A stretch of 64,000 nt of DNA from a virus. The DNA is taken from IMG/VR virus record IMGVR_UViG_3300023174_000061, one strand, 5' to 3'. This document shows positions 1-64,000 of this stretch, one piece after another (within the stretch, counting starts at the first letter, position 1; each line of letters begins with the position of its first letter). The notes beneath the pieces are model-generated. The model was given only the letters and a program-made list of their open reading frames with translations, had not been told where the DNA came from and did not search any database. Made by a program: the position numbers and the translations under genes.

Positions 1-1
1 T

Positions 2-652
2 AATTCCGCACAACATTATGGGAACTCTAATCTTTGGATTCACGCACAAGAGGGTGCTGGAAGTGCAAAAGAAGAAAGATATGAACTCAAAAGAAAACTT
101 TATCGTGCTATAGCAAATGTCAATATTCTCGAAGGTATCAGGTTTTACGTCTCGTTCTCTTGCAGCTTTGCATTTGGTGAACTCAAACTTATGGAAGGAT
201 CCGCTAAAATTATCTCTCTCATCGCAAGAGACGAAAATCAGCACCTTGTTATTACTCAAAACATCCTCAATAAGTGGCGTGAAGGAGATGATCCAGAAAT
301 GCAACAAATTGCTAAAGAAGAAGAGGAATGGGTAAAGGGTGCCTTTGAGAATTGTGTAAATGAGGAAAAGAGGTGGGCAGAATATTTGTTTAAAGATGGT
401 TCAATGATTGGATTGAACGACAAACTTCTTTGGAGTTATGTTGAGTGGATTGCTAATCGTCGCATGAGGTCTATTGGTATTAAACCAATCTATGATGTTG
501 CTGCGAAAAACAATCCACTTCCTTGGACGGAGCATTGGATTAGTTCCAAAGGACTTCAAGTAGCACCACAAGAAACGGAAGTTGAAAGTTATGTAGTTGG
601 TGGTATTAAACAAGACGTAGAAAAAGATACTTTTGCTGGATTTCAACTATGA
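2..652 (+). CDS. nrdB: Ribonucleotide reductase class Ia beta subunit, 3' part (5' end outside window)
   Basis: Frame is open from base 2. It contains NVNILEGIRFYVSF, IARDENQH and the C-terminal APQETEVESY motif of NrdB. Confidence 0.97.
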   Translation, partial: NSAQHYGNSNLWIHAQEGAGSAKEERYELKRKLYRAIANVNILEGIRFYVSFSCSFAFGELKLMEGSAKIISLIARDENQHLVITQNILNKWREGDDPEMQQIAKEEEEWVKGAFENCVNEEKRWAEYLFKDGSMIGLNDKLLWSYVEWIANRRMRSIGIKPIYDVAAKNNPLPWTEHWISSKGLQVAPQETEVESYVVGGIKQDVEKDTFAGFQL

Positions 653-655
653 TGT

Positions 656-680
656 GAGGGGTTTCGACCCCTCTTTTTTT
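656..680 (+). terminator. Intrinsic terminator after nrdB
   Basis: GAGGGGT-TTCG-ACCCCTC followed by T7. Confidence 0.85.
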
Positions 681-687
681 ATAAATA
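680..687 (+). promoter_or_regulatory. T4-type late promoter
   Basis: TATAAATA just upstream of ATG 710. Confidence 0.8.
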
Positions 688-709
688 AAAAAAAGTATTG
701 TTTATTCAT

Positions 710-2119
710 ATGTCTGGAATTTCTAAGTTCAAACGAATTTACAGTGAAGGTGTTGCAGCAGAGCATCCAGATATTGCAGGGCAGAAAGAATTTGCGAATA
801 AGGCAGATGAAATTTTAGCAAGAAGAAAAAAAGATAGAGCACAAAGTGGAAAAAATGCTAAACTAGATGCTATTGGAAGAAAGTTATATAATATGAATAA
901 AATTGGAGAAGAAACTGAACTTGGTGAAGCACATTGGGACCCAGCAACCAAAACAATTAGTGATAAGAAAAGAACTGGAACTGACCCAGAAATTCAAAAA
1001 ATGGCTGCAAAAGCAGCAGCATCTGGACCAAAGAAAAGAAAACCACTTGGTTCAGTTCGTAAGAATAGTGCAGACTTTAAACCTTCCTCACCAGAGCAAG
1101 CAAAGTCAGATATGAAGAGTTGGGATAGATATTGGGAAGGTTCTTGGAAGAATAAGAAAATGAATGAAAAGATTGATGTAGGTGCTGATGCTGGTGCGAC
1201 AATCAGTGATTTCGTACATTCAAAAAGCAAAACTTTTAAGGGTGATAGTAAGAAGCAAAGAATTAAGAGAGCACTTGGTGCTTATTATGGAGCACAAAAA
1301 GAAGAAACAGAAAACATTTATGATTATGTAATTGAAGCATTAGTTGATGCTGATTTCGCACAAGATTATGAGACTGCTGAAAATATGTTTGAGTGTATGA
1401 GTGATGAATTTGTAGCAGTTATTTTTGAAGAATATATTGAAGAGAAGGCAAGAGGAACTAGACCAAAAAGAACAGTTCACGCATATGATGTGGATGAGAC
1501 TTTATTCGGTCACGGCAAGAAAGGAAAACCAAACGTTCAGGTTCACGTAAAAGACGCATCTGGAAAAAGAGTTCAAAGTTTAAGCAATCAAGAGTTTAAT
1601 ACTCATAAACTTGATAAAGCTAAGGGACATTCTTATGATTTTAGTGAGTTTCAAAGTGCTAAAAAGTTTAAGGAAACTTCAAGTCCAAATAAAAAAGTAA
1701 TCAAAGACGTTAAAAGAAAACAAGCAAGAGGACAAAACGTTCATATAATTACTGCTCGTTCAAAGTTTGATAAACCAAGTGAATTCCAAGGACATTTGAA
1801 GAAGCACGGTATTGATGTTCCTATGAATAAAATTCATTATACTGGTGGAATGAAAGGTAGTGATATTGGAAAGAAAAAAGTAGATGTTGCAAATGCAGTT
1901 GCAAAGCAGAGTGGTGCTAAAACAACTCATATGTATGATGATGCTGCAAAAGTTCATAAGGCATTTGAGAAAGAGAAAAAGAACAAACCAACTTCGGCAA
2001 AAATCAAAACTCATATGGTTGCACCAGACAAAAAGGGAGAAACTAAAGTTCGTTCTTATCAAGCAACAAAAAATGAAGAGATGACTTCCTATGACTACTG
2101 GAAGCAATTTGTAGATTGA
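710..2119 (+). CDS. Modular late protein (putative internal head protein) with C-terminal HAD phosphatase-like domain
   Basis: Alternating basic and acidic blocks. Acidic module IYDYVIEALVDADFAQDYETAENMFECMSDE. HAD motifs YDVDETLF, ITARS, K and YDD. Confidence 0.7.
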   Translation: MSGISKFKRIYSEGVAAEHPDIAGQKEFANKADEILARRKKDRAQSGKNAKLDAIGRKLYNMNKIGEETELGEAHWDPATKTISDKKRTGTDPEIQKMAAKAAASGPKKRKPLGSVRKNSADFKPSSPEQAKSDMKSWDRYWEGSWKNKKMNEKIDVGADAGATISDFVHSKSKTFKGDSKKQRIKRALGAYYGAQKEETENIYDYVIEALVDADFAQDYETAENMFECMSDEFVAVIFEEYIEEKARGTRPKRTVHAYDVDETLFGHGKKGKPNVQVHVKDASGKRVQSLSNQEFNTHKLDKAKGHSYDFSEFQSAKKFKETSSPNKKVIKDVKRKQARGQNVHIITARSKFDKPSEFQGHLKKHGIDVPMNKIHYTGGMKGSDIGKKKVDVANAVAKQSGAKTTHMYDDAAKVHKAFEKEKKNKPTSAKIKTHMVAPDKKGETKVRSYQATKNEEMTSYDYWKQFVD

Positions 2120-2131
2120 TGGAGTAGGAAG

Positions 2132-2245
2132 ATGAATGAGGAGTTTCAAAAACCTCATAAAAAGAAAACTTTTTCTCAACAAGAGAAACTTTTGAAACTC
2201 CAAAAACTATTGAAAAAACTAGAAGACAAGAAGAAAAAAGAATAA
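2132..2245 (+). CDS. Small lysine-rich hypothetical protein (37 aa)
   Basis: ATG follows GGAG/AGGA and the ORF fills the intergenic gap. Confidence 0.35.
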   Translation: MNEEFQKPHKKKTFSQQEKLLKLQKLLKKLEDKKKKE

Positions 2246-2283
2246 ATAAGTATATAAAAGTACTTTTTACTGCTCCCAAGAAG

Positions 2284-4146
2284 ATGAATAAAAAAGATTT
2301 GGATGCTTTGAACGAGTTATATTCGAGTGTTTATAGTGGAGAGCAGTTAGATGAGGCTCCTGCACCTTGGGAAACAGAGGGGTTTCGGAAAAGTAATGCG
2401 GGAAAATTTGTTTCAAAAGTTTCAAATGCTGCCAGATCATTTGGAAATTATCTTGCTCCACCTGCTTCTGCATCTGCTAATCCAAGTGTGAGAGCTGCGG
2501 CAGCAAGAGAAACTTCCGCAACAACACCTGCCAAGAAGATGGGATCTGAAGTTCCAAAAAGAATTTCACAGGCTCCAAGACCCACAGCACTTCCACAAGC
2601 ATCTACACCATCTACTGCACCAAGACCAGCAGCATCTTCAACTGTTCTTGCAAAACAAAAAGGAGTTGAAGGTAAGTTAGATAAAGCAACTGGTAAGTTT
2701 ACTGCTGGTGCGTTTAGTGGTGCAGAGAAGTCCCGTTATTCAAGTGTTGCTGTAAAAAATGCTGGAACACAATCTACAACTAATGATAAAGAAGCAAATA
2801 TGGCAACGTGGGCAAAGGCAAATAAAAATATGATACAAAATGTTGGTACGTCATCCCAAAAAGCAATTCTTGCAAAATCAGAACCTTTAAAATCATTTAC
2901 TACAAAACCACCTACTCCTGGTTCTGGTGCTCTTGCAAACGCAGTTACAACAGCAACAGCAAAACCACTTGATACTAATTTTAAATCTATAAATAATACA
3001 AAGCCCAAACCAACGACAATGACACAATCTTACGAATGGTCTTCTGCTAAAACTTTGAGAGATATTGCAGGTGCTTATAATGAAATCTACGAAGCAAAGA
3101 AAAAAGTAGACCAAGATGAAGATGGTGATAATGACTTTGCGGATGTAAGAGTTGCAAGAATGATTGCTTCTGGTGTTCCCAAAGCAAAAGCAATTGCTAT
3201 GGTGAAGAACAAATCTTATAATGAAGAAGTTGAACTTTGGGTAAATGAACTTTTAGAAGAAGGTTATGACCTAAGTGAATATACTTGGGAAGATATGTTT
3301 GAGATTTATGAAGAAATTGAATATATTGAAGAAAGAGACGAAGGAAAACCAGGTTTGATGTTTAAGAAGATTGCTGCAAAAGCAGCAAAGAAATATGGTT
3401 CAAAAGAAGCAGGGAATAGAGTTGCTGGAGCAATTCGTAAGAAAGTTCTTGCGAATGAAGCAACTGCGATGACTAAGAGAGGTTATGATGAGACCGAAAT
3501 TCGTAATAAGATTGCAAAATCAACAGGTGGTGGAAAATTTGCCGATAAAGCAACTGAATTAGAAAATAGACCAACTTTTGGAGATAAGTCAAAGCAAGCA
3601 TCAAGAGAAAAACTTGCAAGAACGCAGAGAGGTGATTTCCGCAGAACAAATTCTTCTGATTATGGTCTTCGTTTGGGTGCTCATAAGTCCAATGATCCTG
3701 CCGTAAAAGCAAAGCAGGCAGCAAGAGGAAAGCAAAGAAGTCCTTTGACCCCTAAAGAGAAAAAGCAACTCAATAGAGAGGCATATGAAGCATACGAGTT
3801 TGTATCATCATATCTTCTTGAAAACAACTTCGCAACAACAGTTGATGACGCAAATGTAATTATCAACAATATGAGTGAGGGTTGGTTTGAAAGTATTATG
3901 GAAGAAAAGAAACCTCTTCCTATTGCTAAAATGAAAAGAAAAGAAACAAAATTTCTTGGTAGTGATGAAGAACACCTTGCAGCATTGAAGACACCTATGG
4001 GTTCTCCTGAAAGAAAAAAAGCAATGAAAAACCTTGAAAAATTTGATAATATCAATACAGCAAGAACAAGTATTTCAAAAAGAGGTGGAAAAGAACCACA
4101 TCCAATGCCAGAAGTAGGTAGATATAAACCAAAATACGAAGATTGA
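2284..4146 (+). CDS. Modular late protein (putative internal head polyprotein)
   Basis: Late promoter variant AATAAATA at 2241-2248. Repeated acidic modules (WVNELLEEGYDLSEYTWED; YLLENNFATTVDDANVIINNMSEGW) separate K/R/A/P-rich blocks. Confidence 0.7.
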   Translation: MNKKDLDALNELYSSVYSGEQLDEAPAPWETEGFRKSNAGKFVSKVSNAARSFGNYLAPPASASANPSVRAAAARETSATTPAKKMGSEVPKRISQAPRPTALPQASTPSTAPRPAASSTVLAKQKGVEGKLDKATGKFTAGAFSGAEKSRYSSVAVKNAGTQSTTNDKEANMATWAKANKNMIQNVGTSSQKAILAKSEPLKSFTTKPPTPGSGALANAVTTATAKPLDTNFKSINNTKPKPTTMTQSYEWSSAKTLRDIAGAYNEIYEAKKKVDQDEDGDNDFADVRVARMIASGVPKAKAIAMVKNKSYNEEVELWVNELLEEGYDLSEYTWEDMFEIYEEIEYIEERDEGKPGLMFKKIAAKAAKKYGSKEAGNRVAGAIRKKVLANEATAMTKRGYDETEIRNKIAKSTGGGKFADKATELENRPTFGDKSKQASREKLARTQRGDFRRTNSSDYGLRLGAHKSNDPAVKAKQAARGKQRSPLTPKEKKQLNREAYEAYEFVSSYLLENNFATTVDDANVIINNMSEGWFESIMEEKKPLPIAKMKRKETKFLGSDEEHLAALKTPMGSPERKKAMKNLEKFDNINTARTSISKRGGKEPHPMPEVGRYKPKYED

Positions 4147-4174
4147 TATAATATTACAACCCATTAAGTACCCC

Positions 4175-4203
4175 TTGACAGGTGCTTTTTTTATGACTAT
4201 AAT
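4175..4203 (+). promoter_or_regulatory. Sigma70-type (early) promoter
   Basis: TTGACA-N17-TATAAT, perfect consensus. Confidence 0.85.
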
Positions 4204-4266
4204 CACTCTGTTAGGGTTGAAGATAAGTTATACTTATAAATAACTTGAATATTATTAGGGACCCGA

Positions 4267-4713
4267 ATGAGTTATGAAAACCCTTGGTTATATCAAGGAA
4301 AAGTTTTTGAGACAGAAGATATTCAAGAGAATTTTGGATTTGTTTATTTGATAAGTTGTGAAGAAACTCAAAGAAAATATTTGGGAAGAAAATACTTTTG
4401 GTCTTTTAGAACACCAAAAGGAAAGAAAAGAAAAGTAAAACAAGAAAGTGATTGGAAAAATTATTATGGTTCTTGTCCTGAATTAAAAGAAGACATAAAA
4501 AAACACGGAAAGGATAAGTTTCAAAGAACTATAGTGTCTCTTCATAAGACATTAGGCAAAACAAACTATGAAGAGACAAGGCAATTATTCTTAAATAACG
4601 TCCTGACGGAAGCACTTGACAGTGGAGTTCCTACGTATTATAATTCCAACATACTTTCAAGGTATTTTAGGAAGGATTACTTTAATGCGACTTCATATCA
4701 AGAAAATCTGTAA
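4267..4713 (+). CDS. GIY-YIG (Seg-like) nuclease-domain protein
   Basis: GFVY...KYLGRK...YYGS...E...YYN motifs. Confidence 0.75.
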   Translation: MSYENPWLYQGKVFETEDIQENFGFVYLISCEETQRKYLGRKYFWSFRTPKGKKRKVKQESDWKNYYGSCPELKEDIKKHGKDKFQRTIVSLHKTLGKTNYEETRQLFLNNVLTEALDSGVPTYYNSNILSRYFRKDYFNATSYQENL

Positions 4714-4879
4714 TGATACGATACAACAACATATTGATCGTATGCACGATTTGTGTGAAGAGGGTAGACCAAGAGATGCGGAATGTATCTATAGTGAAAT
4801 CCGTGATTGGGTAATTCAAAAAGAAAATCTTGAAGTATTATCTCTCGATTATATCAGTGGAAACTTTTTAGATTTTTAA
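4685..4879 (+). CDS. Hypothetical protein
   Basis: 64-aa ORF overlapping the end of the previous gene. Confidence 0.55.
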   Translation: MRLHIKKICNDTIQQHIDRMHDLCEEGRPRDAECIYSEIRDWVIQKENLEVLSLDYISGNFLDF

Positions 4880-5048
4880 CCATTTCTAAATACTGTGATA
4901 TAATGTAAAAATCCATTTTTGGATTCCTATTATGAGTAGGTTTTAATATTATGAGAATTTGATTGTGAAAATTAGAGCCCAGGAAAGTGCCTCCCGAAAG
5001 GGTTGGTGTACCCCCTTTCTATTGGGATGTAGAATTCAGTAAAACTTA

Positions 5049-5687
5049 ATGCAAAATTTCTTTACAGTAACCTTGCCCCTTTTGGCAGCGGTTACGACCA
5101 ATACGGCAACATTGCCTGGTTTATTTCCTCCTCCCCCTGTCGGTGGTCCTCCACCGTTTTCTGTTATTAAGGAGTTTGAGACCAAGACAACGACCAAAGA
5201 GGTTGTTCCCGAAAAGCCAAAAGAGAAAAGGTTAATTTGTAAAGGGTGTAATGAAAATGAAAATGTTGCCCTGAATTATTTTCAGGACATTGGAATTACA
5301 GATAAAAACGCCCTTGCTACTATCATGGGCAACATTAAACAGGAATCAACATTTCAGTCTAATGTTTGCGAAGGTGGTAGTAAAACCAGTTGGAGTAACT
5401 GCGGAGGTGGTTACGGACTAATTCAATTTACTTCTGCCTCTCGTTATTATGGATTGGGTGCATTTGCTAAAAAAATAGGAGGTAATCCTTCACATCTTCA
5501 TACTCAACTTCGGTATATTTCTACTGAACCGCAGTGGAAAAATATTGAAAATGGAATGAAAGTTCCTGGTAAATCCATTAATAGGTATATGAATTATGCA
5601 TACAAATGGATTGGGTGGGGACACGCAGGTTCAAGAACTAATTATGCTTATGACTATGCTAAAAGATTAGTTCTTGCTAATGCCTAA
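5049..5687 (+). CDS. Cell-wall hydrolase, phage tail lysozyme (Phage_lysozyme2-like), with N-terminal signal-like segment
   Basis: ALATIMGNIKQES and GYGLIQFT motifs; hydrophobic N-terminus. Confidence 0.75.
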   Translation: MQNFFTVTLPLLAAVTTNTATLPGLFPPPPVGGPPPFSVIKEFETKTTTKEVVPEKPKEKRLICKGCNENENVALNYFQDIGITDKNALATIMGNIKQESTFQSNVCEGGSKTSWSNCGGGYGLIQFTSASRYYGLGAFAKKIGGNPSHLHTQLRYISTEPQWKNIENGMKVPGKSINRYMNYAYKWIGWGHAGSRTNYAYDYAKRLVLANA

Positions 5688-5694
5688 ATAACTT

Positions 5695-5753
5695 TACCTG
5701 ACTTGTGTGGTAACTTTTCGGGTATGATTGGAGTGTTTCGGCACTCCTTTCTT
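5695..5753 (+). ncRNA. Putative late two-hairpin antisense sRNA paired with the downstream endonuclease (copy 1)
   Basis: CCTAAATA at 5683-90. Stem TACCTGA/TCGGGTA. 5701-12 is the exact reverse complement of 5767-78. Terminator GGAGTGT-TTCG-GCACTCC-TTTCTT. TATAAATA at 5755-62. Confidence 0.6.
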
Positions 5754-5787
5754 GTATAAATAGTAATACCACACAAGTTAGAGTAGT

Positions 5788-6438
5788 ATGAAACACTTTT
5801 ATGTCTATTATTCCTATGAGGAATATGGAAGAGGTTATATTGGAAAAAGAGAATGCAGTTGTCTTCCAGAAGAAGATGTAAGTTATTTTGGAAGTTTTCA
5901 CGATAAAATTTTCAACCCAACTCAAAAAATTATTTTAGAAACTTTTGATAGTGTAGAAGAGGCACTTGAAGCAGAATGTGCTCTTCATAATTTTTATGAG
6001 GTAAATAAAAATCCACACTTTGCTAATAGAGCAAAACAAACTTCTACTGGATTTTATTGTAATAAAGGACCAAGTAAAGAAGCAAACAAAAAAAGAAGTG
6101 AGTTGATGAAAACAGAATATAATCCTATGAGTAATCCAGAACTTAAAGAGAAAGCAAAAAAAAATTTGATTAAGACTTTGAGTAATCCAGAAATTAAAAA
6201 GAAAAAAAGTATAAGTGGAAAATTAGCACACAATCAACCAGAAGTAATTGAGAAACATAGACAGGCAGCAATCAAATCCCATCAAAATCCGGGAACAAAA
6301 AGGAAACATATTGAGGCAAAACTTGGTGAGAAAAATCCTTGTTATGGTAAAAAATGGATTACGAATGGAAATGAAAACAAATATATAAATGCTACTGATA
6401 AGGTTCCAGATGGTTTTCGGTATGGTAGAGTTTTATAA
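5788..6438 (+). CDS. Free-standing GIY-YIG (Seg-like) homing endonuclease
   Basis: FYVY...GYIGKR...YFGS...EAE...FAN catalytic domain, with basic NUMOD-like C-terminal repeats (GEKNPCYGKKWITNG). Confidence 0.85.
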   Translation: MKHFYVYYSYEEYGRGYIGKRECSCLPEEDVSYFGSFHDKIFNPTQKIILETFDSVEEALEAECALHNFYEVNKNPHFANRAKQTSTGFYCNKGPSKEANKKRSELMKTEYNPMSNPELKEKAKKNLIKTLSNPEIKKKKSISGKLAHNQPEVIEKHRQAAIKSHQNPGTKRKHIEAKLGEKNPCYGKKWITNGNENKYINATDKVPDGFRYGRVL

Positions 6439-6460
6439 ATAACTAAAAAGTATTAGTAAA

Positions 6461-6973
6461 ATGGACGCACAAGAACTTCGCAATCTTCAAGAAGCATATA
6501 TGGAAGTTGTTATGAATGAAAATACTTCAGATAAATTGGCAGCAAAAGCAAAACAAGTTGCACAATCTACTACTTCATCTCTATCAAGACAAGAAGTGTA
6601 TCGACTTCTTTCTTTAAAAGCAAAAAAACGTGCTTCTGGAGGTACTCCAGTTGAACGAGGAAAACTTAGAAGAAAAGTATCTTCTGTACCTCAGGCGGAT
6701 TTTGATAGTGATTTGAGTAGAAGTGGATTAACACAATCTAAGAGAGATGAAAGAAGATATACATCAGGAGCATCTATTGGTCCTGGTGGAATAACTAAAA
6801 ACCGCAAGAAACTTCGTAAGCAAAAGGTTATGGGAGAATTTGGAGAACAAGCAGACATCTACGACATCATCCTCTCACACTTACTTGATGAGGGTTATGC
6901 CGAAACACCAGAAGCAGCAGAAGCAATTATGGTGAATATGAGTGAAGAGTGGAGAGATAGTATTGTTGGGTAG
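6461..6973 (+). CDS. Putative internal head protein with acidic N- and C-terminal modules and a basic core
   Basis: TATAAATA at 6434-41. MDAQELRNLQEAYMEV ... DIYDIILSHLLDEGYAETPEAAEAIMVNMSEEW. Confidence 0.65.
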   Translation: MDAQELRNLQEAYMEVVMNENTSDKLAAKAKQVAQSTTSSLSRQEVYRLLSLKAKKRASGGTPVERGKLRRKVSSVPQADFDSDLSRSGLTQSKRDERRYTSGASIGPGGITKNRKKLRKQKVMGEFGEQADIYDIILSHLLDEGYAETPEAAEAIMVNMSEEWRDSIVG

Positions 6974-6986
6974 AAGTCTGATATAT

Positions 6987-7014
6987 AAGGGGAGTGTTTC
7001 TGCTCCCCTTTCTT
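6987..7014 (+). terminator. Intrinsic terminator-like hairpin
   Basis: AAGGGGAG..CTCCCCTT stem followed by TCTT. Confidence 0.6.
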
Positions 7015-7527
7015 ATGTCAAATGTAATATTAGAACTAGGTGGAAATCCAAATCGTTTGGATAAAGCAATAGAAGTTTTTAAGGAAAATCCAAATTCAAT
7101 CATTATAATTTCAACAGAAGGAAGTTTGCAACTTTGTATAGATAAACTGAAATCTGCTGGCATACCAGATAATCAATATATTTTTGATTATAGTGCTTGG
7201 GATACTGTAACTAATTTCACAGAAACTTATAATTTAATTAAATCAAAAACTCCTCAAAAGTTATTTGTAGTCACTGATGAATTTCATATGAAGAGGTCAT
7301 TAGTAATTGCAAATAATGTTTACTTCTCTACTGAAATTGATGTTATTCCTTGTCCTTATATGGGCGGAGATTTACAAAGAATTGAAAAAGATTTGTTAAT
7401 TTGGGGGGATTTTGTCCGTTCTTTAATATGGAAATTAACTGGTTATTTGTTTTATGATCCAAGTGTTAAAAATGAAAGAATGCCTCAAATTAAAGCAGAT
7501 GAAAAGTTAGTTAAAGAACTTTTATAA
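7015..7527 (+). CDS. DUF218/YdcF/ElyC-family protein
   Basis: LGG...R, DTVTN and VVTDEFHMKRS motifs. Confidence 0.8.
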   Translation: MSNVILELGGNPNRLDKAIEVFKENPNSIIIISTEGSLQLCIDKLKSAGIPDNQYIFDYSAWDTVTNFTETYNLIKSKTPQKLFVVTDEFHMKRSLVIANNVYFSTEIDVIPCPYMGGDLQRIEKDLLIWGDFVRSLIWKLTGYLFYDPSVKNERMPQIKADEKLVKELL

Positions 7528-7528
7528 A

Positions 7529-7942
7529 ATGAACTTTAATTTTGGCAAACAAAAACCAGATATAAAGCAATATGCAATTATAGGAATTGTATTGAGTTCT
7601 ATTGTAGGATTACTTTCCCAATGTACTGGAATTAAACAGAATAATATTTGGGATTTACTTGATGAAGTTCAAAGAAGATATTTTCCTCATAGCATTATCA
7701 ACGAGTTTATACTTAAAGATCCAGAGAAACTTGACCGAAGAATACATCGTGATGTTGATGCAGCAATCGCAGAATATGAACGGTTGACAGGGGATGATGG
7801 AAAGGTTAGAATACCTTCACCACGATACTCAGAGAAACCACCAGACGGGTCTTATGCCCAATCAGTTCTTGGTGGTGAAATGAGATTGTGTGCTCCTTGG
7901 GTTGACGACTGCCCAAAAGATGCGAAATTAATTCAGCGGTAG
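7529..7942 (+). CDS. Hypothetical protein with an N-terminal membrane anchor
   Basis: 137-aa ORF with hydrophobic YAIIGIVLSSIVGLL. Its 3' end overlaps tRNA-Gly. Confidence 0.65.
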   Translation: MNFNFGKQKPDIKQYAIIGIVLSSIVGLLSQCTGIKQNNIWDLLDEVQRRYFPHSIINEFILKDPEKLDRRIHRDVDAAIAEYERLTGDDGKVRIPSPRYSEKPPDGSYAQSVLGGEMRLCAPWVDDCPKDAKLIQR

Positions 7943-7993
7943 AATGTCTGCCTTCCAAGCAGAACGTCAGGAGTTCGAATCTCCTATTTCGCT
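7922..7993 (+). tRNA. tRNA-Gly (anticodon TCC)
   Basis: Cloverleaf: acceptor GCGAAAT/ATTTCGC, anticodon arm TCTGC-CT TCC AA-GCAGA, T arm AGGAG-TTCGAAT-CTCCT. No encoded CCA. Confidence 0.95.
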
Positions 7994-8011
7994 TTCTTAA
8001 CCAAATCTTAG

Positions 8012-8040
8012 TTGACAAATCAGAAGAAGTAGTTTAAGAT
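8012..8040 (+). promoter_or_regulatory. Sigma70-type promoter of the porin gene
   Basis: TTGACA-N17-TAAGAT. Confidence 0.7.
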
Positions 8041-8136
8041 GCCATTGTCTTAAGATTTGATTAAGATATCTAAATAACAAAGATTTACCTAGTTGTAAAT
8101 CTTCACATTATCGTTTAGTATAAAAAAACAAACTTT

Positions 8137-9720
8137 ATGAAAATCAAACAACTGATGCTTGCACCTGTTGCTCTTGGTATGATTGCTCCTGTTGCTGCGA
8201 ATGCCGCAGACCTTAACTTGGCAGCAGTCAATCAATACTCAACTGGAGAACAGGTTTCAAGCGTCACACAATTGTCTGATGTTCGTCCTACGGATTGGGC
8301 ATACCAGGCACTCAGCAATCTTGTTGAGAAATATGGTTGCGTTGCAGGTTATCCCAACGGAACTTTCCGTGGCGGTAAGTCAATGACACGTTTTGAGGCA
8401 GCAGCTCTTCTGAATGCTTGTCTTGATCGTGTAACTGAAACCACAGATGAACTTAAAAAACTTCTTGCTGAGTTTGATACAGAACTCACAATTCTGACTG
8501 CTCGTGTGGATGGTCTTGAGAACAAAGTTCGTACCCTTCAGGCACAACAATTCTCTACTACCACTAAACTGTCTGGTGAAGCAAGTATGATCCTGGGAGG
8601 TATTCCTGGATATACTGCTGCTGGTGTAAAAGGTTATGGAAACACAACCTTTAACTATGACCTTCGTATCAACCTTGATACATCATATACTGGTCAAGAT
8701 TTGCTGCGTACTCGTCTGCGTACTGGTAACTTCTCCAAGTATCCTTTTGGTACTGCCACTAACAACATCTTCAAACTTGATAAAGCAGAAGATTGGAATA
8801 ATGCAGTCTATGTTGATCGTTTATACTACCAATTCCCTGTTGGTAAGAATCAAGCAACCAAACTGACGATTGGTGCTCTGGTTCGTAACACTGAGATGGC
8901 ATGGATTCCAACTGCATATAAGTCAAACATCCTTGATGTGTTTGCTGTTGGTGGTGCTGGTGCTGTCTATAATAAGGCAACTGGTGAAGGTGTTGGTCTG
9001 CAATGGAAGCAACCTGTTGCAAAAGGCAAACCTGGATTTGTCTTTAATGCCAACTATGTTGTGAATGGTTCTGCCGTAAACAGTTCCAATACAACTTGTA
9101 CTGCTGGTTGTAAGAATGGTGCATCAGGTTCTGATAGTTCCTATGGTGTCTTCAATTCTGAGTCTGGTATCAACATCCTGACCCAACTTGGTTATAAGGC
9201 ACCTCAATGGGGTGCAGCAGTTGGTTATCGTTATGGCACTACTCAGTCTGGTGTTCGTGATGGTAATGGTGTTGCAGGTAGTGCTCTTGGTCTCGGTCAG
9301 TATTCCAATGCTGTTGCTGTCAACGGTTATTGGCAACCCAAGAAAACTGGTGCAGTTCCCTCAGTCAGCGTAGGTTATGCTTATAACTTTGTTGAAGGTA
9401 ACTCCACTTCTACTGGTGCAACTGCTCAGAAACAAGCACAATCTTCCAGGTCTTGGATGGTTGGTCTTCAGTGGGATGATGCCTTTATCAAGGGTAATGC
9501 CGCTGGTATTGCTTTCGGGCAACCTGCAAACTCTGCTGGTGCTTCTGGTAACAATCCTTGGTTGGTTGAGTGGTTCTATAAGTACCAAGTATCTGACAAC
9601 ATCTCAGTTACTCCTGCTCTGTTCTATGCATCTGGTTCAAGCAATTCAACCACGAATGCTGCTGCACAACCTATGTTCAATGGTTTGGGTGGCGTAATTC
9701 AGACAACCTTCAAGTTCTGA
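8137..9720 (+). CDS. Cyanobacterial Som-type outer-membrane porin (SLH + coiled coil + OprB-type barrel)
   Basis: Signal peptide. SLH motif LSDVRPTDWAYQALSNLVEKYGCVAGYPNGTFRG, then FSTTTKLSGE and C-terminal TTFKF. Confidence 0.93.
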   Translation: MKIKQLMLAPVALGMIAPVAANAADLNLAAVNQYSTGEQVSSVTQLSDVRPTDWAYQALSNLVEKYGCVAGYPNGTFRGGKSMTRFEAAALLNACLDRVTETTDELKKLLAEFDTELTILTARVDGLENKVRTLQAQQFSTTTKLSGEASMILGGIPGYTAAGVKGYGNTTFNYDLRINLDTSYTGQDLLRTRLRTGNFSKYPFGTATNNIFKLDKAEDWNNAVYVDRLYYQFPVGKNQATKLTIGALVRNTEMAWIPTAYKSNILDVFAVGGAGAVYNKATGEGVGLQWKQPVAKGKPGFVFNANYVVNGSAVNSSNTTCTAGCKNGASGSDSSYGVFNSESGINILTQLGYKAPQWGAAVGYRYGTTQSGVRDGNGVAGSALGLGQYSNAVAVNGYWQPKKTGAVPSVSVGYAYNFVEGNSTSTGATAQKQAQSSRSWMVGLQWDDAFIKGNAAGIAFGQPANSAGASGNNPWLVEWFYKYQVSDNISVTPALFYASGSSNSTTNAAAQPMFNGLGGVIQTTFKF

Positions 9721-9746
9721 TAACCTCTAAGGTATAATATCCATTT

Positions 9747-9768
9747 ATCCCCCGCAAGGGGGATTTTT
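9747..9768 (+). terminator. Intrinsic terminator
   Basis: ATCCCCC-GCAA-GGGGGAT-TTTT. Confidence 0.8.
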
Positions 9769-9808
9769 GGTATTTAGTCATTTATAAATACTTGAAAAGT
9801 ATAGTATA

Positions 9809-10243
9809 ATGGAAAAGTTGTTTAAACAATTGAGTGATGCTCAGGCATCACTTTTTGTTCTATTCCAAAAGACTTGGATTTATCACTGGGATGTTGTGGG
9901 TCCTGATTTTCAACAACTTCATACTCTCTTCGGTGGACAGTATGAAACCATGTTTGAAGAGATTGATACTCTTACAGAACATATGAGATATTTGGGTATG
10001 AAACCAGTCAGCACTCTTACTAGAGTTGTGGAAGTTTCAGAAATCAAAGAAGCACAAAGTTCAATTGGTGCTAATGGAATGATTACTGATTTGCTTGATA
10101 GCAATAAGAAACTTGTTGAGATGCTTACGATAATATCGGAAGAAGCAGATAGTCAAAAGCAATATGCAACTTCAAACTTAGTTCAAAGTTTTATGGAGAC
10201 ACACGGTAAATTTGTTTGGATGTTGAGATCTTTTCTTGAATGA
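9809..10243 (+). CDS. dps: Dps (ferritin-like DNA protection protein)
   Basis: YHWDVVGPDFQQLHTLF, IDTLTEH and HGKFVWML motifs. Late promoter TATAAATA at 9783-90. Confidence 0.9.
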   Translation: MEKLFKQLSDAQASLFVLFQKTWIYHWDVVGPDFQQLHTLFGGQYETMFEEIDTLTEHMRYLGMKPVSTLTRVVEVSEIKEAQSSIGANGMITDLLDSNKKLVEMLTIISEEADSQKQYATSNLVQSFMETHGKFVWMLRSFLE

Positions 10244-10294
10244 AAATTAATGGTATAATTGAAATACTTGATTAATTAAAACGGATGAATCAAA

Positions 10295-10549
10295 ATGTTA
10301 AAGGTCAGATGCAAAATGTGCAACAAAGAGTTGCATTCGCACCCAACGCAGACTAAGTGTTGTGGATGCGACAATTTAACCACAGTAAAAGATGATAAAA
10401 TTACTGCATTAGATTTGAGTTTGGTGGAGTTAATATCAAAACCAGATCAAAAAAATAATTCTTCTTCTCTTTTTACAAGAGAAGATCTTGCCTATCAAGA
10501 AGCAAGAAGAAACCGTAAAGTTAGAAAAATGGAGTTTGAAATTAAATGA
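10295..10549 (+). CDS. Zn-ribbon hypothetical protein
   Basis: CxxC ... CGC pattern. Confidence 0.7.
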   Translation: MLKVRCKMCNKELHSHPTQTKCCGCDNLTTVKDDKITALDLSLVELISKPDQKNNSSSLFTREDLAYQEARRNRKVRKMEFEIK

Positions 10550-10704
10550 GTTGGGAATCCCCAAAACTTTCAAAAAATGATATTGAATTGCTTACTGTAT
10601 CATTGGATGATTATATTTTTTATGCTAAACAAGATGGTGGACCAGATACAAAAGATGTAGAACGTCTTTTGATTAGATTGGAAGATCATTTAGATAAGTT
10701 TTGA
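10546..10704 (+). CDS. Hypothetical protein (52 aa)
   Basis: ATGA overlap with the upstream stop; begins MSWESPKLSK. Confidence 0.55.
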   Translation: MSWESPKLSKNDIELLTVSLDDYIFYAKQDGGPDTKDVERLLIRLEDHLDKF

Positions 10705-10765
10705 TTTTCACACAGTTGTAAAACTTAATAATTATAAATTATAGTATCTCATTGATACAAAACAA

Positions 10766-10915
10766 ATGGATCAACACACCTACGATAATTGGGTGAAGAT
10801 AAAAGAAACATTTGAAATGTCTGGAAATATGAAAAATATGTTTTACTTAAGAGCATGTGAAATTGTAAAAACAAAAAGAGACCCTCTTGCTAAATTTCTT
10901 GGGGATCAAAAATAA
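10766..10915 (+). CDS. Small hypothetical protein (49 aa)
   Basis: MDQHTYDNWVKIKETFE...FYLRACEIVK, resembling small cyanomyovirus ORFs. Confidence 0.6.
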   Translation: MDQHTYDNWVKIKETFEMSGNMKNMFYLRACEIVKTKRDPLAKFLGDQK

Positions 10916-10918
10916 GTC

Positions 10919-10947
10919 TTGACGGACTTCCTAATACCTGATATGAT
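10919..10947 (+). promoter_or_regulatory. Sigma70-type early promoter
   Basis: TTGACG-N17-TATGAT. Confidence 0.75.
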
Positions 10948-10959
10948 AACCTTATATTA

Positions 10960-11178
10960 ATGAAACGAATGGAAAAGTTTACAGTAGAAGAATTTCAATC
11001 GGACTTTGATAATCTACTAGAGAGAGTAGAGAATGGAGAGTCTTTTATCATAACCGATCAGGGAAAAGAAGTTGTCATAATACCCGCAAAAGATTATGAG
11101 TACATTGTAGATACCGTTGATGGTATTGTGGATGAAGAAGTCATACGTATCCACACTGATCACGAAGAAGGTTCGTGA
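10960..11178 (+). CDS. Orphan Phd/YefM-family antitoxin-like protein
   Basis: FTVEEFQSDFDNLLERVENGESFIITDQGKEVVII matches the Phd N-terminal pattern. No adjacent toxin gene. Confidence 0.7.
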   Translation: MKRMEKFTVEEFQSDFDNLLERVENGESFIITDQGKEVVIIPAKDYEYIVDTVDGIVDEEVIRIHTDHEEGS

Positions 11179-11184
11179 TTTCTT

Positions 11185-11272
11185 GCGAGTGAGACTTGGT
11201 AGTCAGAGGAGTTTTATAAACTCTTTCCGCCAGATTAGCGGCTTTGACCTGGTTCGAATCCAGGCACTCGTA
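11185..11272 (+). tRNA. Atypical tRNA with TAT anticodon (Ile-like) and long variable arm
   Basis: Acceptor GCGAGTG/CACTCGT+A; D arm GACT-TGGT-AGTC; anticodon arm GGAGT-TT TAT AA-ACTCT; variable arm CCGC-N7-GCGG; T arm CCTGG-TTCGAAT-CCAGG. Confidence 0.75.
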
Positions 11273-11274
11273 CT

Positions 11275-11395
11275 AGTCTCGGGATGACTTAAAAAGCGCA
11301 CTGGTCGGGACCCCCTCGAAGTCACGGAGAGACTTTAAAAGTACTGGTGGAGTCAATTATGACCCTGTTTTTTTCTTGCTTTTTTCAAGAGCAAG
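11275..11395 (+). ncRNA. Structured RNA, 5' part (tandem hairpin/A-rich/UGG modules; possibly manA-motif related)
   Basis: Two AGTC-nCGG..-GACT-(T)TAAAA..CTGGT modules directly after the tRNA, then a CTTGCT/AGCAAG stem. Confidence 0.55.
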
Positions 11396-11435
11396 TATCC
11401 CATATAAATAAATGTAGTTGTATGGGATATATTCT

Positions 11436-11870
11436 ATGCCTACTAGAGAACAAAAATTAGAAGCAAAAAGAAGATACTATCAAAAAAACAAAAATAAAAT
11501 CAATCAAGAGTCTAGAGAAATCAACACCAGATTGAGATATGAGAAAAAGAATTTCATTATAGAAAATCTTGGTTCTAAATGTTGTGAGTGTGGGACTACC
11601 GATTGTCTAGAAATAGACCATATTAATCCTGGACTAAAAAAAGATAGAAGATGTCTTTATGTTTGTTCTTGGAATAGAATAAAAAGTGAGATGGATAATC
11701 TTCAACTTCTCTGCACTTATTGTCATCATAAAAAATCGCAATTACAGAGAGATACTGCTTGGTTTTGTTTCAAGTCTCTTCCGTTAGAAGAACAAGAAAA
11801 CTTAATGAATCAGTATGAAAAAGAAGGTTCCACTTTACCTTCTTGGTCCCCACAAGATAAGGGACAATAA
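11436..11870 (+). CDS. HNH endonuclease inserted in the structured RNA locus
   Basis: CCECG...LEIDHINP...NLQLLCTYCH. Own late promoter at 11403-10 inside an RBS-sequestering hairpin (11396-11429). Confidence 0.85.
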   Translation: MPTREQKLEAKRRYYQKNKNKINQESREINTRLRYEKKNFIIENLGSKCCECGTTDCLEIDHINPGLKKDRRCLYVCSWNRIKSEMDNLQLLCTYCHHKKSQLQRDTAWFCFKSLPLEEQENLMNQYEKEGSTLPSWSPQDKGQ

Positions 11871-11945
11871 AAATTCTTGTTGGTGCGGATGGGACTCTCT
11901 CCCGCCTGGTTTCCAATTTCCAGTTAAAGAATTGGTGGCGTGCAT
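11846..11945 (+). ncRNA. wcaG-motif-like RNA (two pseudoknots, each followed by UGGYG)
   Basis: GTCCC/GGGAC plus ACAAGA/TCTTGT, then TGGTG. CTGG/CCAG plus CCAATT/AATTGG, then TGGCG. Lies upstream of gmd, as is typical of cyanophage wcaG RNAs. Confidence 0.7.
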
Positions 11946-11957
11946 GAAAGACCTAAC

Positions 11958-11993
11958 GGGAGAGTTGCATAAACTCTCCTTTTTTGGTATGAT
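11958..11993 (+). terminator. Intrinsic terminator overlapping a sigma70-type promoter for gmd
   Basis: GGAGAGTT..AACTCTCC-T6 hairpin; TTGCAT-N17-TATGAT at 11965-93. Confidence 0.65.
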
Positions 11994-12013
11994 AGTAAAA
12001 AATATTTTATTAT

Positions 12014-13015
12014 ATGAAAGTTGCTTTAATTACTGGTATTACAGGTCAAGATGGATCTTATCTTGCTGAATTGCTCCTAGAAAAAGGATATGAAGTTCAT
12101 GGTATTATTCGTCGTTGTTCTCTCATTAATACCCATCGTATCGATCATATTTACAATAAATTAAAGTTGCACTATGGAGATCTAACTGATTCAACAAATC
12201 TTGTTAGAGTTATTAAGTTGGTTCAGCCTGATGAGATTTATAATCTTGGTGCTCAAAGTCATGTAAAGGTTTCTTTTGAGATGCCTGAATATACAGGACA
12301 AACAGATGCATTAGGAACTTTGCGTGTTCTTGAAGCAGTTCGTTTGCTTGGGATGGAAGATAATGTTCGTATCTATCAAGCATCTACTAGTGAAATGTTT
12401 GGATTAGTTCAAGAAGTTCCACAGAAAGAGACAACACCATTTTATCCCCGTTCTCCTTATGGATGTGCTAAAGTTTATGGATATTGGATTACAAAGAACT
12501 ATCGTGAGGCATATGGAATGTATGCTTGTACTGGTATTCTCTTTAACCACGAATCTCCAAGACGAGGTGAGACATTTGTAACTCGTAAAATTACTCAGGC
12601 ATTTTCTCGTATTTCTGTTGGTATGCAAGATTGTTTATATCTTGGTAATCTCAATGCAAAACGTGACTGGGGACATGCTAAAGATTTTGTTGAAGTTATG
12701 TGGTTGATGCTTCAACAAGATGATCCTGATGATTTTGTAATTGCGACTGGAAAGCAGTATTCAGTAAAAGAATTTGTAAATGCTGCTGGACCTTATTTTG
12801 GTCTTCATATCGAATGGGAAGGAGAAGGACTTGAAGAGGTTGGGGTCGAAAAATTCAGCAGAATACCAATCATTCGTGTCAATCCTAAATATTTTAGACC
12901 GACTGAAGTAGAGACTTTATTAGGTGATGCCTCTAAGGCAAAAGAAAAACTAGGTTGGGAACCTAAGATTTCTTTCGAACAATTAGTTGAGGATATGTGT
13001 ATTCATGGACAGTGA
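12014..13015 (+). CDS. gmd: GDP-mannose 4,6-dehydratase
   Basis: [41 protein letters not shown]. Confidence 0.97.
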
Positions 13016-13934
13016 TAGTAAGATTTTGGTTGCTGGTGCCAATGGAATGGTTGGATCTGCAATTGTAAGAAACTTGAGAAAGAAAGGGTGCTCTAACATT
13101 ATTGAAGCAACTCGTAATAGAGTTGACTTTACCGATCAAGAGGAAACCAAAGAATTTTTTGAAAGAAACAAACCTGAGTATGTGTTTGTTGCTGCTGCCA
13201 AAGTTGGTGGTATTATGGCAAACAATAATTACAAAGGAGATTTTCTGTATCAGAACCTAATGATTCAGAACAATATTATTCACTACTCCATGGTTAATGA
13301 TGTAACTAAACTTCTATTTCTTGGTTCTTCTTGTATCTATCCTAAGTTTGCTACTCAACCAATCACAGAAGATCAGTTGATGAATGGTTCTCTGGAACCC
13401 ACGAATGATGCATATGCAATTGCAAAGATTGCTGGAATTAAACTTTGCCAATCATACAGAGAACAGTATGGGTTCAATGCCATCTCATTAATGCCAACAA
13501 ATCTTTATGGTCCTAATGATAACTTTGATTTAGAAACTTCACATGTTCTCCCTGCACTTATCTCTAAGTTTCATATTGCAAAAGAATCACATGCTCCTGT
13601 AGTAATATGTTGGGGAGATGGTTCTGCAATGAGGGAGTTTCTACATGTTGATGATTTGGCAGAAGCATGTTTTTCCTGTATGCAAAACTATGATGATCCA
13701 GAACATATCAATATTGGAACTGGTGAAGATGTTAGAATATGGGAACTTGCAAAAATTATTTCTGATGTAGTTGGTTTTTCTGGGGAGATTTTGTGGGACT
13801 TTACTAAACCTAATGGAACTCCAAGAAAAGTTCTAAACGTGAATAAAATCAAATCTCTTGGTTGGGAACCTAAAATTAGTCTTCGTGAAGGTGTCGAAGC
13901 AACTTATGACTGGTATAAAAGACATTATGAATAA
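13005..13934 (+). CDS. fcl: GDP-L-fucose synthase
   Basis: [37 protein letters not shown]. Confidence 0.96.
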
Positions 13935-14697
13935 ATTAGATAAATTTCCAAAAATTTATTGTGCTAGTTTATTTGAATCTGAAGATAGAAGGAAAAATTT
14001 TAAAAATCAATTTTTGAAATATAATATTGAAGATATTAATTTTCTTTTATCCGAAAGACAATTAGAAAATGATTCTAGTGTTATTGGAAAATATAAATTT
14101 GTAATGGATTTGGGGACTATAGGTGCTACTGTGTCTCATTTAAAAATGATAAAAAAATGGTATGATGAAACTGATGAATCATATGCTTTTTTTTGTGAAG
14201 ATGATTTGAGTTTACAAACAGTACAGTATTGGAATTTTAATTGGAATGATTTTTTAATTGAATTATCAGATAATTGGGATTGTATTCAATTGATGTGTAT
14301 TGGGAAAAATTTAAATTCAATTAAATTGAGAAGAAGATATTGGGATGATTGGTCTGTTGGTGCATATCTAATTTCTAGAAAGTATGCTAAAATATTAATA
14401 GATAGTTTTATATCTAATGAAAAATTTTTATTAGAATATCCAGAAGAACATTACTGGGCACCATTGGCAGAAAACTTAATTTATTATGCACCAAGATCTG
14501 TTATAGATCAAAACATTTTATATAATGTTTATACTTTTCCTCTTTTTGTTGAATCAATTGAATTTATTTCAACATTTCATGGAAAGTCATTGGAAGAAAA
14601 ATATAAAGAGGATCATTTGGAATCTCACATTGAAGTTTTGAAGTGGTGGAAAAATATTGGTAAAGATTTAACTTTAAATGAATTATTAAATAAATGA
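13927..14697 (+). CDS. Glycosyltransferase, GT25-like
   Basis: SL..S.DRR, GATVSHL, FCEDD, AYLISR..A. Confidence 0.75.
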   Translation: MNKLDKFPKIYCASLFESEDRRKNFKNQFLKYNIEDINFLLSERQLENDSSVIGKYKFVMDLGTIGATVSHLKMIKKWYDETDESYAFFCEDDLSLQTVQYWNFNWNDFLIELSDNWDCIQLMCIGKNLNSIKLRRRYWDDWSVGAYLISRKYAKILIDSFISNEKFLLEYPEEHYWAPLAENLIYYAPRSVIDQNILYNVYTFPLFVESIEFISTFHGKSLEEKYKEDHLESHIEVLKWWKNIGKDLTLNELLNK

Positions 14698-15359
14698 AAT
14701 TTCTTACGTTTTTGAATAGTGGATGTGTAGACATCTGTAAGAACATGTTGATTTCTGCTGAGAATGTTGGAATTGATATGGATGATTTTTATATTGCTTG
14801 TTTAGATTCTAATGCATATGAAAATTTAAAAGAATATAAAAATGCTTTTCTTCATATAGATCAACCAATCACAGAATATCAAAATTGGACTTTTGATAAA
14901 GAAAGTGGTTTTAGAAATATTGTTAAAATCAAATGGTCTATTATTAAAAAAATTTATCAAGAAAATAAAAATCTTTGTTGGGTAGATACTGATATTGTAT
15001 TTGTTGAAAATCCAATTGAAATCATTGAAGGAAATGAAGAAGTTTTATTTCAATCTGATAGTCCAGGTTCCACTCTTTGTTCTGGATTTATGGTTTTTAA
15101 TGATACCAAAGAATGTGAATCTTTGGTAAATGAATGTGGATCCAATGAAATAGAAGACGACCAATTAATTGTAAATGAGATTGCTTTAACAAAATATAGA
15201 GATCATATTGCAATATTGAGTCCTGATTTATTTCCCAACGGACATGTATATTATAATGAAGGAAGGAAAGAAAATGCTGTAATAGTTCATAATAATTGGA
15301 TGGTAGGTGTAGAAGAAAAGACTAAAAGATTTAAGGAGGAGAAATTATGGTTCTTATGA
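14694..15359 (+). CDS. Nucleotide-diphospho-sugar transferase (GT77-like)
   Basis: WVDTDIVFVENP, CSGF, DDQ, HNNW..G...K. Confidence 0.8.
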   Translation: MKFLTFLNSGCVDICKNMLISAENVGIDMDDFYIACLDSNAYENLKEYKNAFLHIDQPITEYQNWTFDKESGFRNIVKIKWSIIKKIYQENKNLCWVDTDIVFVENPIEIIEGNEEVLFQSDSPGSTLCSGFMVFNDTKECESLVNECGSNEIEDDQLIVNEIALTKYRDHIAILSPDLFPNGHVYYNEGRKENAVIVHNNWMVGVEEKTKRFKEEKLWFL

Positions 15360-16210
15360 ATAATGATGCATTGAGACCTGCATCTATTTCTCCCATATAC
15401 CCTCCATATCATACAGGAGAATATCTTGAAGAGTATTTCTTCAAAAGATGGAATGAAGAAAATATTCAAACTGATAGACAGTATATTGATGTTTTTTGGA
15501 CTAATAATTTTTGCAATTCTATGTTTGCTGGACAACAGTATGAAAACGTTCAAGAGCAATTAGATAATACTCTTTCATCTGATGGGAAATATTTTACAGT
15601 ATCACAATTTGATGATGGTCCTTTTGAAAAATTTCCAGAAGATACTTTGATTTTTTCTGCTGGTGGAAATCGTGAGGGGGATAATATTATTCCTATTCCT
15701 TTAATTTGTAGTTCTATTCCAAACGAATTAATTCCAAATAAAGAAAAAACTATTCTTGCTTCTTTTGTTGGTTCTAGAGATACTCATCCAATTCGTATGG
15801 ATATGTGTAATTATTTGTCTGGAAAGGAAGGATATAAAATTTCTGCTGGAAACTGGTCCACAGAAGTCCCTATGGACAACTTCAAAAGATTTCTGGATAT
15901 AACCTGCTCTAGTAAATTTGGACTTGCTCCAAGGGGTTATGGGAAGAGTAGTTTTAGAATGTATGAAATTCTTCAATTAGGAACTGTTCCAGTTTATATT
16001 TCAGATGTTCATTACCTTCCTTGGACTGATGAATTGGATTGGAATGATTTTTGTGTTCCTGTAAATGAAGATGAGATTAAAGACATTGATGCTATACTAA
16101 AATCAATAGATGATGTAGAATATACTAAATTGTTGGAAAATGGAAGAAAAGTATATGAAGAGTATTTTACTCTCGAAGGAATATTTAAAAACATCACAAA
16201 AAGGATATAG
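15347..16210 (+). CDS. Exostosin-family (GT47-like) glycosyltransferase
   Basis: SKFGLAPRGYG.SSFRMYE.LQLGTVPVYISD...LP...ELDW. Confidence 0.85.
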   Translation: MVLMNNDALRPASISPIYPPYHTGEYLEEYFFKRWNEENIQTDRQYIDVFWTNNFCNSMFAGQQYENVQEQLDNTLSSDGKYFTVSQFDDGPFEKFPEDTLIFSAGGNREGDNIIPIPLICSSIPNELIPNKEKTILASFVGSRDTHPIRMDMCNYLSGKEGYKISAGNWSTEVPMDNFKRFLDITCSSKFGLAPRGYGKSSFRMYEILQLGTVPVYISDVHYLPWTDELDWNDFCVPVNEDEIKDIDAILKSIDDVEYTKLLENGRKVYEEYFTLEGIFKNITKRI

Positions 16211-16213
16211 TTT

Positions 16214-16984
16214 ATGAAAACCTATTATGATAAGTTAAAAGAATTACTTACTCCTTATGATCTTGGTTTTACCAAAATGAGAATTGGTCCTCATTGTGAT
16301 GGAGGATATGTAATTTATCAAGAACCATTATTGAAAACTAATAATGTTTATTCACTTGGAATTGGACCAGTTTGTGGATCTGATTTTCAATTAGCACAAA
16401 TGGGAAAAATCATACACATGTATGATGCAGAACCTTTTTACCATAATGAGCATCCAAACTATCGGTTTAAACAAATTTATGTAACATCAGAAGTTTTTGA
16501 TGCCGAACTTGATACAGTGAATGATACTAATCTTTTGATGTGTATTGATATAGAAGGAGGTGAATATGAGATTTTGCCTAATATGAAAGAAGAAAATCTT
16601 TTAAAGTTTTCTCAGATTTCTATTGAAATTCACTGGATAGGTGGTGAAAATCGTATTGTAAATGGAGTTCCACAGAATGGTGGAAGAGCACTTGGTGATA
16701 ATGGTGAATGCGTTATTAAATTGCTTGAAAAATTAAATAAGCATTTTTATCTTTACCACATTCATATTAATAATGGTGCTAATCCTTTTGAAAATTTCCC
16801 TGATGTGATTGAATGTTCCTATCTTAGAAAAGATTTATGCACACAAGTTGATAAAGAGTTTTCAATGCATTTAGTTACTATACATAAAGAAACTAAATCA
16901 TATCCTTTGGATGGTTTAGATTATCCAAACTATACAGGACCAAGTAATTTGGCAGTAAATCCTGAATTTAATTGGTGGTTATGA
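16214..16984 (+). CDS. FkbM-like methyltransferase
   Basis: RIG...DGGY, YSLGI, IDIEGGEY, QISIEIH. Confidence 0.75.
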   Translation: MKTYYDKLKELLTPYDLGFTKMRIGPHCDGGYVIYQEPLLKTNNVYSLGIGPVCGSDFQLAQMGKIIHMYDAEPFYHNEHPNYRFKQIYVTSEVFDAELDTVNDTNLLMCIDIEGGEYEILPNMKEENLLKFSQISIEIHWIGGENRIVNGVPQNGGRALGDNGECVIKLLEKLNKHFYLYHIHINNGANPFENFPDVIECSYLRKDLCTQVDKEFSMHLVTIHKETKSYPLDGLDYPNYTGPSNLAVNPEFNWWL

Positions 16985-18363
16985 TACCTAAAAATATATT
17001 TCAATCTTGGATATCTAAAGATCTTCATCCAGAAATACAAAAAAAAGTTGATAATATAAAAAGTTTAAATCCTGAATATAATTATCAACTTTATACTGAT
17101 TCTGAAATTGATGAATTTGTAAATACTTTTTATCCAGGAGAAGTATCAGAATGTTTTAATAGATTAAATGTTCCTGTAGCAAAAGTTGATTTTTGGAGAT
17201 ATTTGGTTCTTTACAAATATGGTGGGATATATGTTGACTTAGATTCATCTATTGATATTTCTTTGAATGAACTTATAAGAGAAAATGACACTGCAATTAT
17301 TACAGCAGAAACTAATCAAAATACTTTCGTTCAGTGGGCTTTAATTTTTGATAAAGAACATCCAATTCTAAACAAAGTTATTGAATTGGTTCTTGATAAT
17401 ATTCAAAATAATTTATATCCAAATGATATATTGCAAATGACAGGACCTCAGGTTTATTCCAAGGCAATAATGTCATTGCACTACGATTTGTTTGGAGAGA
17501 ATTTAAATTTTAATAGTATTGATCGTGATACTGATATAACTTTTTCTAAAGATTTAATTTCTTATAGAATTTATGGAATTGATTACAATAATAAATTTAC
17601 TTTTAAGTTTCCAGAAAGTGAGTATCTTTATTATGAAAAAGAACCTTGGAGAAATGAATTAGCAAAGAAAGAACTTTTACATCCAAAGTTAAATGTTGAT
17701 AATATCTATATTTGTCATTATAAAAAGTTAGAGGAAAGAAAAAAATCTATTCTAGAACAATTTAAGGAAGAAAAAATTTATAGATATGAATTTGTAGAAA
17801 ATTTTGATAAGAACGAATGGAATGTTGAAGAGATAGAAGAAGAATATCCTAAAGTATTCAAAGAATGGAAAAAAGGATTGGATTCTTATGACGATAATTC
17901 TCAAAATTCCGAAAGATCTTTGGCATTAAAACATGCATTTATATTAAAGGATATTTTTAAAAAACAATATGAAACAACTTTAATCTTGGAAGATGATGCC
18001 ACTTTATGCGATGATTTTGTAAATTATTGCAATCTTTTTATATCTCAACTTCCAGATGATTGGGATGTTGCTTGGGTTGGATCTTGTTTGAATTTGCACG
18101 AACCAAGTATTGATGGCAAATATGTTTATAAAACAAGTAGAGGATCTAGGTGTACTCATGCATTTTTAGTCAGTAAATCAATGGTAAATAAAGTAATAGA
18201 TTGTATATCTGATATTAATCTACCTTCAGATCACTTTTATAATTATTTGATTGAAAAATTCAATTTAAATAATTATTGGTTTGAACCATCACTGGCTATA
18301 CAAAGTCTAGATTTTTGTTCTGCTATTTCTGGTAATTACTGGAATTCAAATAATATAAATTAA
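16981..18363 (+). CDS. Bifunctional glycosyltransferase: GT32 (OCH1-like DxD) + GT25-like
   Basis: IPKNIFQSW, DFWRYLVLYKYGGIYVDLD and TGP. Second domain has SLALKH, LILEDD and THAFLVS. Confidence 0.85.
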   Translation: MIPKNIFQSWISKDLHPEIQKKVDNIKSLNPEYNYQLYTDSEIDEFVNTFYPGEVSECFNRLNVPVAKVDFWRYLVLYKYGGIYVDLDSSIDISLNELIRENDTAIITAETNQNTFVQWALIFDKEHPILNKVIELVLDNIQNNLYPNDILQMTGPQVYSKAIMSLHYDLFGENLNFNSIDRDTDITFSKDLISYRIYGIDYNNKFTFKFPESEYLYYEKEPWRNELAKKELLHPKLNVDNIYICHYKKLEERKKSILEQFKEEKIYRYEFVENFDKNEWNVEEIEEEYPKVFKEWKKGLDSYDDNSQNSERSLALKHAFILKDIFKKQYETTLILEDDATLCDDFVNYCNLFISQLPDDWDVAWVGSCLNLHEPSIDGKYVYKTSRGSRCTHAFLVSKSMVNKVIDCISDINLPSDHFYNYLIEKFNLNNYWFEPSLAIQSLDFCSAISGNYWNSNNIN

Positions 18364-18371
18364 TTTTAACT

Positions 18372-19217
18372 ATGAAAATATGTTTCTCTGATTTTTGGTC
18401 TCCTTTTGATCCAAACAATAACTTTTTTACTCATCTTTTAAATCAATCTTTTGAGAATGTTGAAGTTGTAAATCCAGAAGATGCTGATGTAATGTTTTTC
18501 AGTGTTTTTGGAATGGAAAATAATTTATATAAAAATTGTAAAAAAATATTTTTTACTGGTGAAAATATAAGACCAAATTTTAATAAGTGTGATTATTCAC
18601 TCACATTTGATTTTGATGATTATGAAGGAAAGAATTTTCGTCTTCCTCTTTGGTATCTTTATATTGATTGGTTTAATGTAAAGACCTATGATAATCCTGA
18701 ATGGTTAATTCCAGAGTCTTATCTTTATGGTGAAAATGAATTCACTCAAAAACCAAAAGACAAATTTTGTTCGATTGTTTTTGGTAAAGTGGTTGAATCT
18801 AGATTAAATGCAATTCAAAAAATTTCTGAATATAAAAAAGTAGATATTTTTGGCAAAGCAAATCCAGAATACCATCTTCCAGATGGAGAAAAACATAAAT
18901 TAGATTTAATTTCAAATTATAAGTTTTCTCTTTGCTATGAAAATTCTGTTACACCAGGTTATCATACTGAAAAATTACTTCATGGAAAAATTGCTGGAAA
19001 TATTCCAATTTATTATGGTGACAAAACTGTTTGTAAAGATTTTAATTCAAAGTGTTTTGTTAATACAGTAAATATGTCTGATGAAGAATTGATTGAAATA
19101 ATTAAACAAATTGATACAAATAAAAAATTGTATGATAGAATGAATTCTGAACCTTTATTTGAAAATAAAATTTCTCTTGAACCATTAATTAAAAATCTTT
19201 ATAATATTTTAAAATGA
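18372..19217 (+). CDS. GT10-family alpha-1,3/4-fucosyltransferase
   Basis: IFFTGEN and YKFSLCYENS...GYHTEKL......IPIYYG. Confidence 0.88.
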   Translation: MKICFSDFWSPFDPNNNFFTHLLNQSFENVEVVNPEDADVMFFSVFGMENNLYKNCKKIFFTGENIRPNFNKCDYSLTFDFDDYEGKNFRLPLWYLYIDWFNVKTYDNPEWLIPESYLYGENEFTQKPKDKFCSIVFGKVVESRLNAIQKISEYKKVDIFGKANPEYHLPDGEKHKLDLISNYKFSLCYENSVTPGYHTEKLLHGKIAGNIPIYYGDKTVCKDFNSKCFVNTVNMSDEELIEIIKQIDTNKKLYDRMNSEPLFENKISLEPLIKNLYNILK

Positions 19218-19942
19218 ATTTACATCTAATTTCTTTTGGTGCTCCTGAACAAAAATATGCTTATACTAGAAATAGATTTTATAATGAAGCATTGAATCTA
19301 GGAGTTTTTAAATCTATTAAAGTTCTTTCTGACATTGAATCTTTTGATTATACCAAAGAGTTGTTGGACCATAAAGATTTTCTTTATTCTACTAGGGGAT
19401 TTGGTTATTGGATATGGAAATATTTTTTAGTATCAGAGATGATGAAAGAGATAGAGTCTGATGATATTTTGATGTATTGTGATTCTGGATGCACTTTAAA
19501 CCCAAATGGTTTGAATAGATTGCAATATTATGTAAATGTTGCATATGAAAAAGGTTCTTTAGTTTTTGATGTTGGGCATCCAGAATTCAAATATACAAAA
19601 ATGGATACATATAAAAGAGTATTTGAAAATGATTTTGAAAATTTAGAAACAAATCAAATTTGTGCAACAGCATTCTTTTTAAAAAATAATGATACAAATA
19701 AAAAAATAATAGAAGAAATAAAAAAAATTTCAACTGAAAACAAATATCATTATGTTTCTGATGCTATATCTAATTTAGAAAATGATTCTAGATTTTTAGA
19801 ACATCGTCACGACCAATCAATATTTTCTCTTATTTCAAAAAAAAATAATTTTTTTGTTATAAATGATGAAACATATTGGAATCCAGACTGGAATGTCTCT
19901 GGAAAAAATTATCCAATTTGGGCAACAAGATTTAGGCCATGA
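19214..19942 (+). CDS. Putative glycosyltransferase
   Basis: RGFGYWIWK, YCDSG and EHRHDQSI motifs. Confidence 0.65.
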   Translation: MNLHLISFGAPEQKYAYTRNRFYNEALNLGVFKSIKVLSDIESFDYTKELLDHKDFLYSTRGFGYWIWKYFLVSEMMKEIESDDILMYCDSGCTLNPNGLNRLQYYVNVAYEKGSLVFDVGHPEFKYTKMDTYKRVFENDFENLETNQICATAFFLKNNDTNKKIIEEIKKISTENKYHYVSDAISNLENDSRFLEHRHDQSIFSLISKKNNFFVINDETYWNPDWNVSGKNYPIWATRFRP

Positions 19943-21051
19943 AAGTTATTAAAAGAAAAAATTGTGCAATTACCAAAAGTGAAAATTTAACAGAAGTTTT
20001 TACTTTTAAAAATTTTCCTATTTTTATGGGTTGTGTTGATTTTAATGATGATAATCTTGATCAATACTATAATATGAAATGGGGAGTATCAGATAAAGGA
20101 ATAATTCAATTGATGGAATTACTTCCTCTAGATCTTCTTTATTATAATCACCATACACCAGGAACTGTAGGAAAAACTTGGGAATTGCATCATAAAAAAT
20201 TTGCTGATTTTATCAAAAAAAGTAATCCAAAAAATATTTTAGAAATAGGTGGTGCTACAGGAAAACTAGTAAATCATTTCATTTCTACTAATGAAGATTT
20301 TTCTTGGAACATTATCGAACCATCAGAACAAAAAAGTAAAGATTCTAGAGTTAAATTCTTTCGTGGTTTTTTTGAAGAGTTTGAATTTAATCAAAAATTT
20401 GATGCAGTAATTCATTCTCATCTTTGTGAACACGTTTATGAACCACATACATTTTTTAATAAAATAAATTCAATTTTAGAGATTGGTGGTATTCAATATA
20501 TTTCAATACCAAATATGAAACATTGGATTTCTATGGGATATTTAAATACACTTAATTTTGAACATACTTTTTATATCGATGAATATGTGTTGGAATATAT
20601 TTTGTGGCAATACGATTTTGAAATAGAAGAAAAAGAAATTGACAATCATTCAATCTTTATAAAAGCAGTAAAAAAAGAAAAAAATAATTCTTTATATGAG
20701 TTTGATTTTTCATATATCAAACCGATGTTTGATAATTATATTAAAAAATTGAGTGATGATGTTGAATATATTAATTCAAAACTAAGTGGAGAAAAATTTT
20801 ATCTTTTTGGTGCTCATATTTTTTCTCAATATTTAATTTCTATGGGAATTAATAAAAATCAAATTATCAATATCCTTGATAATGATTTTAATAAACAAAA
20901 GAAACGAATGTATGGAACAAACATTACTGTAAAATCTCCTCAAATATTAAAAAATATTGACAAACCAATTATAGTATTGAGAACTGGAATATATGATAAT
21001 GAAATAAAAGAAAAAATACTGCAAATAAATTCATCTTCTATTTTCTATTAA
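19939..21051 (+). CDS. SAM-dependent sugar (C-)methyltransferase-like protein
   Basis: ILEIGGATG, SHLCEH, FEHTFY and C-terminal FGA...ILDND..KQ...MYGT. Confidence 0.75.
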   Translation: MKVIKRKNCAITKSENLTEVFTFKNFPIFMGCVDFNDDNLDQYYNMKWGVSDKGIIQLMELLPLDLLYYNHHTPGTVGKTWELHHKKFADFIKKSNPKNILEIGGATGKLVNHFISTNEDFSWNIIEPSEQKSKDSRVKFFRGFFEEFEFNQKFDAVIHSHLCEHVYEPHTFFNKINSILEIGGIQYISIPNMKHWISMGYLNTLNFEHTFYIDEYVLEYILWQYDFEIEEKEIDNHSIFIKAVKKEKNNSLYEFDFSYIKPMFDNYIKKLSDDVEYINSKLSGEKFYLFGAHIFSQYLISMGINKNQIINILDNDFNKQKKRMYGTNITVKSPQILKNIDKPIIVLRTGIYDNEIKEKILQINSSSIFY

Positions 21052-21068
21052 TTAAAGGAATTTTACTT

Positions 21069-21740
21069 ATGAAACTTGCTATTTGTTTTTATGGATATCC
21101 GAGATTTTATGAAACTGGATATCAAACTACTAAAAAATTATATGAAGGTTGTAATTTGGAATATTATGCTAATTTTTGGGGAGATGGAAAAGAATTAGAT
21201 CAAATTACTAGTCTTTTTAATTTTAAAAAAATAGAAATGCAACCACAAATGGAAAAATTTAAAGAAATATCTTGTAATCCAAATCTATCAAAAACTTCCA
21301 AAGATTTATTTACTACAATTTCTCCACTATATTCAATTCAAAAATTGCATAATTTAATAAAAGAATCAGATGAAGATTACGATTTTTGGATTTTGACAAG
21401 AACTGATATTGGTGTTGATTTTGATTTTTATTTAAATAGTATTGAGTATGATAAAACTAAAATATATTCTTCATATGTAAGGGGAAATGAATGGTTAAAT
21501 ACCCATATAGATACAAAATTTATAATGTGCGACAAAAAAAATATTTTAAACTTGACAAATATATACGAAAATTTGGACCATTATATCTGTAATAAAAATA
21601 TTCCATTATGCCACCATCGTTTATTTTTTAATTCTCTTTTAGAATATGGAAGTGATATGGAAATGATCATGGCCAATCCCAATGATGATTATGCTGGCGG
21701 ATGGAGATTTATAAGAAATAATGAAATGAAAATTTCATGA
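21069..21740 (+). CDS. Glycan-island hypothetical protein (GT-like; MKLAICFYG..R / TRTD family)
   Basis: N-terminal pattern and YD...TR.D motif shared with the next two ORFs. Confidence 0.6.
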   Translation: MKLAICFYGYPRFYETGYQTTKKLYEGCNLEYYANFWGDGKELDQITSLFNFKKIEMQPQMEKFKEISCNPNLSKTSKDLFTTISPLYSIQKLHNLIKESDEDYDFWILTRTDIGVDFDFYLNSIEYDKTKIYSSYVRGNEWLNTHIDTKFIMCDKKNILNLTNIYENLDHYICNKNIPLCHHRLFFNSLLEYGSDMEMIMANPNDDYAGGWRFIRNNEMKIS

Positions 21741-22474
21741 AAAATTTAAAGATTTGCATTTTGATAATTGGTAGATTGGATACCTTTGAAACTTGTTATG
21801 AATCTTTACACAAATATATTTTAGAACCACTTAATGTGGATGTATTTTTTTCTGGATATCCAAATTTTCTTGGGTTGGAATATTGTGAAAATAAAATTGA
21901 AGAATTGTGGAAACCAAAAAAATATTGTTTAAGAGACTATACTGATATTATTAGAAAATAAATTCATTTGGATGATTCGAGATTTATAAGAAAAAGGTCA
22001 GAATGTACTCCACATACTTGGTTGAGTGGAATGTATAATCTTAAAATTTCCAATAAATTAAAAAATGAATATGAGAAAGAAAATAATTTTAAATATGATA
22101 TTTGTATAAAATCTAGAACAGATGCAATTTGGCATAGTTATATAACAAATGAAGAAATTGATTTGGTTCTCAAAGATTCAAAAAATATTTTGATTCCTAC
22201 TGCATGGGATTTTAAAGAAGTACATAATTTAGGTTGTTCTGATGTTTCTTGTGTAACTTCTTCACATGGAATGGATATATATTCATCTTGTATAGACTTT
22301 ATAGATGAATATTATGATTCTGGAGAAGTATTTCATCCAGAAAGTCTTCTTGGTATTCATATTAATAATTTTTTAAATAGAATATCAATAAAAACTGGAA
22401 TTGATCCATATACAAACCAACCTAATCAATCTGGATGGTGTGTTGTTGATCCAAATAGAAAAAAATCTTTTTAA
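21737..22474 (+). pseudogene. GT-like gene interrupted by a single in-frame TAA (21959-21961)
   Basis: 21737..21961 and 21968..22474 are in the same frame. The joined product matches its paralogous neighbours in size and motifs (KICILIIGR..., YDICIKSRTD). Confidence 0.65.
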
Positions 22475-22481
22475 TAAAAAA

Positions 22482-23276
22482 ATGAAAATAGCATTATTAA
22501 TTTGTGGTCAAATGAGAACTTTTGATCACCCAAAAGTATTAAAATATTTAAATCAATTTATTGAAAAGTTTAATTGTGATGTATTTTTGTCAACTTGGAA
22601 TAATAGAGGAATATCTGTTTGGAGTGAACATGCTTTAAAAGAACAAGCAGATATTCAAAATCAAGAAAAAAATAAATCAATCAGTTTAGACCATATTAAC
22701 TTAATTCCTAATATTAAAAAATATACAATAGATGATTATGAAGAATTCATTAACAATCAATCTAATGGTGAAATAAAATCATTTTTAAATCAAAGTTCAG
22801 ATACTTTGTATCACTCAAAAGCAACTAGTATTCCTTCTTTATATAAATTGTATTCTACATACCAACTACTTGAAGAATACGAAAAAGAAAATAAAATTAA
22901 ATATGATATTGTAATTAAAACCAGACCAGATTTTTTACATGTTCATACTGACATAGAAAAATATTTTGATAGAATTGATGACACTTTATTTCATATTAAT
23001 ACTGGCATATCTTATTGTCCAGATAGGGTGTATGAAATGTTTTTTCTTTCGTCGTCAAGTATTATGAAAACAGTTTGTGAATCTTGGTTAAACTTTAATC
23101 AATTGGTTGGTACTGATTATTCTTTGCATATGGCTAGATTGGATGCTTGTAGATTGGTCTATTCTCAGTGCATTCTAAATAATATTAAGATAGACACATT
23201 TGATAAGGTTCTTGGTGATGTTCTGAGAATAGAAAATTACTCAGACTACCAATCTTTCGAAAATATGTTTATTTGA
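22482..23276 (+). CDS. Glycan-island hypothetical protein (GT-like; MKIALLICGQMR / YDIVIKTRPD)
   Basis: Motifs paralogous to the 21069 and 21737 ORFs. Confidence 0.65.
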   Translation: MKIALLICGQMRTFDHPKVLKYLNQFIEKFNCDVFLSTWNNRGISVWSEHALKEQADIQNQEKNKSISLDHINLIPNIKKYTIDDYEEFINNQSNGEIKSFLNQSSDTLYHSKATSIPSLYKLYSTYQLLEEYEKENKIKYDIVIKTRPDFLHVHTDIEKYFDRIDDTLFHINTGISYCPDRVYEMFFLSSSSIMKTVCESWLNFNQLVGTDYSLHMARLDACRLVYSQCILNNIKIDTFDKVLGDVLRIENYSDYQSFENMFI

Positions 23277-23305
23277 TTGACATTTTTTGTTTTTTATTTT
23301 AAAAT
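23277..23305 (+). promoter_or_regulatory. Sigma70-type promoter for the NTP-transferase/RibB sub-operon
   Basis: TTGACA-N17-TAAAAT. Confidence 0.6.
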
Positions 23306-23324
23306 TTTTTTATAACCCTTGTAT

Positions 23325-24758
23325 ATGACTATGAACATTTTATTTCCAATCGCAGGTCTTGGAACTCGTTTTAAATCAAATGGTTACAATGAACCAAAAC
23401 CATTTGTAGATGTAAAAGGAAAACCATTAATTGAATGGGCAATTTCCTCAATCAATCTTCCTGGAAAATATTACATTATTGTTAATGGTCTTCCAGCAAA
23501 ATACATTCAAGTTCTTACTGATATTAAGAACAAATATTATTTGGATATGGAAATTATTGATATTGGACATTCTACTAGAGGACAAGCAGAAACTTGTCTT
23601 CTTGCATTAGAAACTGGAAAAATTGATCTTTCTGAACCACTGGTTATTACAAATTGTGATCAGTATACTCCTTGGAATCCTAATAAGTTTATTAAATTTA
23701 TTAAAGAAACAGACTGTGATGGAGTAGTTTCTACATATGATCATTCGGATGTTGTTGTTGGTGAGGAAAGTAGATATAGTCATATTGAACTCGATGAAAA
23801 TGGTTATGCAACTAGACTTGCTGAAAAAGTTGCAATTTCTCCCTGGTCTTTGAATGGAATTTTCTACTGGAAGAATGCAAACCTTTTTGTTGAAAGTGCA
23901 AAGAACCTTATGACTGATGATTCGGATGCAGGATGGTCATCTGGTAAAGTTTCTTGTGTTAAAGAAAAATATGTTGCTTTGACTTATAATTATTTGATTA
24001 AGGATGGTTATAAGATTAAAAACTATCATATGGAATGTGATGATTTTGTGTCCCTTGGAAGTCCTGGAGAAATTATTTTGAATCTTAAGCAATCGAATGT
24101 AAAACAAGCTGTTGAAGATATTCGCAATGGTAAACCAATTGTTATGGTTGATGATTATGATCGTGAATTTGAAGGAGATATTGTATTTGCAGCAGAAAAA
24201 GCAACCGAAGAAAATCTTCTTTTTGCTATGAGACACGCAAGAGGATTGATGTGCCTTCCTTGCAATCAGGAAAAACTGGATCAACTTGAAATTCCTATGA
24301 TGAATTGCAATTCAATGGATAAGTATGGAACTCCTTTTGCAACTAGTATTGATGCAGTAGAAGGTGCTACTACTGGTATGTCCGTTGGTGATCGTCTTGC
24401 TACTATCAATACCTTCTGCTCTGATGAATCTAAACCAAGTTCTCTTGCACAACCTGGTCACTTATTCCCTCTCCGTGCCCGTCCTGGTCTTCTGTCTGAA
24501 CGTAGAGGTCACACTGAGGGATGCGTTGAAATTCTCCGTTTAGCAGGTATGAAGGAGGTTGGAGTTATTATTGAAATTATGGATGAATATGGAAAAATGA
24601 TTAAGGGTGATACTCTCCGTCAGTTTGCTAAGATTTATAATCTTACTTTTGTTTCAATTGAAGAACTTCATGATGAAGTTTATAGCAAGTCTGAATCTGG
24701 AAGAGTTCCTCTTTCTTCTGTTAGCAAAGAAACCTTAGAAAATATGATGAAGATTTGA
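23325..24758 (+). CDS. Sugar-phosphate nucleotidyltransferase fused to RibB (3,4-dihydroxy-2-butanone-4-phosphate synthase)
   Basis: N-terminal PIAGLGTRF...PKP, TRGQAET, NCDQ and EK. C-terminal DDYDREFEGD, GLMC, TTGMS..DR, PGHLFPL and RRGHTE. Confidence 0.88.
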   Translation: MTMNILFPIAGLGTRFKSNGYNEPKPFVDVKGKPLIEWAISSINLPGKYYIIVNGLPAKYIQVLTDIKNKYYLDMEIIDIGHSTRGQAETCLLALETGKIDLSEPLVITNCDQYTPWNPNKFIKFIKETDCDGVVSTYDHSDVVVGEESRYSHIELDENGYATRLAEKVAISPWSLNGIFYWKNANLFVESAKNLMTDDSDAGWSSGKVSCVKEKYVALTYNYLIKDGYKIKNYHMECDDFVSLGSPGEIILNLKQSNVKQAVEDIRNGKPIVMVDDYDREFEGDIVFAAEKATEENLLFAMRHARGLMCLPCNQEKLDQLEIPMMNCNSMDKYGTPFATSIDAVEGATTGMSVGDRLATINTFCSDESKPSSLAQPGHLFPLRARPGLLSERRGHTEGCVEILRLAGMKEVGVIIEIMDEYGKMIKGDTLRQFAKIYNLTFVSIEELHDEVYSKSESGRVPLSSVSKETLENMMKI

Positions 24759-25723
24759 TGGACTTTACAACTAGAGCTTATAATAGTTTTGAATTTAATT
24801 CAAAAACAAAAGCAAGTATTATTAAATCTAGTGAAGAAGATCGTCTTCTTGGGGAGATTGAATACTATCAAAATCTCCCTAAGGATATTCAAGTTTATTT
24901 TCCAAGAATGTTGAATTATTCAACTGATGAAAAAATTTATCAGATGGAACTTGAATATTATGCTTATGGAAATTTGGGAAATGTTATGACAAATCAGGAT
25001 TATAATCCTGATTTTTGGACTAAAGTTTTTGACTTTATTTTTTCTTACATCAATAACTATAAGGAATCTACTTCCGTTCTTGCATCTAAAGAAGACTCTT
25101 TATTGATGTTTGTGGATAAGACAGAGAAAGAATACATTAATTTGATGTATAAGTTTGATTTTTTCTCTCAATTTAGAAATACAAAAGAATTTGTATTTAA
25201 TGGTAAGATTTTAAAATCCTTTGATGTTATTTGGGAAAAAATTAAATCTTATATTGAAACATCAATATGTGATGATAAATTTCATTTTATTCATGGTGAT
25301 CTTTGTTTTAGTAATATTCTTTATGGAGTAAATGATATTACCAATGATGTGATTTTAAAATTCATTGATCCTAGAGGAGTTTTTGGTAAAACAAAATTCT
25401 TCGGTGATTCATATTATGATCTTGCAAAAATATCACATTCATGTAATGGTGGTTATGAATTTTTTATCTATGATAAGTTTGATGTTTCAAATGTAGGTAA
25501 TCAATTCAAACTTTCTTTTCATAATGAGCAAAGAAAAAATGATATTAATAATAAATTTTTATCTATTTCTGATGAGTATAAATTTGATTATAATAAGATA
25601 AAATTAATTGAAGGTCTTATCTTTGTTGGAATGTGTGCAAGACACTATGACAATTTAGATAGACAAAAAGCAATGTTGATGACTGGACTTAATATTTTAA
25701 ACAATGTCTACGAAAATTTATAA
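24758..25723 (+). CDS. APH/choline-kinase-like sugar phosphotransferase
   Basis: RAYN, IIKSS, HGDLCFSNIL, IDPRG.FG, YDLAK..HS. Confidence 0.82.
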   Translation: MDFTTRAYNSFEFNSKTKASIIKSSEEDRLLGEIEYYQNLPKDIQVYFPRMLNYSTDEKIYQMELEYYAYGNLGNVMTNQDYNPDFWTKVFDFIFSYINNYKESTSVLASKEDSLLMFVDKTEKEYINLMYKFDFFSQFRNTKEFVFNGKILKSFDVIWEKIKSYIETSICDDKFHFIHGDLCFSNILYGVNDITNDVILKFIDPRGVFGKTKFFGDSYYDLAKISHSCNGGYEFFIYDKFDVSNVGNQFKLSFHNEQRKNDINNKFLSISDEYKFDYNKIKLIEGLIFVGMCARHYDNLDRQKAMLMTGLNILNNVYENL

Positions 25724-26063
25724 ATTTTGTTTTGATCTTGATGGAACAATATGCCACATTAAGAAAGAGGGACAACACTATCTTGACGTTGAACCTCTTC
25801 CTGGTGCAGTTGAGACACTGCAAAGATTGAAGTCTAAAGGTCACTACATTATTATTATGACAGCAAGAAACATGCTTACATATAATAATAATGTAGGTAA
25901 AATTATTGCCAATCAATCACCTATTGTGTTAGAATGGTTAAATAAACATCAAATTCCTTATGATGAAATTCATTTTGGAAAACCACTTGCTGACTTTTAT
26001 ATTGATGATAAAGCAATTAGATTAACTAATTGGGAAAATTTTAACAAACAAATTGGAGAATAA
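25704..26063 (+). CDS. Capsule-biosynthesis-type HAD phosphatase
   Basis: FDLDGTIC, TAR, FGKP.ADFYIDDKA. Confidence 0.88.
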   Translation: MSTKIYKFCFDLDGTICHIKKEGQHYLDVEPLPGAVETLQRLKSKGHYIIIMTARNMLTYNNNVGKIIANQSPIVLEWLNKHQIPYDEIHFGKPLADFYIDDKAIRLTNWENFNKQIGE

Positions 26064-26064
26064 A

Positions 26065-26874
26065 ATGAGAGATTTCTTTTTTGATACAGCTAACATTCCA
26101 TTTATTAAAGATACAATGGAAAAATATGGATCACAAATTGATCCAAAATGGGTGCGAGGCATAACAACAAATCCAAATGCATTCAGTAAAGTTGATATGT
26201 ATCATTTGGATGAATGGATTTCACATGCATCAGAAATGGGAAAATTGATTGCTGATATTCGTGGTGATAATGAAGGTGAGATTCATATTCAAGCACCTTA
26301 TTCATTATTAGATCCAAAGATTATTCTTGAATATGCAAAAATTATTACTGATGCAACACAAGGAAACTGTAAGGTTGGAATGAAAATTCCTCCCTTCCAA
26401 AATGTTCTTGAGTATGTTGATGAATATAATCAGTATGTAATTACTAATGTTACTGGTCTTGCAGATTCATCTACTGCTCTTAAATGTTGCACCTATAATG
26501 TTGGATATGTGAGCATCATTCCTGGTCGTATGGAAGAAGTTGGAATCGATGCAGAGTCTGCGATTGCTTTTGTAAACCAATGCAATTTTGGTAATACTCA
26601 AATTATTACTGGAAGTCAAAGAACAACTGAACAAATAATTTATTCATTCTACTTAGATACTGTCCCTACAATTGGTGAAAAGTGTTGGGGTGATATTTTT
26701 CAAGGTGATAATTTCCAACGTATTTTGGATATTGAATATGGTTATGAACCTGTTGGTCCTTTTAGTCCAACAATTTCTCAAGATAATATCAATCTTTCTC
26801 TTGCTTTCTTTGAACAAATGGATAGTCTTGGAGATACTGCTAGAAATGATTTGGAGAAAAAGATATCTTTATGA
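26065..26874 (+). CDS. Divergent transaldolase/fructose-6-phosphate-aldolase-fold protein
   Basis: FDTAN, GITTNP, KIP (Schiff-base Lys), NVT, YVS...GR. Confidence 0.78.
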   Translation: MRDFFFDTANIPFIKDTMEKYGSQIDPKWVRGITTNPNAFSKVDMYHLDEWISHASEMGKLIADIRGDNEGEIHIQAPYSLLDPKIILEYAKIITDATQGNCKVGMKIPPFQNVLEYVDEYNQYVITNVTGLADSSTALKCCTYNVGYVSIIPGRMEEVGIDAESAIAFVNQCNFGNTQIITGSQRTTEQIIYSFYLDTVPTIGEKCWGDIFQGDNFQRILDIEYGYEPVGPFSPTISQDNINLSLAFFEQMDSLGDTARNDLEKKISL

Positions 26875-27821
26875 GAATAGCATTTCATGATAATTCTTTA
26901 TGTTTGCGGGGAACCACAGTAGCAATTTATGATTGGGCATATTGGACTAGACATTATCTTAATATTGACCCAATCATTATGTTTAATTTAAAAAATAATT
27001 TTAATGATAAAAGTGTCATTAAAAAATTTGAAAACGAATTTCCTGTTTTTGGATATGAAGATAAATCCCAAATAGATGATATTTTATCCAAAAATAAATG
27101 TGATGCATTTTTAATGGAAAAAGGAGGTGAACCTGATGGTGTAATTTCATCAGTTTCTAAAAATTTAGTAAATGCTATATCTGGATGGTGGAAACCAGAA
27201 TGGGTTCATGGAGATGTTTATGCTATGGGTTCAAAATGGTTGTCTAAAATAACTGATTATAAAATACCTTATGTTCCATATATTGTACATCTTCCAGATC
27301 ATAATTTAAATATGAGAGATGAGTTAGGAATTCCTAAAGATGCATTGGTTTTTGGAAGAAATGGTGGGTGGGATACTTTTGATCTTCAATTTGTAAAGCA
27401 ATCAATTGTAGAAAATTTAGAAAAAAGAAGTGATATTTGGTTTATTTTTCAATACACAGAACCTTTTTATGAACATGAAAGAATAATATATCTTGAACCA
27501 ACTGCTGATTTGAATGAAAAAGTTAGATTTATTAATACTTCTGATGTGATGCTACATGCAAGAAATATTGGGGAATCTTTTGGATTATCTTGTGCAGAAT
27601 TTTCAATTAGAAATAAACCTGTGATTACTTATTACAATTCTCTCGAAAGAAATCATATTGATACTTTAGATGAAAAAGGAATATTTTATGAAAATAAAGA
27701 AGATATTGATCATATTTTATTGAACCTAGATAGAAATGAAATAACTGGATTGGAATGGAATTGTTATCAAGACTATTCTCCCGAAAATGTAGTACAAAAA
27801 TTTAAAGAGGTTTATTTGTGA
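26871..27821 (+). CDS. GT-B (GT4-like) glycosyltransferase
   Basis: RDELGIP...VFGR.GG and GESFGLSCAEF....PVI. Confidence 0.8.
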   Translation: MRIAFHDNSLCLRGTTVAIYDWAYWTRHYLNIDPIIMFNLKNNFNDKSVIKKFENEFPVFGYEDKSQIDDILSKNKCDAFLMEKGGEPDGVISSVSKNLVNAISGWWKPEWVHGDVYAMGSKWLSKITDYKIPYVPYIVHLPDHNLNMRDELGIPKDALVFGRNGGWDTFDLQFVKQSIVENLEKRSDIWFIFQYTEPFYEHERIIYLEPTADLNEKVRFINTSDVMLHARNIGESFGLSCAEFSIRNKPVITYYNSLERNHIDTLDEKGIFYENKEDIDHILLNLDRNEITGLEWNCYQDYSPENVVQKFKEVYL

Positions 27822-28453
27822 ATATACAAGATTACTTAAGAGAATTGAGCAAAAAATATAAACCCAATTCAATATTAGATATTGGAGCACATCACGGAGA
27901 ATTTTCTAAATTTTGTAAATCATTGTGGAAAGATGTCGATCTGTTTATGATAGAAGGAAATGATGAATGTGATTCTATTCTAGATAACGTTCCTTTTGAT
28001 CACTGCATTGTTTTGTTAAGTGATACCAATAAAGAAGTTACTTTATATTTAAATCCCAACAATTTGGATTGTACTGGTACATCTTATTATAAAGAAAGAA
28101 CAAGACACTATAAAAATAGTATAGAGGTTAAGAAAAATACATATACTTTAGATGAAGTTGTAGAAGATATTGATAAGAAATATGATATAATTAAGATTGA
28201 TACTCAAGGATCTGAATTGGATATCATAAAAGGTGGATTGAAAACAGTTCAGAATTGTTCTTATTTAATAATGGAAGTTCCTACTCTTCAATACAATGAA
28301 GGTAGTCCTTTATTTGATGAAATAATTGAATATATGAATAATATTGGATTTTCTGATCATGAAATTATTGAAGAACATAAGTGGATGGATAGAAATGAAA
28401 ATACATTTGAATATGGTAGTACTTTTCAAGTAGATGTTGTCTTTAAAAAGTAA
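27818..28453 (+). CDS. FkbM-family methyltransferase
   Basis: ILDIGAHHG and IKIDTQGSELDIIKGG. Confidence 0.88.
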   Translation: MNIQDYLRELSKKYKPNSILDIGAHHGEFSKFCKSLWKDVDLFMIEGNDECDSILDNVPFDHCIVLLSDTNKEVTLYLNPNNLDCTGTSYYKERTRHYKNSIEVKKNTYTLDEVVEDIDKKYDIIKIDTQGSELDIIKGGLKTVQNCSYLIMEVPTLQYNEGSPLFDEIIEYMNNIGFSDHEIIEEHKWMDRNENTFEYGSTFQVDVVFKK

Positions 28454-28458
28454 AAAAA

Positions 28459-29352
28459 ATGAAATCTTTAGTAACAGGCGGTGCTGGATTTATTGGTTCC
28501 AATCTAGTTGATGCACTCATAGAGTTAGGTCATGAAGTTATAGTAATTGATAATGAAAGTGCAGAATCTAATGGACAATTTTATTGGAATCCAAAAGCAC
28601 AAAATTACAAGTATGATATTTGTGATTATGAAAAAACTAGACCTCTTTATGAAGGTGTTGATTATGTATTTCATCTTGCTGCTGAGGCAAGGATTCAACC
28701 AGCAATTTTAAATCCAATTGAAGCAATAACTACTAATTGTGTTGGTACAGTTACAGTTCTTCAATGTGCCAGAGAGGCAGGAGTTCAAAAAGTAATTTAT
28801 TCCTCCACATCTTCTGGTTATGGATTTAATCAATCTCCAAATCACGAAAATCAACGAGATGATTGTTTGAATCCATATTCAGTATCAAAAGTTGCTGGAG
28901 AAAAACTTTGTAAAATGTATAATGACCTATTTGGTCTTAAAACAATTTTCTTTAGATATTTTAATGTTTATGGTGAAAGACAACCATTAAAGGGACAATA
29001 TGCACCAGTAATTGGTATTTTCTTACGTCAAAGAAAAGATGCCGAACCTCTTACAATTGTTGGTGATGGTGAACAACGTAGAGACTTCACACACGTATCT
29101 GATGTAGTTCAAGCAAATATTCTTGCAGCAACAAAAGATATTAATGATGAATTTTATGGAGAACTTTATAATGTAGGTAATGGAGTTAATTATTCGATTA
29201 ATGAAATTGCAAATGCTATTTCTGAAAATCAAATAAATATTCCAACAAGAATTGGAGAGTCACGAACTACTCTTGCAAACAATGGAAAATTGAGAACCAT
29301 TTTTGGATGGAGACCTCAAGTGAATTTAATGGATTGGATTAAAACTCAATGA
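28459..29352 (+). CDS. NAD-dependent nucleotide-sugar epimerase/dehydratase
   Basis: VTGGAGFIGS, YSVSK, RYFNVYG, GDGEQRRDF. Confidence 0.92.
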   Translation: MKSLVTGGAGFIGSNLVDALIELGHEVIVIDNESAESNGQFYWNPKAQNYKYDICDYEKTRPLYEGVDYVFHLAAEARIQPAILNPIEAITTNCVGTVTVLQCAREAGVQKVIYSSTSSGYGFNQSPNHENQRDDCLNPYSVSKVAGEKLCKMYNDLFGLKTIFFRYFNVYGERQPLKGQYAPVIGIFLRQRKDAEPLTIVGDGEQRRDFTHVSDVVQANILAATKDINDEFYGELYNVGNGVNYSINEIANAISENQINIPTRIGESRTTLANNGKLRTIFGWRPQVNLMDWIKTQ

Positions 29353-30053
29353 ATTTATTAATAGAATATTTTAGATCTGATGATTATCAGAGACATAGTG
29401 AATATATTACTTGTATTCACGAGAATTTAGAAAATGAACATATTGAAAAAATATATGTTTTTGTTTCCGATGATTCTAAATTAAATTTTAAATCAGATAA
29501 ATTGGAAATTGTCCAAATAGATGAACGTCCTACATACAAAGATTTATTTGAGTTTTGTAATACAAATTTAAATAATCAAATTTGTATTATTTCAAATGCA
29601 GATATTATTTTTGATGATACTATATCGAATCTAAAAGAAGTCAATCTTATAGAAGTCTTTGTTGCTCTAACTAGATGGGAAGTATTTTGTGAAAATGGTG
29701 AATGGTGTATCGCACCATTTAATAATTCATCATCTCAGGATGTATGGGCATTCCAAACCCCAATCAAAGTTACAGACGAAATGAATTTCCATCTTGGAAA
29801 ACCTAGATGTGATAATAAGATTGCAAAATTAATATCAGAACATTATGAAATTCGTAACCCAGGTCTTCAAATTATAACTTCTCATTTCCATATGTCTGGA
29901 TATAGAACTTATTCTGGTAACGAAGGAATGCCTGGACCTTATCTTTGCTTAGTTCCAAATGATGATATTAATAAAAAAACAGAATATGTTGAGATTGACG
30001 GATTTGACGAACAAGGAAGGGCTTATCGAATAGAAAAATCAAATAATGGATAA
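29349..30053 (+). CDS. Putative GT-A glycosyltransferase
   Basis: ISNADIIFD, ALTRW, SQDVW, G...CDN. Confidence 0.6.
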   Translation: MNLLIEYFRSDDYQRHSEYITCIHENLENEHIEKIYVFVSDDSKLNFKSDKLEIVQIDERPTYKDLFEFCNTNLNNQICIISNADIIFDDTISNLKEVNLIEVFVALTRWEVFCENGEWCIAPFNNSSSQDVWAFQTPIKVTDEMNFHLGKPRCDNKIAKLISEHYEIRNPGLQIITSHFHMSGYRTYSGNEGMPGPYLCLVPNDDINKKTEYVEIDGFDEQGRAYRIEKSNNG

Positions 30054-30066
30054 TAAACGGGGGTGC

Positions 30067-30113
30067 TTGACATCCCTTTATAATTACTATATAATTGTGT
30101 AATGTTTCGTAAC
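30067..30113 (+). promoter_or_regulatory. Sigma70 promoter of hli with an HLR1-like (RpaB) site
   Basis: TTGACA-N17-TATAAT at 30067-95. The minus strand of 30096-30113 reads GTTACGAA-AC-ATTACACA. Confidence 0.7.
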
Positions 30114-30124
30114 AAAACGGAAAA

Positions 30125-30334
30125 ATGACTGTAACAACCAATGAGCACGGGCAACAAAATATGTTTGCGCGTGAACCAAAGATGTACATCTCTGATGAGG
30201 ATGCCATCAAGTATGGCATGATGACCCACAATGAGAGAGCAGAACTTGCTAACGGACGCTGGGCTATGCTAGGATTTATTGCAGGCATCGTTTCTTACGT
30301 CGCCACTGGTAAACTATTCTTTGGTGTCTTCTGA
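30125..30334 (+). CDS. hli: High-light-inducible protein
   Basis: AELANGRWAMLGF chlorophyll-binding motif. Confidence 0.95.
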   Translation: MTVTTNEHGQQNMFAREPKMYISDEDAIKYGMMTHNERAELANGRWAMLGFIAGIVSYVATGKLFFGVF

Positions 30335-30420
30335 TGTCCGAAGTTATTTTTACAACAACGAGTGTTGCCTTCTTTGTATTACTGGCACACTCAATTAATC
30401 AACTTTCAGAAACTTATTAA
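30334..30420 (+). CDS. 28-aa hydrophobic peptide between the hli genes
   Basis: TGATG coupling; MSEVIFTTTSVAFFVLLAHSINQLSETY. Confidence 0.5.
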   Translation: MSEVIFTTTSVAFFVLLAHSINQLSETY

Positions 30421-30431
30421 GGAGAACTAAA

Positions 30432-30551
30432 ATGAAATTTGGATTTACACCTGAAGGAGAGATTTTAAATGGTCGTCTCGCAATGCTTGGATTTGTAATC
30501 GCAGTTGGAACTTATCTCACCACTGGGCAACTAGTTCCAGGAGTGTTTTAA
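30432..30551 (+). CDS. hli: High-light-inducible protein (39 aa)
   Basis: AAGGAG RBS; MKFGFTPEGEILNGRLAMLGF...TGQLVPGVF. Confidence 0.93.
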   Translation: MKFGFTPEGEILNGRLAMLGFVIAVGTYLTTGQLVPGVF

Positions 30552-30717
30552 AATCCCAACACAAATAGGTATTCATACTTATCCTTGCTCTAAATATAGG
30601 GCAAGGATTTTTTTATTTTAATGGTATACTATTTCTTTTTAGTGTATTTTATTTTAATGATAGTCATAATTATAACAAAGGCATCACAATCTAAATAAAG
30701 TAGTTGTTAAAGATAAA

Positions 30718-31419
30718 ATGAAAATAGATCTTCATAACTTTTTTCTACATTATGATGAAAAGAATCCAAAGCATGTTGCAGCAGTGGAGCAACTTGAAAA
30801 GGATTTGGAACAAAAGCAACCAGATTTGATTCAAGATGAATCTAACTGGGTAAGAATTTTCAGAGAGAAGGCACCAGTTCCTGCACAGACAGGAGTTTTG
30901 CCAGTCCCATATTACCCACAAACAGATAATTATAGAGATGCTAATCGTACTTGCAACAGCTCTTCTTGTGCTATGTGTCTTGAATATCTTAAACCAGGTA
31001 CTCTAAAAGGAGCAAAGGGAGACGATGCCTACATTCAAAAGGTATTCGCAATTGGAGACTCAACAGATCACGCAGTTCAAACCCGTGTTCTTGAGAGCTA
31101 TGGTATTAAGTCATACTTTAGTTACAATCTTTCTTTTGCTGATCTTGATAAGAGTTTATCTGCTGGAAAGCCTGTTGTTATTGGTATTCTGCACAGGGGT
31201 TCTCTTTCTGCACCTACTGGTGGGCATATGTTGTGTATAATAGGTAAAAGTCCTGATGGAAAATCGTATATTGTTAATGACCCATATGGGGATTTGATGT
31301 CGGGTTATACTACACCCGTAAATAAAGGTAAAGGTGCCGTTTATCCTGTTGAAGTTCTAAAGCATAGATGGTTGGATAAGGGAAAGGATAAAACCGGATG
31401 GGGTAGAGTGTTTCGTTGA
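30718..31419 (+). CDS. Peptidase C39-like protein
   Basis: VPYYPQ, TCNSSSCAM, GH..., VNDPYG. Confidence 0.85.
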   Translation: MKIDLHNFFLHYDEKNPKHVAAVEQLEKDLEQKQPDLIQDESNWVRIFREKAPVPAQTGVLPVPYYPQTDNYRDANRTCNSSSCAMCLEYLKPGTLKGAKGDDAYIQKVFAIGDSTDHAVQTRVLESYGIKSYFSYNLSFADLDKSLSAGKPVVIGILHRGSLSAPTGGHMLCIIGKSPDGKSYIVNDPYGDLMSGYTTPVNKGKGAVYPVEVLKHRWLDKGKDKTGWGRVFR

Positions 31420-31429
31420 TAAATAAGAG

Positions 31430-31488
31430 TGTCTGTTTGGACGGCAATCTCTACAGATAAGATTAGGTGCTTTTAGGGCACCTTTTCT
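31430..31488 (+). ncRNA. Putative late two-hairpin antisense sRNA (copy 2)
   Basis: GATAAATA at 31418-25. Stem TGTCTGT/ACAGATA. 31437-46 is the reverse complement of 31513-22. Terminator AGGTGC/GCACCT-TTT. TATAAATA at 31501-08. Confidence 0.6.
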
Positions 31489-31535
31489 ATTATAAACTCT
31501 TATAAATAGTAATGCCGTCCAAGTAGAATAGAAAG

Positions 31536-32342
31536 ATGAAAGACCCTAAAAGGTTTTATACTTACGCATATTTGCGAGAAGATAGAACTCCTTACTATAT
31601 TGGTAAAGGAGAAGCAAGAAGAGCATACTCAAAGCATCATAGAGTTTCAGTCCCTCCTTTAGACCGAATATTATTCCTTAAGAAAAATCTTTTGGAGGAA
31701 GATGCTCTTAAGCACGAAGAATATATGATAAAAGTTTTTGGTAGAAAAGATAATGGGACTGGAATACTAGCAAATCTTACTGATGGTGGTGTTGCTACTA
31801 GTGGATATATTAGAACAGAGGAAGAAAAGGAATATTTGAGAAATCTCTGGAAAGGTGAAAAAAGTCCTCATTATGGGGTTCCAAAATCTCCGGAAGTTAG
31901 AATAAAAATGAGTGAAGCACAACTTGGTGAGAAAAATCATAGGTATGGTAAAAAACTGACGGAAGTGGAAAAGAGACAAAGAAGTGAAAAACTGAAGGGA
32001 AGACCTGCTCCTTGGAATAGTAGAAAACATACTAAAGAAGAAACCGAAAAAAGAATACAAAAAATGAAAGGAAGAAAATGGTGGAATAATGGAAAAAAAG
32101 AAAGTTTTTTATATGAACCACTTAATGAAACTTGGATTTTGGGTAGATTAAATAAAACTCTACCTCAAATGTGGGAACTTATTTCTCCTGAAGGAGTTTT
32201 TTATATTACAAATAATCTTGCTTTATTTTGTAGGGAAAGGTTTGATAAATCATCATCAGTCCTTGCTAATGTTGCTTATGGAATAAACAAATCATATAAG
32301 GGTTATAAATGTCGCAAACTAACTAAATATGAGTATGCATAG
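31536..32342 (+). CDS. Free-standing GIY-YIG-like homing endonuclease with NUMOD3-type repeats
   Basis: YTYAYLREDRTPYYIGKG...R...E...N.TDGG and KSPEVRIKMSEA repeats. Confidence 0.85.
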   Translation: MKDPKRFYTYAYLREDRTPYYIGKGEARRAYSKHHRVSVPPLDRILFLKKNLLEEDALKHEEYMIKVFGRKDNGTGILANLTDGGVATSGYIRTEEEKEYLRNLWKGEKSPHYGVPKSPEVRIKMSEAQLGEKNHRYGKKLTEVEKRQRSEKLKGRPAPWNSRKHTKEETEKRIQKMKGRKWWNNGKKESFLYEPLNETWILGRLNKTLPQMWELISPEGVFYITNNLALFCRERFDKSSSVLANVAYGINKSYKGYKCRKLTKYEYA

Positions 32343-32374
32343 GGACATAAATACTTAAAAAGTAATCAATACAG

Positions 32375-32755
32375 ATGAAAACTTTTAGAGAGTTTATTTT
32401 GGAGTGTGAGTTGGTTGAAGGTAAAGTAGAGTGGGATAATCCCAAAAGACCACTTCAATCTGGATGGACCCCAAGAGAAAAGAATAGGGCAAGGAGAATA
32501 AGAACTGGTGTAGAAAATCCAGATAAACCTTCTTTCCAAACAGGTGGTCCAAGTGAAAAAGATTATGAAAGATATGGAAAATTAAAGGCAGCACACGATA
32601 CTGAAAAAGATAAAAATGTTTCTGGTAAAGAAAGACATAAGTTTAAGAAAAGTAGTTTTTCAGGAATGAGTAAAGGGCAAGAAAGAAGAACTCATAAACA
32701 AGATAAAGAAATAATATCACAAAGAAACCAACTTAAAGAACCAAAAGACAAATGA
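32375..32755 (+). CDS. Putative internal head protein with a T4-like capsid-targeting sequence
   Basis: N-terminus MKTFREFILE resembles the T4 IP CTS (MKTYQEFIAE). Basic body. CATAAATA at 32346-53. Confidence 0.65.
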   Translation: MKTFREFILECELVEGKVEWDNPKRPLQSGWTPREKNRARRIRTGVENPDKPSFQTGGPSEKDYERYGKLKAAHDTEKDKNVSGKERHKFKKSSFSGMSKGQERRTHKQDKEIISQRNQLKEPKDK

Positions 32756-33213
32756 CTTTAAAGGCAGGAATAGATTTAATTAAAAAGTTTGAAGGATGCC
32801 ACCTTAAAGCATATCCAGATCCTCTGTCGGGTGGACTTCCAATCACTATTGGTTGGGGATCTACTCGTAAAAAGAATGGGACTCCATTTAAACTTGGTGA
32901 TGTCATCACTCAAAAGGAAGCAGATGAATTGTTGATTGCTCAATGTGAGAGTCAGTTCTTACCATCACTTTCTAAAATCCCACACTGGAATGAAATGAAT
33001 GAGAATCAAAAAGGAGCACTTTTATCTTTTGCTTATAATCTTGGTGCTAATTTCTATGGGTCTTCCAATTTTAATACCATAACCAAAGTTCTTAAAAATA
33101 AAGAATGGAGCAAAGTTCCTGATGCTCTTTATCTTTATCGCAATCCTGGTTCTAATGTTGAAGCAGGTCTTGCTCGCAGAAGAAAAGCAGAAGGAGATTT
33201 GTGGAAAAAGTAA
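32752..33213 (+). CDS. GH24 lysozyme / endolysin
   Basis: FEGCHLKAYPD...TIGWGST, SFAYNLG, GLARRRKAE. Confidence 0.92.
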   Translation: MTLKAGIDLIKKFEGCHLKAYPDPLSGGLPITIGWGSTRKKNGTPFKLGDVITQKEADELLIAQCESQFLPSLSKIPHWNEMNENQKGALLSFAYNLGANFYGSSNFNTITKVLKNKEWSKVPDALYLYRNPGSNVEAGLARRRKAEGDLWKK

Positions 33214-33316
33214 TTATTCTTTTGTCTCCAAATATGCCAATCTTAATATGTAATAGATGCACCAAGCAGTAAAAACTAAACCTGCTCCAAGAATGGTGCA
33301 TACTCCCCAAGGAAAC

Positions 33317-33517
33317 TCATTCATCCCACCCCTCCTCTTGTTTGTGTATCCAAACTTTTAAACCTTTAACGTATTTTCTTAATATCTGTGCCTGTTCTTC
33401 GTGCCATGGATCTCTTGTTTCCAATCCGATCCTTGTGTGATTATCTATTGCTTGTAGTATTTGGTGAATGGGTTTGTTCCAACATTCACGCTTGGGAGTG
33501 TTCCACTCTCGTGGCAT
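33317..33517 (-). CDS. Hypothetical protein
   Basis: 66-aa ORF divergent from psbA, with minus-strand CATAAATA upstream. Confidence 0.6.
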   Translation of the reverse strand: MPREWNTPKRECWNKPIHQILQAIDNHTRIGLETRDPWHEEQAQILRKYVKGLKVWIHKQEEGWDE

Positions 33518-33549
33518 ATAAAAAGTTTAAAATTATTTATGAAAATACC

Positions 33550-33583
33550 TTGACAGGATTTCCTGACAGTGCTATAATAAATA
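33550..33583 (+). promoter_or_regulatory. Overlapping early (sigma70) and late promoters of psbA
   Basis: TTGACA-N17-TATAAT at 33550-78, overlapping AATAAATA at 33576-83. Confidence 0.8.
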
Positions 33584-33619
33584 GATGTTAAGGAATCAAC
33601 ACATTTCTTAATCTTCTGT

Positions 33620-33725
33620 AACCGAGATCATCAGAAGTAAAGCATCTCTCATACCTGTACTGGAGGGTGGTACTGGAATATCTGTACTTGTTCAATTCCC
33701 CTTGGACTCATACTTACCCTTTTAC
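33620..33725 (+). ncRNA. Structured psbA leader, probably PhotoRC-II motif
   Basis: GAGAT/ATCTC and GTAC/GTAC stems, with possible CTC..GAG pairing. Lies in the cyanophage psbA 5' UTR. Confidence 0.5.
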
Positions 33726-33730
33726 GAAAA

Positions 33731-35022
33731 ATGACTGCTACTATTGCCTCACGCAATTCTACTAACCTCTGGAACGATTTCTGTTCCTGGGTTACTTCTA
33801 CTAACAACCGTCTCTATGTGGGGTGGTTTGGTGTATTGATGATCCCAACGTTGCTTGCCGCAACGATTTGTTTCATCATCGCATTCGTTGGTGCTCCTCC
33901 TGTGGACATTGACGGCATTCGTGAACCTGTCTCTGGTTCATTAATGTACGGCAACAACATCATCTCTGGTGCCGTTGTGCCTTCTTCTAATGCTATTGGA
34001 CTTCACTTCTATCCTATCTGGGAAGCTGCTTCCTTAGATGAATGGTTGTATAATGGTGGACCTTTTCAACTTGTTGTATTTCACTTCCTCATTGGCATCT
34101 ACTGCTATATGGGACGTGAATGGGAACTCTCTTACCGTTTAGGTATGCGTCCTTGGATTATGGTTGCTTACTCAGCACCTGTTGCTGCTGCATCTGCTGT
34201 ATTCCTGGTCTATCCTTTCGGTCAAGGTTCTTTCTCTGATGCTATGCCTCTTGGCATTTCTGGTACTTTTAACTATATGCTTGTCTTCCAGGCAGAACAT
34301 AATATTCTGATGCACCCTTTTCATATGCTTGGAGTTGCTGGTGTCTTCGGTGGTTCATTGTTCTCTGCGATGCACGGTTCTCTTGTAACCTCATCGTTGG
34401 TTCGTGAAACTACTGAAACCGAAAGTCAGAACTATGGTTATAAGTTCGGACAAGAAGAAGAGACATACAACATCGTTGCTGCTCATGGTTATTTTGGTCG
34501 CCTTATTTTCCAATATGCGTCCTTTAATAACTCACGTTCACTGCACTTCTTTTTAGCAGCGTGGCCGGTAGTTGGTATCTGGTTTGCTGCTCTTGGTGTA
34601 AGTACCATGGCATTCAATTTGAACGGATTTAACTACAATGGTTCTATCATGGACAATCAAGAACGTGTAATTCCTACTTGGGCAGACATTCTTAACCGTG
34701 CTGGACTTGGATTTGAGGTCATGCACGAGCGTCAAGTTGTGCTTTGCGCTCTTTAAATCGGATGAATTGCTGGAAACCCCAAGTGGGCAATCAGCAGCCA
34801 AGTCTTAGATACATCTAAGAAAGGTTCAGAGACTACCTGAGGAATAGAGTTTCCTTAATAACAGGTTTAAGCGTCCGACACCAGAGATGGTGATGATATA
34901 GTCCAATCCTGGTAGTAATACCAGACAGTTAAGGAAAGTTTAAGAATGCACACAACTTTCCTTTAGACCTTGCTACTGCTTCTATTACTGAAGTCGCATT
35001 ACAAGCACCGTCAATCGGTTGA
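33731..35022 (+). CDS. psbA: Photosystem II D1 protein (exon 1 33731-34732, exon 2 34945-35022; 359 aa)
   Basis: Canonical D1 sequence. ...EVMHER|[10 protein letters not shown]... is restored by removing 34733-34944. Confidence 0.98.
34733..34944 (+). mobile_element. Group I self-splicing intron (212 nt, no ORF) in psbA
   Basis: Exon ends in T and intron ends in G. Core elements AATTGCTGGAAA, AATCAGCAG, GTTCAGAGACTA and GATATAGTCC. Inserted after codon 334. Confidence 0.95.
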
Positions 35023-35047
35023 TATAAAAACCAAATAATGGTATAAT

Positions 35048-35075
35048 AAGGGAACTCTTCGGAGTTCCTTTTTTT
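35048..35075 (+). terminator. Intrinsic terminator after psbA
   Basis: AAGGGAACTC-TTCG-GAGTTCCTT-T5. Confidence 0.85.
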
Positions 35076-35090
35076 GTATATAAATACTGA

Positions 35091-35144
35091 TACCTGTGAT
35101 GGTTCGCATCTATCAGGTGGAAAAGGTGCTCCGCACCTTTTCTT
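35091..35144 (+). ncRNA. Putative late two-hairpin antisense sRNA (copy 3)
   Basis: TATAAATA at 35079-86. Stem TACCTG/CAGGTG. 35094-108 is the exact 15-nt reverse complement of 35158-72. Terminator GAAAAGGTGC/GCACCTTTTC. TATAAATA at 35146-53. Confidence 0.65.
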
Positions 35145-35179
35145 GTATAAATAGTATTGCGAACCATCACAGAGTAGAA

Positions 35180-35578
35180 ATGTATTACACCTACGCATAT
35201 TTGCGGGAAGACAAAACACCTTACTATATTGGTAAAGGTAAAGGAAATAGAATATTTAATAAAAATAAAGGTGATATAAGACCACCAAAAGATAAGTCAA
35301 GAATAATCTTCCTTAAAAAGAACTTAACCGAAGCAGAAGCATTTAGACACGAAATCTATATGATTACTGTGTTTGGTAGAAAAGATTTAGAAACTGGTAT
35401 ATTAAGAAACAGAACCGATGGTGGTGAAGGTGCTTCTGGGCTTGTGATAAGTGAAGAAACAAGAAAAAAATTAAGTGAATTGAGAGTTGGTGAAAAAAAT
35501 CCTAACTATGGGAAAGAAATGAGTGAAGAACAAAAACAAAAGAAACTTCAAGAATACATAAAGAAAAAGGAGAATTAA
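35180..35578 (+). CDS. Free-standing GIY-YIG-like homing endonuclease (short, one NUMOD3-type repeat)
   Basis: MYYTYAYLREDKTPYYIGKG...NRTDGGEG...SEETRKKLSE. Confidence 0.8.
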   Translation: MYYTYAYLREDKTPYYIGKGKGNRIFNKNKGDIRPPKDKSRIIFLKKNLTEAEAFRHEIYMITVFGRKDLETGILRNRTDGGEGASGLVISEETRKKLSELRVGEKNPNYGKEMSEEQKQKKLQEYIKKKEN

Positions 35579-35581
35579 AAG

Positions 35582-36244
35582 TTGGCGATTTTTTACAACC
35601 CCCGCACGATTACTGACGGACTCGTATTAGCACTTGATGCTGCGAACAGAAAGTCTTATCCTGGGTCTGGAACCACTTGGACTGATTTGAGTGGTAGAGG
35701 TAATACAGGAACACTGACAAATGGACCGACTTATAGTAGTACAAATGGTGGGTCTATTGTTTTTGATGGGGTTGATGATTATATTGATTTAAATACTAAC
35801 AATATAATAACAGGAACAAATCCATTTACATTTGAGGCATTTTATACAATAACCAATACTTCAGTAAATGCAGAAATATTTGGTAATTATGGTCCTGGAT
35901 ATTCATTAAATACTATCTGGATTTCTGGTAGGTTTGGTGTATTTATTAATGGTTCAGTTCCATATTTTCAAGATCATCCATTAGGTGCTGGCACTTATCA
36001 TATGGCATTCACAAGAACTTCTACTGGAGATTGTATCTTATATAAGAATGGCATAGTAGATGGAACTGCAACAAGTACTACTAGTATTCCAGTAGGACAG
36101 AATTTTAGAATTGGTTCTGATGTATATCAAATTGCTGAACAATTTGGAGGAAATCTTTATAATCTAAAAGTTTACAATAGAGTGCTCACCGCAGCAGAAA
36201 TCTCACAAAACTTTAATGCTCTCCGTTCAAGGTTCTCAATATAA
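35582..36244 (+). CDS. LamG/ConA-like lectin-domain virion protein (paralogue 1)
   Basis: GLVLALDA..SYPGSGTTWTDLSG...FDGVDDY...YNRVLTAAEISQNFNA. TTG start after AGGAG. Confidence 0.85.
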   Translation: MAIFYNPRTITDGLVLALDAANRKSYPGSGTTWTDLSGRGNTGTLTNGPTYSSTNGGSIVFDGVDDYIDLNTNNIITGTNPFTFEAFYTITNTSVNAEIFGNYGPGYSLNTIWISGRFGVFINGSVPYFQDHPLGAGTYHMAFTRTSTGDCILYKNGIVDGTATSTTSIPVGQNFRIGSDVYQIAEQFGGNLYNLKVYNRVLTAAEISQNFNALRSRFSI

Positions 36245-36261
36245 ATATCTAAAAAACGATT

Positions 36262-36522
36262 ATGTACTCTGATAGAAACTTTCTTATTTTTCCAGTCACC
36301 GAACTACCAAAAGTAGATTTCTCTCAGGTGTGTGAGACTTCTATTGATACTGTGCGTAAGAGTACAGATGAAACCAAGACCTTTGTGAAATGGGATGGTG
36401 AGGTTCCTGCATTTGTTGTAGATATTGTAGGTGCCGAAGGACCTTATACTTATGAGGAGATTTTGGAGATTTTGAGTGGTGAGGAATGGTCTGCTCCTAT
36501 GCCTATGGAGGAAATTGTATAG
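36262..36522 (+). CDS. Small acidic hypothetical protein associated with the LamG genes
   Basis: VDFSQVCETS..TVRKS.DETKTFVKW; late promoter variants upstream. Confidence 0.7.
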   Translation: MYSDRNFLIFPVTELPKVDFSQVCETSIDTVRKSTDETKTFVKWDGEVPAFVVDIVGAEGPYTYEEILEILSGEEWSAPMPMEEIV

Positions 36523-37223
36523 TGGGATTAGCACACTCACCTTCAATAGTAATGAATGGACTTGTACTAGCACTGGATGCTGGGAATGTAAAAAGTTATC
36601 CTGGAAGTGGAACCACCTGGACTGATTTGAGTGGTAGAGGTAATACAGGAACACTGACAAATGGACCGACTTATAGTAGTACAAATGGTGGGTCTATTGT
36701 TTTTGATGGGGTTGATGATTATGGAACTATAGAAGCAAATTCAAGTTTCCAACTTGGGAATGGATATACATTATGTGCTTGGGTAAAGGCTAATAATAAT
36801 CCAGGAAATTATGCAGGAATATGTGGAACATTTGATGCAATTCCTTCTGCATATTTTGGGTCTAATTTTTCAATACAACCAAATACTCAAACATTTTATT
36901 TTTTAGTTGGAGGTTCATCTACTTATTATATACCAGCATTAACAACATATACAATAGGTCAATGGTATTATCTAATTGGTACTATTTCTGGAGCAGAGTG
37001 TAAATTTTATATAAATGGAACTTTGAACACTACTTACACTCAACCATCTGCTTCAAGTGCTCCTGGACCAACAACAAAATTTAAAATGGGTAGATATTAT
37101 CAAGATCTTGATGAGTTTTATTTTAATGGTAATATAGCAACTTGTAAGTTTTACAACAGAGCACTCTCCGCAGCAGAAATCTCACAAAACTTTAATGCTC
37201 TCCGTGGTCGTTATGGAATTTAA
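36522..37223 (+). CDS. LamG/ConA-like lectin-domain virion protein (paralogue 2)
   Basis: GTG start after GGAGG; same terminal motifs as paralogue 1. Confidence 0.85.
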   Translation: MGLAHSPSIVMNGLVLALDAGNVKSYPGSGTTWTDLSGRGNTGTLTNGPTYSSTNGGSIVFDGVDDYGTIEANSSFQLGNGYTLCAWVKANNNPGNYAGICGTFDAIPSAYFGSNFSIQPNTQTFYFLVGGSSTYYIPALTTYTIGQWYYLIGTISGAECKFYINGTLNTTYTQPSASSAPGPTTKFKMGRYYQDLDEFYFNGNIATCKFYNRALSAAEISQNFNALRGRYGI

Positions 37224-37237
37224 CAGAGGAAACTAAA

Positions 37238-37945
37238 ATGGGAGTATACGCAGGACCAGAAATATCAAGTGATGGATTAGTCCTTTCACTGGATGCTGGG
37301 AATGTAAAAAGTTATCCTGGAAGTGGAACCACCTGGACTGATTTGAGTGGTAGAGGTAATACAGGAACACTGACAAATGGACCGACTTATAGTAGTACAA
37401 ATGGTGGGTCTATTGTTTTTGATGGGGTTGATGATTATACATCAATATCAAACAATAGTTTATTATCTTTCGGCACAAATTCGTTTACTATTAATTTATG
37501 GATAACAAGAACAACTACAAATTCATTCAATCCAATTATAACAACATATAATAATTATAGTGGTGGATATTCTACATATTTTTATGCAGGAATATATAGT
37601 GCTTCTAATGTTTATGATACTGGATTTACTATCTTAACATCAGGTGGAAGTCATATTACAACTCTTTCAGCAATACCAATAACAAATAATGAATGGATTA
37701 ATGTTTCCGTAACAAGAAGTGGGGATAATATTACTCTCTATAGAAATGGAAGTTTTTATTCAACTGCATCTTCATCTGGTAATGATTGGTCTGGTACTGG
37801 AAGACCAACTTTGATAGGGGGTGGAGTTGCCGGTACAACTCCATTAAATGGAAACATATCACAAGTATCAGCATACAACAGAGCACTCTCAGCAACAGAA
37901 ATCCAACAAAACTTTAATGCTCTTAGGGCAAGATTTGGCATCTAA
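37238..37945 (+). CDS. LamG/ConA-like lectin-domain virion protein (paralogue 3)
   Basis: Same terminal motifs as paralogues 1 and 2. Confidence 0.85.
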   Translation: MGVYAGPEISSDGLVLSLDAGNVKSYPGSGTTWTDLSGRGNTGTLTNGPTYSSTNGGSIVFDGVDDYTSISNNSLLSFGTNSFTINLWITRTTTNSFNPIITTYNNYSGGYSTYFYAGIYSASNVYDTGFTILTSGGSHITTLSAIPITNNEWINVSVTRSGDNITLYRNGSFYSTASSSGNDWSGTGRPTLIGGGVAGTTPLNGNISQVSAYNRALSATEIQQNFNALRARFGI

Positions 37946-37968
37946 ATAATCATAAGTCGCAGGTACTT

Positions 37969-38340
37969 ATGGTTCCTCTACATTCGTTTAAGGACTATCT
38001 GTTTAATTTAGAAACGACCAGTAAAGCAGAAGCAAAACGAATGTGGAGGCAGAATATAAAAGAACAATGGGAACATAAGTGTGCCTATTGTAATTCAGAA
38101 GACAATATCACACTGGATCATATTATTCCCCAATGTAAAGGTGGACTAGATATTAAAACGAATGTAGTTGCTTGTTGTCATTCTTGCAATCAATCCAAGG
38201 GGCATACTCCTTGGGAGATTTGGTATTACCAACAAGAATTCTTTACAGAAACAAAAAGAAATGCTATAGTAAAATGGATGAAACCAGAAGAAAATTCAAA
38301 TCTATATAAGTATAGACCAAGAAGAAATAATGCATCTTAA
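37969..38340 (+). CDS. HNH endonuclease
   Basis: CAYC...TLDHIIP..KGG....NVVACCHSCNQSKG. Confidence 0.9.
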   Translation: MVPLHSFKDYLFNLETTSKAEAKRMWRQNIKEQWEHKCAYCNSEDNITLDHIIPQCKGGLDIKTNVVACCHSCNQSKGHTPWEIWYYQQEFFTETKRNAIVKWMKPEENSNLYKYRPRRNNAS

Positions 38341-38437
38341 AATTTATGGATGATGGTAGTATCTACCCCATTGCAGCAAATGTAATGGGGACTTTAATTT
38401 CATTTTTAATAATTTTTATACCCTTATTAATAATTTT

Positions 38438-38686
38438 ATGAATTTTACAGTTTATTCAAAAAAAGGTTGTCCTTATTGTGACAAGATTAAAATGGTTCTG
38501 GGTGATTTGAGTGTCAAAAAAGGATACCCAGTTATTTGTTATGAACTTGGAACTGAATTCACAAGAGAACAGTTCTATGCTGAATTTGGTGAAGGTTCTA
38601 CATTTCCACAAGTTGTTTTTGATAAAAAAAATATTGGTGGATGTAGTGATACCGTGAAGTACTTACAAGAGAACAATATGTTTTAA
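38438..38686 (+). CDS. nrdC: Glutaredoxin
   Basis: CPYC, TFPQV and IGG motifs. Confidence 0.9.
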   Translation: MNFTVYSKKGCPYCDKIKMVLGDLSVKKGYPVICYELGTEFTREQFYAEFGEGSTFPQVVFDKKNIGGCSDTVKYLQENNMF

Positions 38687-38871
38687 TGAGTACTATAAAT
38701 AATTCTGGAAGAACAGACATCAATCGTGGTGTTGAGTTACTACTTCGCAAAAAAGGAGGGACAAATCAACCAGAATTGGATTTTAGACAGTTCAGTTTTG
38801 GAAAAATGTTTTCTCTTTTTAAACGAGAGATACATTTTAAAATTGAACTAAGAGTGGAAAAGAAAACGTAA
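38686..38871 (+). CDS. Hypothetical protein
   Basis: Translationally coupled ORF (INRGVELLLR). Confidence 0.6.
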   Translation: MSTINNSGRTDINRGVELLLRKKGGTNQPELDFRQFSFGKMFSLFKREIHFKIELRVEKKT

Positions 38872-38888
38872 TCTCTTGGAGAAAAAAA

Positions 38889-39119
38889 ATGTTAGCATCA
38901 GAACTCACCATTTTTACTATATTAACTTTTTTATTTTTACTTGTGGGTGGAGTAATAGGTTGGCTAACGAAGTCTCACTTGTATGAAAATCAAGTTAGAC
39001 AATTTTACACTCATCCAGAAATGTTTGATGAGAACGGTAATCTTATACCAGATGAAATTTTAGCAGTACGATTTGAAAATTATGACGACGACAACGACGA
39101 AGAAGAAGACAGAGACTGA
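38889..39119 (+). CDS. Small membrane protein
   Basis: N-terminal TM segment, HPEMFDENG motif and acidic tail. Confidence 0.7.
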   Translation: MLASELTIFTILTFLFLLVGGVIGWLTKSHLYENQVRQFYTHPEMFDENGNLIPDEILAVRFENYDDDNDEEEDRD

Positions 39120-39660
39120 ACTAGAAATTCTGCCTACAAATCCATTTGTATTTGAAATTCTTGCTCTTGCTTCAAAGCAAAGAACAAAGGCAAAGAAAGT
39201 AGAAGTTCTTAAAACATACGAACACGATTCATTAAAAGCAATTTTTATTTGGAATTTTGATGAGACTGTACTGTCTGTTTTGCCAGAAGGTGATATTCCT
39301 TACGCAAATCTTAAAGAAGATTTTAAAGTAACTGGAAATCTTTCTGATAGAGTAAAACAGGAAGTTGAGACTATGGAGCATCATTCCACTACCTCAATGG
39401 GTACAACTCAAGATAGAAGTGGTAAAACAACACTTCGTAGAGAATTTACAATGCTTTATAATTTTGTACGAGGAGGTAATGATACTTTAACTTCTATTCG
39501 TAGAGAAATGATGTTTATTAATATGCTTGAGGGACTTCATCCTTTGGAAGCAGAAATTGTTTGTCTCGTAAAAGATAAAAAACTTGAAAGTAAATATAAA
39601 ATCAATAAGGACATTGTTTCAGAAGCATATTCTGATATTGTTTGGGGAAATAGAGGTTGA
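39082..39660 (+). CDS. Conserved T4-like cyanophage hypothetical protein
   Basis: WNFD...LPEG.....RREMMFINMLEGLHPLEAE. Confidence 0.75.
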   Translation: MTTTTTKKKTETELEILPTNPFVFEILALASKQRTKAKKVEVLKTYEHDSLKAIFIWNFDETVLSVLPEGDIPYANLKEDFKVTGNLSDRVKQEVETMEHHSTTSMGTTQDRSGKTTLRREFTMLYNFVRGGNDTLTSIRREMMFINMLEGLHPLEAEIVCLVKDKKLESKYKINKDIVSEAYSDIVWGNRG

Positions 39661-39935
39661 AAACTGGAGGAAAAGTATTGAATATTATACATAAAGACTG
39701 CGATAAATCATTATCAAAAGATAAAAGTCTTCCTGTTAATTCTTATCTTGTGACGTATCTTGTAAAAGATATAGAAAAATATGATATAGTACAAGCAGGT
39801 GGTAAGGTAGAAATTTTTGATAATTATTATGATGAATATGGAAAAGGAGCATTAAAAGAAATTAAATGGACTGACGGAAAAGTAAGTCCAAAAGTTTATG
39901 GATATGTTCCAAAAGAAACAAAACGAAGAAAATAG
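39657..39935 (+). CDS. Hypothetical protein
   Basis: LPVNSYLV...YDIV...IFDNYYD.Y pattern. Confidence 0.65.
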   Translation: MKTGGKVLNIIHKDCDKSLSKDKSLPVNSYLVTYLVKDIEKYDIVQAGGKVEIFDNYYDEYGKGALKEIKWTDGKVSPKVYGYVPKETKRRK

Positions 39936-39948
39936 TATCAAATGTTAC
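39935..39948 (+). promoter_or_regulatory. Putative NtcA box
   Basis: GTA-TCAAATGT-TAC (GTA-N8-TAC), ~25 nt upstream of the glutamine riboswitch. Confidence 0.55.
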
Positions 39949-39970
39949 AAAATTAGTTGTATATATATTT

Positions 39971-40026
39971 GACGTTCATTTGCTATTTGCGAATAGCAAA
40001 CGGAAGTAGGAATACCGAAGGAACGC
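39971..40026 (+). ncRNA. Glutamine riboswitch (glnA RNA motif)
   Basis: P1 CGTTC/GAACG; P2 TTTGCTATT/AATAGCAAA; E-loop GGAAGTA-GG..CC-GAAG. Confidence 0.85.
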
Positions 40027-40057
40027 ACCAATACCCACAAAGTAAAGGAGCACTCCA

Positions 40058-40156
40058 ATGAAAACAAAAAACAACTGGCAACTTATTTTAATCAAGCAAC
40101 AAAAAGAAAAAGAACAACGCAAACATCAAGCAAAACTTGCAATGGCAATGCGATAA
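40058..40156 (+). CDS. 32-aa basic peptide under the glutamine riboswitch
   Basis: AAGGAG RBS; MKTKNNWQLILIKQQKEKEQRKHQAKLAMAMR; followed by a terminator. Confidence 0.7.
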   Translation: MKTKNNWQLILIKQQKEKEQRKHQAKLAMAMR

Positions 40157-40160
40157 TACC

Positions 40161-40199
40161 AAGGGGGGAATTGACTTCTCCCCTTTTTTTGTGTAGAAT
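40161..40199 (+). terminator. Terminator overlapping a sigma70 promoter (TTGACT-N17-TAGAAT)
   Basis: GGGGGGAA..TTCTCCCC-T7. Confidence 0.7.
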
Positions 40200-40220
40200 A
40201 ACTGAAGATAACTTTATAAT

Positions 40221-40376
40221 ATGGATAGAGAGAAAGTTAAATTGATTATAAGGAATATGGAACTGCTTTTGGATTCTTTGAAGGCAGAGATATATACAGA
40301 CGTTCAAGCACATAAAGTAAAGAGTGATCAACGAATTATTGATTACGATGAAGTATTTGAGGATAATGATGACTAG
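40221..40376 (+). CDS. Small hypothetical protein (51 aa)
   Basis: MDREKVKLIIRNMELLLDSLKAEIY...DYDEVFED. Confidence 0.65.
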   Translation: MDREKVKLIIRNMELLLDSLKAEIYTDVQAHKVKSDQRIIDYDEVFEDNDD

Positions 40377-40533
40377 CAGATCAAAACAATTGGTTAAACT
40401 ACTTAAAAAATTAATCAAACAGGAACATTTGTATTCAGATAAACAACTGAAAGAAATGAAATCACAATTAAGAGTTGTGGAAAATGAACTTGTCGAATTG
40501 GAAAAACTTACATCAAAAGGATTTGGAAAATGA
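40366..40533 (+). CDS. Small hypothetical coiled-coil protein
   Basis: Ends SKGFGK and is coupled to thyX. Confidence 0.6.
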   Translation: MMTSRSKQLVKLLKKLIKQEHLYSDKQLKEMKSQLRVVENELVELEKLTSKGFGK

Positions 40534-41219
40534 AACCAGAAGTTAAATTTATTTCTGCAACACCAGATGCAGAGAAGCAAATTGCATATTGTGCTCGTGT
40601 AAGTAATCCAAAAAATCAAGAGAACGATAATTTTCAAGGATTGCTTAAATATTGTATCAAGAACCAACATTGGAGCATCTTTGAACATGCATTCCTTACA
40701 GTTGAAATTAATACCTCGTTGGCGATTGCTACGCAAATCTTGCGTCATAGGTCTTTCACGTTCCAACAATTCAGTCAAAGATATGCCGATAGTACAGAAT
40801 TACAAGTTGAACTTCCTGTACCTGATCTTAGGAGACAAGATACAAAAAATAGACAAAATAGTACAGACAATCTTGACTATAACGTAAAAGTAAATCTTCA
40901 AGAGAGAATTGGAAAACATTTCGAACGTTCTCTTTCTCTTTATAATGAGATGCTAGAAAAAGGTGTAGCAAAGGAATGTGCTAGATTTGTGCTTCCACAG
41001 GCAACACAGACCCGTCTCTATATGTCTGGATCTCTAAGATCATGGATGCACTACATCGACCTTCGTAGTGCTCACGGCACCCAGAAGGAGCATATGGAGG
41101 TTGCAGAAGCAATCCGTTGTATCTTTACTTGTCATTTTCCTACAATCTCTTCTGCTCTTGGATGGGGTAGGGAAAACTGTCCTGATTGTGAAGATGCACC
41201 GTCTGTTACATTGGAATAA
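40530..41219 (+). CDS. thyX: Flavin-dependent thymidylate synthase
   Basis: HWSIFEH, RHRSFTFQQFSQRY, ARFVLP. Confidence 0.96.
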   Translation: MKPEVKFISATPDAEKQIAYCARVSNPKNQENDNFQGLLKYCIKNQHWSIFEHAFLTVEINTSLAIATQILRHRSFTFQQFSQRYADSTELQVELPVPDLRRQDTKNRQNSTDNLDYNVKVNLQERIGKHFERSLSLYNEMLEKGVAKECARFVLPQATQTRLYMSGSLRSWMHYIDLRSAHGTQKEHMEVAEAIRCIFTCHFPTISSALGWGRENCPDCEDAPSVTLE

Positions 41220-41243
41220 ATAATTTTACATATTATTAAAATA

Positions 41244-41483
41244 ATGCCAACTTATCGATTCGAAAATACAGAAACTGGTGAAATCTTTGAAAAATGGATG
41301 TATATGGCGGAAAAAGAACCTTTCCTTCAAGAAAATCCAAATATCAAACCACTCATCCCCACACAAATGAATGTTGGGGAGGTTGGTGATTTATTGAGTA
41401 GACACGTTAGAAGAAACCCTGGGTGGAATGATGTTCTACACAAGGTTTCAAAAGTTCCTGGAGCAAACGTAAAACCAATTTAA
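41244..41483 (+). CDS. Conserved small protein (FmdB-like N-terminus)
   Basis: MPTYRF...TGE.FE...GWNDVL. Confidence 0.7.
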   Translation: MPTYRFENTETGEIFEKWMYMAEKEPFLQENPNIKPLIPTQMNVGEVGDLLSRHVRRNPGWNDVLHKVSKVPGANVKPI

Positions 41484-41485
41484 CT

Positions 41486-42244
41486 ATGACAAGAAAAAGA
41501 AGGAGCAATGATAACCACCCAATTGGAGTTGGTTTAACGACTAGACAAACAAAGAAAAAGAAACCAATTAGTAGTGAATATTTGGTTGATGTTGAACCTC
41601 TTACAGAAAATCAAAGGAAACTTTTTGAAGCATACAAAGAAGGTAAGCATTTAGTTGCTTATGGTGCTGCTGGTACAGGTAAGACATTTATCACTCTTTA
41701 TAATGCACTTCGAGATGTATTTGATGAGACAACACCATACGAACAAATCTATGTGGTTCGTTCTCTTGTAGCAACTCGTGAGATTGGTTTTCTTCCAGGA
41801 GATCACGATGATAAGTCTGCTCTTTATCAAATTCCTTATAAGAATATGGTAAAGTATATGTTTCAAATGCCGAGTGATGCTGACTTTGAGATGCTTTATG
41901 GTAATCTTAAATCTCAGGAAACTGTAAAGTTTTGGAGTACATCTTTCATTCGTGGTACAACACTTGATAATTCAATCATCATTATTGATGAAATGCAGAA
42001 CCTTAATTTTCATGAATTGGATTCTATCATCACTCGTGTTGGTGAAAATAGTAGAATTTGTTTCTGTGGTGATGCAACTCAATCTGATTTGGTAAAAGGA
42101 AATGAAAGGAATGGTATTGTTGACTTTATGAATATTTTGAGAAAAATGGATTCATTTGAATTGGTCGAATTTGGTGTTGATGATATTGTTCGTTCAGGAC
42201 TTGTGAAAGAGTATATTATTGCAAAACTTGAACTTGGATTGTGA
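41486..42244 (+). CDS. phoH: PhoH-family ATPase
   Basis: GAAGTGKT, IGFLPG, FIRGTT, IIDEMQN, GDATQSD. Confidence 0.95.
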   Translation: MTRKRRSNDNHPIGVGLTTRQTKKKKPISSEYLVDVEPLTENQRKLFEAYKEGKHLVAYGAAGTGKTFITLYNALRDVFDETTPYEQIYVVRSLVATREIGFLPGDHDDKSALYQIPYKNMVKYMFQMPSDADFEMLYGNLKSQETVKFWSTSFIRGTTLDNSIIIIDEMQNLNFHELDSIITRVGENSRICFCGDATQSDLVKGNERNGIVDFMNILRKMDSFELVEFGVDDIVRSGLVKEYIIAKLELGL

Positions 42245-42921
42245 TGTTTAACTATGTGGATTTAGATCTCCCTCAATTAGAGAGGGAGACTATAGATGGG
42301 GTTCGTTATTATAAGGTTCCCAATGAAGATGAGTTAATTAAACTGGTTTCCATTACTTCTGTAACCAGTCATAAGAACCGTCAGTTCTTTGCTGATTGGA
42401 GAAAGAAAGTAGGAGAAGAAAAGGCAAACAAAATTACAAAGCAAGCAACCAGTCGTGGGACTGATATGCATACACTTGCTGAAATGTATTTGAAGAATGA
42501 AGAATTTAATTCTGAGGTTCTTCCAATTTCGCAAATGTTATTTGGAATTGCGAAACCTTATTTGAATAAGATAAATAATATTCACGCACTTGAAAATTCT
42601 TTGTATAGCAAAGTTTTAGGCATTGCGGGAACTGTTGATTGTATTGCAGAATACGATGGTGAATTAGCAGTTATTGACTTTAAGACTTCTAAGAAACCAA
42701 AACCAAGAGATTGGATCGAACATTATTTCGTTCAATGTGCTGCCTATGCTTGCATGTTGTATGAAATGACTGGTATAATGGTAAAGAAATTTGTAATTAT
42801 AATGGCCTGTGAAAATGGAGAATGTGAAATTTATGAAGAATACGACAAAGGAAAGTACATCAAGTTACTCACCGAATATATTAGAGAATTTGTTAGAGAT
42901 AAACTTCAGCAATATGAATGA
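42244..42921 (+). CDS. Cas4-like PD-(D/E)XK exonuclease
   Basis: SITSV, RGTDMH, AGTVDC, IDFKTS, Q..AYA. Confidence 0.88.
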   Translation: MFNYVDLDLPQLERETIDGVRYYKVPNEDELIKLVSITSVTSHKNRQFFADWRKKVGEEKANKITKQATSRGTDMHTLAEMYLKNEEFNSEVLPISQMLFGIAKPYLNKINNIHALENSLYSKVLGIAGTVDCIAEYDGELAVIDFKTSKKPKPRDWIEHYFVQCAAYACMLYEMTGIMVKKFVIIMACENGECEIYEEYDKGKYIKLLTEYIREFVRDKLQQYE

Positions 42922-43168
42922 TAAACTAAAGGAAGAATTAGACAGCAAATTTTTATGTCCTCAGAAATTTGCTCAGGACATAGAAAGTCTTGTGAAAGAA
43001 TGTAAAATCAATTATATTGATGCAATCGTCACATATTGTGAAGAGAATAGTATTGAAATTGATAGTATATCAAAATTAGTTTCTAAACCATTGAAAGAGA
43101 AACTTAAGAATGATGCAACTGAATTGAATTTTTTAAAGAAAACTACTCGTGCTAAATTGCCTCTGTGA
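42914..43168 (+). CDS. gp33: Late transcription coactivator gp33
   Basis: YIDAIV.YCEEN.IE...LKEKL...A.ELNFL; syntenic with genes 59 and 32. Confidence 0.88.
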   Translation: MNDKLKEELDSKFLCPQKFAQDIESLVKECKINYIDAIVTYCEENSIEIDSISKLVSKPLKEKLKNDATELNFLKKTTRAKLPL

Positions 43169-43755
43169 CACCCTTTGATGTATATAAAACTTACTTAGCA
43201 TTCAAAAATCATTTCACAAAAGAAAATTACGATTACTTTAAGTATTGTGGAAAGTCCAGAGCATCTCTGGACTCTTTTCATAAGAGGAAGGATAGGTATT
43301 TCTTTGAACGAACTTCTAGACAGAAGAATGATGAAGAAATCAAAGCATATTTTGTAGCAAACTTTGCCGAGTGTAATGATACTCAATCTTTGTGGATTGG
43401 TGAAATCATTGAAAATGGAGAACAAATTTATACAAATTGGTTAAAGAAATCTCAAAGTCTTTTTTACTTATTCAAAACAGAAGCAGAAGTCTTTATAAAC
43501 AAAGATAGTTTTGTAGAATTATTTGAGATTAAAAACAATCAACACCCAGAAATTCTTAAAAAGTATTTTCAAGGAGCAATTAGTTTAGAGAGTATGGTAA
43601 TTTTGGATATGATACTGGGTTATGTGAAAAAGTTTGATAAGAAACTAACAGACCCAGTGTGGGAAACCGTCAGTTTAAGAATTCGAAAGTATCAACCATT
43701 CCTAAATATTGACGTAGCAAAGTATAAAGAAATTCTCAAGGAGATTGTTTTATGA
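43165..43755 (+). CDS. gp59: Helicase loader gp59
   Basis: YL..KNHF....YDYFKY.G...F.KRKDRYFF. Confidence 0.9.
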   Translation: MTPFDVYKTYLAFKNHFTKENYDYFKYCGKSRASLDSFHKRKDRYFFERTSRQKNDEEIKAYFVANFAECNDTQSLWIGEIIENGEQIYTNWLKKSQSLFYLFKTEAEVFINKDSFVELFEIKNNQHPEILKKYFQGAISLESMVILDMILGYVKKFDKKLTDPVWETVSLRIRKYQPFLNIDVAKYKEILKEIVL

Positions 43756-44084
43756 GTGGATTTTTTGATTCAGAACAAGTCAGAGAATCTTTGTTTGAAC
43801 TTGATGAACTTCAGCATAAACTTTTTAGTGAATTGATGGAAATTCCTTTTTCTGATAAAGATAAAAAAAGGGATCATCTAGAAACAATGAAACAATTTTT
43901 GGAAAAACAAAAAGTTTTTATTTTTAGAATGTCTCTATCTGATGACCCAGAAGCAGTAGAAATGAGAAATCGAATTCTTGATTCTGCTTTACTGTTTGGG
44001 TTAGAACCAGGAGATGATATCAATACGTTTTTTGCGAAGATGGAAGAGTCAATTGAAAAACTTGAAAAGTCCCTTGACGACTGA
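43752..44084 (+). CDS. DUF1825-like cyanobacterial/cyanophage protein
   Basis: FFDSEQV...EKQKVF..R.SLSDDPEA. Confidence 0.75.
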   Translation: MSGFFDSEQVRESLFELDELQHKLFSELMEIPFSDKDKKRDHLETMKQFLEKQKVFIFRMSLSDDPEAVEMRNRILDSALLFGLEPGDDINTFFAKMEESIEKLEKSLDD

Positions 44085-44146
44085 CCTTATACCTGCTATA
44101 CTTAATATGTACAATACTCTCAATACTACTAATACGGAGAATACAA

Positions 44147-45052
44147 ATGTCTTTTGCTGATCTTAAAAAGCAATCCAAGATGGGTTCTTTGACTGAAAAA
44201 CTCATCAAACAAGTTGAAAAATTGAATGATACTGGTTCCAAAGATGACGAACGTTTTTGGAAACCTGTAATGGATAAGGGTGGTACTGGTTCCGCAATCA
44301 TTCGTTTCCTTCCTGCACCAGAGGGTTGTGATCTGCCTTGGGTTCAAGTTTGGTCTCACGCATTTCAATCAAATGGAAAATGGATGATTGATAATTGCCT
44401 CACTACTTTGGGACAAAACTGTCCTGTATGTGAAGCAAACCGTGAACTTTGGAATACTGGTAGTAAGGATAATCAAAATATTGTTCGTGATCGTAAGCGT
44501 AAACTTTCTTATTTCTCAAACATCTATGTTGTAAAAGATCCTGCTAATCCTGCTAATGAAGGACGAGTGTTCCTTTATAAGTTCGGTAAGAAAATCTTTG
44601 ATAAGATTATGGCTTCTATGCAACCAGAGTTTGATGATGAAGAACCAATCAATCCTTTTGATTTCTGGAAGGGTGCTAACTTCAAACTGAAGTTGGTGAA
44701 GAAAGATGGTTATTGGAACTATGATAAGTCCGAGTTTGCACCATCTTCTGCTCTTCTTGAAGACGATGATGAATTGGAAACAATCTATAAATCACTCAGT
44801 AATTTGAATGATTTTATTGCTCCAAATGAGTTCAAGTCTTATGAAGATTTGAAGAAGCGTCTTGATTACACTCTTGGTCTCAAAGGAACTCCTAAGTACC
44901 AAGATCCCGAGACGATTGGTGAAGAGGAAGAGGTTGAAGTTTCACGTTCTGTGAATGAAACTGTTTCAGTTCGTCCTTCTGCTTCTGATGATGATGGTGA
45001 AGAGGATGGGGATGATACTCTTGCATATTTTGCTCGTTTAGCAGCAGAATAA
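44147..45052 (+). CDS. gp32: Single-stranded DNA-binding protein gp32
   Basis: DERFW, IRFLP, CPVCE, YKFGKKIFDKI and acidic tail. Confidence 0.96.
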   Translation: MSFADLKKQSKMGSLTEKLIKQVEKLNDTGSKDDERFWKPVMDKGGTGSAIIRFLPAPEGCDLPWVQVWSHAFQSNGKWMIDNCLTTLGQNCPVCEANRELWNTGSKDNQNIVRDRKRKLSYFSNIYVVKDPANPANEGRVFLYKFGKKIFDKIMASMQPEFDDEEPINPFDFWKGANFKLKLVKKDGYWNYDKSEFAPSSALLEDDDELETIYKSLSNLNDFIAPNEFKSYEDLKKRLDYTLGLKGTPKYQDPETIGEEEEVEVSRSVNETVSVRPSASDDDGEEDGDDTLAYFARLAAE

Positions 45053-45059
45053 ATAGTAA

Positions 45060-45118
45060 TGCCTTAAGTTACTGCAATCTCTAAAGGTGGGAAAAGGAGC
45101 ATTTTTGCTCCTTTTCTT
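45060..45118 (+). ncRNA. Putative late two-hairpin antisense sRNA (copy 4)
   Basis: AATAAATA at 45048-55. Stem TGCCTT/AAGGTG. 45067-76 is the reverse complement of 45132-41. Terminator GAAAAGGAGCA/TGCTCCTTTTC. TATAAATA at 45120-27. Confidence 0.6.
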
Positions 45119-45152
45119 GTATAAATACTAATGCAGTAACTAAAGAGCAGAA

Positions 45153-45815
45153 ATGTATTACACTTACGCATATTTGCGTGAAGATGGAACACCATATTAT
45201 ATTGGAAAAGGTAAAGGAAGAAGAGCATACCAAAAACATAATGGATTTTATCCACCATCAAAAGAAAGAATATTGTTACTAAAACAAAATCTAATAGAAG
45301 ATGAAGCATTTAGGCACGAGGTCTATATGATTTCTGTATTTGGAAGAAAAAATTTGGGAACAGGAATACTTCACAATAAGACTAATGGAGGTAAAGGGTG
45401 TTCTGCTAAAGTTATGAATGATGTAGACATATACAATAGGAAAAAAGGAAGATTGGGTAAATCTTTAACAGAAGTTCACAAAAAAAGAATAGGCGAGTCC
45501 AATAAAGGTGTTTCTAGAAATTCTTTTGAAAGGAAAAATCAATTAGCAAAGGAAATAAAAAATAAACAAAAAATGAATAGAAAAGGTAAAATTCATTCCA
45601 AAGAAACTAAACTAAAAATAAGTGAAGCAACACAAGGAAGAGTTCCTTGGAATAAAGGTATTGTGGATGATAATATATCTGGTGGAAAAAATCCAAGAGC
45701 AAAAAGAATAAAATATAATAATATTGTTTATGATTGCATCAAAACTGCTGTAGTTGAAACTAAAAAATCTAGATACCACATACAAAAATATGGAATTCTT
45801 CTAGATGGATGCTGA
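45153..45815 (+). CDS. Free-standing GIY-YIG-like homing endonuclease with NUMOD3-type repeats
   Basis: MYYTYAYLREDGTPYYIGKG, HSKETKLKISE and PWNKG. Confidence 0.85.
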   Translation: MYYTYAYLREDGTPYYIGKGKGRRAYQKHNGFYPPSKERILLLKQNLIEDEAFRHEVYMISVFGRKNLGTGILHNKTNGGKGCSAKVMNDVDIYNRKKGRLGKSLTEVHKKRIGESNKGVSRNSFERKNQLAKEIKNKQKMNRKGKIHSKETKLKISEATQGRVPWNKGIVDDNISGGKNPRAKRIKYNNIVYDCIKTAVVETKKSRYHIQKYGILLDGC

Positions 45816-45884
45816 TTTCAAAATCACCTTTTAAATCCATTTTACCCCCGAAAAAAATCGGGGGTATTTTTTTGTCTGTAGGGT

Positions 45885-46181
45885 TCACACCCCAGTTATT
45901 TTTGGATTATAACCACGTTTAGTGTTTTGATCTACGTATTGTGATGACTCCGCATATTTCATAATATTCTTCATATCACTGATAAAGACTGATAAGTATT
46001 CTGGTTTTAGAATTAATAGTTTTCTTTTCTTTTCATTTTCTAAAACTTCATATTCATAATTACTTACTTCTTTGATTGATGTAGATGCTGATTTGGTTTT
46101 ATTTGTATTTGTAATAGCAATTTCTTGAACGTCCGTTGATATCTTTACTTTTGCACCAGGTATGGGAGTTGGAGTAGCCAT
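45885..46181 (-). CDS. gp53 C-terminal-like protein (second part of a split gene 53)
   Basis: VSNYEYEVLENEKKRKL.ILKPEYL..F..D....M.Y..SSQY resembles the usual gp53 C-terminus. Confidence 0.65.
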   Translation of the reverse strand: MATPTPIPGAKVKISTDVQEIAITNTNKTKSASTSIKEVSNYEYEVLENEKKRKLLILKPEYLSVFISDMKNIMKYAESSQYVDQNTKRGYNPKITGV

Positions 46182-46197
46182 ATGATTTTTATTTTAT

Positions 46198-47031
46198 TTA
46201 GTTTTGTAATCTAAATTTAAATACTGGGACAATTTCACCATTCACTTCTTCTCCTACAATTTCATATAATAATGGTGAAAGAACTACATCATTTTCAAAT
46301 ACAATATCAAGAACTTGAATAGTAGTATTTTCATTTCTTCCAACAATTCTAGTAAATCCTCCCCAACTTGCAGGCCAATCAGATAAAATATTTGTGATAG
46401 TAATATCAATTGTATCTTCTCTTCCACCAATGTTTAATGTAGAAAAGTCAGTAGTAATATCAGTTACGATTGCTTGTGTATATTCTGTTTCTCCATTATA
46501 AACAGGAATATATTGATTTAAGTTGATTGTAATACTGTAATTTGTATTTTCATTTGGAAACTCACTTAAAATATAGTCATTTTGACCTTCAGTAGTGGTG
46601 ACTGATAATACTTTTGCTGGGTCAACTTGATAACCACCAGGAACTACAACACGTCCATATTCGTCTCTAAACTCTACGGTTTCGTAATGATGAACTTTTC
46701 CAAGTTCTTCATCACTTCCATACTTATCAATAAGATACTTATAAAAACTATTATTATCTAACGGCCATTGTTGATTAATATTTGTGATATTATTGGTTGT
46801 TAAAATTACCCAATCGAGTTCTGCATTATCATAAACTTTTGCAGCAACTTGGTCTGGTCTTTCATTATCAACAATTTGATAATAATTAAAGGCAGTTATA
46901 GCACTAGAAATATCACTACGTAGTTTTGCTCTTTTGAATATATTTTTAGTTAAAACATAATCAGTATTGAATGACTGATTAGGAAAATTCGCAATATATT
47001 CAAAATTTGGAAGTTCTCTGAAATATGACAT
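46198..47031 (-). CDS. gp53: Baseplate wedge protein gp53 (N-terminal part plus extension)
   Basis: MSYFRELPN, ERPDQVA..VY....DWVIL.TNNI, HHYET. Confidence 0.85.
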   Translation of the reverse strand: MSYFRELPNFEYIANFPNQSFNTDYVLTKNIFKRAKLRSDISSAITAFNYYQIVDNERPDQVAAKVYDNAELDWVILTTNNITNINQQWPLDNNSFYKYLIDKYGSDEELGKVHHYETVEFRDEYGRVVVPGGYQVDPAKVLSVTTTEGQNDYILSEFPNENTNYSITINLNQYIPVYNGETEYTQAIVTDITTDFSTLNIGGREDTIDITITNILSDWPASWGGFTRIVGRNENTTIQVLDIVFENDVVLSPLLYEIVGEEVNGEIVPVFKFRLQN

Positions 47032-47032
47032 T

Positions 47033-48568
47033 TTAGTATCCTACATCGTCTGGTTTTACTGATGAGAAATTATCACTTCTGTTATCTCCTTTAAATAAAT
47101 CAGAAACACCTTCTTGATAATCACTTTCATAAACTGGTTCAATTTCTTGAAAGTTTAAAGTCATTTGTAAAGATACTGGTTGTCCTTCATCATAGGCAGC
47201 CCATTGACCGTCAGGAGCATAAATCACATTCATATTAACAAGAGCACATATTTTAAATTTATTTAATCCAGATATTTCTTTATTTCCTGCTGTTTTGTAT
47301 GAAAGTTTAAAAACATTTGGAGTTCCAAGAAAAAGAGAAGAAGCACCAGCACCAGACTGTGAGTTTAATTTTCTTGGAGCACTACCCTGTTTAAACATAC
47401 GAATAATTCTTTTTACATTTCTTGCTTCCTTATCACTTCTTGGGCTCATACGCCAAGTGAAACCAAATGAACGAAGTGTTGGACCTTGGAATAACAATTC
47501 GAGGTTTGAGTTTGGAACAATTCCATAACCTCTTGCTAAAATAGTTTCTGCTGGAACTTCAAAACCAGCATTTTTTAATAGCAATGAAGTTATTGATGAT
47601 TTGATTTGTTGATTATTCATTATGTCGGGTATATTTCCACCTGCGGCACTTGCTATTGTTCCTATCTGCATTAAAGTTGCATTCGGTAATTGAACTCCAC
47701 CCATAGCAGAAGCTACTTGTGTCCCAAGTGTTAATGCAGCTTGACCAACTGCTGCTTGCATTGGATTGGAATTAACTTTACCAGCAACTGCTGCTGTCAG
47801 ATTATTCATTGTGTCATCACCCCAACTTATAGCATTATTGTCTTGAATGCCAGAAGGAATTGGTAAAACTGTAGTTGCAATTGGTTCTTTTAGAGCACTG
47901 TTTCTTTGTAATCCTTTTATCAAAACTGATGAGAAATCAAAGTTTGGATTTGTAAAAAGATCTCCTGCTGGTGGTTGATAACGATACATTGTAATTTGTA
48001 ATGTATCTTGTTGATTTTTTAAAATATCAATTGGATACAATAAAAGACCACTTTGGAAAATATCTTTTTCATTTTTGCTTTTGAAATTAAGGTTAGTGAT
48101 ATCATTGAGATTTATTGATCCTGGTGGTACTGATAATCCACCTGTTCCTGGTATTGCTGTTGCTATTCCTGGATTTGTTCCTGGAAAATTATTGTTTACT
48201 CCTGCTTGATTATTTTGATTTGCCGGTCTTGCGGTAGTATTAACTACATTTCCACCAGCATTACCACCTTTTGCTTGGTATGCTGCATATACCTTCTTTC
48301 TTATATCCACTGAAAGTTGTTGCGACAATGCTGTTGGTTTGTTTGGGTCACCATCTACAAACAATTTTGGGTCTTTTAATGCATCACCATACCAACTTCC
48401 ATTTTTATAAAATATTGCTAGTCCAATTCCTATATCATATCCCAACGCACTTTTTTGTTTTAATTCATAATCACCAGTTACTGGGTCATATCTAATTCCA
48501 AGAGGACCAGGACCAAAAATACCCAAATCTGGTTGGTAGTATTCATCTTTTAATATTTCATAAGCCAT
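47033..48568 (-). CDS. gp48: Baseplate tail-tube cap gp48
   Basis: LPIP..I.D.N...W, N.ELLFQGPTLRSF.F, L.F.EIEP; synteny. Confidence 0.85.
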   Translation of the reverse strand: MAYEILKDEYYQPDLGIFGPGPLGIRYDPVTGDYELKQKSALGYDIGIGLAIFYKNGSWYGDALKDPKLFVDGDPNKPTALSQQLSVDIRKKVYAAYQAKGGNAGGNVVNTTARPANQNNQAGVNNNFPGTNPGIATAIPGTGGLSVPPGSINLNDITNLNFKSKNEKDIFQSGLLLYPIDILKNQQDTLQITMYRYQPPAGDLFTNPNFDFSSVLIKGLQRNSALKEPIATTVLPIPSGIQDNNAISWGDDTMNNLTAAVAGKVNSNPMQAAVGQAALTLGTQVASAMGGVQLPNATLMQIGTIASAAGGNIPDIMNNQQIKSSITSLLLKNAGFEVPAETILARGYGIVPNSNLELLFQGPTLRSFGFTWRMSPRSDKEARNVKRIIRMFKQGSAPRKLNSQSGAGASSLFLGTPNVFKLSYKTAGNKEISGLNKFKICALVNMNVIYAPDGQWAAYDEGQPVSLQMTLNFQEIEPVYESDYQEGVSDLFKGDNRSDNFSSVKPDDVGY

Positions 48569-49066
48569 CTATGGTGCGTCCCAAACTTTGGTTTTAAATA
48601 CTGGTTGACCTCTTTTATCAACAAACTTCTCTGTTGGAAGCAACGATACTTCTCTCCATTCTTTTTCAGGCACTTTAAAGAATTCAGTCATTACTCCAGA
48701 GAAGAGGTATTTGTGTAAAGTTTTCTTGGGTGCGTTTACAACTCCTTCTTTATTTAGAAAGGATTGTGCGACACCTCCACGATATTGTGGATTGAGATAA
48801 TGAAGATTTGCTCCAAGAAAAGAACCTTCACTAAGATTAATATCCAAAACATAAGATAGAGGATGTTTATCCCAGTATTCGTATCTTTGTGGATATTTTG
48901 CAGAATATAAAAAGAAAACTAAATCTCCTGGTTTTATAAATCCAGTATCTGCTTCGTTAATATTTCTATTTTGTTGATTTCTCAGTTCATTCATTAGTGA
49001 ATTGGTCCACCAATCAGTACTACGATATTTGTTGCCTGCTTGTCTTCTAATGTCGTCTGCAATCAT
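48569..49066 (-). CDS. gp2: DNA end protector gp2
   Basis: F.YSAK.....YWDKHPL, GANLHYL, LP.EKF. Confidence 0.85.
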   Translation of the reverse strand: MIADDIRRQAGNKYRSTDWWTNSLMNELRNQQNRNINEADTGFIKPGDLVFFLYSAKYPQRYEYWDKHPLSYVLDINLSEGSFLGANLHYLNPQYRGGVAQSFLNKEGVVNAPKKTLHKYLFSGVMTEFFKVPEKEWREVSLLPTEKFVDKRGQPVFKTKVWDAP

Positions 49067-49530
49067 TTTACGTTTATCCCCAACTCACGTTCGGTGAACA
49101 CCTTGAATTCCCAACCTCTATCTTTACAATATTCACGGCAAGCTTCCCACTTTGCTTGATTGACTACCCACATTTTTACTGAATAAGCCCAAGACTTTGT
49201 TCTTCTTTTTGGGTTTGTTTCGGGCATTTTTAAGTCTTTTGCTGGTTTGACTTCAACAACAAGATTTCTAATTGTTCCATCCTTGTCTTTATACTTCACA
49301 AAAAAGTCAGGAAAGTATCTATGGACCTTATCGTCAATTGGTGAACGGTAGGCGACGCAAAATTCTTCACTTTTCCAAGAATTCACACTTTCAGTCAAAT
49401 CACAATATTGCATAAACTTCAATTCATAAGAAGACCTGTAAACAATATTGGAGGGGTTTCCGCTATACTTTTGAGGATTGAGGGGTCTATATTTTCCCTG
49501 TCTATATTTACTATCTTCGTTACGAGGCAT
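49063..49530 (-). CDS. gp4: Head completion nuclease gp4
   Basis: P.NP.KY, YRSSYE, HRYFPDF, EVKP, NQAKW. Minus-strand TATAAATA at 49552-59. Confidence 0.9.
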   Translation of the reverse strand: MPRNEDSKYRQGKYRPLNPQKYSGNPSNIVYRSSYELKFMQYCDLTESVNSWKSEEFCVAYRSPIDDKVHRYFPDFFVKYKDKDGTIRNLVVEVKPAKDLKMPETNPKRRTKSWAYSVKMWVVNQAKWEACREYCKDRGWEFKVFTERELGINVK

Positions 49531-49560
49531 ACATAGTATAAACACTTAAGATATTTATAG

Positions 49561-50325
49561 ATGGCTGCTTCTACTCCAGATAGAGGGTCTCCAAAAATAG
49601 GACCACTATACCTTAAGATGACTGATGGATCCCAATCGAATGGAATGCCTTCAGCAAGAGATATTTTTGGTAATTTATCTCTCACTAGTCAATTTAAAGT
49701 ATCATTGCATTTAACGAATGTTGATGCTGGTGGAAGTGGATTGATGTCTTGGTTGCGTAGTTCTAATGTTATTACTGGAAATCAAACAAAAAATTATGTT
49801 TATGATTTTTATTGTGCGGAAGCAGTTATTCCTGGAGTGCAGTTTGATGTAACAGAAGAGGCAGGAAGTCGTCAAGGAACAATTGAAAGATTTCCAACGA
49901 GAAGAATTTTTCCAGAATTTACAATGACATTTTATGTTGATAATGAATATAATTTAATTCGTCTTTTTGAAGAATGGATGAATTATATTAATCCATTATA
50001 TGCTGGAACTGGTATATTACCACCAAGTCCAGGAGGGCAAGGAGATGGTGCTGGAAAAGAAAAGACAGATTTCTTTCGTTTTAGATATCCAGATGAATAT
50101 AAGAGAATTATATCAATCACAAAATTTGAGAGAAATTTTGATAGTAAAGACCCAAAAAATATAAAATTCCCACCACATTTGACTTATAGAATGCTTGAAG
50201 CATTCCCAACAAATATTACTGCAATGCCTTTGACTTATGAAGGAAGTCAAATTGTAAAAACAACAGTCACATTCCAGTATATAAGATATGTGATGGAAAA
50301 GAATTACGGTAATTTAGACAAATAA
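49561..50325 (+). CDS. Tail-tube-like baseplate protein (gp54/gp19 family)
   Basis: C.EA.IPG, TFYVD, FEEWMNYI, EAFPTNI....L.Y. Confidence 0.75.
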   Translation: MAASTPDRGSPKIGPLYLKMTDGSQSNGMPSARDIFGNLSLTSQFKVSLHLTNVDAGGSGLMSWLRSSNVITGNQTKNYVYDFYCAEAVIPGVQFDVTEEAGSRQGTIERFPTRRIFPEFTMTFYVDNEYNLIRLFEEWMNYINPLYAGTGILPPSPGGQGDGAGKEKTDFFRFRYPDEYKRIISITKFERNFDSKDPKNIKFPPHLTYRMLEAFPTNITAMPLTYEGSQIVKTTVTFQYIRYVMEKNYGNLDK

Positions 50326-50349
50326 ATAAATTTAATGACTGAATAAATT

Positions 50350-51078
50350 ATGCCTTTACCTAAGATTTCCACACCAACGTATGAATTGGTTTTACCATCA
50401 ACTAAAAAAACAATCAAATACAGACCATTTTTAGTCAAAGAAGAAAAGATATTAATTCTTGCTCTTGAAAGTCAAAGTACAAAAGAAATTACAAATGCAA
50501 TCAAGCAAGTATTAAAAGATTGCATTGTAACAAAAGGTATTAAAGTAGAAGAACTACCTACTTTTGATATTGAATACATTTTCTTAAATGTTCGTGGTAA
50601 ATCAGTTGGTGAAAGTCTTGATTTGATTATAACTTGTGGTGATGATGGAGAAACACAAGTTCCAGTAACTGTGTTTATAGACCAAATTCAAGTTGAAGAA
50701 GACCCAGAACATAGTAGAGATATTCAACTTGATGATAACTTAGTTTTGAGAATGAAGTATCCTTCATTAGACCAATTCATTAAAACTAATTTTGATTTTA
50801 GTGCAGAACAAAGTTCTTCAAGTATCGAAAGGTCTTTTGATATAATTATTTCTTGTATTGATGTTATTTTTAATGCAGAAGAAAGTTGGTCTGCTGCGGA
50901 TTCCACCAAAAAAGAATTGACTGATTGGATTGAAACCTTAAACTCAAATCAATTTAAGGAAATTGAGAAGTTCTTTGATACAATGCCTAGACTTTCTCAT
51001 ACGGTGAAAGTCACAAATCCAAAAACTAAAATTGAAAGTGATGTGACGTTGGAGGGTTTAACGTCTTTTTTCGGTTGA
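50350..51078 (+). CDS. gp26: Baseplate hub subunit gp26
   Basis: MPLPKI.TPTYEL.LPS, RPFLVKEEK, R.KSVGE, LEGL.SFF. Confidence 0.9.
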   Translation: MPLPKISTPTYELVLPSTKKTIKYRPFLVKEEKILILALESQSTKEITNAIKQVLKDCIVTKGIKVEELPTFDIEYIFLNVRGKSVGESLDLIITCGDDGETQVPVTVFIDQIQVEEDPEHSRDIQLDDNLVLRMKYPSLDQFIKTNFDFSAEQSSSSIERSFDIIISCIDVIFNAEESWSAADSTKKELTDWIETLNSNQFKEIEKFFDTMPRLSHTVKVTNPKTKIESDVTLEGLTSFFG

Positions 51079-51080
51079 GT

Positions 51081-51260
51081 ATGGCTCATATGGAACTAGA
51101 GTCATATTTTAGAATTAATTTTGCCTTGATGCAGTTCCATAAATATTCATTAACTGAGATAGAAAATCTCATACCTTGGGAGAGGGATATTTACTTAGCA
51201 CTTCTACAGCAACATATTGAAGAAGAAAAATTAAAACAGCAGCAACAACAAAATGGTTAG
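51081..51260 (+). CDS. gp51: Baseplate hub assembly catalyst gp51
   Basis: NFALMQ.HKYSLTEIENLIPWERDIY. Confidence 0.85.
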   Translation: MAHMELESYFRINFALMQFHKYSLTEIENLIPWERDIYLALLQQHIEEEKLKQQQQQNG

Positions 51261-52959
51261 TTCTGTTCTTAAACCAGAAAAAATAGTAGGAAGACAGAAT
51301 ACAAATAAAGCAGCAGCACAGAACTTTATTTCAGGTGGTTCTGTAGTTGGTGCTTCTGTTGTGAATAGTGCTGCGAATAAAATTGTAGGTTTTCAAAGAA
51401 CAGGAGCTCAACCAGCACCTTCAGCAACAGGTAGTATCGTAAGCACAATATCTACAAATATTAATAATAATGTAACGAGTACAATTAATAAAACACTTCA
51501 AGGATTTTCTGCTGATTATCAAAGAAGATTGAAACAAGTAGATGACGCAAAACCAATTGGAATTCTTGGTAAGTTTTTAAATGTTTATAAGACTGCATTA
51601 GGTTTTATAAACTTCTTTGGAAATAAAAGAAATATTGATAAGGTAAGAAATAATTTAGAAGCACTTAAAAAATCATTCACTGAAAGTTTTGAGGTTGCAA
51701 AATTAATTCGTCAAGTTATAATTAAAATCGTAAAACAATTATCAAATCTTCCTGTTGCTTCACCTTCTGGTGGTGGAGGATTAAATCTTGATGTTGATAT
51801 TCCTGGTGGTGGAGTGAAGAAATCTGCTCCAAGAGGACTTGGAAGAATGATGAGGGGCAAAGGGAAAATGCTTGCTCTTGGTGCTGGGGCATTAGGACTT
51901 GGTGCTGCTGGTGCTGGTGCGGTGAATGCACTTTCTGATAGTCCACAGGCACAGGCAGCAGGAATATCACCAGAAATTCCTGGGGATGTTGTTGATAGGT
52001 TTTCTTCAATTGTTGATAAGTTTGCAAATGTGATTAGCAAGTTATTTGAAAATACCAAACAAAAACCAAAACAACAACCTCCTGGTTCTTCTGGTGGTGG
52101 GGGTGAGAAAAAACCACCTGGAAAAACTAAACCTCCTGGATCTACTGGTCCTGCAGTAAGTAGTGCTCCTGGAGATGAAAAATTAGCAGCATTTGTTGCA
52201 AGTATGGAAGCATCTTCTCCAGAAAATGCTGCCGATGCTATGCAAGTAATGTTGAATAGATCTGCTACTGGTGGTAAGGGACTATCCGATGTTTTATCTC
52301 GTTACGATCAATTTTCTCCAATTTCTGCTGCAATTTTTGGGAAGAGTAAAGATAAAGCAGCTGCTGCAAAATATGGACCAATCGCAGCAAAACTTCCAGG
52401 AAAAAATCCAGAAGAAAAATTTAAATATTTGCAACAAGTTGCTGCTGAACCAGATGGGTTAAATAAACTTCAACAGTTGTTTGGTGGTGGAAATGCTGGA
52501 GTTGCTGCTACGGTTTTGAATGATCCCAAATATTTGAATGCTTCCCGACAAAATGTAAAAGGAGCTTTAAATTTTTATGGAGGGAAGAAAACAAATGCTT
52601 CGGATATACAAGTCAGACCTGGAGGAAATAATTTTTATAATTTTACTGGAAAAGTTGGAACTTTAGGTTCACAACCAACTGGAACTACAGTTGCTTCGCA
52701 AGTAACAGCAGCACCAACGGCAACAGAAGCAAGACAACAAATCGCACAGCAAGTAGCACAACCAGCAGCAACACAACAACCTATTGTAATGCCGATTGAT
52801 TTGAGTGGTGGAGGACAACAACAATCAGGAGGTGGTGGAACGAGTGGTCCTGCTCCTTCACAAGGTAGTGGACCATCAGTTCCATTTTTACCAACATCAA
52901 ATCCTGATAATTTCTTGGTTCTTTATTCTAGAATGGTTTATAATATCGTTGACGGATAA
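51253..52959 (+). CDS. Tape-measure/hub-region protein with an SleB-like cell-wall hydrolase insert
   Basis: Helical and Gly-rich TM-like segments, plus MEA......MQVMLNR......QFSP. Located after gp51. Confidence 0.6.
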   Translation: MVSSVLKPEKIVGRQNTNKAAAQNFISGGSVVGASVVNSAANKIVGFQRTGAQPAPSATGSIVSTISTNINNNVTSTINKTLQGFSADYQRRLKQVDDAKPIGILGKFLNVYKTALGFINFFGNKRNIDKVRNNLEALKKSFTESFEVAKLIRQVIIKIVKQLSNLPVASPSGGGGLNLDVDIPGGGVKKSAPRGLGRMMRGKGKMLALGAGALGLGAAGAGAVNALSDSPQAQAAGISPEIPGDVVDRFSSIVDKFANVISKLFENTKQKPKQQPPGSSGGGGEKKPPGKTKPPGSTGPAVSSAPGDEKLAAFVASMEASSPENAADAMQVMLNRSATGGKGLSDVLSRYDQFSPISAAIFGKSKDKAAAAKYGPIAAKLPGKNPEEKFKYLQQVAAEPDGLNKLQQLFGGGNAGVAATVLNDPKYLNASRQNVKGALNFYGGKKTNASDIQVRPGGNNFYNFTGKVGTLGSQPTGTTVASQVTAAPTATEARQQIAQQVAQPAATQQPIVMPIDLSGGGQQQSGGGGTSGPAPSQGSGPSVPFLPTSNPDNFLVLYSRMVYNIVDG

Positions 52960-54674
52960 TGAAAAAAACACTTTCTTCTCCATTAGTTGCTGCTGCAAAT
53001 AATATTGTTTCACTTGGTTCGAGGTCAAACTCTTTAACGAGATTTCAACGTGATTTTAATAGTTTTGGTAAATTTTTAGAAGTAGAAAAAAGGTCATTAG
53101 AAAAATTAAAATTACCAAACAAGAAAAAAATAAAAGCACTTGCAAGTTTAAATATCGCAAGTAATTTTGGAAGACCAGGAAACCTACTGGGTTCTTTGTT
53201 TAGTGGAGCATTAGATCTTGCTGGATTTGTTGGTAATATGTTTCCAGGTAGAGGAAAGTTAGGAAAACCACAAAGACCATCAAACGTAAAACCACCAAAA
53301 CCAACACTTAAAGGACCACGATTGAAATTGGGTGGTATGAGAGCAGTTGGTGTTGGTAATGCGTTATTTGCTGGACTTGATTTTGCGACTGGTCTTGCGG
53401 AAGGTGAAAGTGTAGGTAAGGCAGCAGCAGGAGCAGGAGGAGCACTTGCTGGTGGATTGCTTGGTGGAGTAATAGGTCAAACACTTATTCCTATTCCTGG
53501 ACTTGGTTTTGTTATTGGAAATATGGCTGGTAGTTTTCTTGGTGGATTTGCTGCTGATAGGGTATATGAAGGTGGAAGTGCTCTTAAACAAAAACTTGCT
53601 GAACGATTAAAAGGACAAGAAGGAAAGCAAAAGGGTATTGCTTCTGGTCTTACATTCAAGGACACATTAGATAAGTTTGATGCTGCTGTGAGTAGATTTG
53701 AAAGAGGAGTTGCGATGGGAATGTTTGGGAGTGTTTCTCAACAAACAGAACAACCAACTGGTTATGATGAAGAATTATCTGCTGACGAACAACCAACTCC
53801 ACCAGAAGAACCAACTGGTCCAATAAATTATGGAAGTGGAAATGCAGAATTTGGAGAAACAGGAAACGTTAGTAATTCTGCTGGATGGGTTCACGGACAC
53901 TTTCAGGGTTCAAGTGCTGGAAGTGTTGTTAGGGATACGACGATGACTGTGAAAGCATTATTGCAGCAAGGTTCTCCCGTATATTTAAATCCTGGTGTTG
54001 ATTTGCTCCCAGGAAAAAAATATAGTGATGATGAAATAAAAAAGTACGTTGAAGGAGCAAGACAAGCACATACTCATAGTGGAACTGGAAAATCAATTGA
54101 TGTTTTTGTAAAGAAAGGAACAAAAGTTCCCGTTTCACTTACGCAAGTTGGACCAACTTATGGTAATGGTGGAGTTGCTGGTTTCATTCAGGGAACTGAT
54201 ACTTTTATAGGACATTTAACCCCCAATTCCAAATCTGGATTAGCACAAAAGAAAGGAGAAATTAAAGGAACAGAAGCACCAAATATGGATTTGGGAACAC
54301 AAGATAAGAATAAACCACAACAACCACAAGTAGCATCACAACCACAACCACAACCACAATCACAAGTAGCAGCATCACCACAAATGATGCAAGTTCCTCA
54401 AATGTCTTCTATGGTTGCAGCAGCACCAATGAACCTTCCAGTTGCTCCACAAAATATTCAGTATTATACTTCATATAATCAACCAGGTGGTGGTGCTTCT
54501 GTGATTATGCCTATAATGATGGGTGGAGGTGGTGGAGGACAACAAAAACCAGTCTACATTCCTGTTGGAGGAGGTGGAGGTGGTGGAACTGTGATTATGC
54601 CTGGACCAACTGAAGGTCAAGTGGTAAATAGTCTTATGAAAACAATGTTACTTACCAATCTTTCCGCAACGTAA
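52959..54674 (+). CDS. Tape-measure/hub-region protein with glycine zipper and an M23-like insert
   Basis: GAGGALAGGLLGG glycine zipper; HGHF, H....ID...GT.V and GHL motifs. Confidence 0.6.
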   Translation: MKKTLSSPLVAAANNIVSLGSRSNSLTRFQRDFNSFGKFLEVEKRSLEKLKLPNKKKIKALASLNIASNFGRPGNLLGSLFSGALDLAGFVGNMFPGRGKLGKPQRPSNVKPPKPTLKGPRLKLGGMRAVGVGNALFAGLDFATGLAEGESVGKAAAGAGGALAGGLLGGVIGQTLIPIPGLGFVIGNMAGSFLGGFAADRVYEGGSALKQKLAERLKGQEGKQKGIASGLTFKDTLDKFDAAVSRFERGVAMGMFGSVSQQTEQPTGYDEELSADEQPTPPEEPTGPINYGSGNAEFGETGNVSNSAGWVHGHFQGSSAGSVVRDTTMTVKALLQQGSPVYLNPGVDLLPGKKYSDDEIKKYVEGARQAHTHSGTGKSIDVFVKKGTKVPVSLTQVGPTYGNGGVAGFIQGTDTFIGHLTPNSKSGLAQKKGEIKGTEAPNMDLGTQDKNKPQQPQVASQPQPQPQSQVAASPQMMQVPQMSSMVAAAPMNLPVAPQNIQYYTSYNQPGGGASVIMPIMMGGGGGGQQKPVYIPVGGGGGGGTVIMPGPTEGQVVNSLMKTMLLTNLSAT

Positions 54675-55963
54675 TGGCAGCAGCAGTAGGTTCATTTAAA
54701 CCCAATTATTTTACCATTCAAACTTTGGATGGTAGTACAACTGTTGATGTTACAAACTCTTGTTTGTTCTTTGATTATTTTGAAGATATTTTATCTCCTT
54801 GTGTGACTGCTATCGCACAATTAATCAATAGTTCGTCCTTATTTAATATCTTACCAATTCGTGGTGGAGAGAAAGTTACAATTAGTGTTGATACTGCTTT
54901 TGGTGAGTTTGTGCTTGATGACTTATATGTTTATAAAGTAAGTAATCTTGACGCACAACATTCAAATGAAATGTTTACTTTAAATCTTGTTTCTCGTGAA
55001 GGATTAACAAATGAAACTTCAAGATGTCAGACAATTTATAGAGGAAATTTACAGACTACTGTAACTAAAATTCTTAAAGATGATTTAAAAACTAAAAAGT
55101 ATAAGAGTGAAAATATAGAAGGAACATCAAATGATTATTCTTTTATTGGAAATAATCGTAAACCATTTCACGTTTTGACTTGGTTAGGACCAAAAGCAGT
55201 TCCAGCAAACGGACAAAATTCAGGAACTTCTGGTGAAGAAGCAAGAGGAACTGCTGGTTTCTTGTTTTATGAAAACAAAGATGGATTTAATTTTAGAAGT
55301 ATTGATAGTTTAGTTTCAAGCACAAAGATACAAACCAATAGTGCCGATAAAGAAAATATACCATATTATCTTTTCACGCAGGTAATTGAGGAAAACCAGA
55401 CAAAAACCAATTTTAATATATTGAATTATAATTACGAAAAGAATATCGACTTAATGAAATCATTAAGAGTTGGTATGTATGTGAATAAAACTTATTTTTA
55501 TGATTTGTATTCCAATACTTTGGATTTATATACTTATAAAGTGAAAAATCAAGTTAAGAGTAAATTGGGTGGTGCTGAAAGTATTGCTGTATCTGATGAA
55601 TTTGGTGATAGTATTTCTCGTATTATGGTAAGAACATCAGATAGGGGAGCATTAAAAACAGATGGTTCTGTGAGTGATAAGTTGAGAAGTGGTGCTGATA
55701 TGGCTATGTCTTATTCTCGATACAATTTATTGTTTACGCAGGCACTAAATATGGTTGTTCCTTGTAATGTGAATTTGAAGGTTGGTGGAATTATTCACGC
55801 AGAGTTTCCACGAATAGATAGAAATACAAATATGACATCAGACGAAGAGCAAAGTGGATATTATTTAATTAAAGAGTTGAGACATCATTTTGAGGGCGGA
55901 CAAATGGTTACGAGTTTAAGATTAATTCGTGATAGTTATGGTCTTTATAGTCCAAATAAATAA
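54674..55963 (+). CDS. Baseplate hub/tail protein (gp27-like position)
   Basis: YFEDILSP, LPIRGGEKV, FYENKDGFNFRSID, SG.YLI..L.H.F. Confidence 0.7.
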   Translation: MAAAVGSFKPNYFTIQTLDGSTTVDVTNSCLFFDYFEDILSPCVTAIAQLINSSSLFNILPIRGGEKVTISVDTAFGEFVLDDLYVYKVSNLDAQHSNEMFTLNLVSREGLTNETSRCQTIYRGNLQTTVTKILKDDLKTKKYKSENIEGTSNDYSFIGNNRKPFHVLTWLGPKAVPANGQNSGTSGEEARGTAGFLFYENKDGFNFRSIDSLVSSTKIQTNSADKENIPYYLFTQVIEENQTKTNFNILNYNYEKNIDLMKSLRVGMYVNKTYFYDLYSNTLDLYTYKVKNQVKSKLGGAESIAVSDEFGDSISRIMVRTSDRGALKTDGSVSDKLRSGADMAMSYSRYNLLFTQALNMVVPCNVNLKVGGIIHAEFPRIDRNTNMTSDEEQSGYYLIKELRHHFEGGQMVTSLRLIRDSYGLYSPNK

Positions 55964-55969
55964 AAGAAA

Positions 55970-56179
55970 ATGGAACTACAAGAACTTATTAACGATATAT
56001 GTGAGGAATTAGAAACTACCTCATTAAATAAACAAAGAAAAAGATATTTAAACGCATATTTGGAAGAACTTTTAGAATATCAAAAGCATCACCCAGATGC
56101 TATTGGAATACCAAGTTCATTAGAAATATTTTGTGATTTAAACCCAAACGCATTGGAGTGTAGAATTTACAATGATTGA
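55970..56179 (+). CDS. cp12: Calvin-cycle inhibitor CP12
   Basis: C-terminal LEIFCDLNPNALECRIYND motif; located next to gene 5. Confidence 0.85.
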   Translation: MELQELINDICEELETTSLNKQRKRYLNAYLEELLEYQKHHPDAIGIPSSLEIFCDLNPNALECRIYND

Positions 56180-58493
56180 AGAGGCTTTATTAAAATCCAA
56201 TTATATTGGAAAAGATGGTTTCAGTTGGTGGATAGGGCAAGTTGCTCACCCAGATTATTGGAAAAAAGCAGCAGATTATTTTAATGGTGATTGGAACTAT
56301 CGTTGCAAAGTAAGAATTATTGGTTATCATCCTTTTTCTGGATCTGTTTTGAGTGATGAAGATTTGCCTTGGGCGCAGGTAATGATAGACCCTGCCTTTG
56401 GTAGCGCTCAAGGTGGGACAGGAAAAACATTAGATTTAAAAGGTGGAGAAACTTGTTTTGGTTTTTTCTTGGATGGTGATGACGCACAACAACCAGTAGT
56501 TCTTGGTCTTCTCCATAGAAGTGATGGGGTTAAGAATTTAATTAGTGAGCAGAATGTAAAAGCAGATATGAGTTCAGGATTTAAACCATTTACAGGTCAT
56601 CCTGGAGGCAAAGTACGAGCAACACAAAGAGAAGTAAGACAAAATAAAGAAATAGATCAAACTACAACTACGGAGCAAAGAAACGAACAATCCGCAGAAA
56701 CTTCACCAATACCACCTTCTCTTGCTTATGATCCAAATCTTGATTTGGGACTTGATACTAGTGGTGTTCCAAAGAATAGTGTTTCTTGGGATAGTGCAAA
56801 AGGATTTACAACAAATATTAACGCATTTGATCCAAACTTAAATTTATTTGGAGATAAATTGGTTTGCCAGGCTCAATCTACTTATGGGATAGAAAAAAAA
56901 TGTGATAAAACTTATATTGGAGTGAATGGGTGTGAAAATAATTTAATTAGTCAAATCACACAAGTACTTCAAGATTTTATTGCAGTTACAAATGGATTAG
57001 ATCAGTATTTGCACGCTTTTATTGATCCAGTATTAAATGAAATTGTAGATATCGGGCAATCGATTGCAAATTGTGCTAGACAAATTGGAGGTATTGTAAA
57101 ATTAATTATTAATAATTTAAGAAATACAATTTTTAAATGTATTACTTGGGCTTTTAGAAAACTTGTTGCTTTAAAAGTTCCACTTTCGCAACAAAAAATT
57201 ATTTTGGAAGCGATGAAAAAATATTTGGATATTATTTTTTGTATTCTTGAAAAATTACCTGCTGGAATTATTGATTTTATCCAAGGACTTCTTGGTGATT
57301 TAGCATCAAATAATATCAATTCACCAGTTTGTGCTGTCGAGCAATGGACTGCTGGAATTTTAGCAAAAGTAATGGATAGTATTGAAAATGCACTTTCCAC
57401 TATTATGTCTGGAATTGGTTGGTTGACTGGTGGTCTTTCGACTGTTTCTGGAATTTTAAATACTGCTAGTTCATTAGCATCACAAATTTTTAGTTTTCTT
57501 GAATGTACTGGTCTTGCTTGTAAAACACCACACGTTTGGGCTTCCAAATTTGGACCAAGTGAAAAGGAAGCAGACGATTGGGAAAAAATGGTTGGTAGTG
57601 TAAATGTGTTTAAAGGTGTAAGTGATGGGTTGGGTTCAATTGAAGCTGCTTTAGGTGAAACTCCACTTTATGCTGGAATAACTGGATTGTTTAATGATGC
57701 ATTTAGTCAATGTAATCAAAAAGTTCAAAATCCAACAAGTCAATATGATATTGTACCATTACCAGTTGGATCAAAGTATTCTACTTGTATTCCACCAATT
57801 GTTAATATTTTTGGAGACGGTATAGGTGCGAGGGCAATACCAATTGTTGATAGTACTGGATCTATATTTTCAGTTGAAATATTAAATAGTGGTGTTGGAT
57901 ATACAATTCCACCGACGATTTCTATTATTGATAATAGTGGTTGTGGATCTGGAGCAGAAGCACAAAGCATCATCAATCAAGACACTGGTTCAATTGAAGA
58001 CATTTATATAACTAATGCTGGTTCTGGTTACGCACAAGGAAATTATACGAATATAGGAACTGGAACTGGAGGAACTGGAACTGGAACTGAAACTAGTACT
58101 GATGGTACTGGAACTAGTACTGGTGGTACTGGAACTGGTGGTACTGGAACTAATGTCGCAAATTCTGGTGATGTATCTGGTTGCGTTAAAAATATAATTG
58201 TAACTGCGCCTGGATATGGATATACAACTGGGGATACAATTACAGATGGTAAGAATACTTATACTCCAATAGTAACTCCTGGTTCTGGTGCGATTATTGG
58301 TATTAAACCATTAACAAATCCAATTTGTGGATTTGATAGGACACCAACATTAACTATAAATACTAGAACAGGAGTTGCTGCTGATGTTGTCGCACTTATG
58401 AAATTTACTCCAACATATACTACGGTCAATCAAGATCAAGTAAATCAAGCAACAATTACTGGAATTGTAACATCGGTGGTGGATTGTGTATGA
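56172..58493 (+). CDS. gp5: Baseplate hub protein gp5 (N-terminal OB fold)
   Basis: F.WWIGQV, R.KVRIIGYH, LPWA, GFFLDG.DAQQPV; G/T-rich linker near 58055-58152. Confidence 0.85.
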   Translation: MIEEALLKSNYIGKDGFSWWIGQVAHPDYWKKAADYFNGDWNYRCKVRIIGYHPFSGSVLSDEDLPWAQVMIDPAFGSAQGGTGKTLDLKGGETCFGFFLDGDDAQQPVVLGLLHRSDGVKNLISEQNVKADMSSGFKPFTGHPGGKVRATQREVRQNKEIDQTTTTEQRNEQSAETSPIPPSLAYDPNLDLGLDTSGVPKNSVSWDSAKGFTTNINAFDPNLNLFGDKLVCQAQSTYGIEKKCDKTYIGVNGCENNLISQITQVLQDFIAVTNGLDQYLHAFIDPVLNEIVDIGQSIANCARQIGGIVKLIINNLRNTIFKCITWAFRKLVALKVPLSQQKIILEAMKKYLDIIFCILEKLPAGIIDFIQGLLGDLASNNINSPVCAVEQWTAGILAKVMDSIENALSTIMSGIGWLTGGLSTVSGILNTASSLASQIFSFLECTGLACKTPHVWASKFGPSEKEADDWEKMVGSVNVFKGVSDGLGSIEAALGETPLYAGITGLFNDAFSQCNQKVQNPTSQYDIVPLPVGSKYSTCIPPIVNIFGDGIGARAIPIVDSTGSIFSVEILNSGVGYTIPPTISIIDNSGCGSGAEAQSIINQDTGSIEDIYITNAGSGYAQGNYTNIGTGTGGTGTGTETSTDGTGTSTGGTGTGGTGTNVANSGDVSGCVKNIIVTAPGYGYTTGDTITDGKNTYTPIVTPGSGAIIGIKPLTNPICGFDRTPTLTINTRTGVAADVVALMKFTPTYTTVNQDQVNQATITGIVTSVVDCV

Positions 58494-59074
58494 GTGAATG
58501 TAACGAAAATCAACAAGTAACGCAAACAGATTGGTACAGATTTGAAGCTGGAACTAAAAGTTTTGCAAATGGTGATATAGAGTTGGGTTTATCAACACCA
58601 ACTAAACAAGGAATTAATATGTATAAGAATGGAAATTGTGATTTTGCTATTAATGGAACATTAAAGGAAGTATCTGGATTTAAGGTTAAAACTCCAGAGG
58701 AATTTGCGAGAATTATTGATGCTACAAATGGAAGTATTCTCATTCAAGCATTGAATGGAACTATAACTCTTAAAGCAAAAAATATTCGTCTTGTTGGTGT
58801 TGATGGTGTAGAAGGAGAAATTACACTACAAGCATCAAAAAAAATTCTTACGAATGCTCCTACCGTAACAACACAAGGAACAAATATAACTTTAGCTGCG
58901 GCTCAAAATGCTAGTGTTGCTGGAAGTAGCACTACAATACACGGTGCTACACCACCAGATGTAAGTTCTGGTGCGGAAACAGATAATTCTTCAATAATGG
59001 GGCAAATTTTAGATGCGATTAAGAGATTTAAAAACTTCTTTAATTCTATTTGTGAAAACAAACCAGAGGGATAA
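58490..59074 (+). CDS. Baseplate spike-related protein
   Basis: Beta-repeat-like I.I.A.NG.I.LKAKNI pattern, directly after gp5. Confidence 0.55.
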   Translation: MSECNENQQVTQTDWYRFEAGTKSFANGDIELGLSTPTKQGINMYKNGNCDFAINGTLKEVSGFKVKTPEEFARIIDATNGSILIQALNGTITLKAKNIRLVGVDGVEGEITLQASKKILTNAPTVTTQGTNITLAAAQNASVAGSSTTIHGATPPDVSSGAETDNSSIMGQILDAIKRFKNFFNSICENKPEG

Positions 59075-59079
59075 TAATT

Positions 59080-59982
59080 ATGTCTGATTTAACTATTGCT
59101 AATGTTGGGGAAAAACTAGTTGTAGGACAACTAGATATGGCCTTTTCGACTGTTGATGATAAACTCTTTCCTGGAACAGCAGTTATAAATGGACCTTGTT
59201 ATATTGGATTAACTCCACAGATTGGAGTTGCGAGAGCAACTTGTATGATTGGACCACCATTAAAAGGTGTGCCTGTTTCTCTTGAAGTGACTGGATGGTC
59301 TAATTTTGCTGGTATTACAAATACCGCAGGAACTATAAACGATTTAGCATTATCAAATATTTTTGGATTTACTAGCAGAATTGGTGCCGAAATTCAAGCA
59401 GCATTCAAAGCAATTTTTGGACTTAAATCAAACGCTGCGGTACAAATAACACAAGGACCAAAGGTCTGTCAGGCAGTTACTACAACCCCATTAATACAAG
59501 CACAAGCAGGAGTTTTTAACACTATTGTGGCTAACGTTGGTGTTTTGGGTCCAGGTGTTGATATTTCCAAATGCGCCGGAAAAAAACCATTTGATATTCC
59601 ACATCCAACGAATGATGGGTGGAGATTGAGGCACGTTTGCATTGAAGGACCAACAGCAGATGTATATGTAAGGGGAAGACTGAATAACTCAAATGTAATT
59701 GAACTACCAGAATATTGGAGAAAACTAGTAGATCCAGAAACGATTACGGTAAATTTAACTCCAGTTGGATCACATCAAGAATTGTATGTGGATAAGATTG
59801 AATGGGGAACTAAAATTTTAATTAAAAATAATTGTAGTTCTGCTGTAAATTGCTATTATACTGTTTATGGTGAGAGAGCAGATACAGATAAAAATATTCC
59901 AGAGTATGAAGGAACTTATAATGATTATCCTGGTGATAATAGACAATATACTTCTTTTGGTACAGCAGCAATAGTCCAATAA
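59080..59982 (+). CDS. Structural protein with a C-terminal chaperone-like domain
   Basis: KPFDIPHP....RLRHVCIEGP...VY.RG......IELPEYW. Confidence 0.65.
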   Translation: MSDLTIANVGEKLVVGQLDMAFSTVDDKLFPGTAVINGPCYIGLTPQIGVARATCMIGPPLKGVPVSLEVTGWSNFAGITNTAGTINDLALSNIFGFTSRIGAEIQAAFKAIFGLKSNAAVQITQGPKVCQAVTTTPLIQAQAGVFNTIVANVGVLGPGVDISKCAGKKPFDIPHPTNDGWRLRHVCIEGPTADVYVRGRLNNSNVIELPEYWRKLVDPETITVNLTPVGSHQELYVDKIEWGTKILIKNNCSSAVNCYYTVYGERADTDKNIPEYEGTYNDYPGDNRQYTSFGTAAIVQ

Positions 59983-60025
59983 ATATGTTTAATTACTATA
60001 AAGAAAGAGAATATAATTAATTATT

Positions 60026-62143
60026 ATGGCTAATGAAAGAGATTATGCTGCTGAAATACAACAGATCAATTCCACAGTCGCACAATATTTTGCTTCTACT
60101 GGATTATCACAAGATTATTATGAGAACCCATCAAATAATGTAAATGCTCTTCAAGGACAATTAGACGACAAAAGATTAGGTGTAGGGAATAGTGATACAT
60201 CAATTACAGCAACTATTATTGCAGATCAACAAACAGAGTTAGACCGAAAACTCGCAGAAGTTGAGATGCTAAAAGATCAATTAACAATTATGGATGTTAA
60301 GATTGATCGTTTTGATGCTCTCATTCAAAATATTGATAAAGATATTATCCCTCTTATTGATGAGATTAATGTTGCGATCACAGCAGTAAAAACTGCTTAT
60401 GATGCTAGAATTACTGCTGGTTGTAAGAGTGATTTATATTGGGAGGAAATAGGAACAAAACAATATACTTGGTTTGGATTTAGTTTATATGATACGATAT
60501 ATCAATGCAAGAAAAATCCAAATGTAAGAACGGATTATGGTTATTATGGAGCAAAGTATTATAGAAAACCACAAAATCAAGATTATGGTGCAAATATTGT
60601 TAAAGAATTTTTAGGCACTATTAGTGTAGGAAGTACAAGTTTAGCAATAATAAGTAGTGATGGTACATTTAATTTACAAGTTGGAGATACAATTACTGAT
60701 AATGTAGATAATCCAACAGTATTTTCTTCTGCGAATTTACCTTCGATTGTTGGATTTGGAACTACAGCAATTGTAGGAACTTCTACGCAATTTAGTGGTA
60801 CAATAAGTGTTGGTTCTACAATTATCGCACACACTGGAGTTGGAACTACTGGTGCTATTAATGTTGGAGATACAATAAGTCTTTCTGGTGTTTTGGTATC
60901 AAATACAAAAGTTGCTGGAATTGGAACTACAACCGCAACTCAAACAGTTTGGAACCCTGGTATTAATATTAATTTTTTAACCACACAAACATCGACAGGA
61001 CAAACCGTTGGAATTGGGTCAACAGTTATTTGGGTCAATTCCATATCAGGTGTTGCTGTTGGAAGTTCACTATCAATTAATGGGAAACTTACTAATGTTC
61101 CTGTTGTTTCAATTGGTGATACATTTGTAAGAATTGGAACAGCAAATACAATTGGTTCAACAATTGGTCCAGGACTTGCTGCTACATTCAGTACTTATAC
61201 TGGTGTTAGTTCAATGATAAGCACATCAGTGACTGTAAATAGTTTAATTGTAAGTGTTGCCGCAATTGGTAGTACCACGAATGGAACATTTGCAGTTGGT
61301 ATTTTATCAACATTCCCGTCAGTAATTTTGAGTGGTGCGTCTATAAAGGCGGCAACCAATACTAATTTTACAGATATAAGAACTACACAAACTGAAGAAA
61401 CTACATTTGATTATTCCAACAATCCTATAGATCCAGTAACTATTGGAATTATGGGAAATAATACACTTGGTTTGGGTCATAAGTTAGTAAGAGTGAGTAA
61501 TGGAAGTCCAGTTGGTCCTTTCCAATGGAGAGAGGTTATGACTTCTATTTTTGCAGACAAAACAGACGCACAATTAAATGATAGTGAAAGATATTTAAGA
61601 ACGACATACCCAGAACCTGCTTGTGGTGCAAGTTACGCAAGATACTATTCAGGCAACAATTCTTGGCCCATTAAAAATACTTTTGCTTATAATGTTGGTG
61701 GATATCCCCCATCATCATCTTCATCTTTATACGCACAAGAAGGAGATATAGTTACTGTTGGATTTGGTCTTACATCTCCGTTTGGTATTGATTATGCAAG
61801 TGTATCTTCAATAAATCCAAGTGCTGGTACTTGCAATCCACTTAATACTGCAATCACTACTGCGGAAACAAGTAGAGATGCGATTATTGCAAGAAATACT
61901 CCAAAGATTGATAGTTTAATTGCATCGGCAAGTGCTTTGAGAAGTATTCGAGATAAGATGGAAGGACAAGCATTTGCTGTTTTGCAAGGAAGAGTTTATG
62001 GTGATGTTGAGATTAATAAACTTAAAGCAGAACTTGCAGCACTACGAGCAGTAGATTTAAAACAGTTTGAACCATCAACATATTATTTTAATCCTGATAC
62101 TGGGAAAACATCTTCTTCTACTGTTGGTGTTGGAACTGTTTAA
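60026..62143 (+). CDS. Virion structural protein (coiled-coil termini, VGST/IGT beta repeats)
   Basis: 705-aa ORF rich in S/T/G repeats, within the tail module. Confidence 0.65.
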   Translation: MANERDYAAEIQQINSTVAQYFASTGLSQDYYENPSNNVNALQGQLDDKRLGVGNSDTSITATIIADQQTELDRKLAEVEMLKDQLTIMDVKIDRFDALIQNIDKDIIPLIDEINVAITAVKTAYDARITAGCKSDLYWEEIGTKQYTWFGFSLYDTIYQCKKNPNVRTDYGYYGAKYYRKPQNQDYGANIVKEFLGTISVGSTSLAIISSDGTFNLQVGDTITDNVDNPTVFSSANLPSIVGFGTTAIVGTSTQFSGTISVGSTIIAHTGVGTTGAINVGDTISLSGVLVSNTKVAGIGTTTATQTVWNPGININFLTTQTSTGQTVGIGSTVIWVNSISGVAVGSSLSINGKLTNVPVVSIGDTFVRIGTANTIGSTIGPGLAATFSTYTGVSSMISTSVTVNSLIVSVAAIGSTTNGTFAVGILSTFPSVILSGASIKAATNTNFTDIRTTQTEETTFDYSNNPIDPVTIGIMGNNTLGLGHKLVRVSNGSPVGPFQWREVMTSIFADKTDAQLNDSERYLRTTYPEPACGASYARYYSGNNSWPIKNTFAYNVGGYPPSSSSSLYAQEGDIVTVGFGLTSPFGIDYASVSSINPSAGTCNPLNTAITTAETSRDAIIARNTPKIDSLIASASALRSIRDKMEGQAFAVLQGRVYGDVEINKLKAELAALRAVDLKQFEPSTYYFNPDTGKTSSSTVGVGTV

Positions 62144-62201
62144 AAATGCTCTATAGAATGAAACCTATATATTATAAGAAAAAAAGTACCCGCAATAAGT
62201 A

Positions 62202-64000
62202 ATGACGGACAGATTTCCACTTATAGCCAATCCAACAACTAAACGAATTGAGGAGTTGGCTTCTGGTGATAATTTAAATCTTCAAAATAGTGGTATTGTT
62301 GGTGCTACAACTATAACCGCAAATAAGTTTGTTGGAAATTTACAAGGAAACGCAACGAGTGCGGATACATTAAATTTTGCTGAAAATATAACTTCTGGAA
62401 CGATTAGTTCTTCTAGATTATCTGGTTATTATGGAATTAATGTAAATAGTGCAAATATACTTACCAATGCTGCAAATATAACTTCTGGTTTTATTAGCAG
62501 TGATAGATTATCTGGAGCTTATGATATCGACGTTTCATTTGCACAAGATGCAAATAGGTTAGTATCTGCTGAAAATATCCTTGGTGGTATTATAAATCCA
62601 GCAAGATTATCTGGAACATATAATATTAATGTTTCTTCTGCTGCTACTGCATCCAACTTAGCACCAGGTCTTTATGCTATTAATGTTTCTGGAAACGCAG
62701 CAACTGCAACCACTGCTACAAATCTTTCCGATGCAGCAAATATAACCACTGGTACTATTAGTAGTTCTAGACTTAGTGGTTCTTATGGTATTAATATTAC
62801 TGGAAATGCAGCAACTGCAGCATTTGCTACTACAGCAACTAATGTTGTTGGGGGCATCGGTTCTATTAGACAACTTCAAGTCACTGGTATCTCCACATTC
62901 ACTAATGGACCAGTATTAGTAGGAACTGGAACTTCAACAGGAATTTCATCGCAAAGACTTCAGGTATCTGGTGGTGCTTATGTTTCTGGTTCGGTTGGTA
63001 TTGGAACCACAAATCCAACTACAAATTTGGATGTGGTTGGTGGTGTTAAGATCTCTGGTATTTCTACACTTGGAACAGTTAAGATTTCTTCTGGTATTGT
63101 AACTGCAAGTTCTGGTGTTGTAACTTATTATGGTGATGGTTCTACTCTTTCTAATATTGTAACACAAGTTACTGCTGGAATTGGTATTTCACTTACACCA
63201 ACCAATGGAATAGGAATAGTACAAGTAGAATCATATCGTCCAACTGGAAAAACTATATTTGTATCTCAAAATGGTAATGATGATAATACTGGTTTAGCAG
63301 TGAATCATCCAAAGAGATCAATCAAAGCAGCAGCGTTAATTGCATTTCCTGGTGATACCATTAAGGTATTCCCTGGAACTTACATTGAAGATAATCCTAT
63401 TGTTTTGGGAAAAACAGTTTCTATTGAAGGAACAGAATTAAGAAACTGTGTAATTACACCAAGATACACTGACCGTGATTTATTCTATGTGAATAATAGT
63501 GTGCATATGACCAATTTGAGTTTCATTGGTCCTGATATGAGTAATGGATCTGCAGTTGTTTCACTTAAACCATTAACAGGTGTATCAACAGATAGATTTT
63601 TCGATGCAGCAAGAATGATTAGGTTAAATCTTGATTTTATTGCAAATGAAGCAGTAGGATACTTAACAAGTACAGAATATAGAAATCCAGCATTCTCTAC
63701 TGGTATAACAACACAAACAAGATTTATTTCAGATATTAAGACAGTATTAAAATCAGTTTGTCATGATATTACAAGAGGTGGAAATTCCAAGTGTGTTGGG
63801 GCAGGTAAGTCATATTATACAGATGCTGGAGTACTTCAATATATTGTTGGAGTAAAGACAGAGACGCGTGATGCATTAACTTATGCTGCTGGAATTGCTC
63901 GTGCAGTAGTTAATAACGTAACTTGGGGGGCAAATCCAGTTGGTATTGCAACTTCAGTTACAAATGCAGTTTATAGTAATATAACAGGTGTTACTACAAT
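62202..64000 (+). CDS. Large tail-fibre/structural protein (runs off the window)
   Basis: Begins MTDRFPLIANP. Repeated NITSG.ISS.RLSG.Y.I.V units, GIGTTNP, and a FVSQNGNDDN.G...P.RSI.AA beta-helix start. No stop seen. Confidence 0.8.
   Translation, partial: MTDRFPLIANPTTKRIEELASGDNLNLQNSGIVGATTITANKFVGNLQGNATSADTLNFAENITSGTISSSRLSGYYGINVNSANILTNAANITSGFISSDRLSGAYDIDVSFAQDANRLVSAENILGGIINPARLSGTYNINVSSAATASNLAPGLYAINVSGNAATATTATNLSDAANITTGTISSSRLSGSYGINITGNAATAAFATTATNVVGGIGSIRQLQVTGISTFTNGPVLVGTGTSTGISSQRLQVSGGAYVSGSVGIGTTNPTTNLDVVGGVKISGISTLGTVKISSGIVTASSGVVTYYGDGSTLSNIVTQVTAGIGISLTPTNGIGIVQVESYRPTGKTIFVSQNGNDDNTGLAVNHPKRSIKAAALIAFPGDTIKVFPGTYIEDNPIVLGKTVSIEGTELRNCVITPRYTDRDLFYVNNSVHMTNLSFIGPDMSNGSAVVSLKPLTGVSTDRFFDAARMIRLNLDFIANEAVGYLTSTEYRNPAFSTGITTQTRFISDIKTVLKSVCHDITRGGNSKCVGAGKSYYTDAGVLQYIVGVKTETRDALTYAAGIARAVVNNVTWGANPVGIATSVTNAVYSNITGVTT

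Follow-up and report, generated by a model that had tools for sequence, protein, structure and literature searches.

A conserved RibB-linked gene module in the glycan island of a marine cyanophage that may make a nucleotide-activated sugar

The closest described counterpart of the locus reported here is the Afh pathway, which converts arabinose-5-P through Ara-1,5-P2 and Ara-1-P to UDP-Araf and for which the biochemistry of AfhE and AfhF has been reported (PMC13326640). AfhE combines a nucleotidyltransferase (NTase) with an APH-fold kinase, AfhF is a HAD protein and the feeder enzyme is an arabinose-5-P isomerase; the UDP-D-arabinofuranose serves arabinosyl-5-hydroxycytosine DNA in the phages E. 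coli HY126, RB69, DLP3 and Serratia 92A1 (PMC13326640). Related genes form a cellular cassette in capsule and LPS loci, comprising an NTase–kinase fusion, a BcbF/1xpj-type HAD and an NTase. In P. multocida, bcbE/F/G, which include a BcbF-type phosphatase, have been linked genetically to fructose side chains (PMC13552107). The route to GDP-D-glycero-alpha-D-manno-heptose (GmhA, HddA, GmhB, HddC) shares the logic of kinase, distal phosphatase and NTase with the present locus.

The DNA analyzed here, termed the window, is a stretch of 64,000 nt from a marine cyanophage related to Synechococcus phage S-SKS1. Inside its glycan island, four overlapping or abutting genes at 23325-26874 encode an NTase–RibB fusion, an APH-fold kinase, a 119-aa HAD phosphatase and a divergent aldolase of the transaldolase/FSA family. 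All four ORFs lie where a preliminary description of this DNA had placed them, and the block with its intact RibB fusion is confirmed as real. It is arranged with its neighbors as follows.

21069-21740 and 21968-22474 (together 21069-22474), + strand: two further DUF7796-like paralogs, in the same cluster as the protein at 22401-23276
22482-23276, + strand: DUF7796-like protein directly upstream of the block; its ORF opens at 22401
23277-23305, + strand: sigma-70-like promoter candidate TTGACA-17-TAAAAT, in the 42-nt gap 5' of the fusion gene
23325-24758, + strand: NTase–RibB fusion, 477 aa from the ATG at 23325 (ORF from 23319); NTase domain at about 23325-24080, RibB (DHBP synthase) domain at about 24081-24713
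24758-25723, + strand: small-molecule kinase of the APH/choline-kinase fold (ORF from 24755)
25704-26063, + strand: HAD phosphatase of 119 aa, 1xpj/BcbF/AfhF type
26065-26874, + strand: divergent class I aldolase of the transaldolase/FSA family, likely start ATG 26065 (ORF opens at TTG 26053)
26871-27821, + strand: 316-aa candidate glycosyltransferase overlapping the aldolase stop (Glycos_transf_1 0.004, below cut-off)
27818-28453, + strand: FkbM-type methyltransferase, a possible tailoring enzyme
28459-29352, + strand: NAD-dependent epimerase/dehydratase, a possible tailoring enzyme

The kinase ATG overlaps the fusion stop (TGATG), the next junction is a 20-nt overlap and the last a 1-nt gap; because the genes overlap or abut, the block fits a single operon. 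It had also been credited with its own sigma70-type promoter. A site matching the sigma-70 pattern at 11/12 positions is indeed present at 23277-23305, but such sites are as frequent in shuffled sequence as in this region (62 expected and 62 found, no excess), so that a dedicated promoter is plausible rather than evident.

S-SKS1 carries the same block, and the gene order is kept at 38-42% identity in unrelated viral contigs; the 477-aa fusion protein itself occurs in identical form on 13 contigs. Searching with the aldolase alone retrieved 46 IMG/VR loci at 33-98% identity. All of these encode the kinase, 45 the HAD, 44 RibB and 42 the NTase, within about 4 kb, and the neighborhood of RibB, transaldolase-like enzyme and kinase–HAD–NTase triad that had been suggested as a search target thus recurs among viruses. 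At least four gene orders were found, with genes fused or unfused. Some module variants have two NTases, and in the viral variant L114 the kinase, HAD and aldolase occur without RibB. The module was also present in two metagenome-assembled genomes (MAGs); in one, from a Planctomycetota member, a contig of 59% GC carries an independent RibB–NTase–kinase triple fusion followed by an NTase, HAD and aldolase. Judged by these sequence comparisons, the order kept at 38-42% identity and the recurrence in 44-46 of 46 viral loci place conservation of the block far above chance and support the four genes as a real conserved functional module inside the glycan island.

Neighboring genes recur to different degrees. 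The DUF7796-like family occurs in 44 of 50 module loci, often in 2-3 copies and usually abutting the module (27/46 members match PF25072, best 2.4e-7), and the protein at 22482-23276 is a candidate transferase for the module product. Homologs of the 316-aa protein, with its faint GT1-like signal, were detected in 19/50 loci. Members of the SDR cluster that includes the epimerase/dehydratase appear in 30/50, where the distant ones, at 25-30% identity, may be generic SDRs.

Canonical RibB converts ribulose 5-phosphate to 3,4-dihydroxy-2-butanone 4-phosphate (DHBP) and formate. In the fusion, PF00926 (DHBP_synthase) matches aa 263-451, about nt 24105-24671, at 2e-65 and 220.4 bits (cut-off 26.4), and the TIGR00506 ribB score of 185.6 bits exceeds the curated cut-off of 177.45. 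Alignment with solved RibBs (E about 1e-49, 45-50% identity) places DREFEGD, the Cys, TTGMS, PGHLFPL and RRGHTE, bearing out the earlier reading of an in-frame fusion that retains REx-EGD, Cys, PGH and RxGHTE. Across 29 module RibBs, the catalytic, metal-binding and substrate-binding motifs (RExEGD, Cys, TxGxS, PGHxFPL, RxGHTE and the distal Glu) are invariant and match the canonical consensus. The family nevertheless forms a long-branched clade separate from 25 housekeeping RibBA proteins (support 100/100, with canonical sequences from two phyla only), varies at several positions that all sampled housekeeping proteins share (among them canonical N, R and R), replaces Gly by Leu at one clade-specific site in the loop preceding RRGHTE and scores 220-246 bits against PF00926, versus 278-301 bits for canonical RibBs. 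Such divergence would suit an enzyme with a new function, acting on another ketose phosphate, for example the aldolase product, and yielding a deoxy or branched sugar phosphate directly for the triad to activate, with no free DHBP as intermediate; the chemistry invoked is enolization, dehydration and skeletal rearrangement. We regard this as unlikely, given that no motif residue for metal binding, substrate binding or catalysis varies, that the TIGR00506 equivalog cut-off is passed and that identity to solved RibBs is 45-50%.

The genomic context sets the module RibB apart from riboflavin enzymes of the same fold. Its fusion partners or neighbors are enzymes of sugar activation and not RibA, and ribA, ribD, ribH and ribE partners are missing. 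Canonical RibBA proteins match the 64-kb window through their RibB half only, with no RibA-like sequence, in agreement with the earlier statement that the window holds no other riboflavin gene. Genes for ribA, ribH or ribE elsewhere in the genome would have spoken against the preliminary reading; the complete genome of the relative S-SKS1 has no GTP cyclohydrolase II (PF00925), lumazine synthase (PF00885) or riboflavin synthase (PF00677). Absence of other rib genes is established for the window and S-SKS1 only. Both MAGs with the module each keep a separate, normal housekeeping RibBA. This context, together with the separate clade, argues for the non-flavin role that had been proposed.

The triad points to sugar activation. 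The NTase domain matches PF00483 (NTP_transferase, 3.8e-6, aa 13-196) and PDB 4evw (3e-9), as well as the NCBIfam models for MurU, HddC and AglF, all below their own cut-offs, and is predicted to be a sugar-1-phosphate nucleotidyltransferase of the MurU/HddC class. The kinase has no Pfam match of its own; its structural model (pLDDT 92.7) retrieves APH and MTR kinases in Foldseek, and it carries the motifs HGD..N and DPRG with invariant K24, E34, HGD180-182, N187 and D205. Its profile aligns with residues 218-510 of the AfhE-type protein of Serratia phage 92A1 (hhalign 98.4%, E 6.5e-15, 271 columns), a homology for which tblastn gave matches in 304 phage records. The HAD matches Pfam HAD families, PDB 1xpj (7.8e-24) and, below that family's cut-off, TIGR01689 (1.4e-28), the ‘capsule biosynthesis phosphatase’ family. 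With the 119-aa HAD of the 92A1 Afh cluster it shares 32% identity (E 4e-11); in that cluster, the AfhE-type and HAD genes adjoin an arabinose-5-P isomerase and a ThyA homolog. On these alignments, kinase and HAD are clear homologs of AfhE and AfhF, which lends a characterized precedent to the suggestion that the triad activates sugar phosphates.

Both routes would start from ribulose 5-phosphate and proceed from a sugar-omega-phosphate through the 1,omega-bisphosphate and 1-phosphate to an NDP-sugar, with NTases of the same MurU/HddC-like class. They differ in that the module NTase is fused to RibB and the AfhE NTase to the kinase, and in the feeder: where Afh has a SIS isomerase, the module has RibB and a transaldolase-family aldolase, and no SIS protein was found in the block or its relatives. 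The module product cannot be arabinose. This is the substitution that the preliminary description had envisaged, and because the triad is widespread in cellular genomes without either enzyme, RibB and the aldolase look like a new feeder replacing arabinose-5-P isomerase. That description had, however, taken NDP-heptose routes as the analog, and the UDP-arabinofuranose route of AfhE and AfhF proved closer. The module NTase is weakly similar to HddC, whereas the kinase is of the APH and not the GHMP fold and the HAD of the 1xpj and not the GmhB type; membership in the GDP-heptose pathway was rejected on the kinase fold and the lack of a SIS domain.

In the cellular cassette, kinase (27-36% identity), HAD (40-56%) and NTase (23-35%) are homologous to those of the module and likewise have glycosyltransferase neighbors, but the cassette often adjoins WavE-family proteins where the module adjoins DUF7796 proteins. 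Among 80 cellular loci, the NTase was present in 72 and the HAD in 60, while RibB and the module aldolase occurred in 1. Hundreds of cellular loci carry the triad without RibB, BcbF-type phosphatases are genetically tied to fructose side chains (PMC13552107) and L114 combines aldolase and triad without RibB. Such a pattern would fit one operon doing two jobs, with aldolase and triad making an NDP-ketofuranose, for example of the fructose type, from central metabolites and RibB serving separately, either as an auxiliary metabolic gene that raises the riboflavin/FMN supply of the host or by providing DHBP as a non-glycosidic substituent. We consider this division quite unlikely: the aldolase subfamily is accompanied by RibB in all but two of the viral loci and in both MAG loci, independent lineages have fused RibB to different members of the module, S-SKS1 has no other riboflavin gene and the MAGs retain their own RibBA.

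The aldolase matches TAL_FSA (PF00923) at 5.8e-10 (39.4 bits, cut-off 27), and its model (pLDDT 94) is a TIM barrel that finds transaldolases in Foldseek (E 1.6e-10, TM about 0.78 by target). With FSA, TalB, T. acidophilum Tal and sulfofructose transaldolase it shares this barrel, the Schiff-base Lys, Asp, Asn, Thr, Ser and the phosphate-binding Arg/Ser/Arg. Invariant residues are D11, N40, K111 (the Schiff-base Lys), N132, T134, S154, R159, S188 and R190, with D11 and K111, the latter aligned to Tal K86, unchanged in 37 aldolase sequences. Also kept is the Ser that makes FSA/TalB prefer a donor hydroxylated at C1 (FSA A129S). The protein differs from the family in its low identity (21-24%), its own signature S-[ILV]-I-P-G-R-M-E-E, a long extra C-terminal helix and an almost exclusive occurrence in viral loci that contain RibB as well. 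In place of the catalytic Glu it has an invariant Gln80, aligned with position 60 of the Tal E60Q variant, and in this resembles FSA; unlike FSA, it has no catalytic Tyr, Ile156 replacing Phe/Tyr at the position aligned with 132 (F132Y). In the alignment, neither the transaldolase Glu nor the FSA Gln+Tyr signature is complete. With Gln in the place of the catalytic Glu and no FSA-type Tyr to accompany it, the mechanism of the aldolase is in doubt.

All five domains have intact catalytic signatures and co-occur across deep divergence, in several orders and in independent fusions. We think that the block probably constitutes one biosynthetic module making a nucleotide-activated sugar for the phage glycan island. 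RibB would draw on the abundant ribulose 5-phosphate of infected cyanobacteria and convert it to DHBP; the aldolase would combine DHBP with a second small carbonyl unit into a sugar phosphate able to close as a furanose; the APH-fold kinase would phosphorylate the anomeric hydroxyl, the small HAD phosphatase would remove the distal phosphate and the NTase domain would form the NDP-sugar, which the DUF7796-like or glycosyltransferase-like neighbors may transfer. The kinase, HAD and NTase steps are inferred from homology to the Afh pathway; the use of DHBP as a source of the carbon skeleton, the aldol step and the nature of the sugar are likewise inferred.

DHBP is the methyl-ketone analog of glyceraldehyde 3-phosphate. 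Our leading guess for the product, held with low confidence, is a C-methyl-branched ketose 6-phosphate, an analog of fructose 6-phosphate, that would form by aldol addition of a dihydroxyacetone-type donor to DHBP as the acceptor. The usual acceptors of class I transaldolase-family enzymes are aldehydes rather than ketones, and we therefore know of no precedent in the family for the proposed aldol reaction. The RibB-free L114, with kinase, HAD and aldolase in place, speaks against the proposed route, and because some variants have two NTases, the pairing of a single NTase with a single sugar may be an oversimplification. A tentative and rather doubtful proposal is that RibB was co-opted from flavin synthesis to supply DHBP as a four-carbon methyl-ketone block, that the new transaldolase-family enzyme builds it into a furanose-forming sugar phosphate, C-methyl-branched or 1-deoxy, and that the resulting NDP-sugar is destined for a viral or host glycan. 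Our literature search found no paper describing this RibB-linked module. The earlier interpretation of an unusual nucleotide-sugar pathway fed by RibB is partly supported.

The activated sugar could instead decorate phage DNA, as in phages with arabosyl-5-hydroxycytosine, in place of a glycan or glycoprotein, an alternative that bears on where the product ends up and leaves the pathway itself unchanged. The only characterized homologous triad, AfhE/AfhF, serves DNA hypermodification (PMC13326640), and the 92A1 homologs lie next to a ThyA homolog. S-SKS1, in contrast, has no ThyA-family gene (PF00303) in its genome and no DNA context for the module; the block lies among gmd, fcl, GT10 fucosyltransferase, GT47, GT25, GT32-like and methyltransferase genes; and cellular relatives of the triad reside in polysaccharide loci. 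A role in DNA decoration therefore seems very improbable.

If the glycan-directed reading is correct, the module would provide the first case known to us in which DHBP synthase serves a metabolic purpose other than flavin synthesis, and the recently described kinase, HAD and NTase scheme of furanose-phosphate activation would gain a further point of entry. Were DHBP indeed built into a branched sugar, the route would dispense with both SAM C-methyltransferases and apiose-type rearrangement. The proposal is directly testable, as S-SKS1 and its host Synechococcus WH7803 are cultured and four proteins would need to be reconstituted. It implies that abundant marine cyanophages and related uncultured viruses make an uncharacterized sugar, with a bearing on virion and host-surface glycans, receptor masking and the flow of carbon from pentose-phosphate and Calvin pools during infection.

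The module region of the window matches Synechococcus phage S-SKS1 (Llyrvirus, 208 kb) with 75% nucleotide identity over 98% of the region's length, and no other cultured phage matches over that length. Because the gene order of the block is also identical in S-SKS1, we assign the window to a cyanophage related to this phage. GC content in the AT-rich window falls to 24-30% between ~14 and 30 kb. The window codes for T4-like baseplate and tail proteins and, at 7922-7993, for tRNA-Gly(TCC). ARAGORN called a tRNA-Ile (anticodon TAT, 11185-11273), which, at 89 nt, is unusually long for this type. The features central to the analysis are as follows.

12014-30053: 18-kb glycan island enclosing the block, with gmd, fcl, a GT25-like gene, a nucleotide-diphospho-sugar transferase, a GT47 exostosin-like gene, a GT32+GT25 protein, a GT10 fucosyltransferase, FkbM methyltransferases, a class I methyltransferase, three DUF7796 paralogues, the module and an SDR epimerase
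21069-23276: the three DUF7796 copies, directly upstream of the module
23277-23305: candidate promoter, TTGACA-17-TAAAAT
23325-26874: the module, encoding a nucleotidyltransferase (NTase)-RibB fusion, an APH-fold kinase, a HAD phosphatase and a transaldolase/FSA-family aldolase
From ATG 23325: the fusion protein, 477 aa, with an N-terminal NTP_transferase and a C-terminal DHBP_synthase domain (2e-65)

ORF calls agree with the four genes and the glycan-island setting reported in the preliminary description. The genes overlap or abut one another, fitting a single operon. The block had also been credited with its own promoter; the motif is present, but such sites are equally common in shuffled sequence, so that it remains a candidate.

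Other marine contigs of viral appearance, encoding an intein-bearing DNA polymerase III alpha or ribonucleotide reductase, contain homologues of the fusion with 38-42% identity, and there too the kinase, HAD and aldolase genes follow downstream. An IMG/VR search that used only the aldolase alignment as query yielded 46 loci (33-98% identity). In the gene-neighborhood comparison proposed earlier, the expected partners recurred within ~4 kb of the aldolase: the kinase in all 46 loci, HAD in 45, RibB in 44 and the NTase in 42, with one of the two loci lacking RibB cut by a contig end. Gene orders included NTase-RibB fusion, kinase, HAD and aldolase, as well as free RibB, kinase, NTase, HAD and aldolase; further variants featured a second NTase or an NTase-HAD fusion. 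One viral variant (L114:2721-4611) encodes the kinase, HAD and aldolase with no RibB or NTase match; in their place stand a 359-aa protein of unassigned family and another APH-like protein, of 269 aa. A single occurrence of the aldolase signature turned up in 185,579 species genomes, on a 63-kb Planctomycetota contig (59% GC) from a metagenome-assembled genome (MAG). Here, an 817-aa protein (L134:2233-4686) combines RibB, an NTase-like domain and an APH-fold kinase, followed by NTase, HAD and aldolase genes, with an RmlD-like reductase nearby. In a Saprospiraceae MAG, the set lies unfused on a short contig. Alignment-based searches were required, as a GTDB scan with the fusion protein as single query returned no match. 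Co-occurrence in shuffled orders, together with two independent RibB fusions to different partners, strongly indicates that the five activities work together, as a conserved module rather than a chance neighborhood.

In eight of 50 module loci, the module adjoins a gene for a RuBisCO-like protein of 397-409 aa (PF00016, 3e-33 to 6e-36), for example at L126:7925-9154 and at L111:1522-2712 (with L111:500-1189 and 1189-1515). Its best PDB match is 3nwr, ‘a rubisco-like protein’, and genes for a small cupin and a methyltransferase-like protein precede it. The presence of such a form-IV-type RuBisCO homologue within a viral glycan locus suggests additional chemistry on ketose or diketone phosphates.

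The identical 477-aa fusion protein is recorded on 13 contigs. Its RibB half passes the curated TIGR00506 equivalog cutoff and aligns with solved RibBs at 45-50% identity. The motifs previously described as retained (DREFEGD, Cys, TTGMS, PGHLFPL, RRGHTE and the distal Glu) are all in place in this alignment, and the module RibB looks catalytically intact. In a phylogenetic tree, 30 module RibBs, including those of both MAGs, separated with 100/100 support from 25 housekeeping RibBA proteins, the latter drawn from Bacteroidota and Planctomycetota only. Both module-bearing MAGs additionally encode a normal RibBA. The earlier observation that the window contains no other riboflavin gene agrees with the lack of a RibA-like sequence in it, and this extends to the related S-SKS1 genome, in which GTP cyclohydrolase II, lumazine synthase and riboflavin synthase (ribA, ribH and ribE) are all missing. 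Given these absences, the co-occurrence of RibB with the module and the separate RibBA of the MAGs, we rejected a riboflavin auxiliary gene as the main reading. Module RibBs keep all motif residues, while several positions invariant in the housekeeping set are relaxed and a single clean clade-specific switch replaces a loop Gly with Leu (L389); from such changes, a new RibB specificity cannot be inferred. For the NTase domain, cytidylyl-type activation of 3,4-dihydroxy-2-butanone 4-phosphate (DHBP) is disfavored, as IspD/TarI-type matches were subthreshold (0.0016-0.009) and sugar-1-phosphate NTases matched better.

The aldolase scores above the TAL_FSA threshold, and its structural model (pLDDT 94) matches the transaldolase fold. 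Asp11, Asn40, the Schiff-base Lys111, Asn132, Thr134, Ser154, Arg159, Ser188 and Arg190 are kept in all 37 aldolase sequences. In contrast to transaldolases, Gln80 occupies the position of their catalytic Glu, and Ile156 takes the place of Phe in transaldolases and of the catalytic Tyr in FSA, equivalences read directly off an alignment to the Thermoplasma acidophilum E60Q/F132Y variant. This signature marks a distinct aldolase subfamily, which is almost confined to module-type viral loci.

The kinase (322 aa) has no Pfam match of its own, with relatives giving weak APH matches. All 44 sequences compared share Lys24, Glu34, HGD180-182, Asn187 and Asp205, and the confident structural model (pLDDT 92.7) matches kinases for aminoglycosides, choline and 5-methylthioribose. 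The 119-aa HAD protein matches PDB 1xpj (7.8e-24) and, below the cutoff, TIGR01689 ‘capsule biosynthesis phosphatase’ (1.4e-28). Within its gene, ~87 nt (25932-26018) share 77-81% identity with Enterococcus and Agathobaculum phage genes for HAD or ‘polynucleotide kinase’, and the protein is 42% identical to its counterpart in Enterococcus phage Planchet. In S-SKS1, the block is annotated, in order, as ‘3,4-dihydroxy-2-butanone 4-phosphate synthase’, hypothetical, ‘phosphoheptose isomerase’ and ‘transaldolase’; the third label, common for the small HAD phosphatase in S-SKS1 (record 36761-37117) and many T4-like phages, is an annotation error spread between records.

The closest characterized relatives of the kinase/HAD/NTase triad are phage enzymes for UDP-D-arabinofuranose. 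As outlined in the part of PMC13326640 that cites work on phage HY126, an isomerase turns ribulose 5-phosphate into arabinose 5-phosphate, AfhE (NTase plus kinase) converts this to the 1,5-bisphosphate, the HAD protein AfhF (best structural match 1xpj) strips the 5-phosphate and AfhE then forms UDP-arabinose. The window kinase family aligns with the AfhE-type protein of Serratia phage 92A1 (98.4% probability, E 6.5e-15, 271 columns), sharing the motifs IHGD..FSN and KFIDPRG.FG....G..YD.AK. Between the HAD protein and its 119-aa counterpart from the 92A1 cluster, identity is 32% (E 4e-11); this cluster is flanked by genes for an arabinose-5-P isomerase and a thymidylate-synthase homologue. This homology assigns the triad to a known kind of machine, in which an anomeric kinase, a distal phosphatase and an NTase work on a furanose phosphate. 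In place of the isomerase of the Afh pathway, the module has RibB and the aldolase, as had been proposed for an isomerase replacement. The comparison to NDP-heptose routes made at the same time did not hold: a SIS isomerase is absent and the kinase has an APH fold, ruling out a pathway of that type.

A kinase alignment search recovered >580 loci in bacterial and archaeal genomes. Among the best 80, an adjacent NTase was present in 72, HAD in 60 and RibB plus aldolase in one. The cassette occurs in Myxococcota, Planctomycetota, Lachnospiraceae, Legionella, Akkermansia, Thaumarchaeota and CPR, next to GT2 and GT4 glycosyltransferases, flippases, epimerases and often WavE-family proteins, with no SIS isomerase among the 25 commonest neighbor families. 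An N-terminal NTase fused to the kinase, with a second NTase after it, was confirmed only in L011 (L011:6035-9166); the kinase ORF of L020 bears an extra N-terminal stretch of ~225 aa with no Pfam match. Pasteurella multocida BcbF gave the HAD family its name, and the capsule fructose side chain requires bcbE and bcbG (PMC13552107). By this analogy, cellular cassettes may activate a ketofuranose, which we treat as a lead only.

In the proposed route, RibB, if intact as predicted, would convert ribulose 5-phosphate to DHBP, the aldolase would form a C-C bond using DHBP and, by homology, the kinase, HAD and NTase would activate the resulting sugar phosphate. The triad calls for a sugar phosphate able to close into a furanose, with its anomeric hydroxyl free and a phosphate at the distal end. 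DHBP alone is unable to cyclize, so a C-C bond-forming step is needed, and the aldolase is fifth among the conserved activities. The transaldolase/FSA family usually takes glyceraldehyde 3-phosphate as acceptor, and DHBP is the methyl-ketone analogue of this compound. The retained phosphate-binding residues and the Ser that favors dihydroxyacetone-type donors (compare FSA A129S) fit DHBP as acceptor; the product would then be a ketose 6-phosphate with a C-methyl branch, similar to fructose 6-phosphate. Alternatively, DHBP could serve as donor, or a two-carbon donor could yield a 3-C-methyl-pentose 5-phosphate. We consider it fairly probable that the module makes a nucleotide-activated sugar through RibB, the aldolase and the triad; branched or deoxy sugar chemistry derived from DHBP is a tentative and rather unlikely proposal.

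DUF7796 proteins (~250-290 aa; consensus MKIALCLSG..R ... DVF.H.W ... YD.VI..R.D) are encoded in 44 of 50 module loci, often in two or three copies and usually abutting the module. A gene overlapping the aldolase stop encodes a 316-aa protein whose GT1 signal is faint; this protein recurs in 19 module loci. These proteins are the best candidate transferases for the product. Compared with WavE by hhalign, DUF7796 reached only 27.7% probability (E 6e-4), over an N-terminal motif; of the 80 cellular loci, the viral DUF7796-family HMM picked up L010 and two from Variovorax, and no others. The island ORFs scanned showed no flippase, polymerase or priming transferase, and S-SKS1 lacks a ThyA homologue. 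A RibB-linked nucleotide-sugar route did not turn up in the literature searches, nor did anything on S-SKS1 with DHBP, RibB-nucleotidyltransferase fusions, S-SKS1 glycan genes or NDP-fructose/fructose-2-P. While the activation core of kinase, HAD and NTase is of a known kind, the RibB-plus-aldolase feeder, the NTase-RibB fusion and the implied sugar are new. With the glycan island around the module and no ThyA homologue in S-SKS1, a glycan is favored over DNA as the destination of the product.
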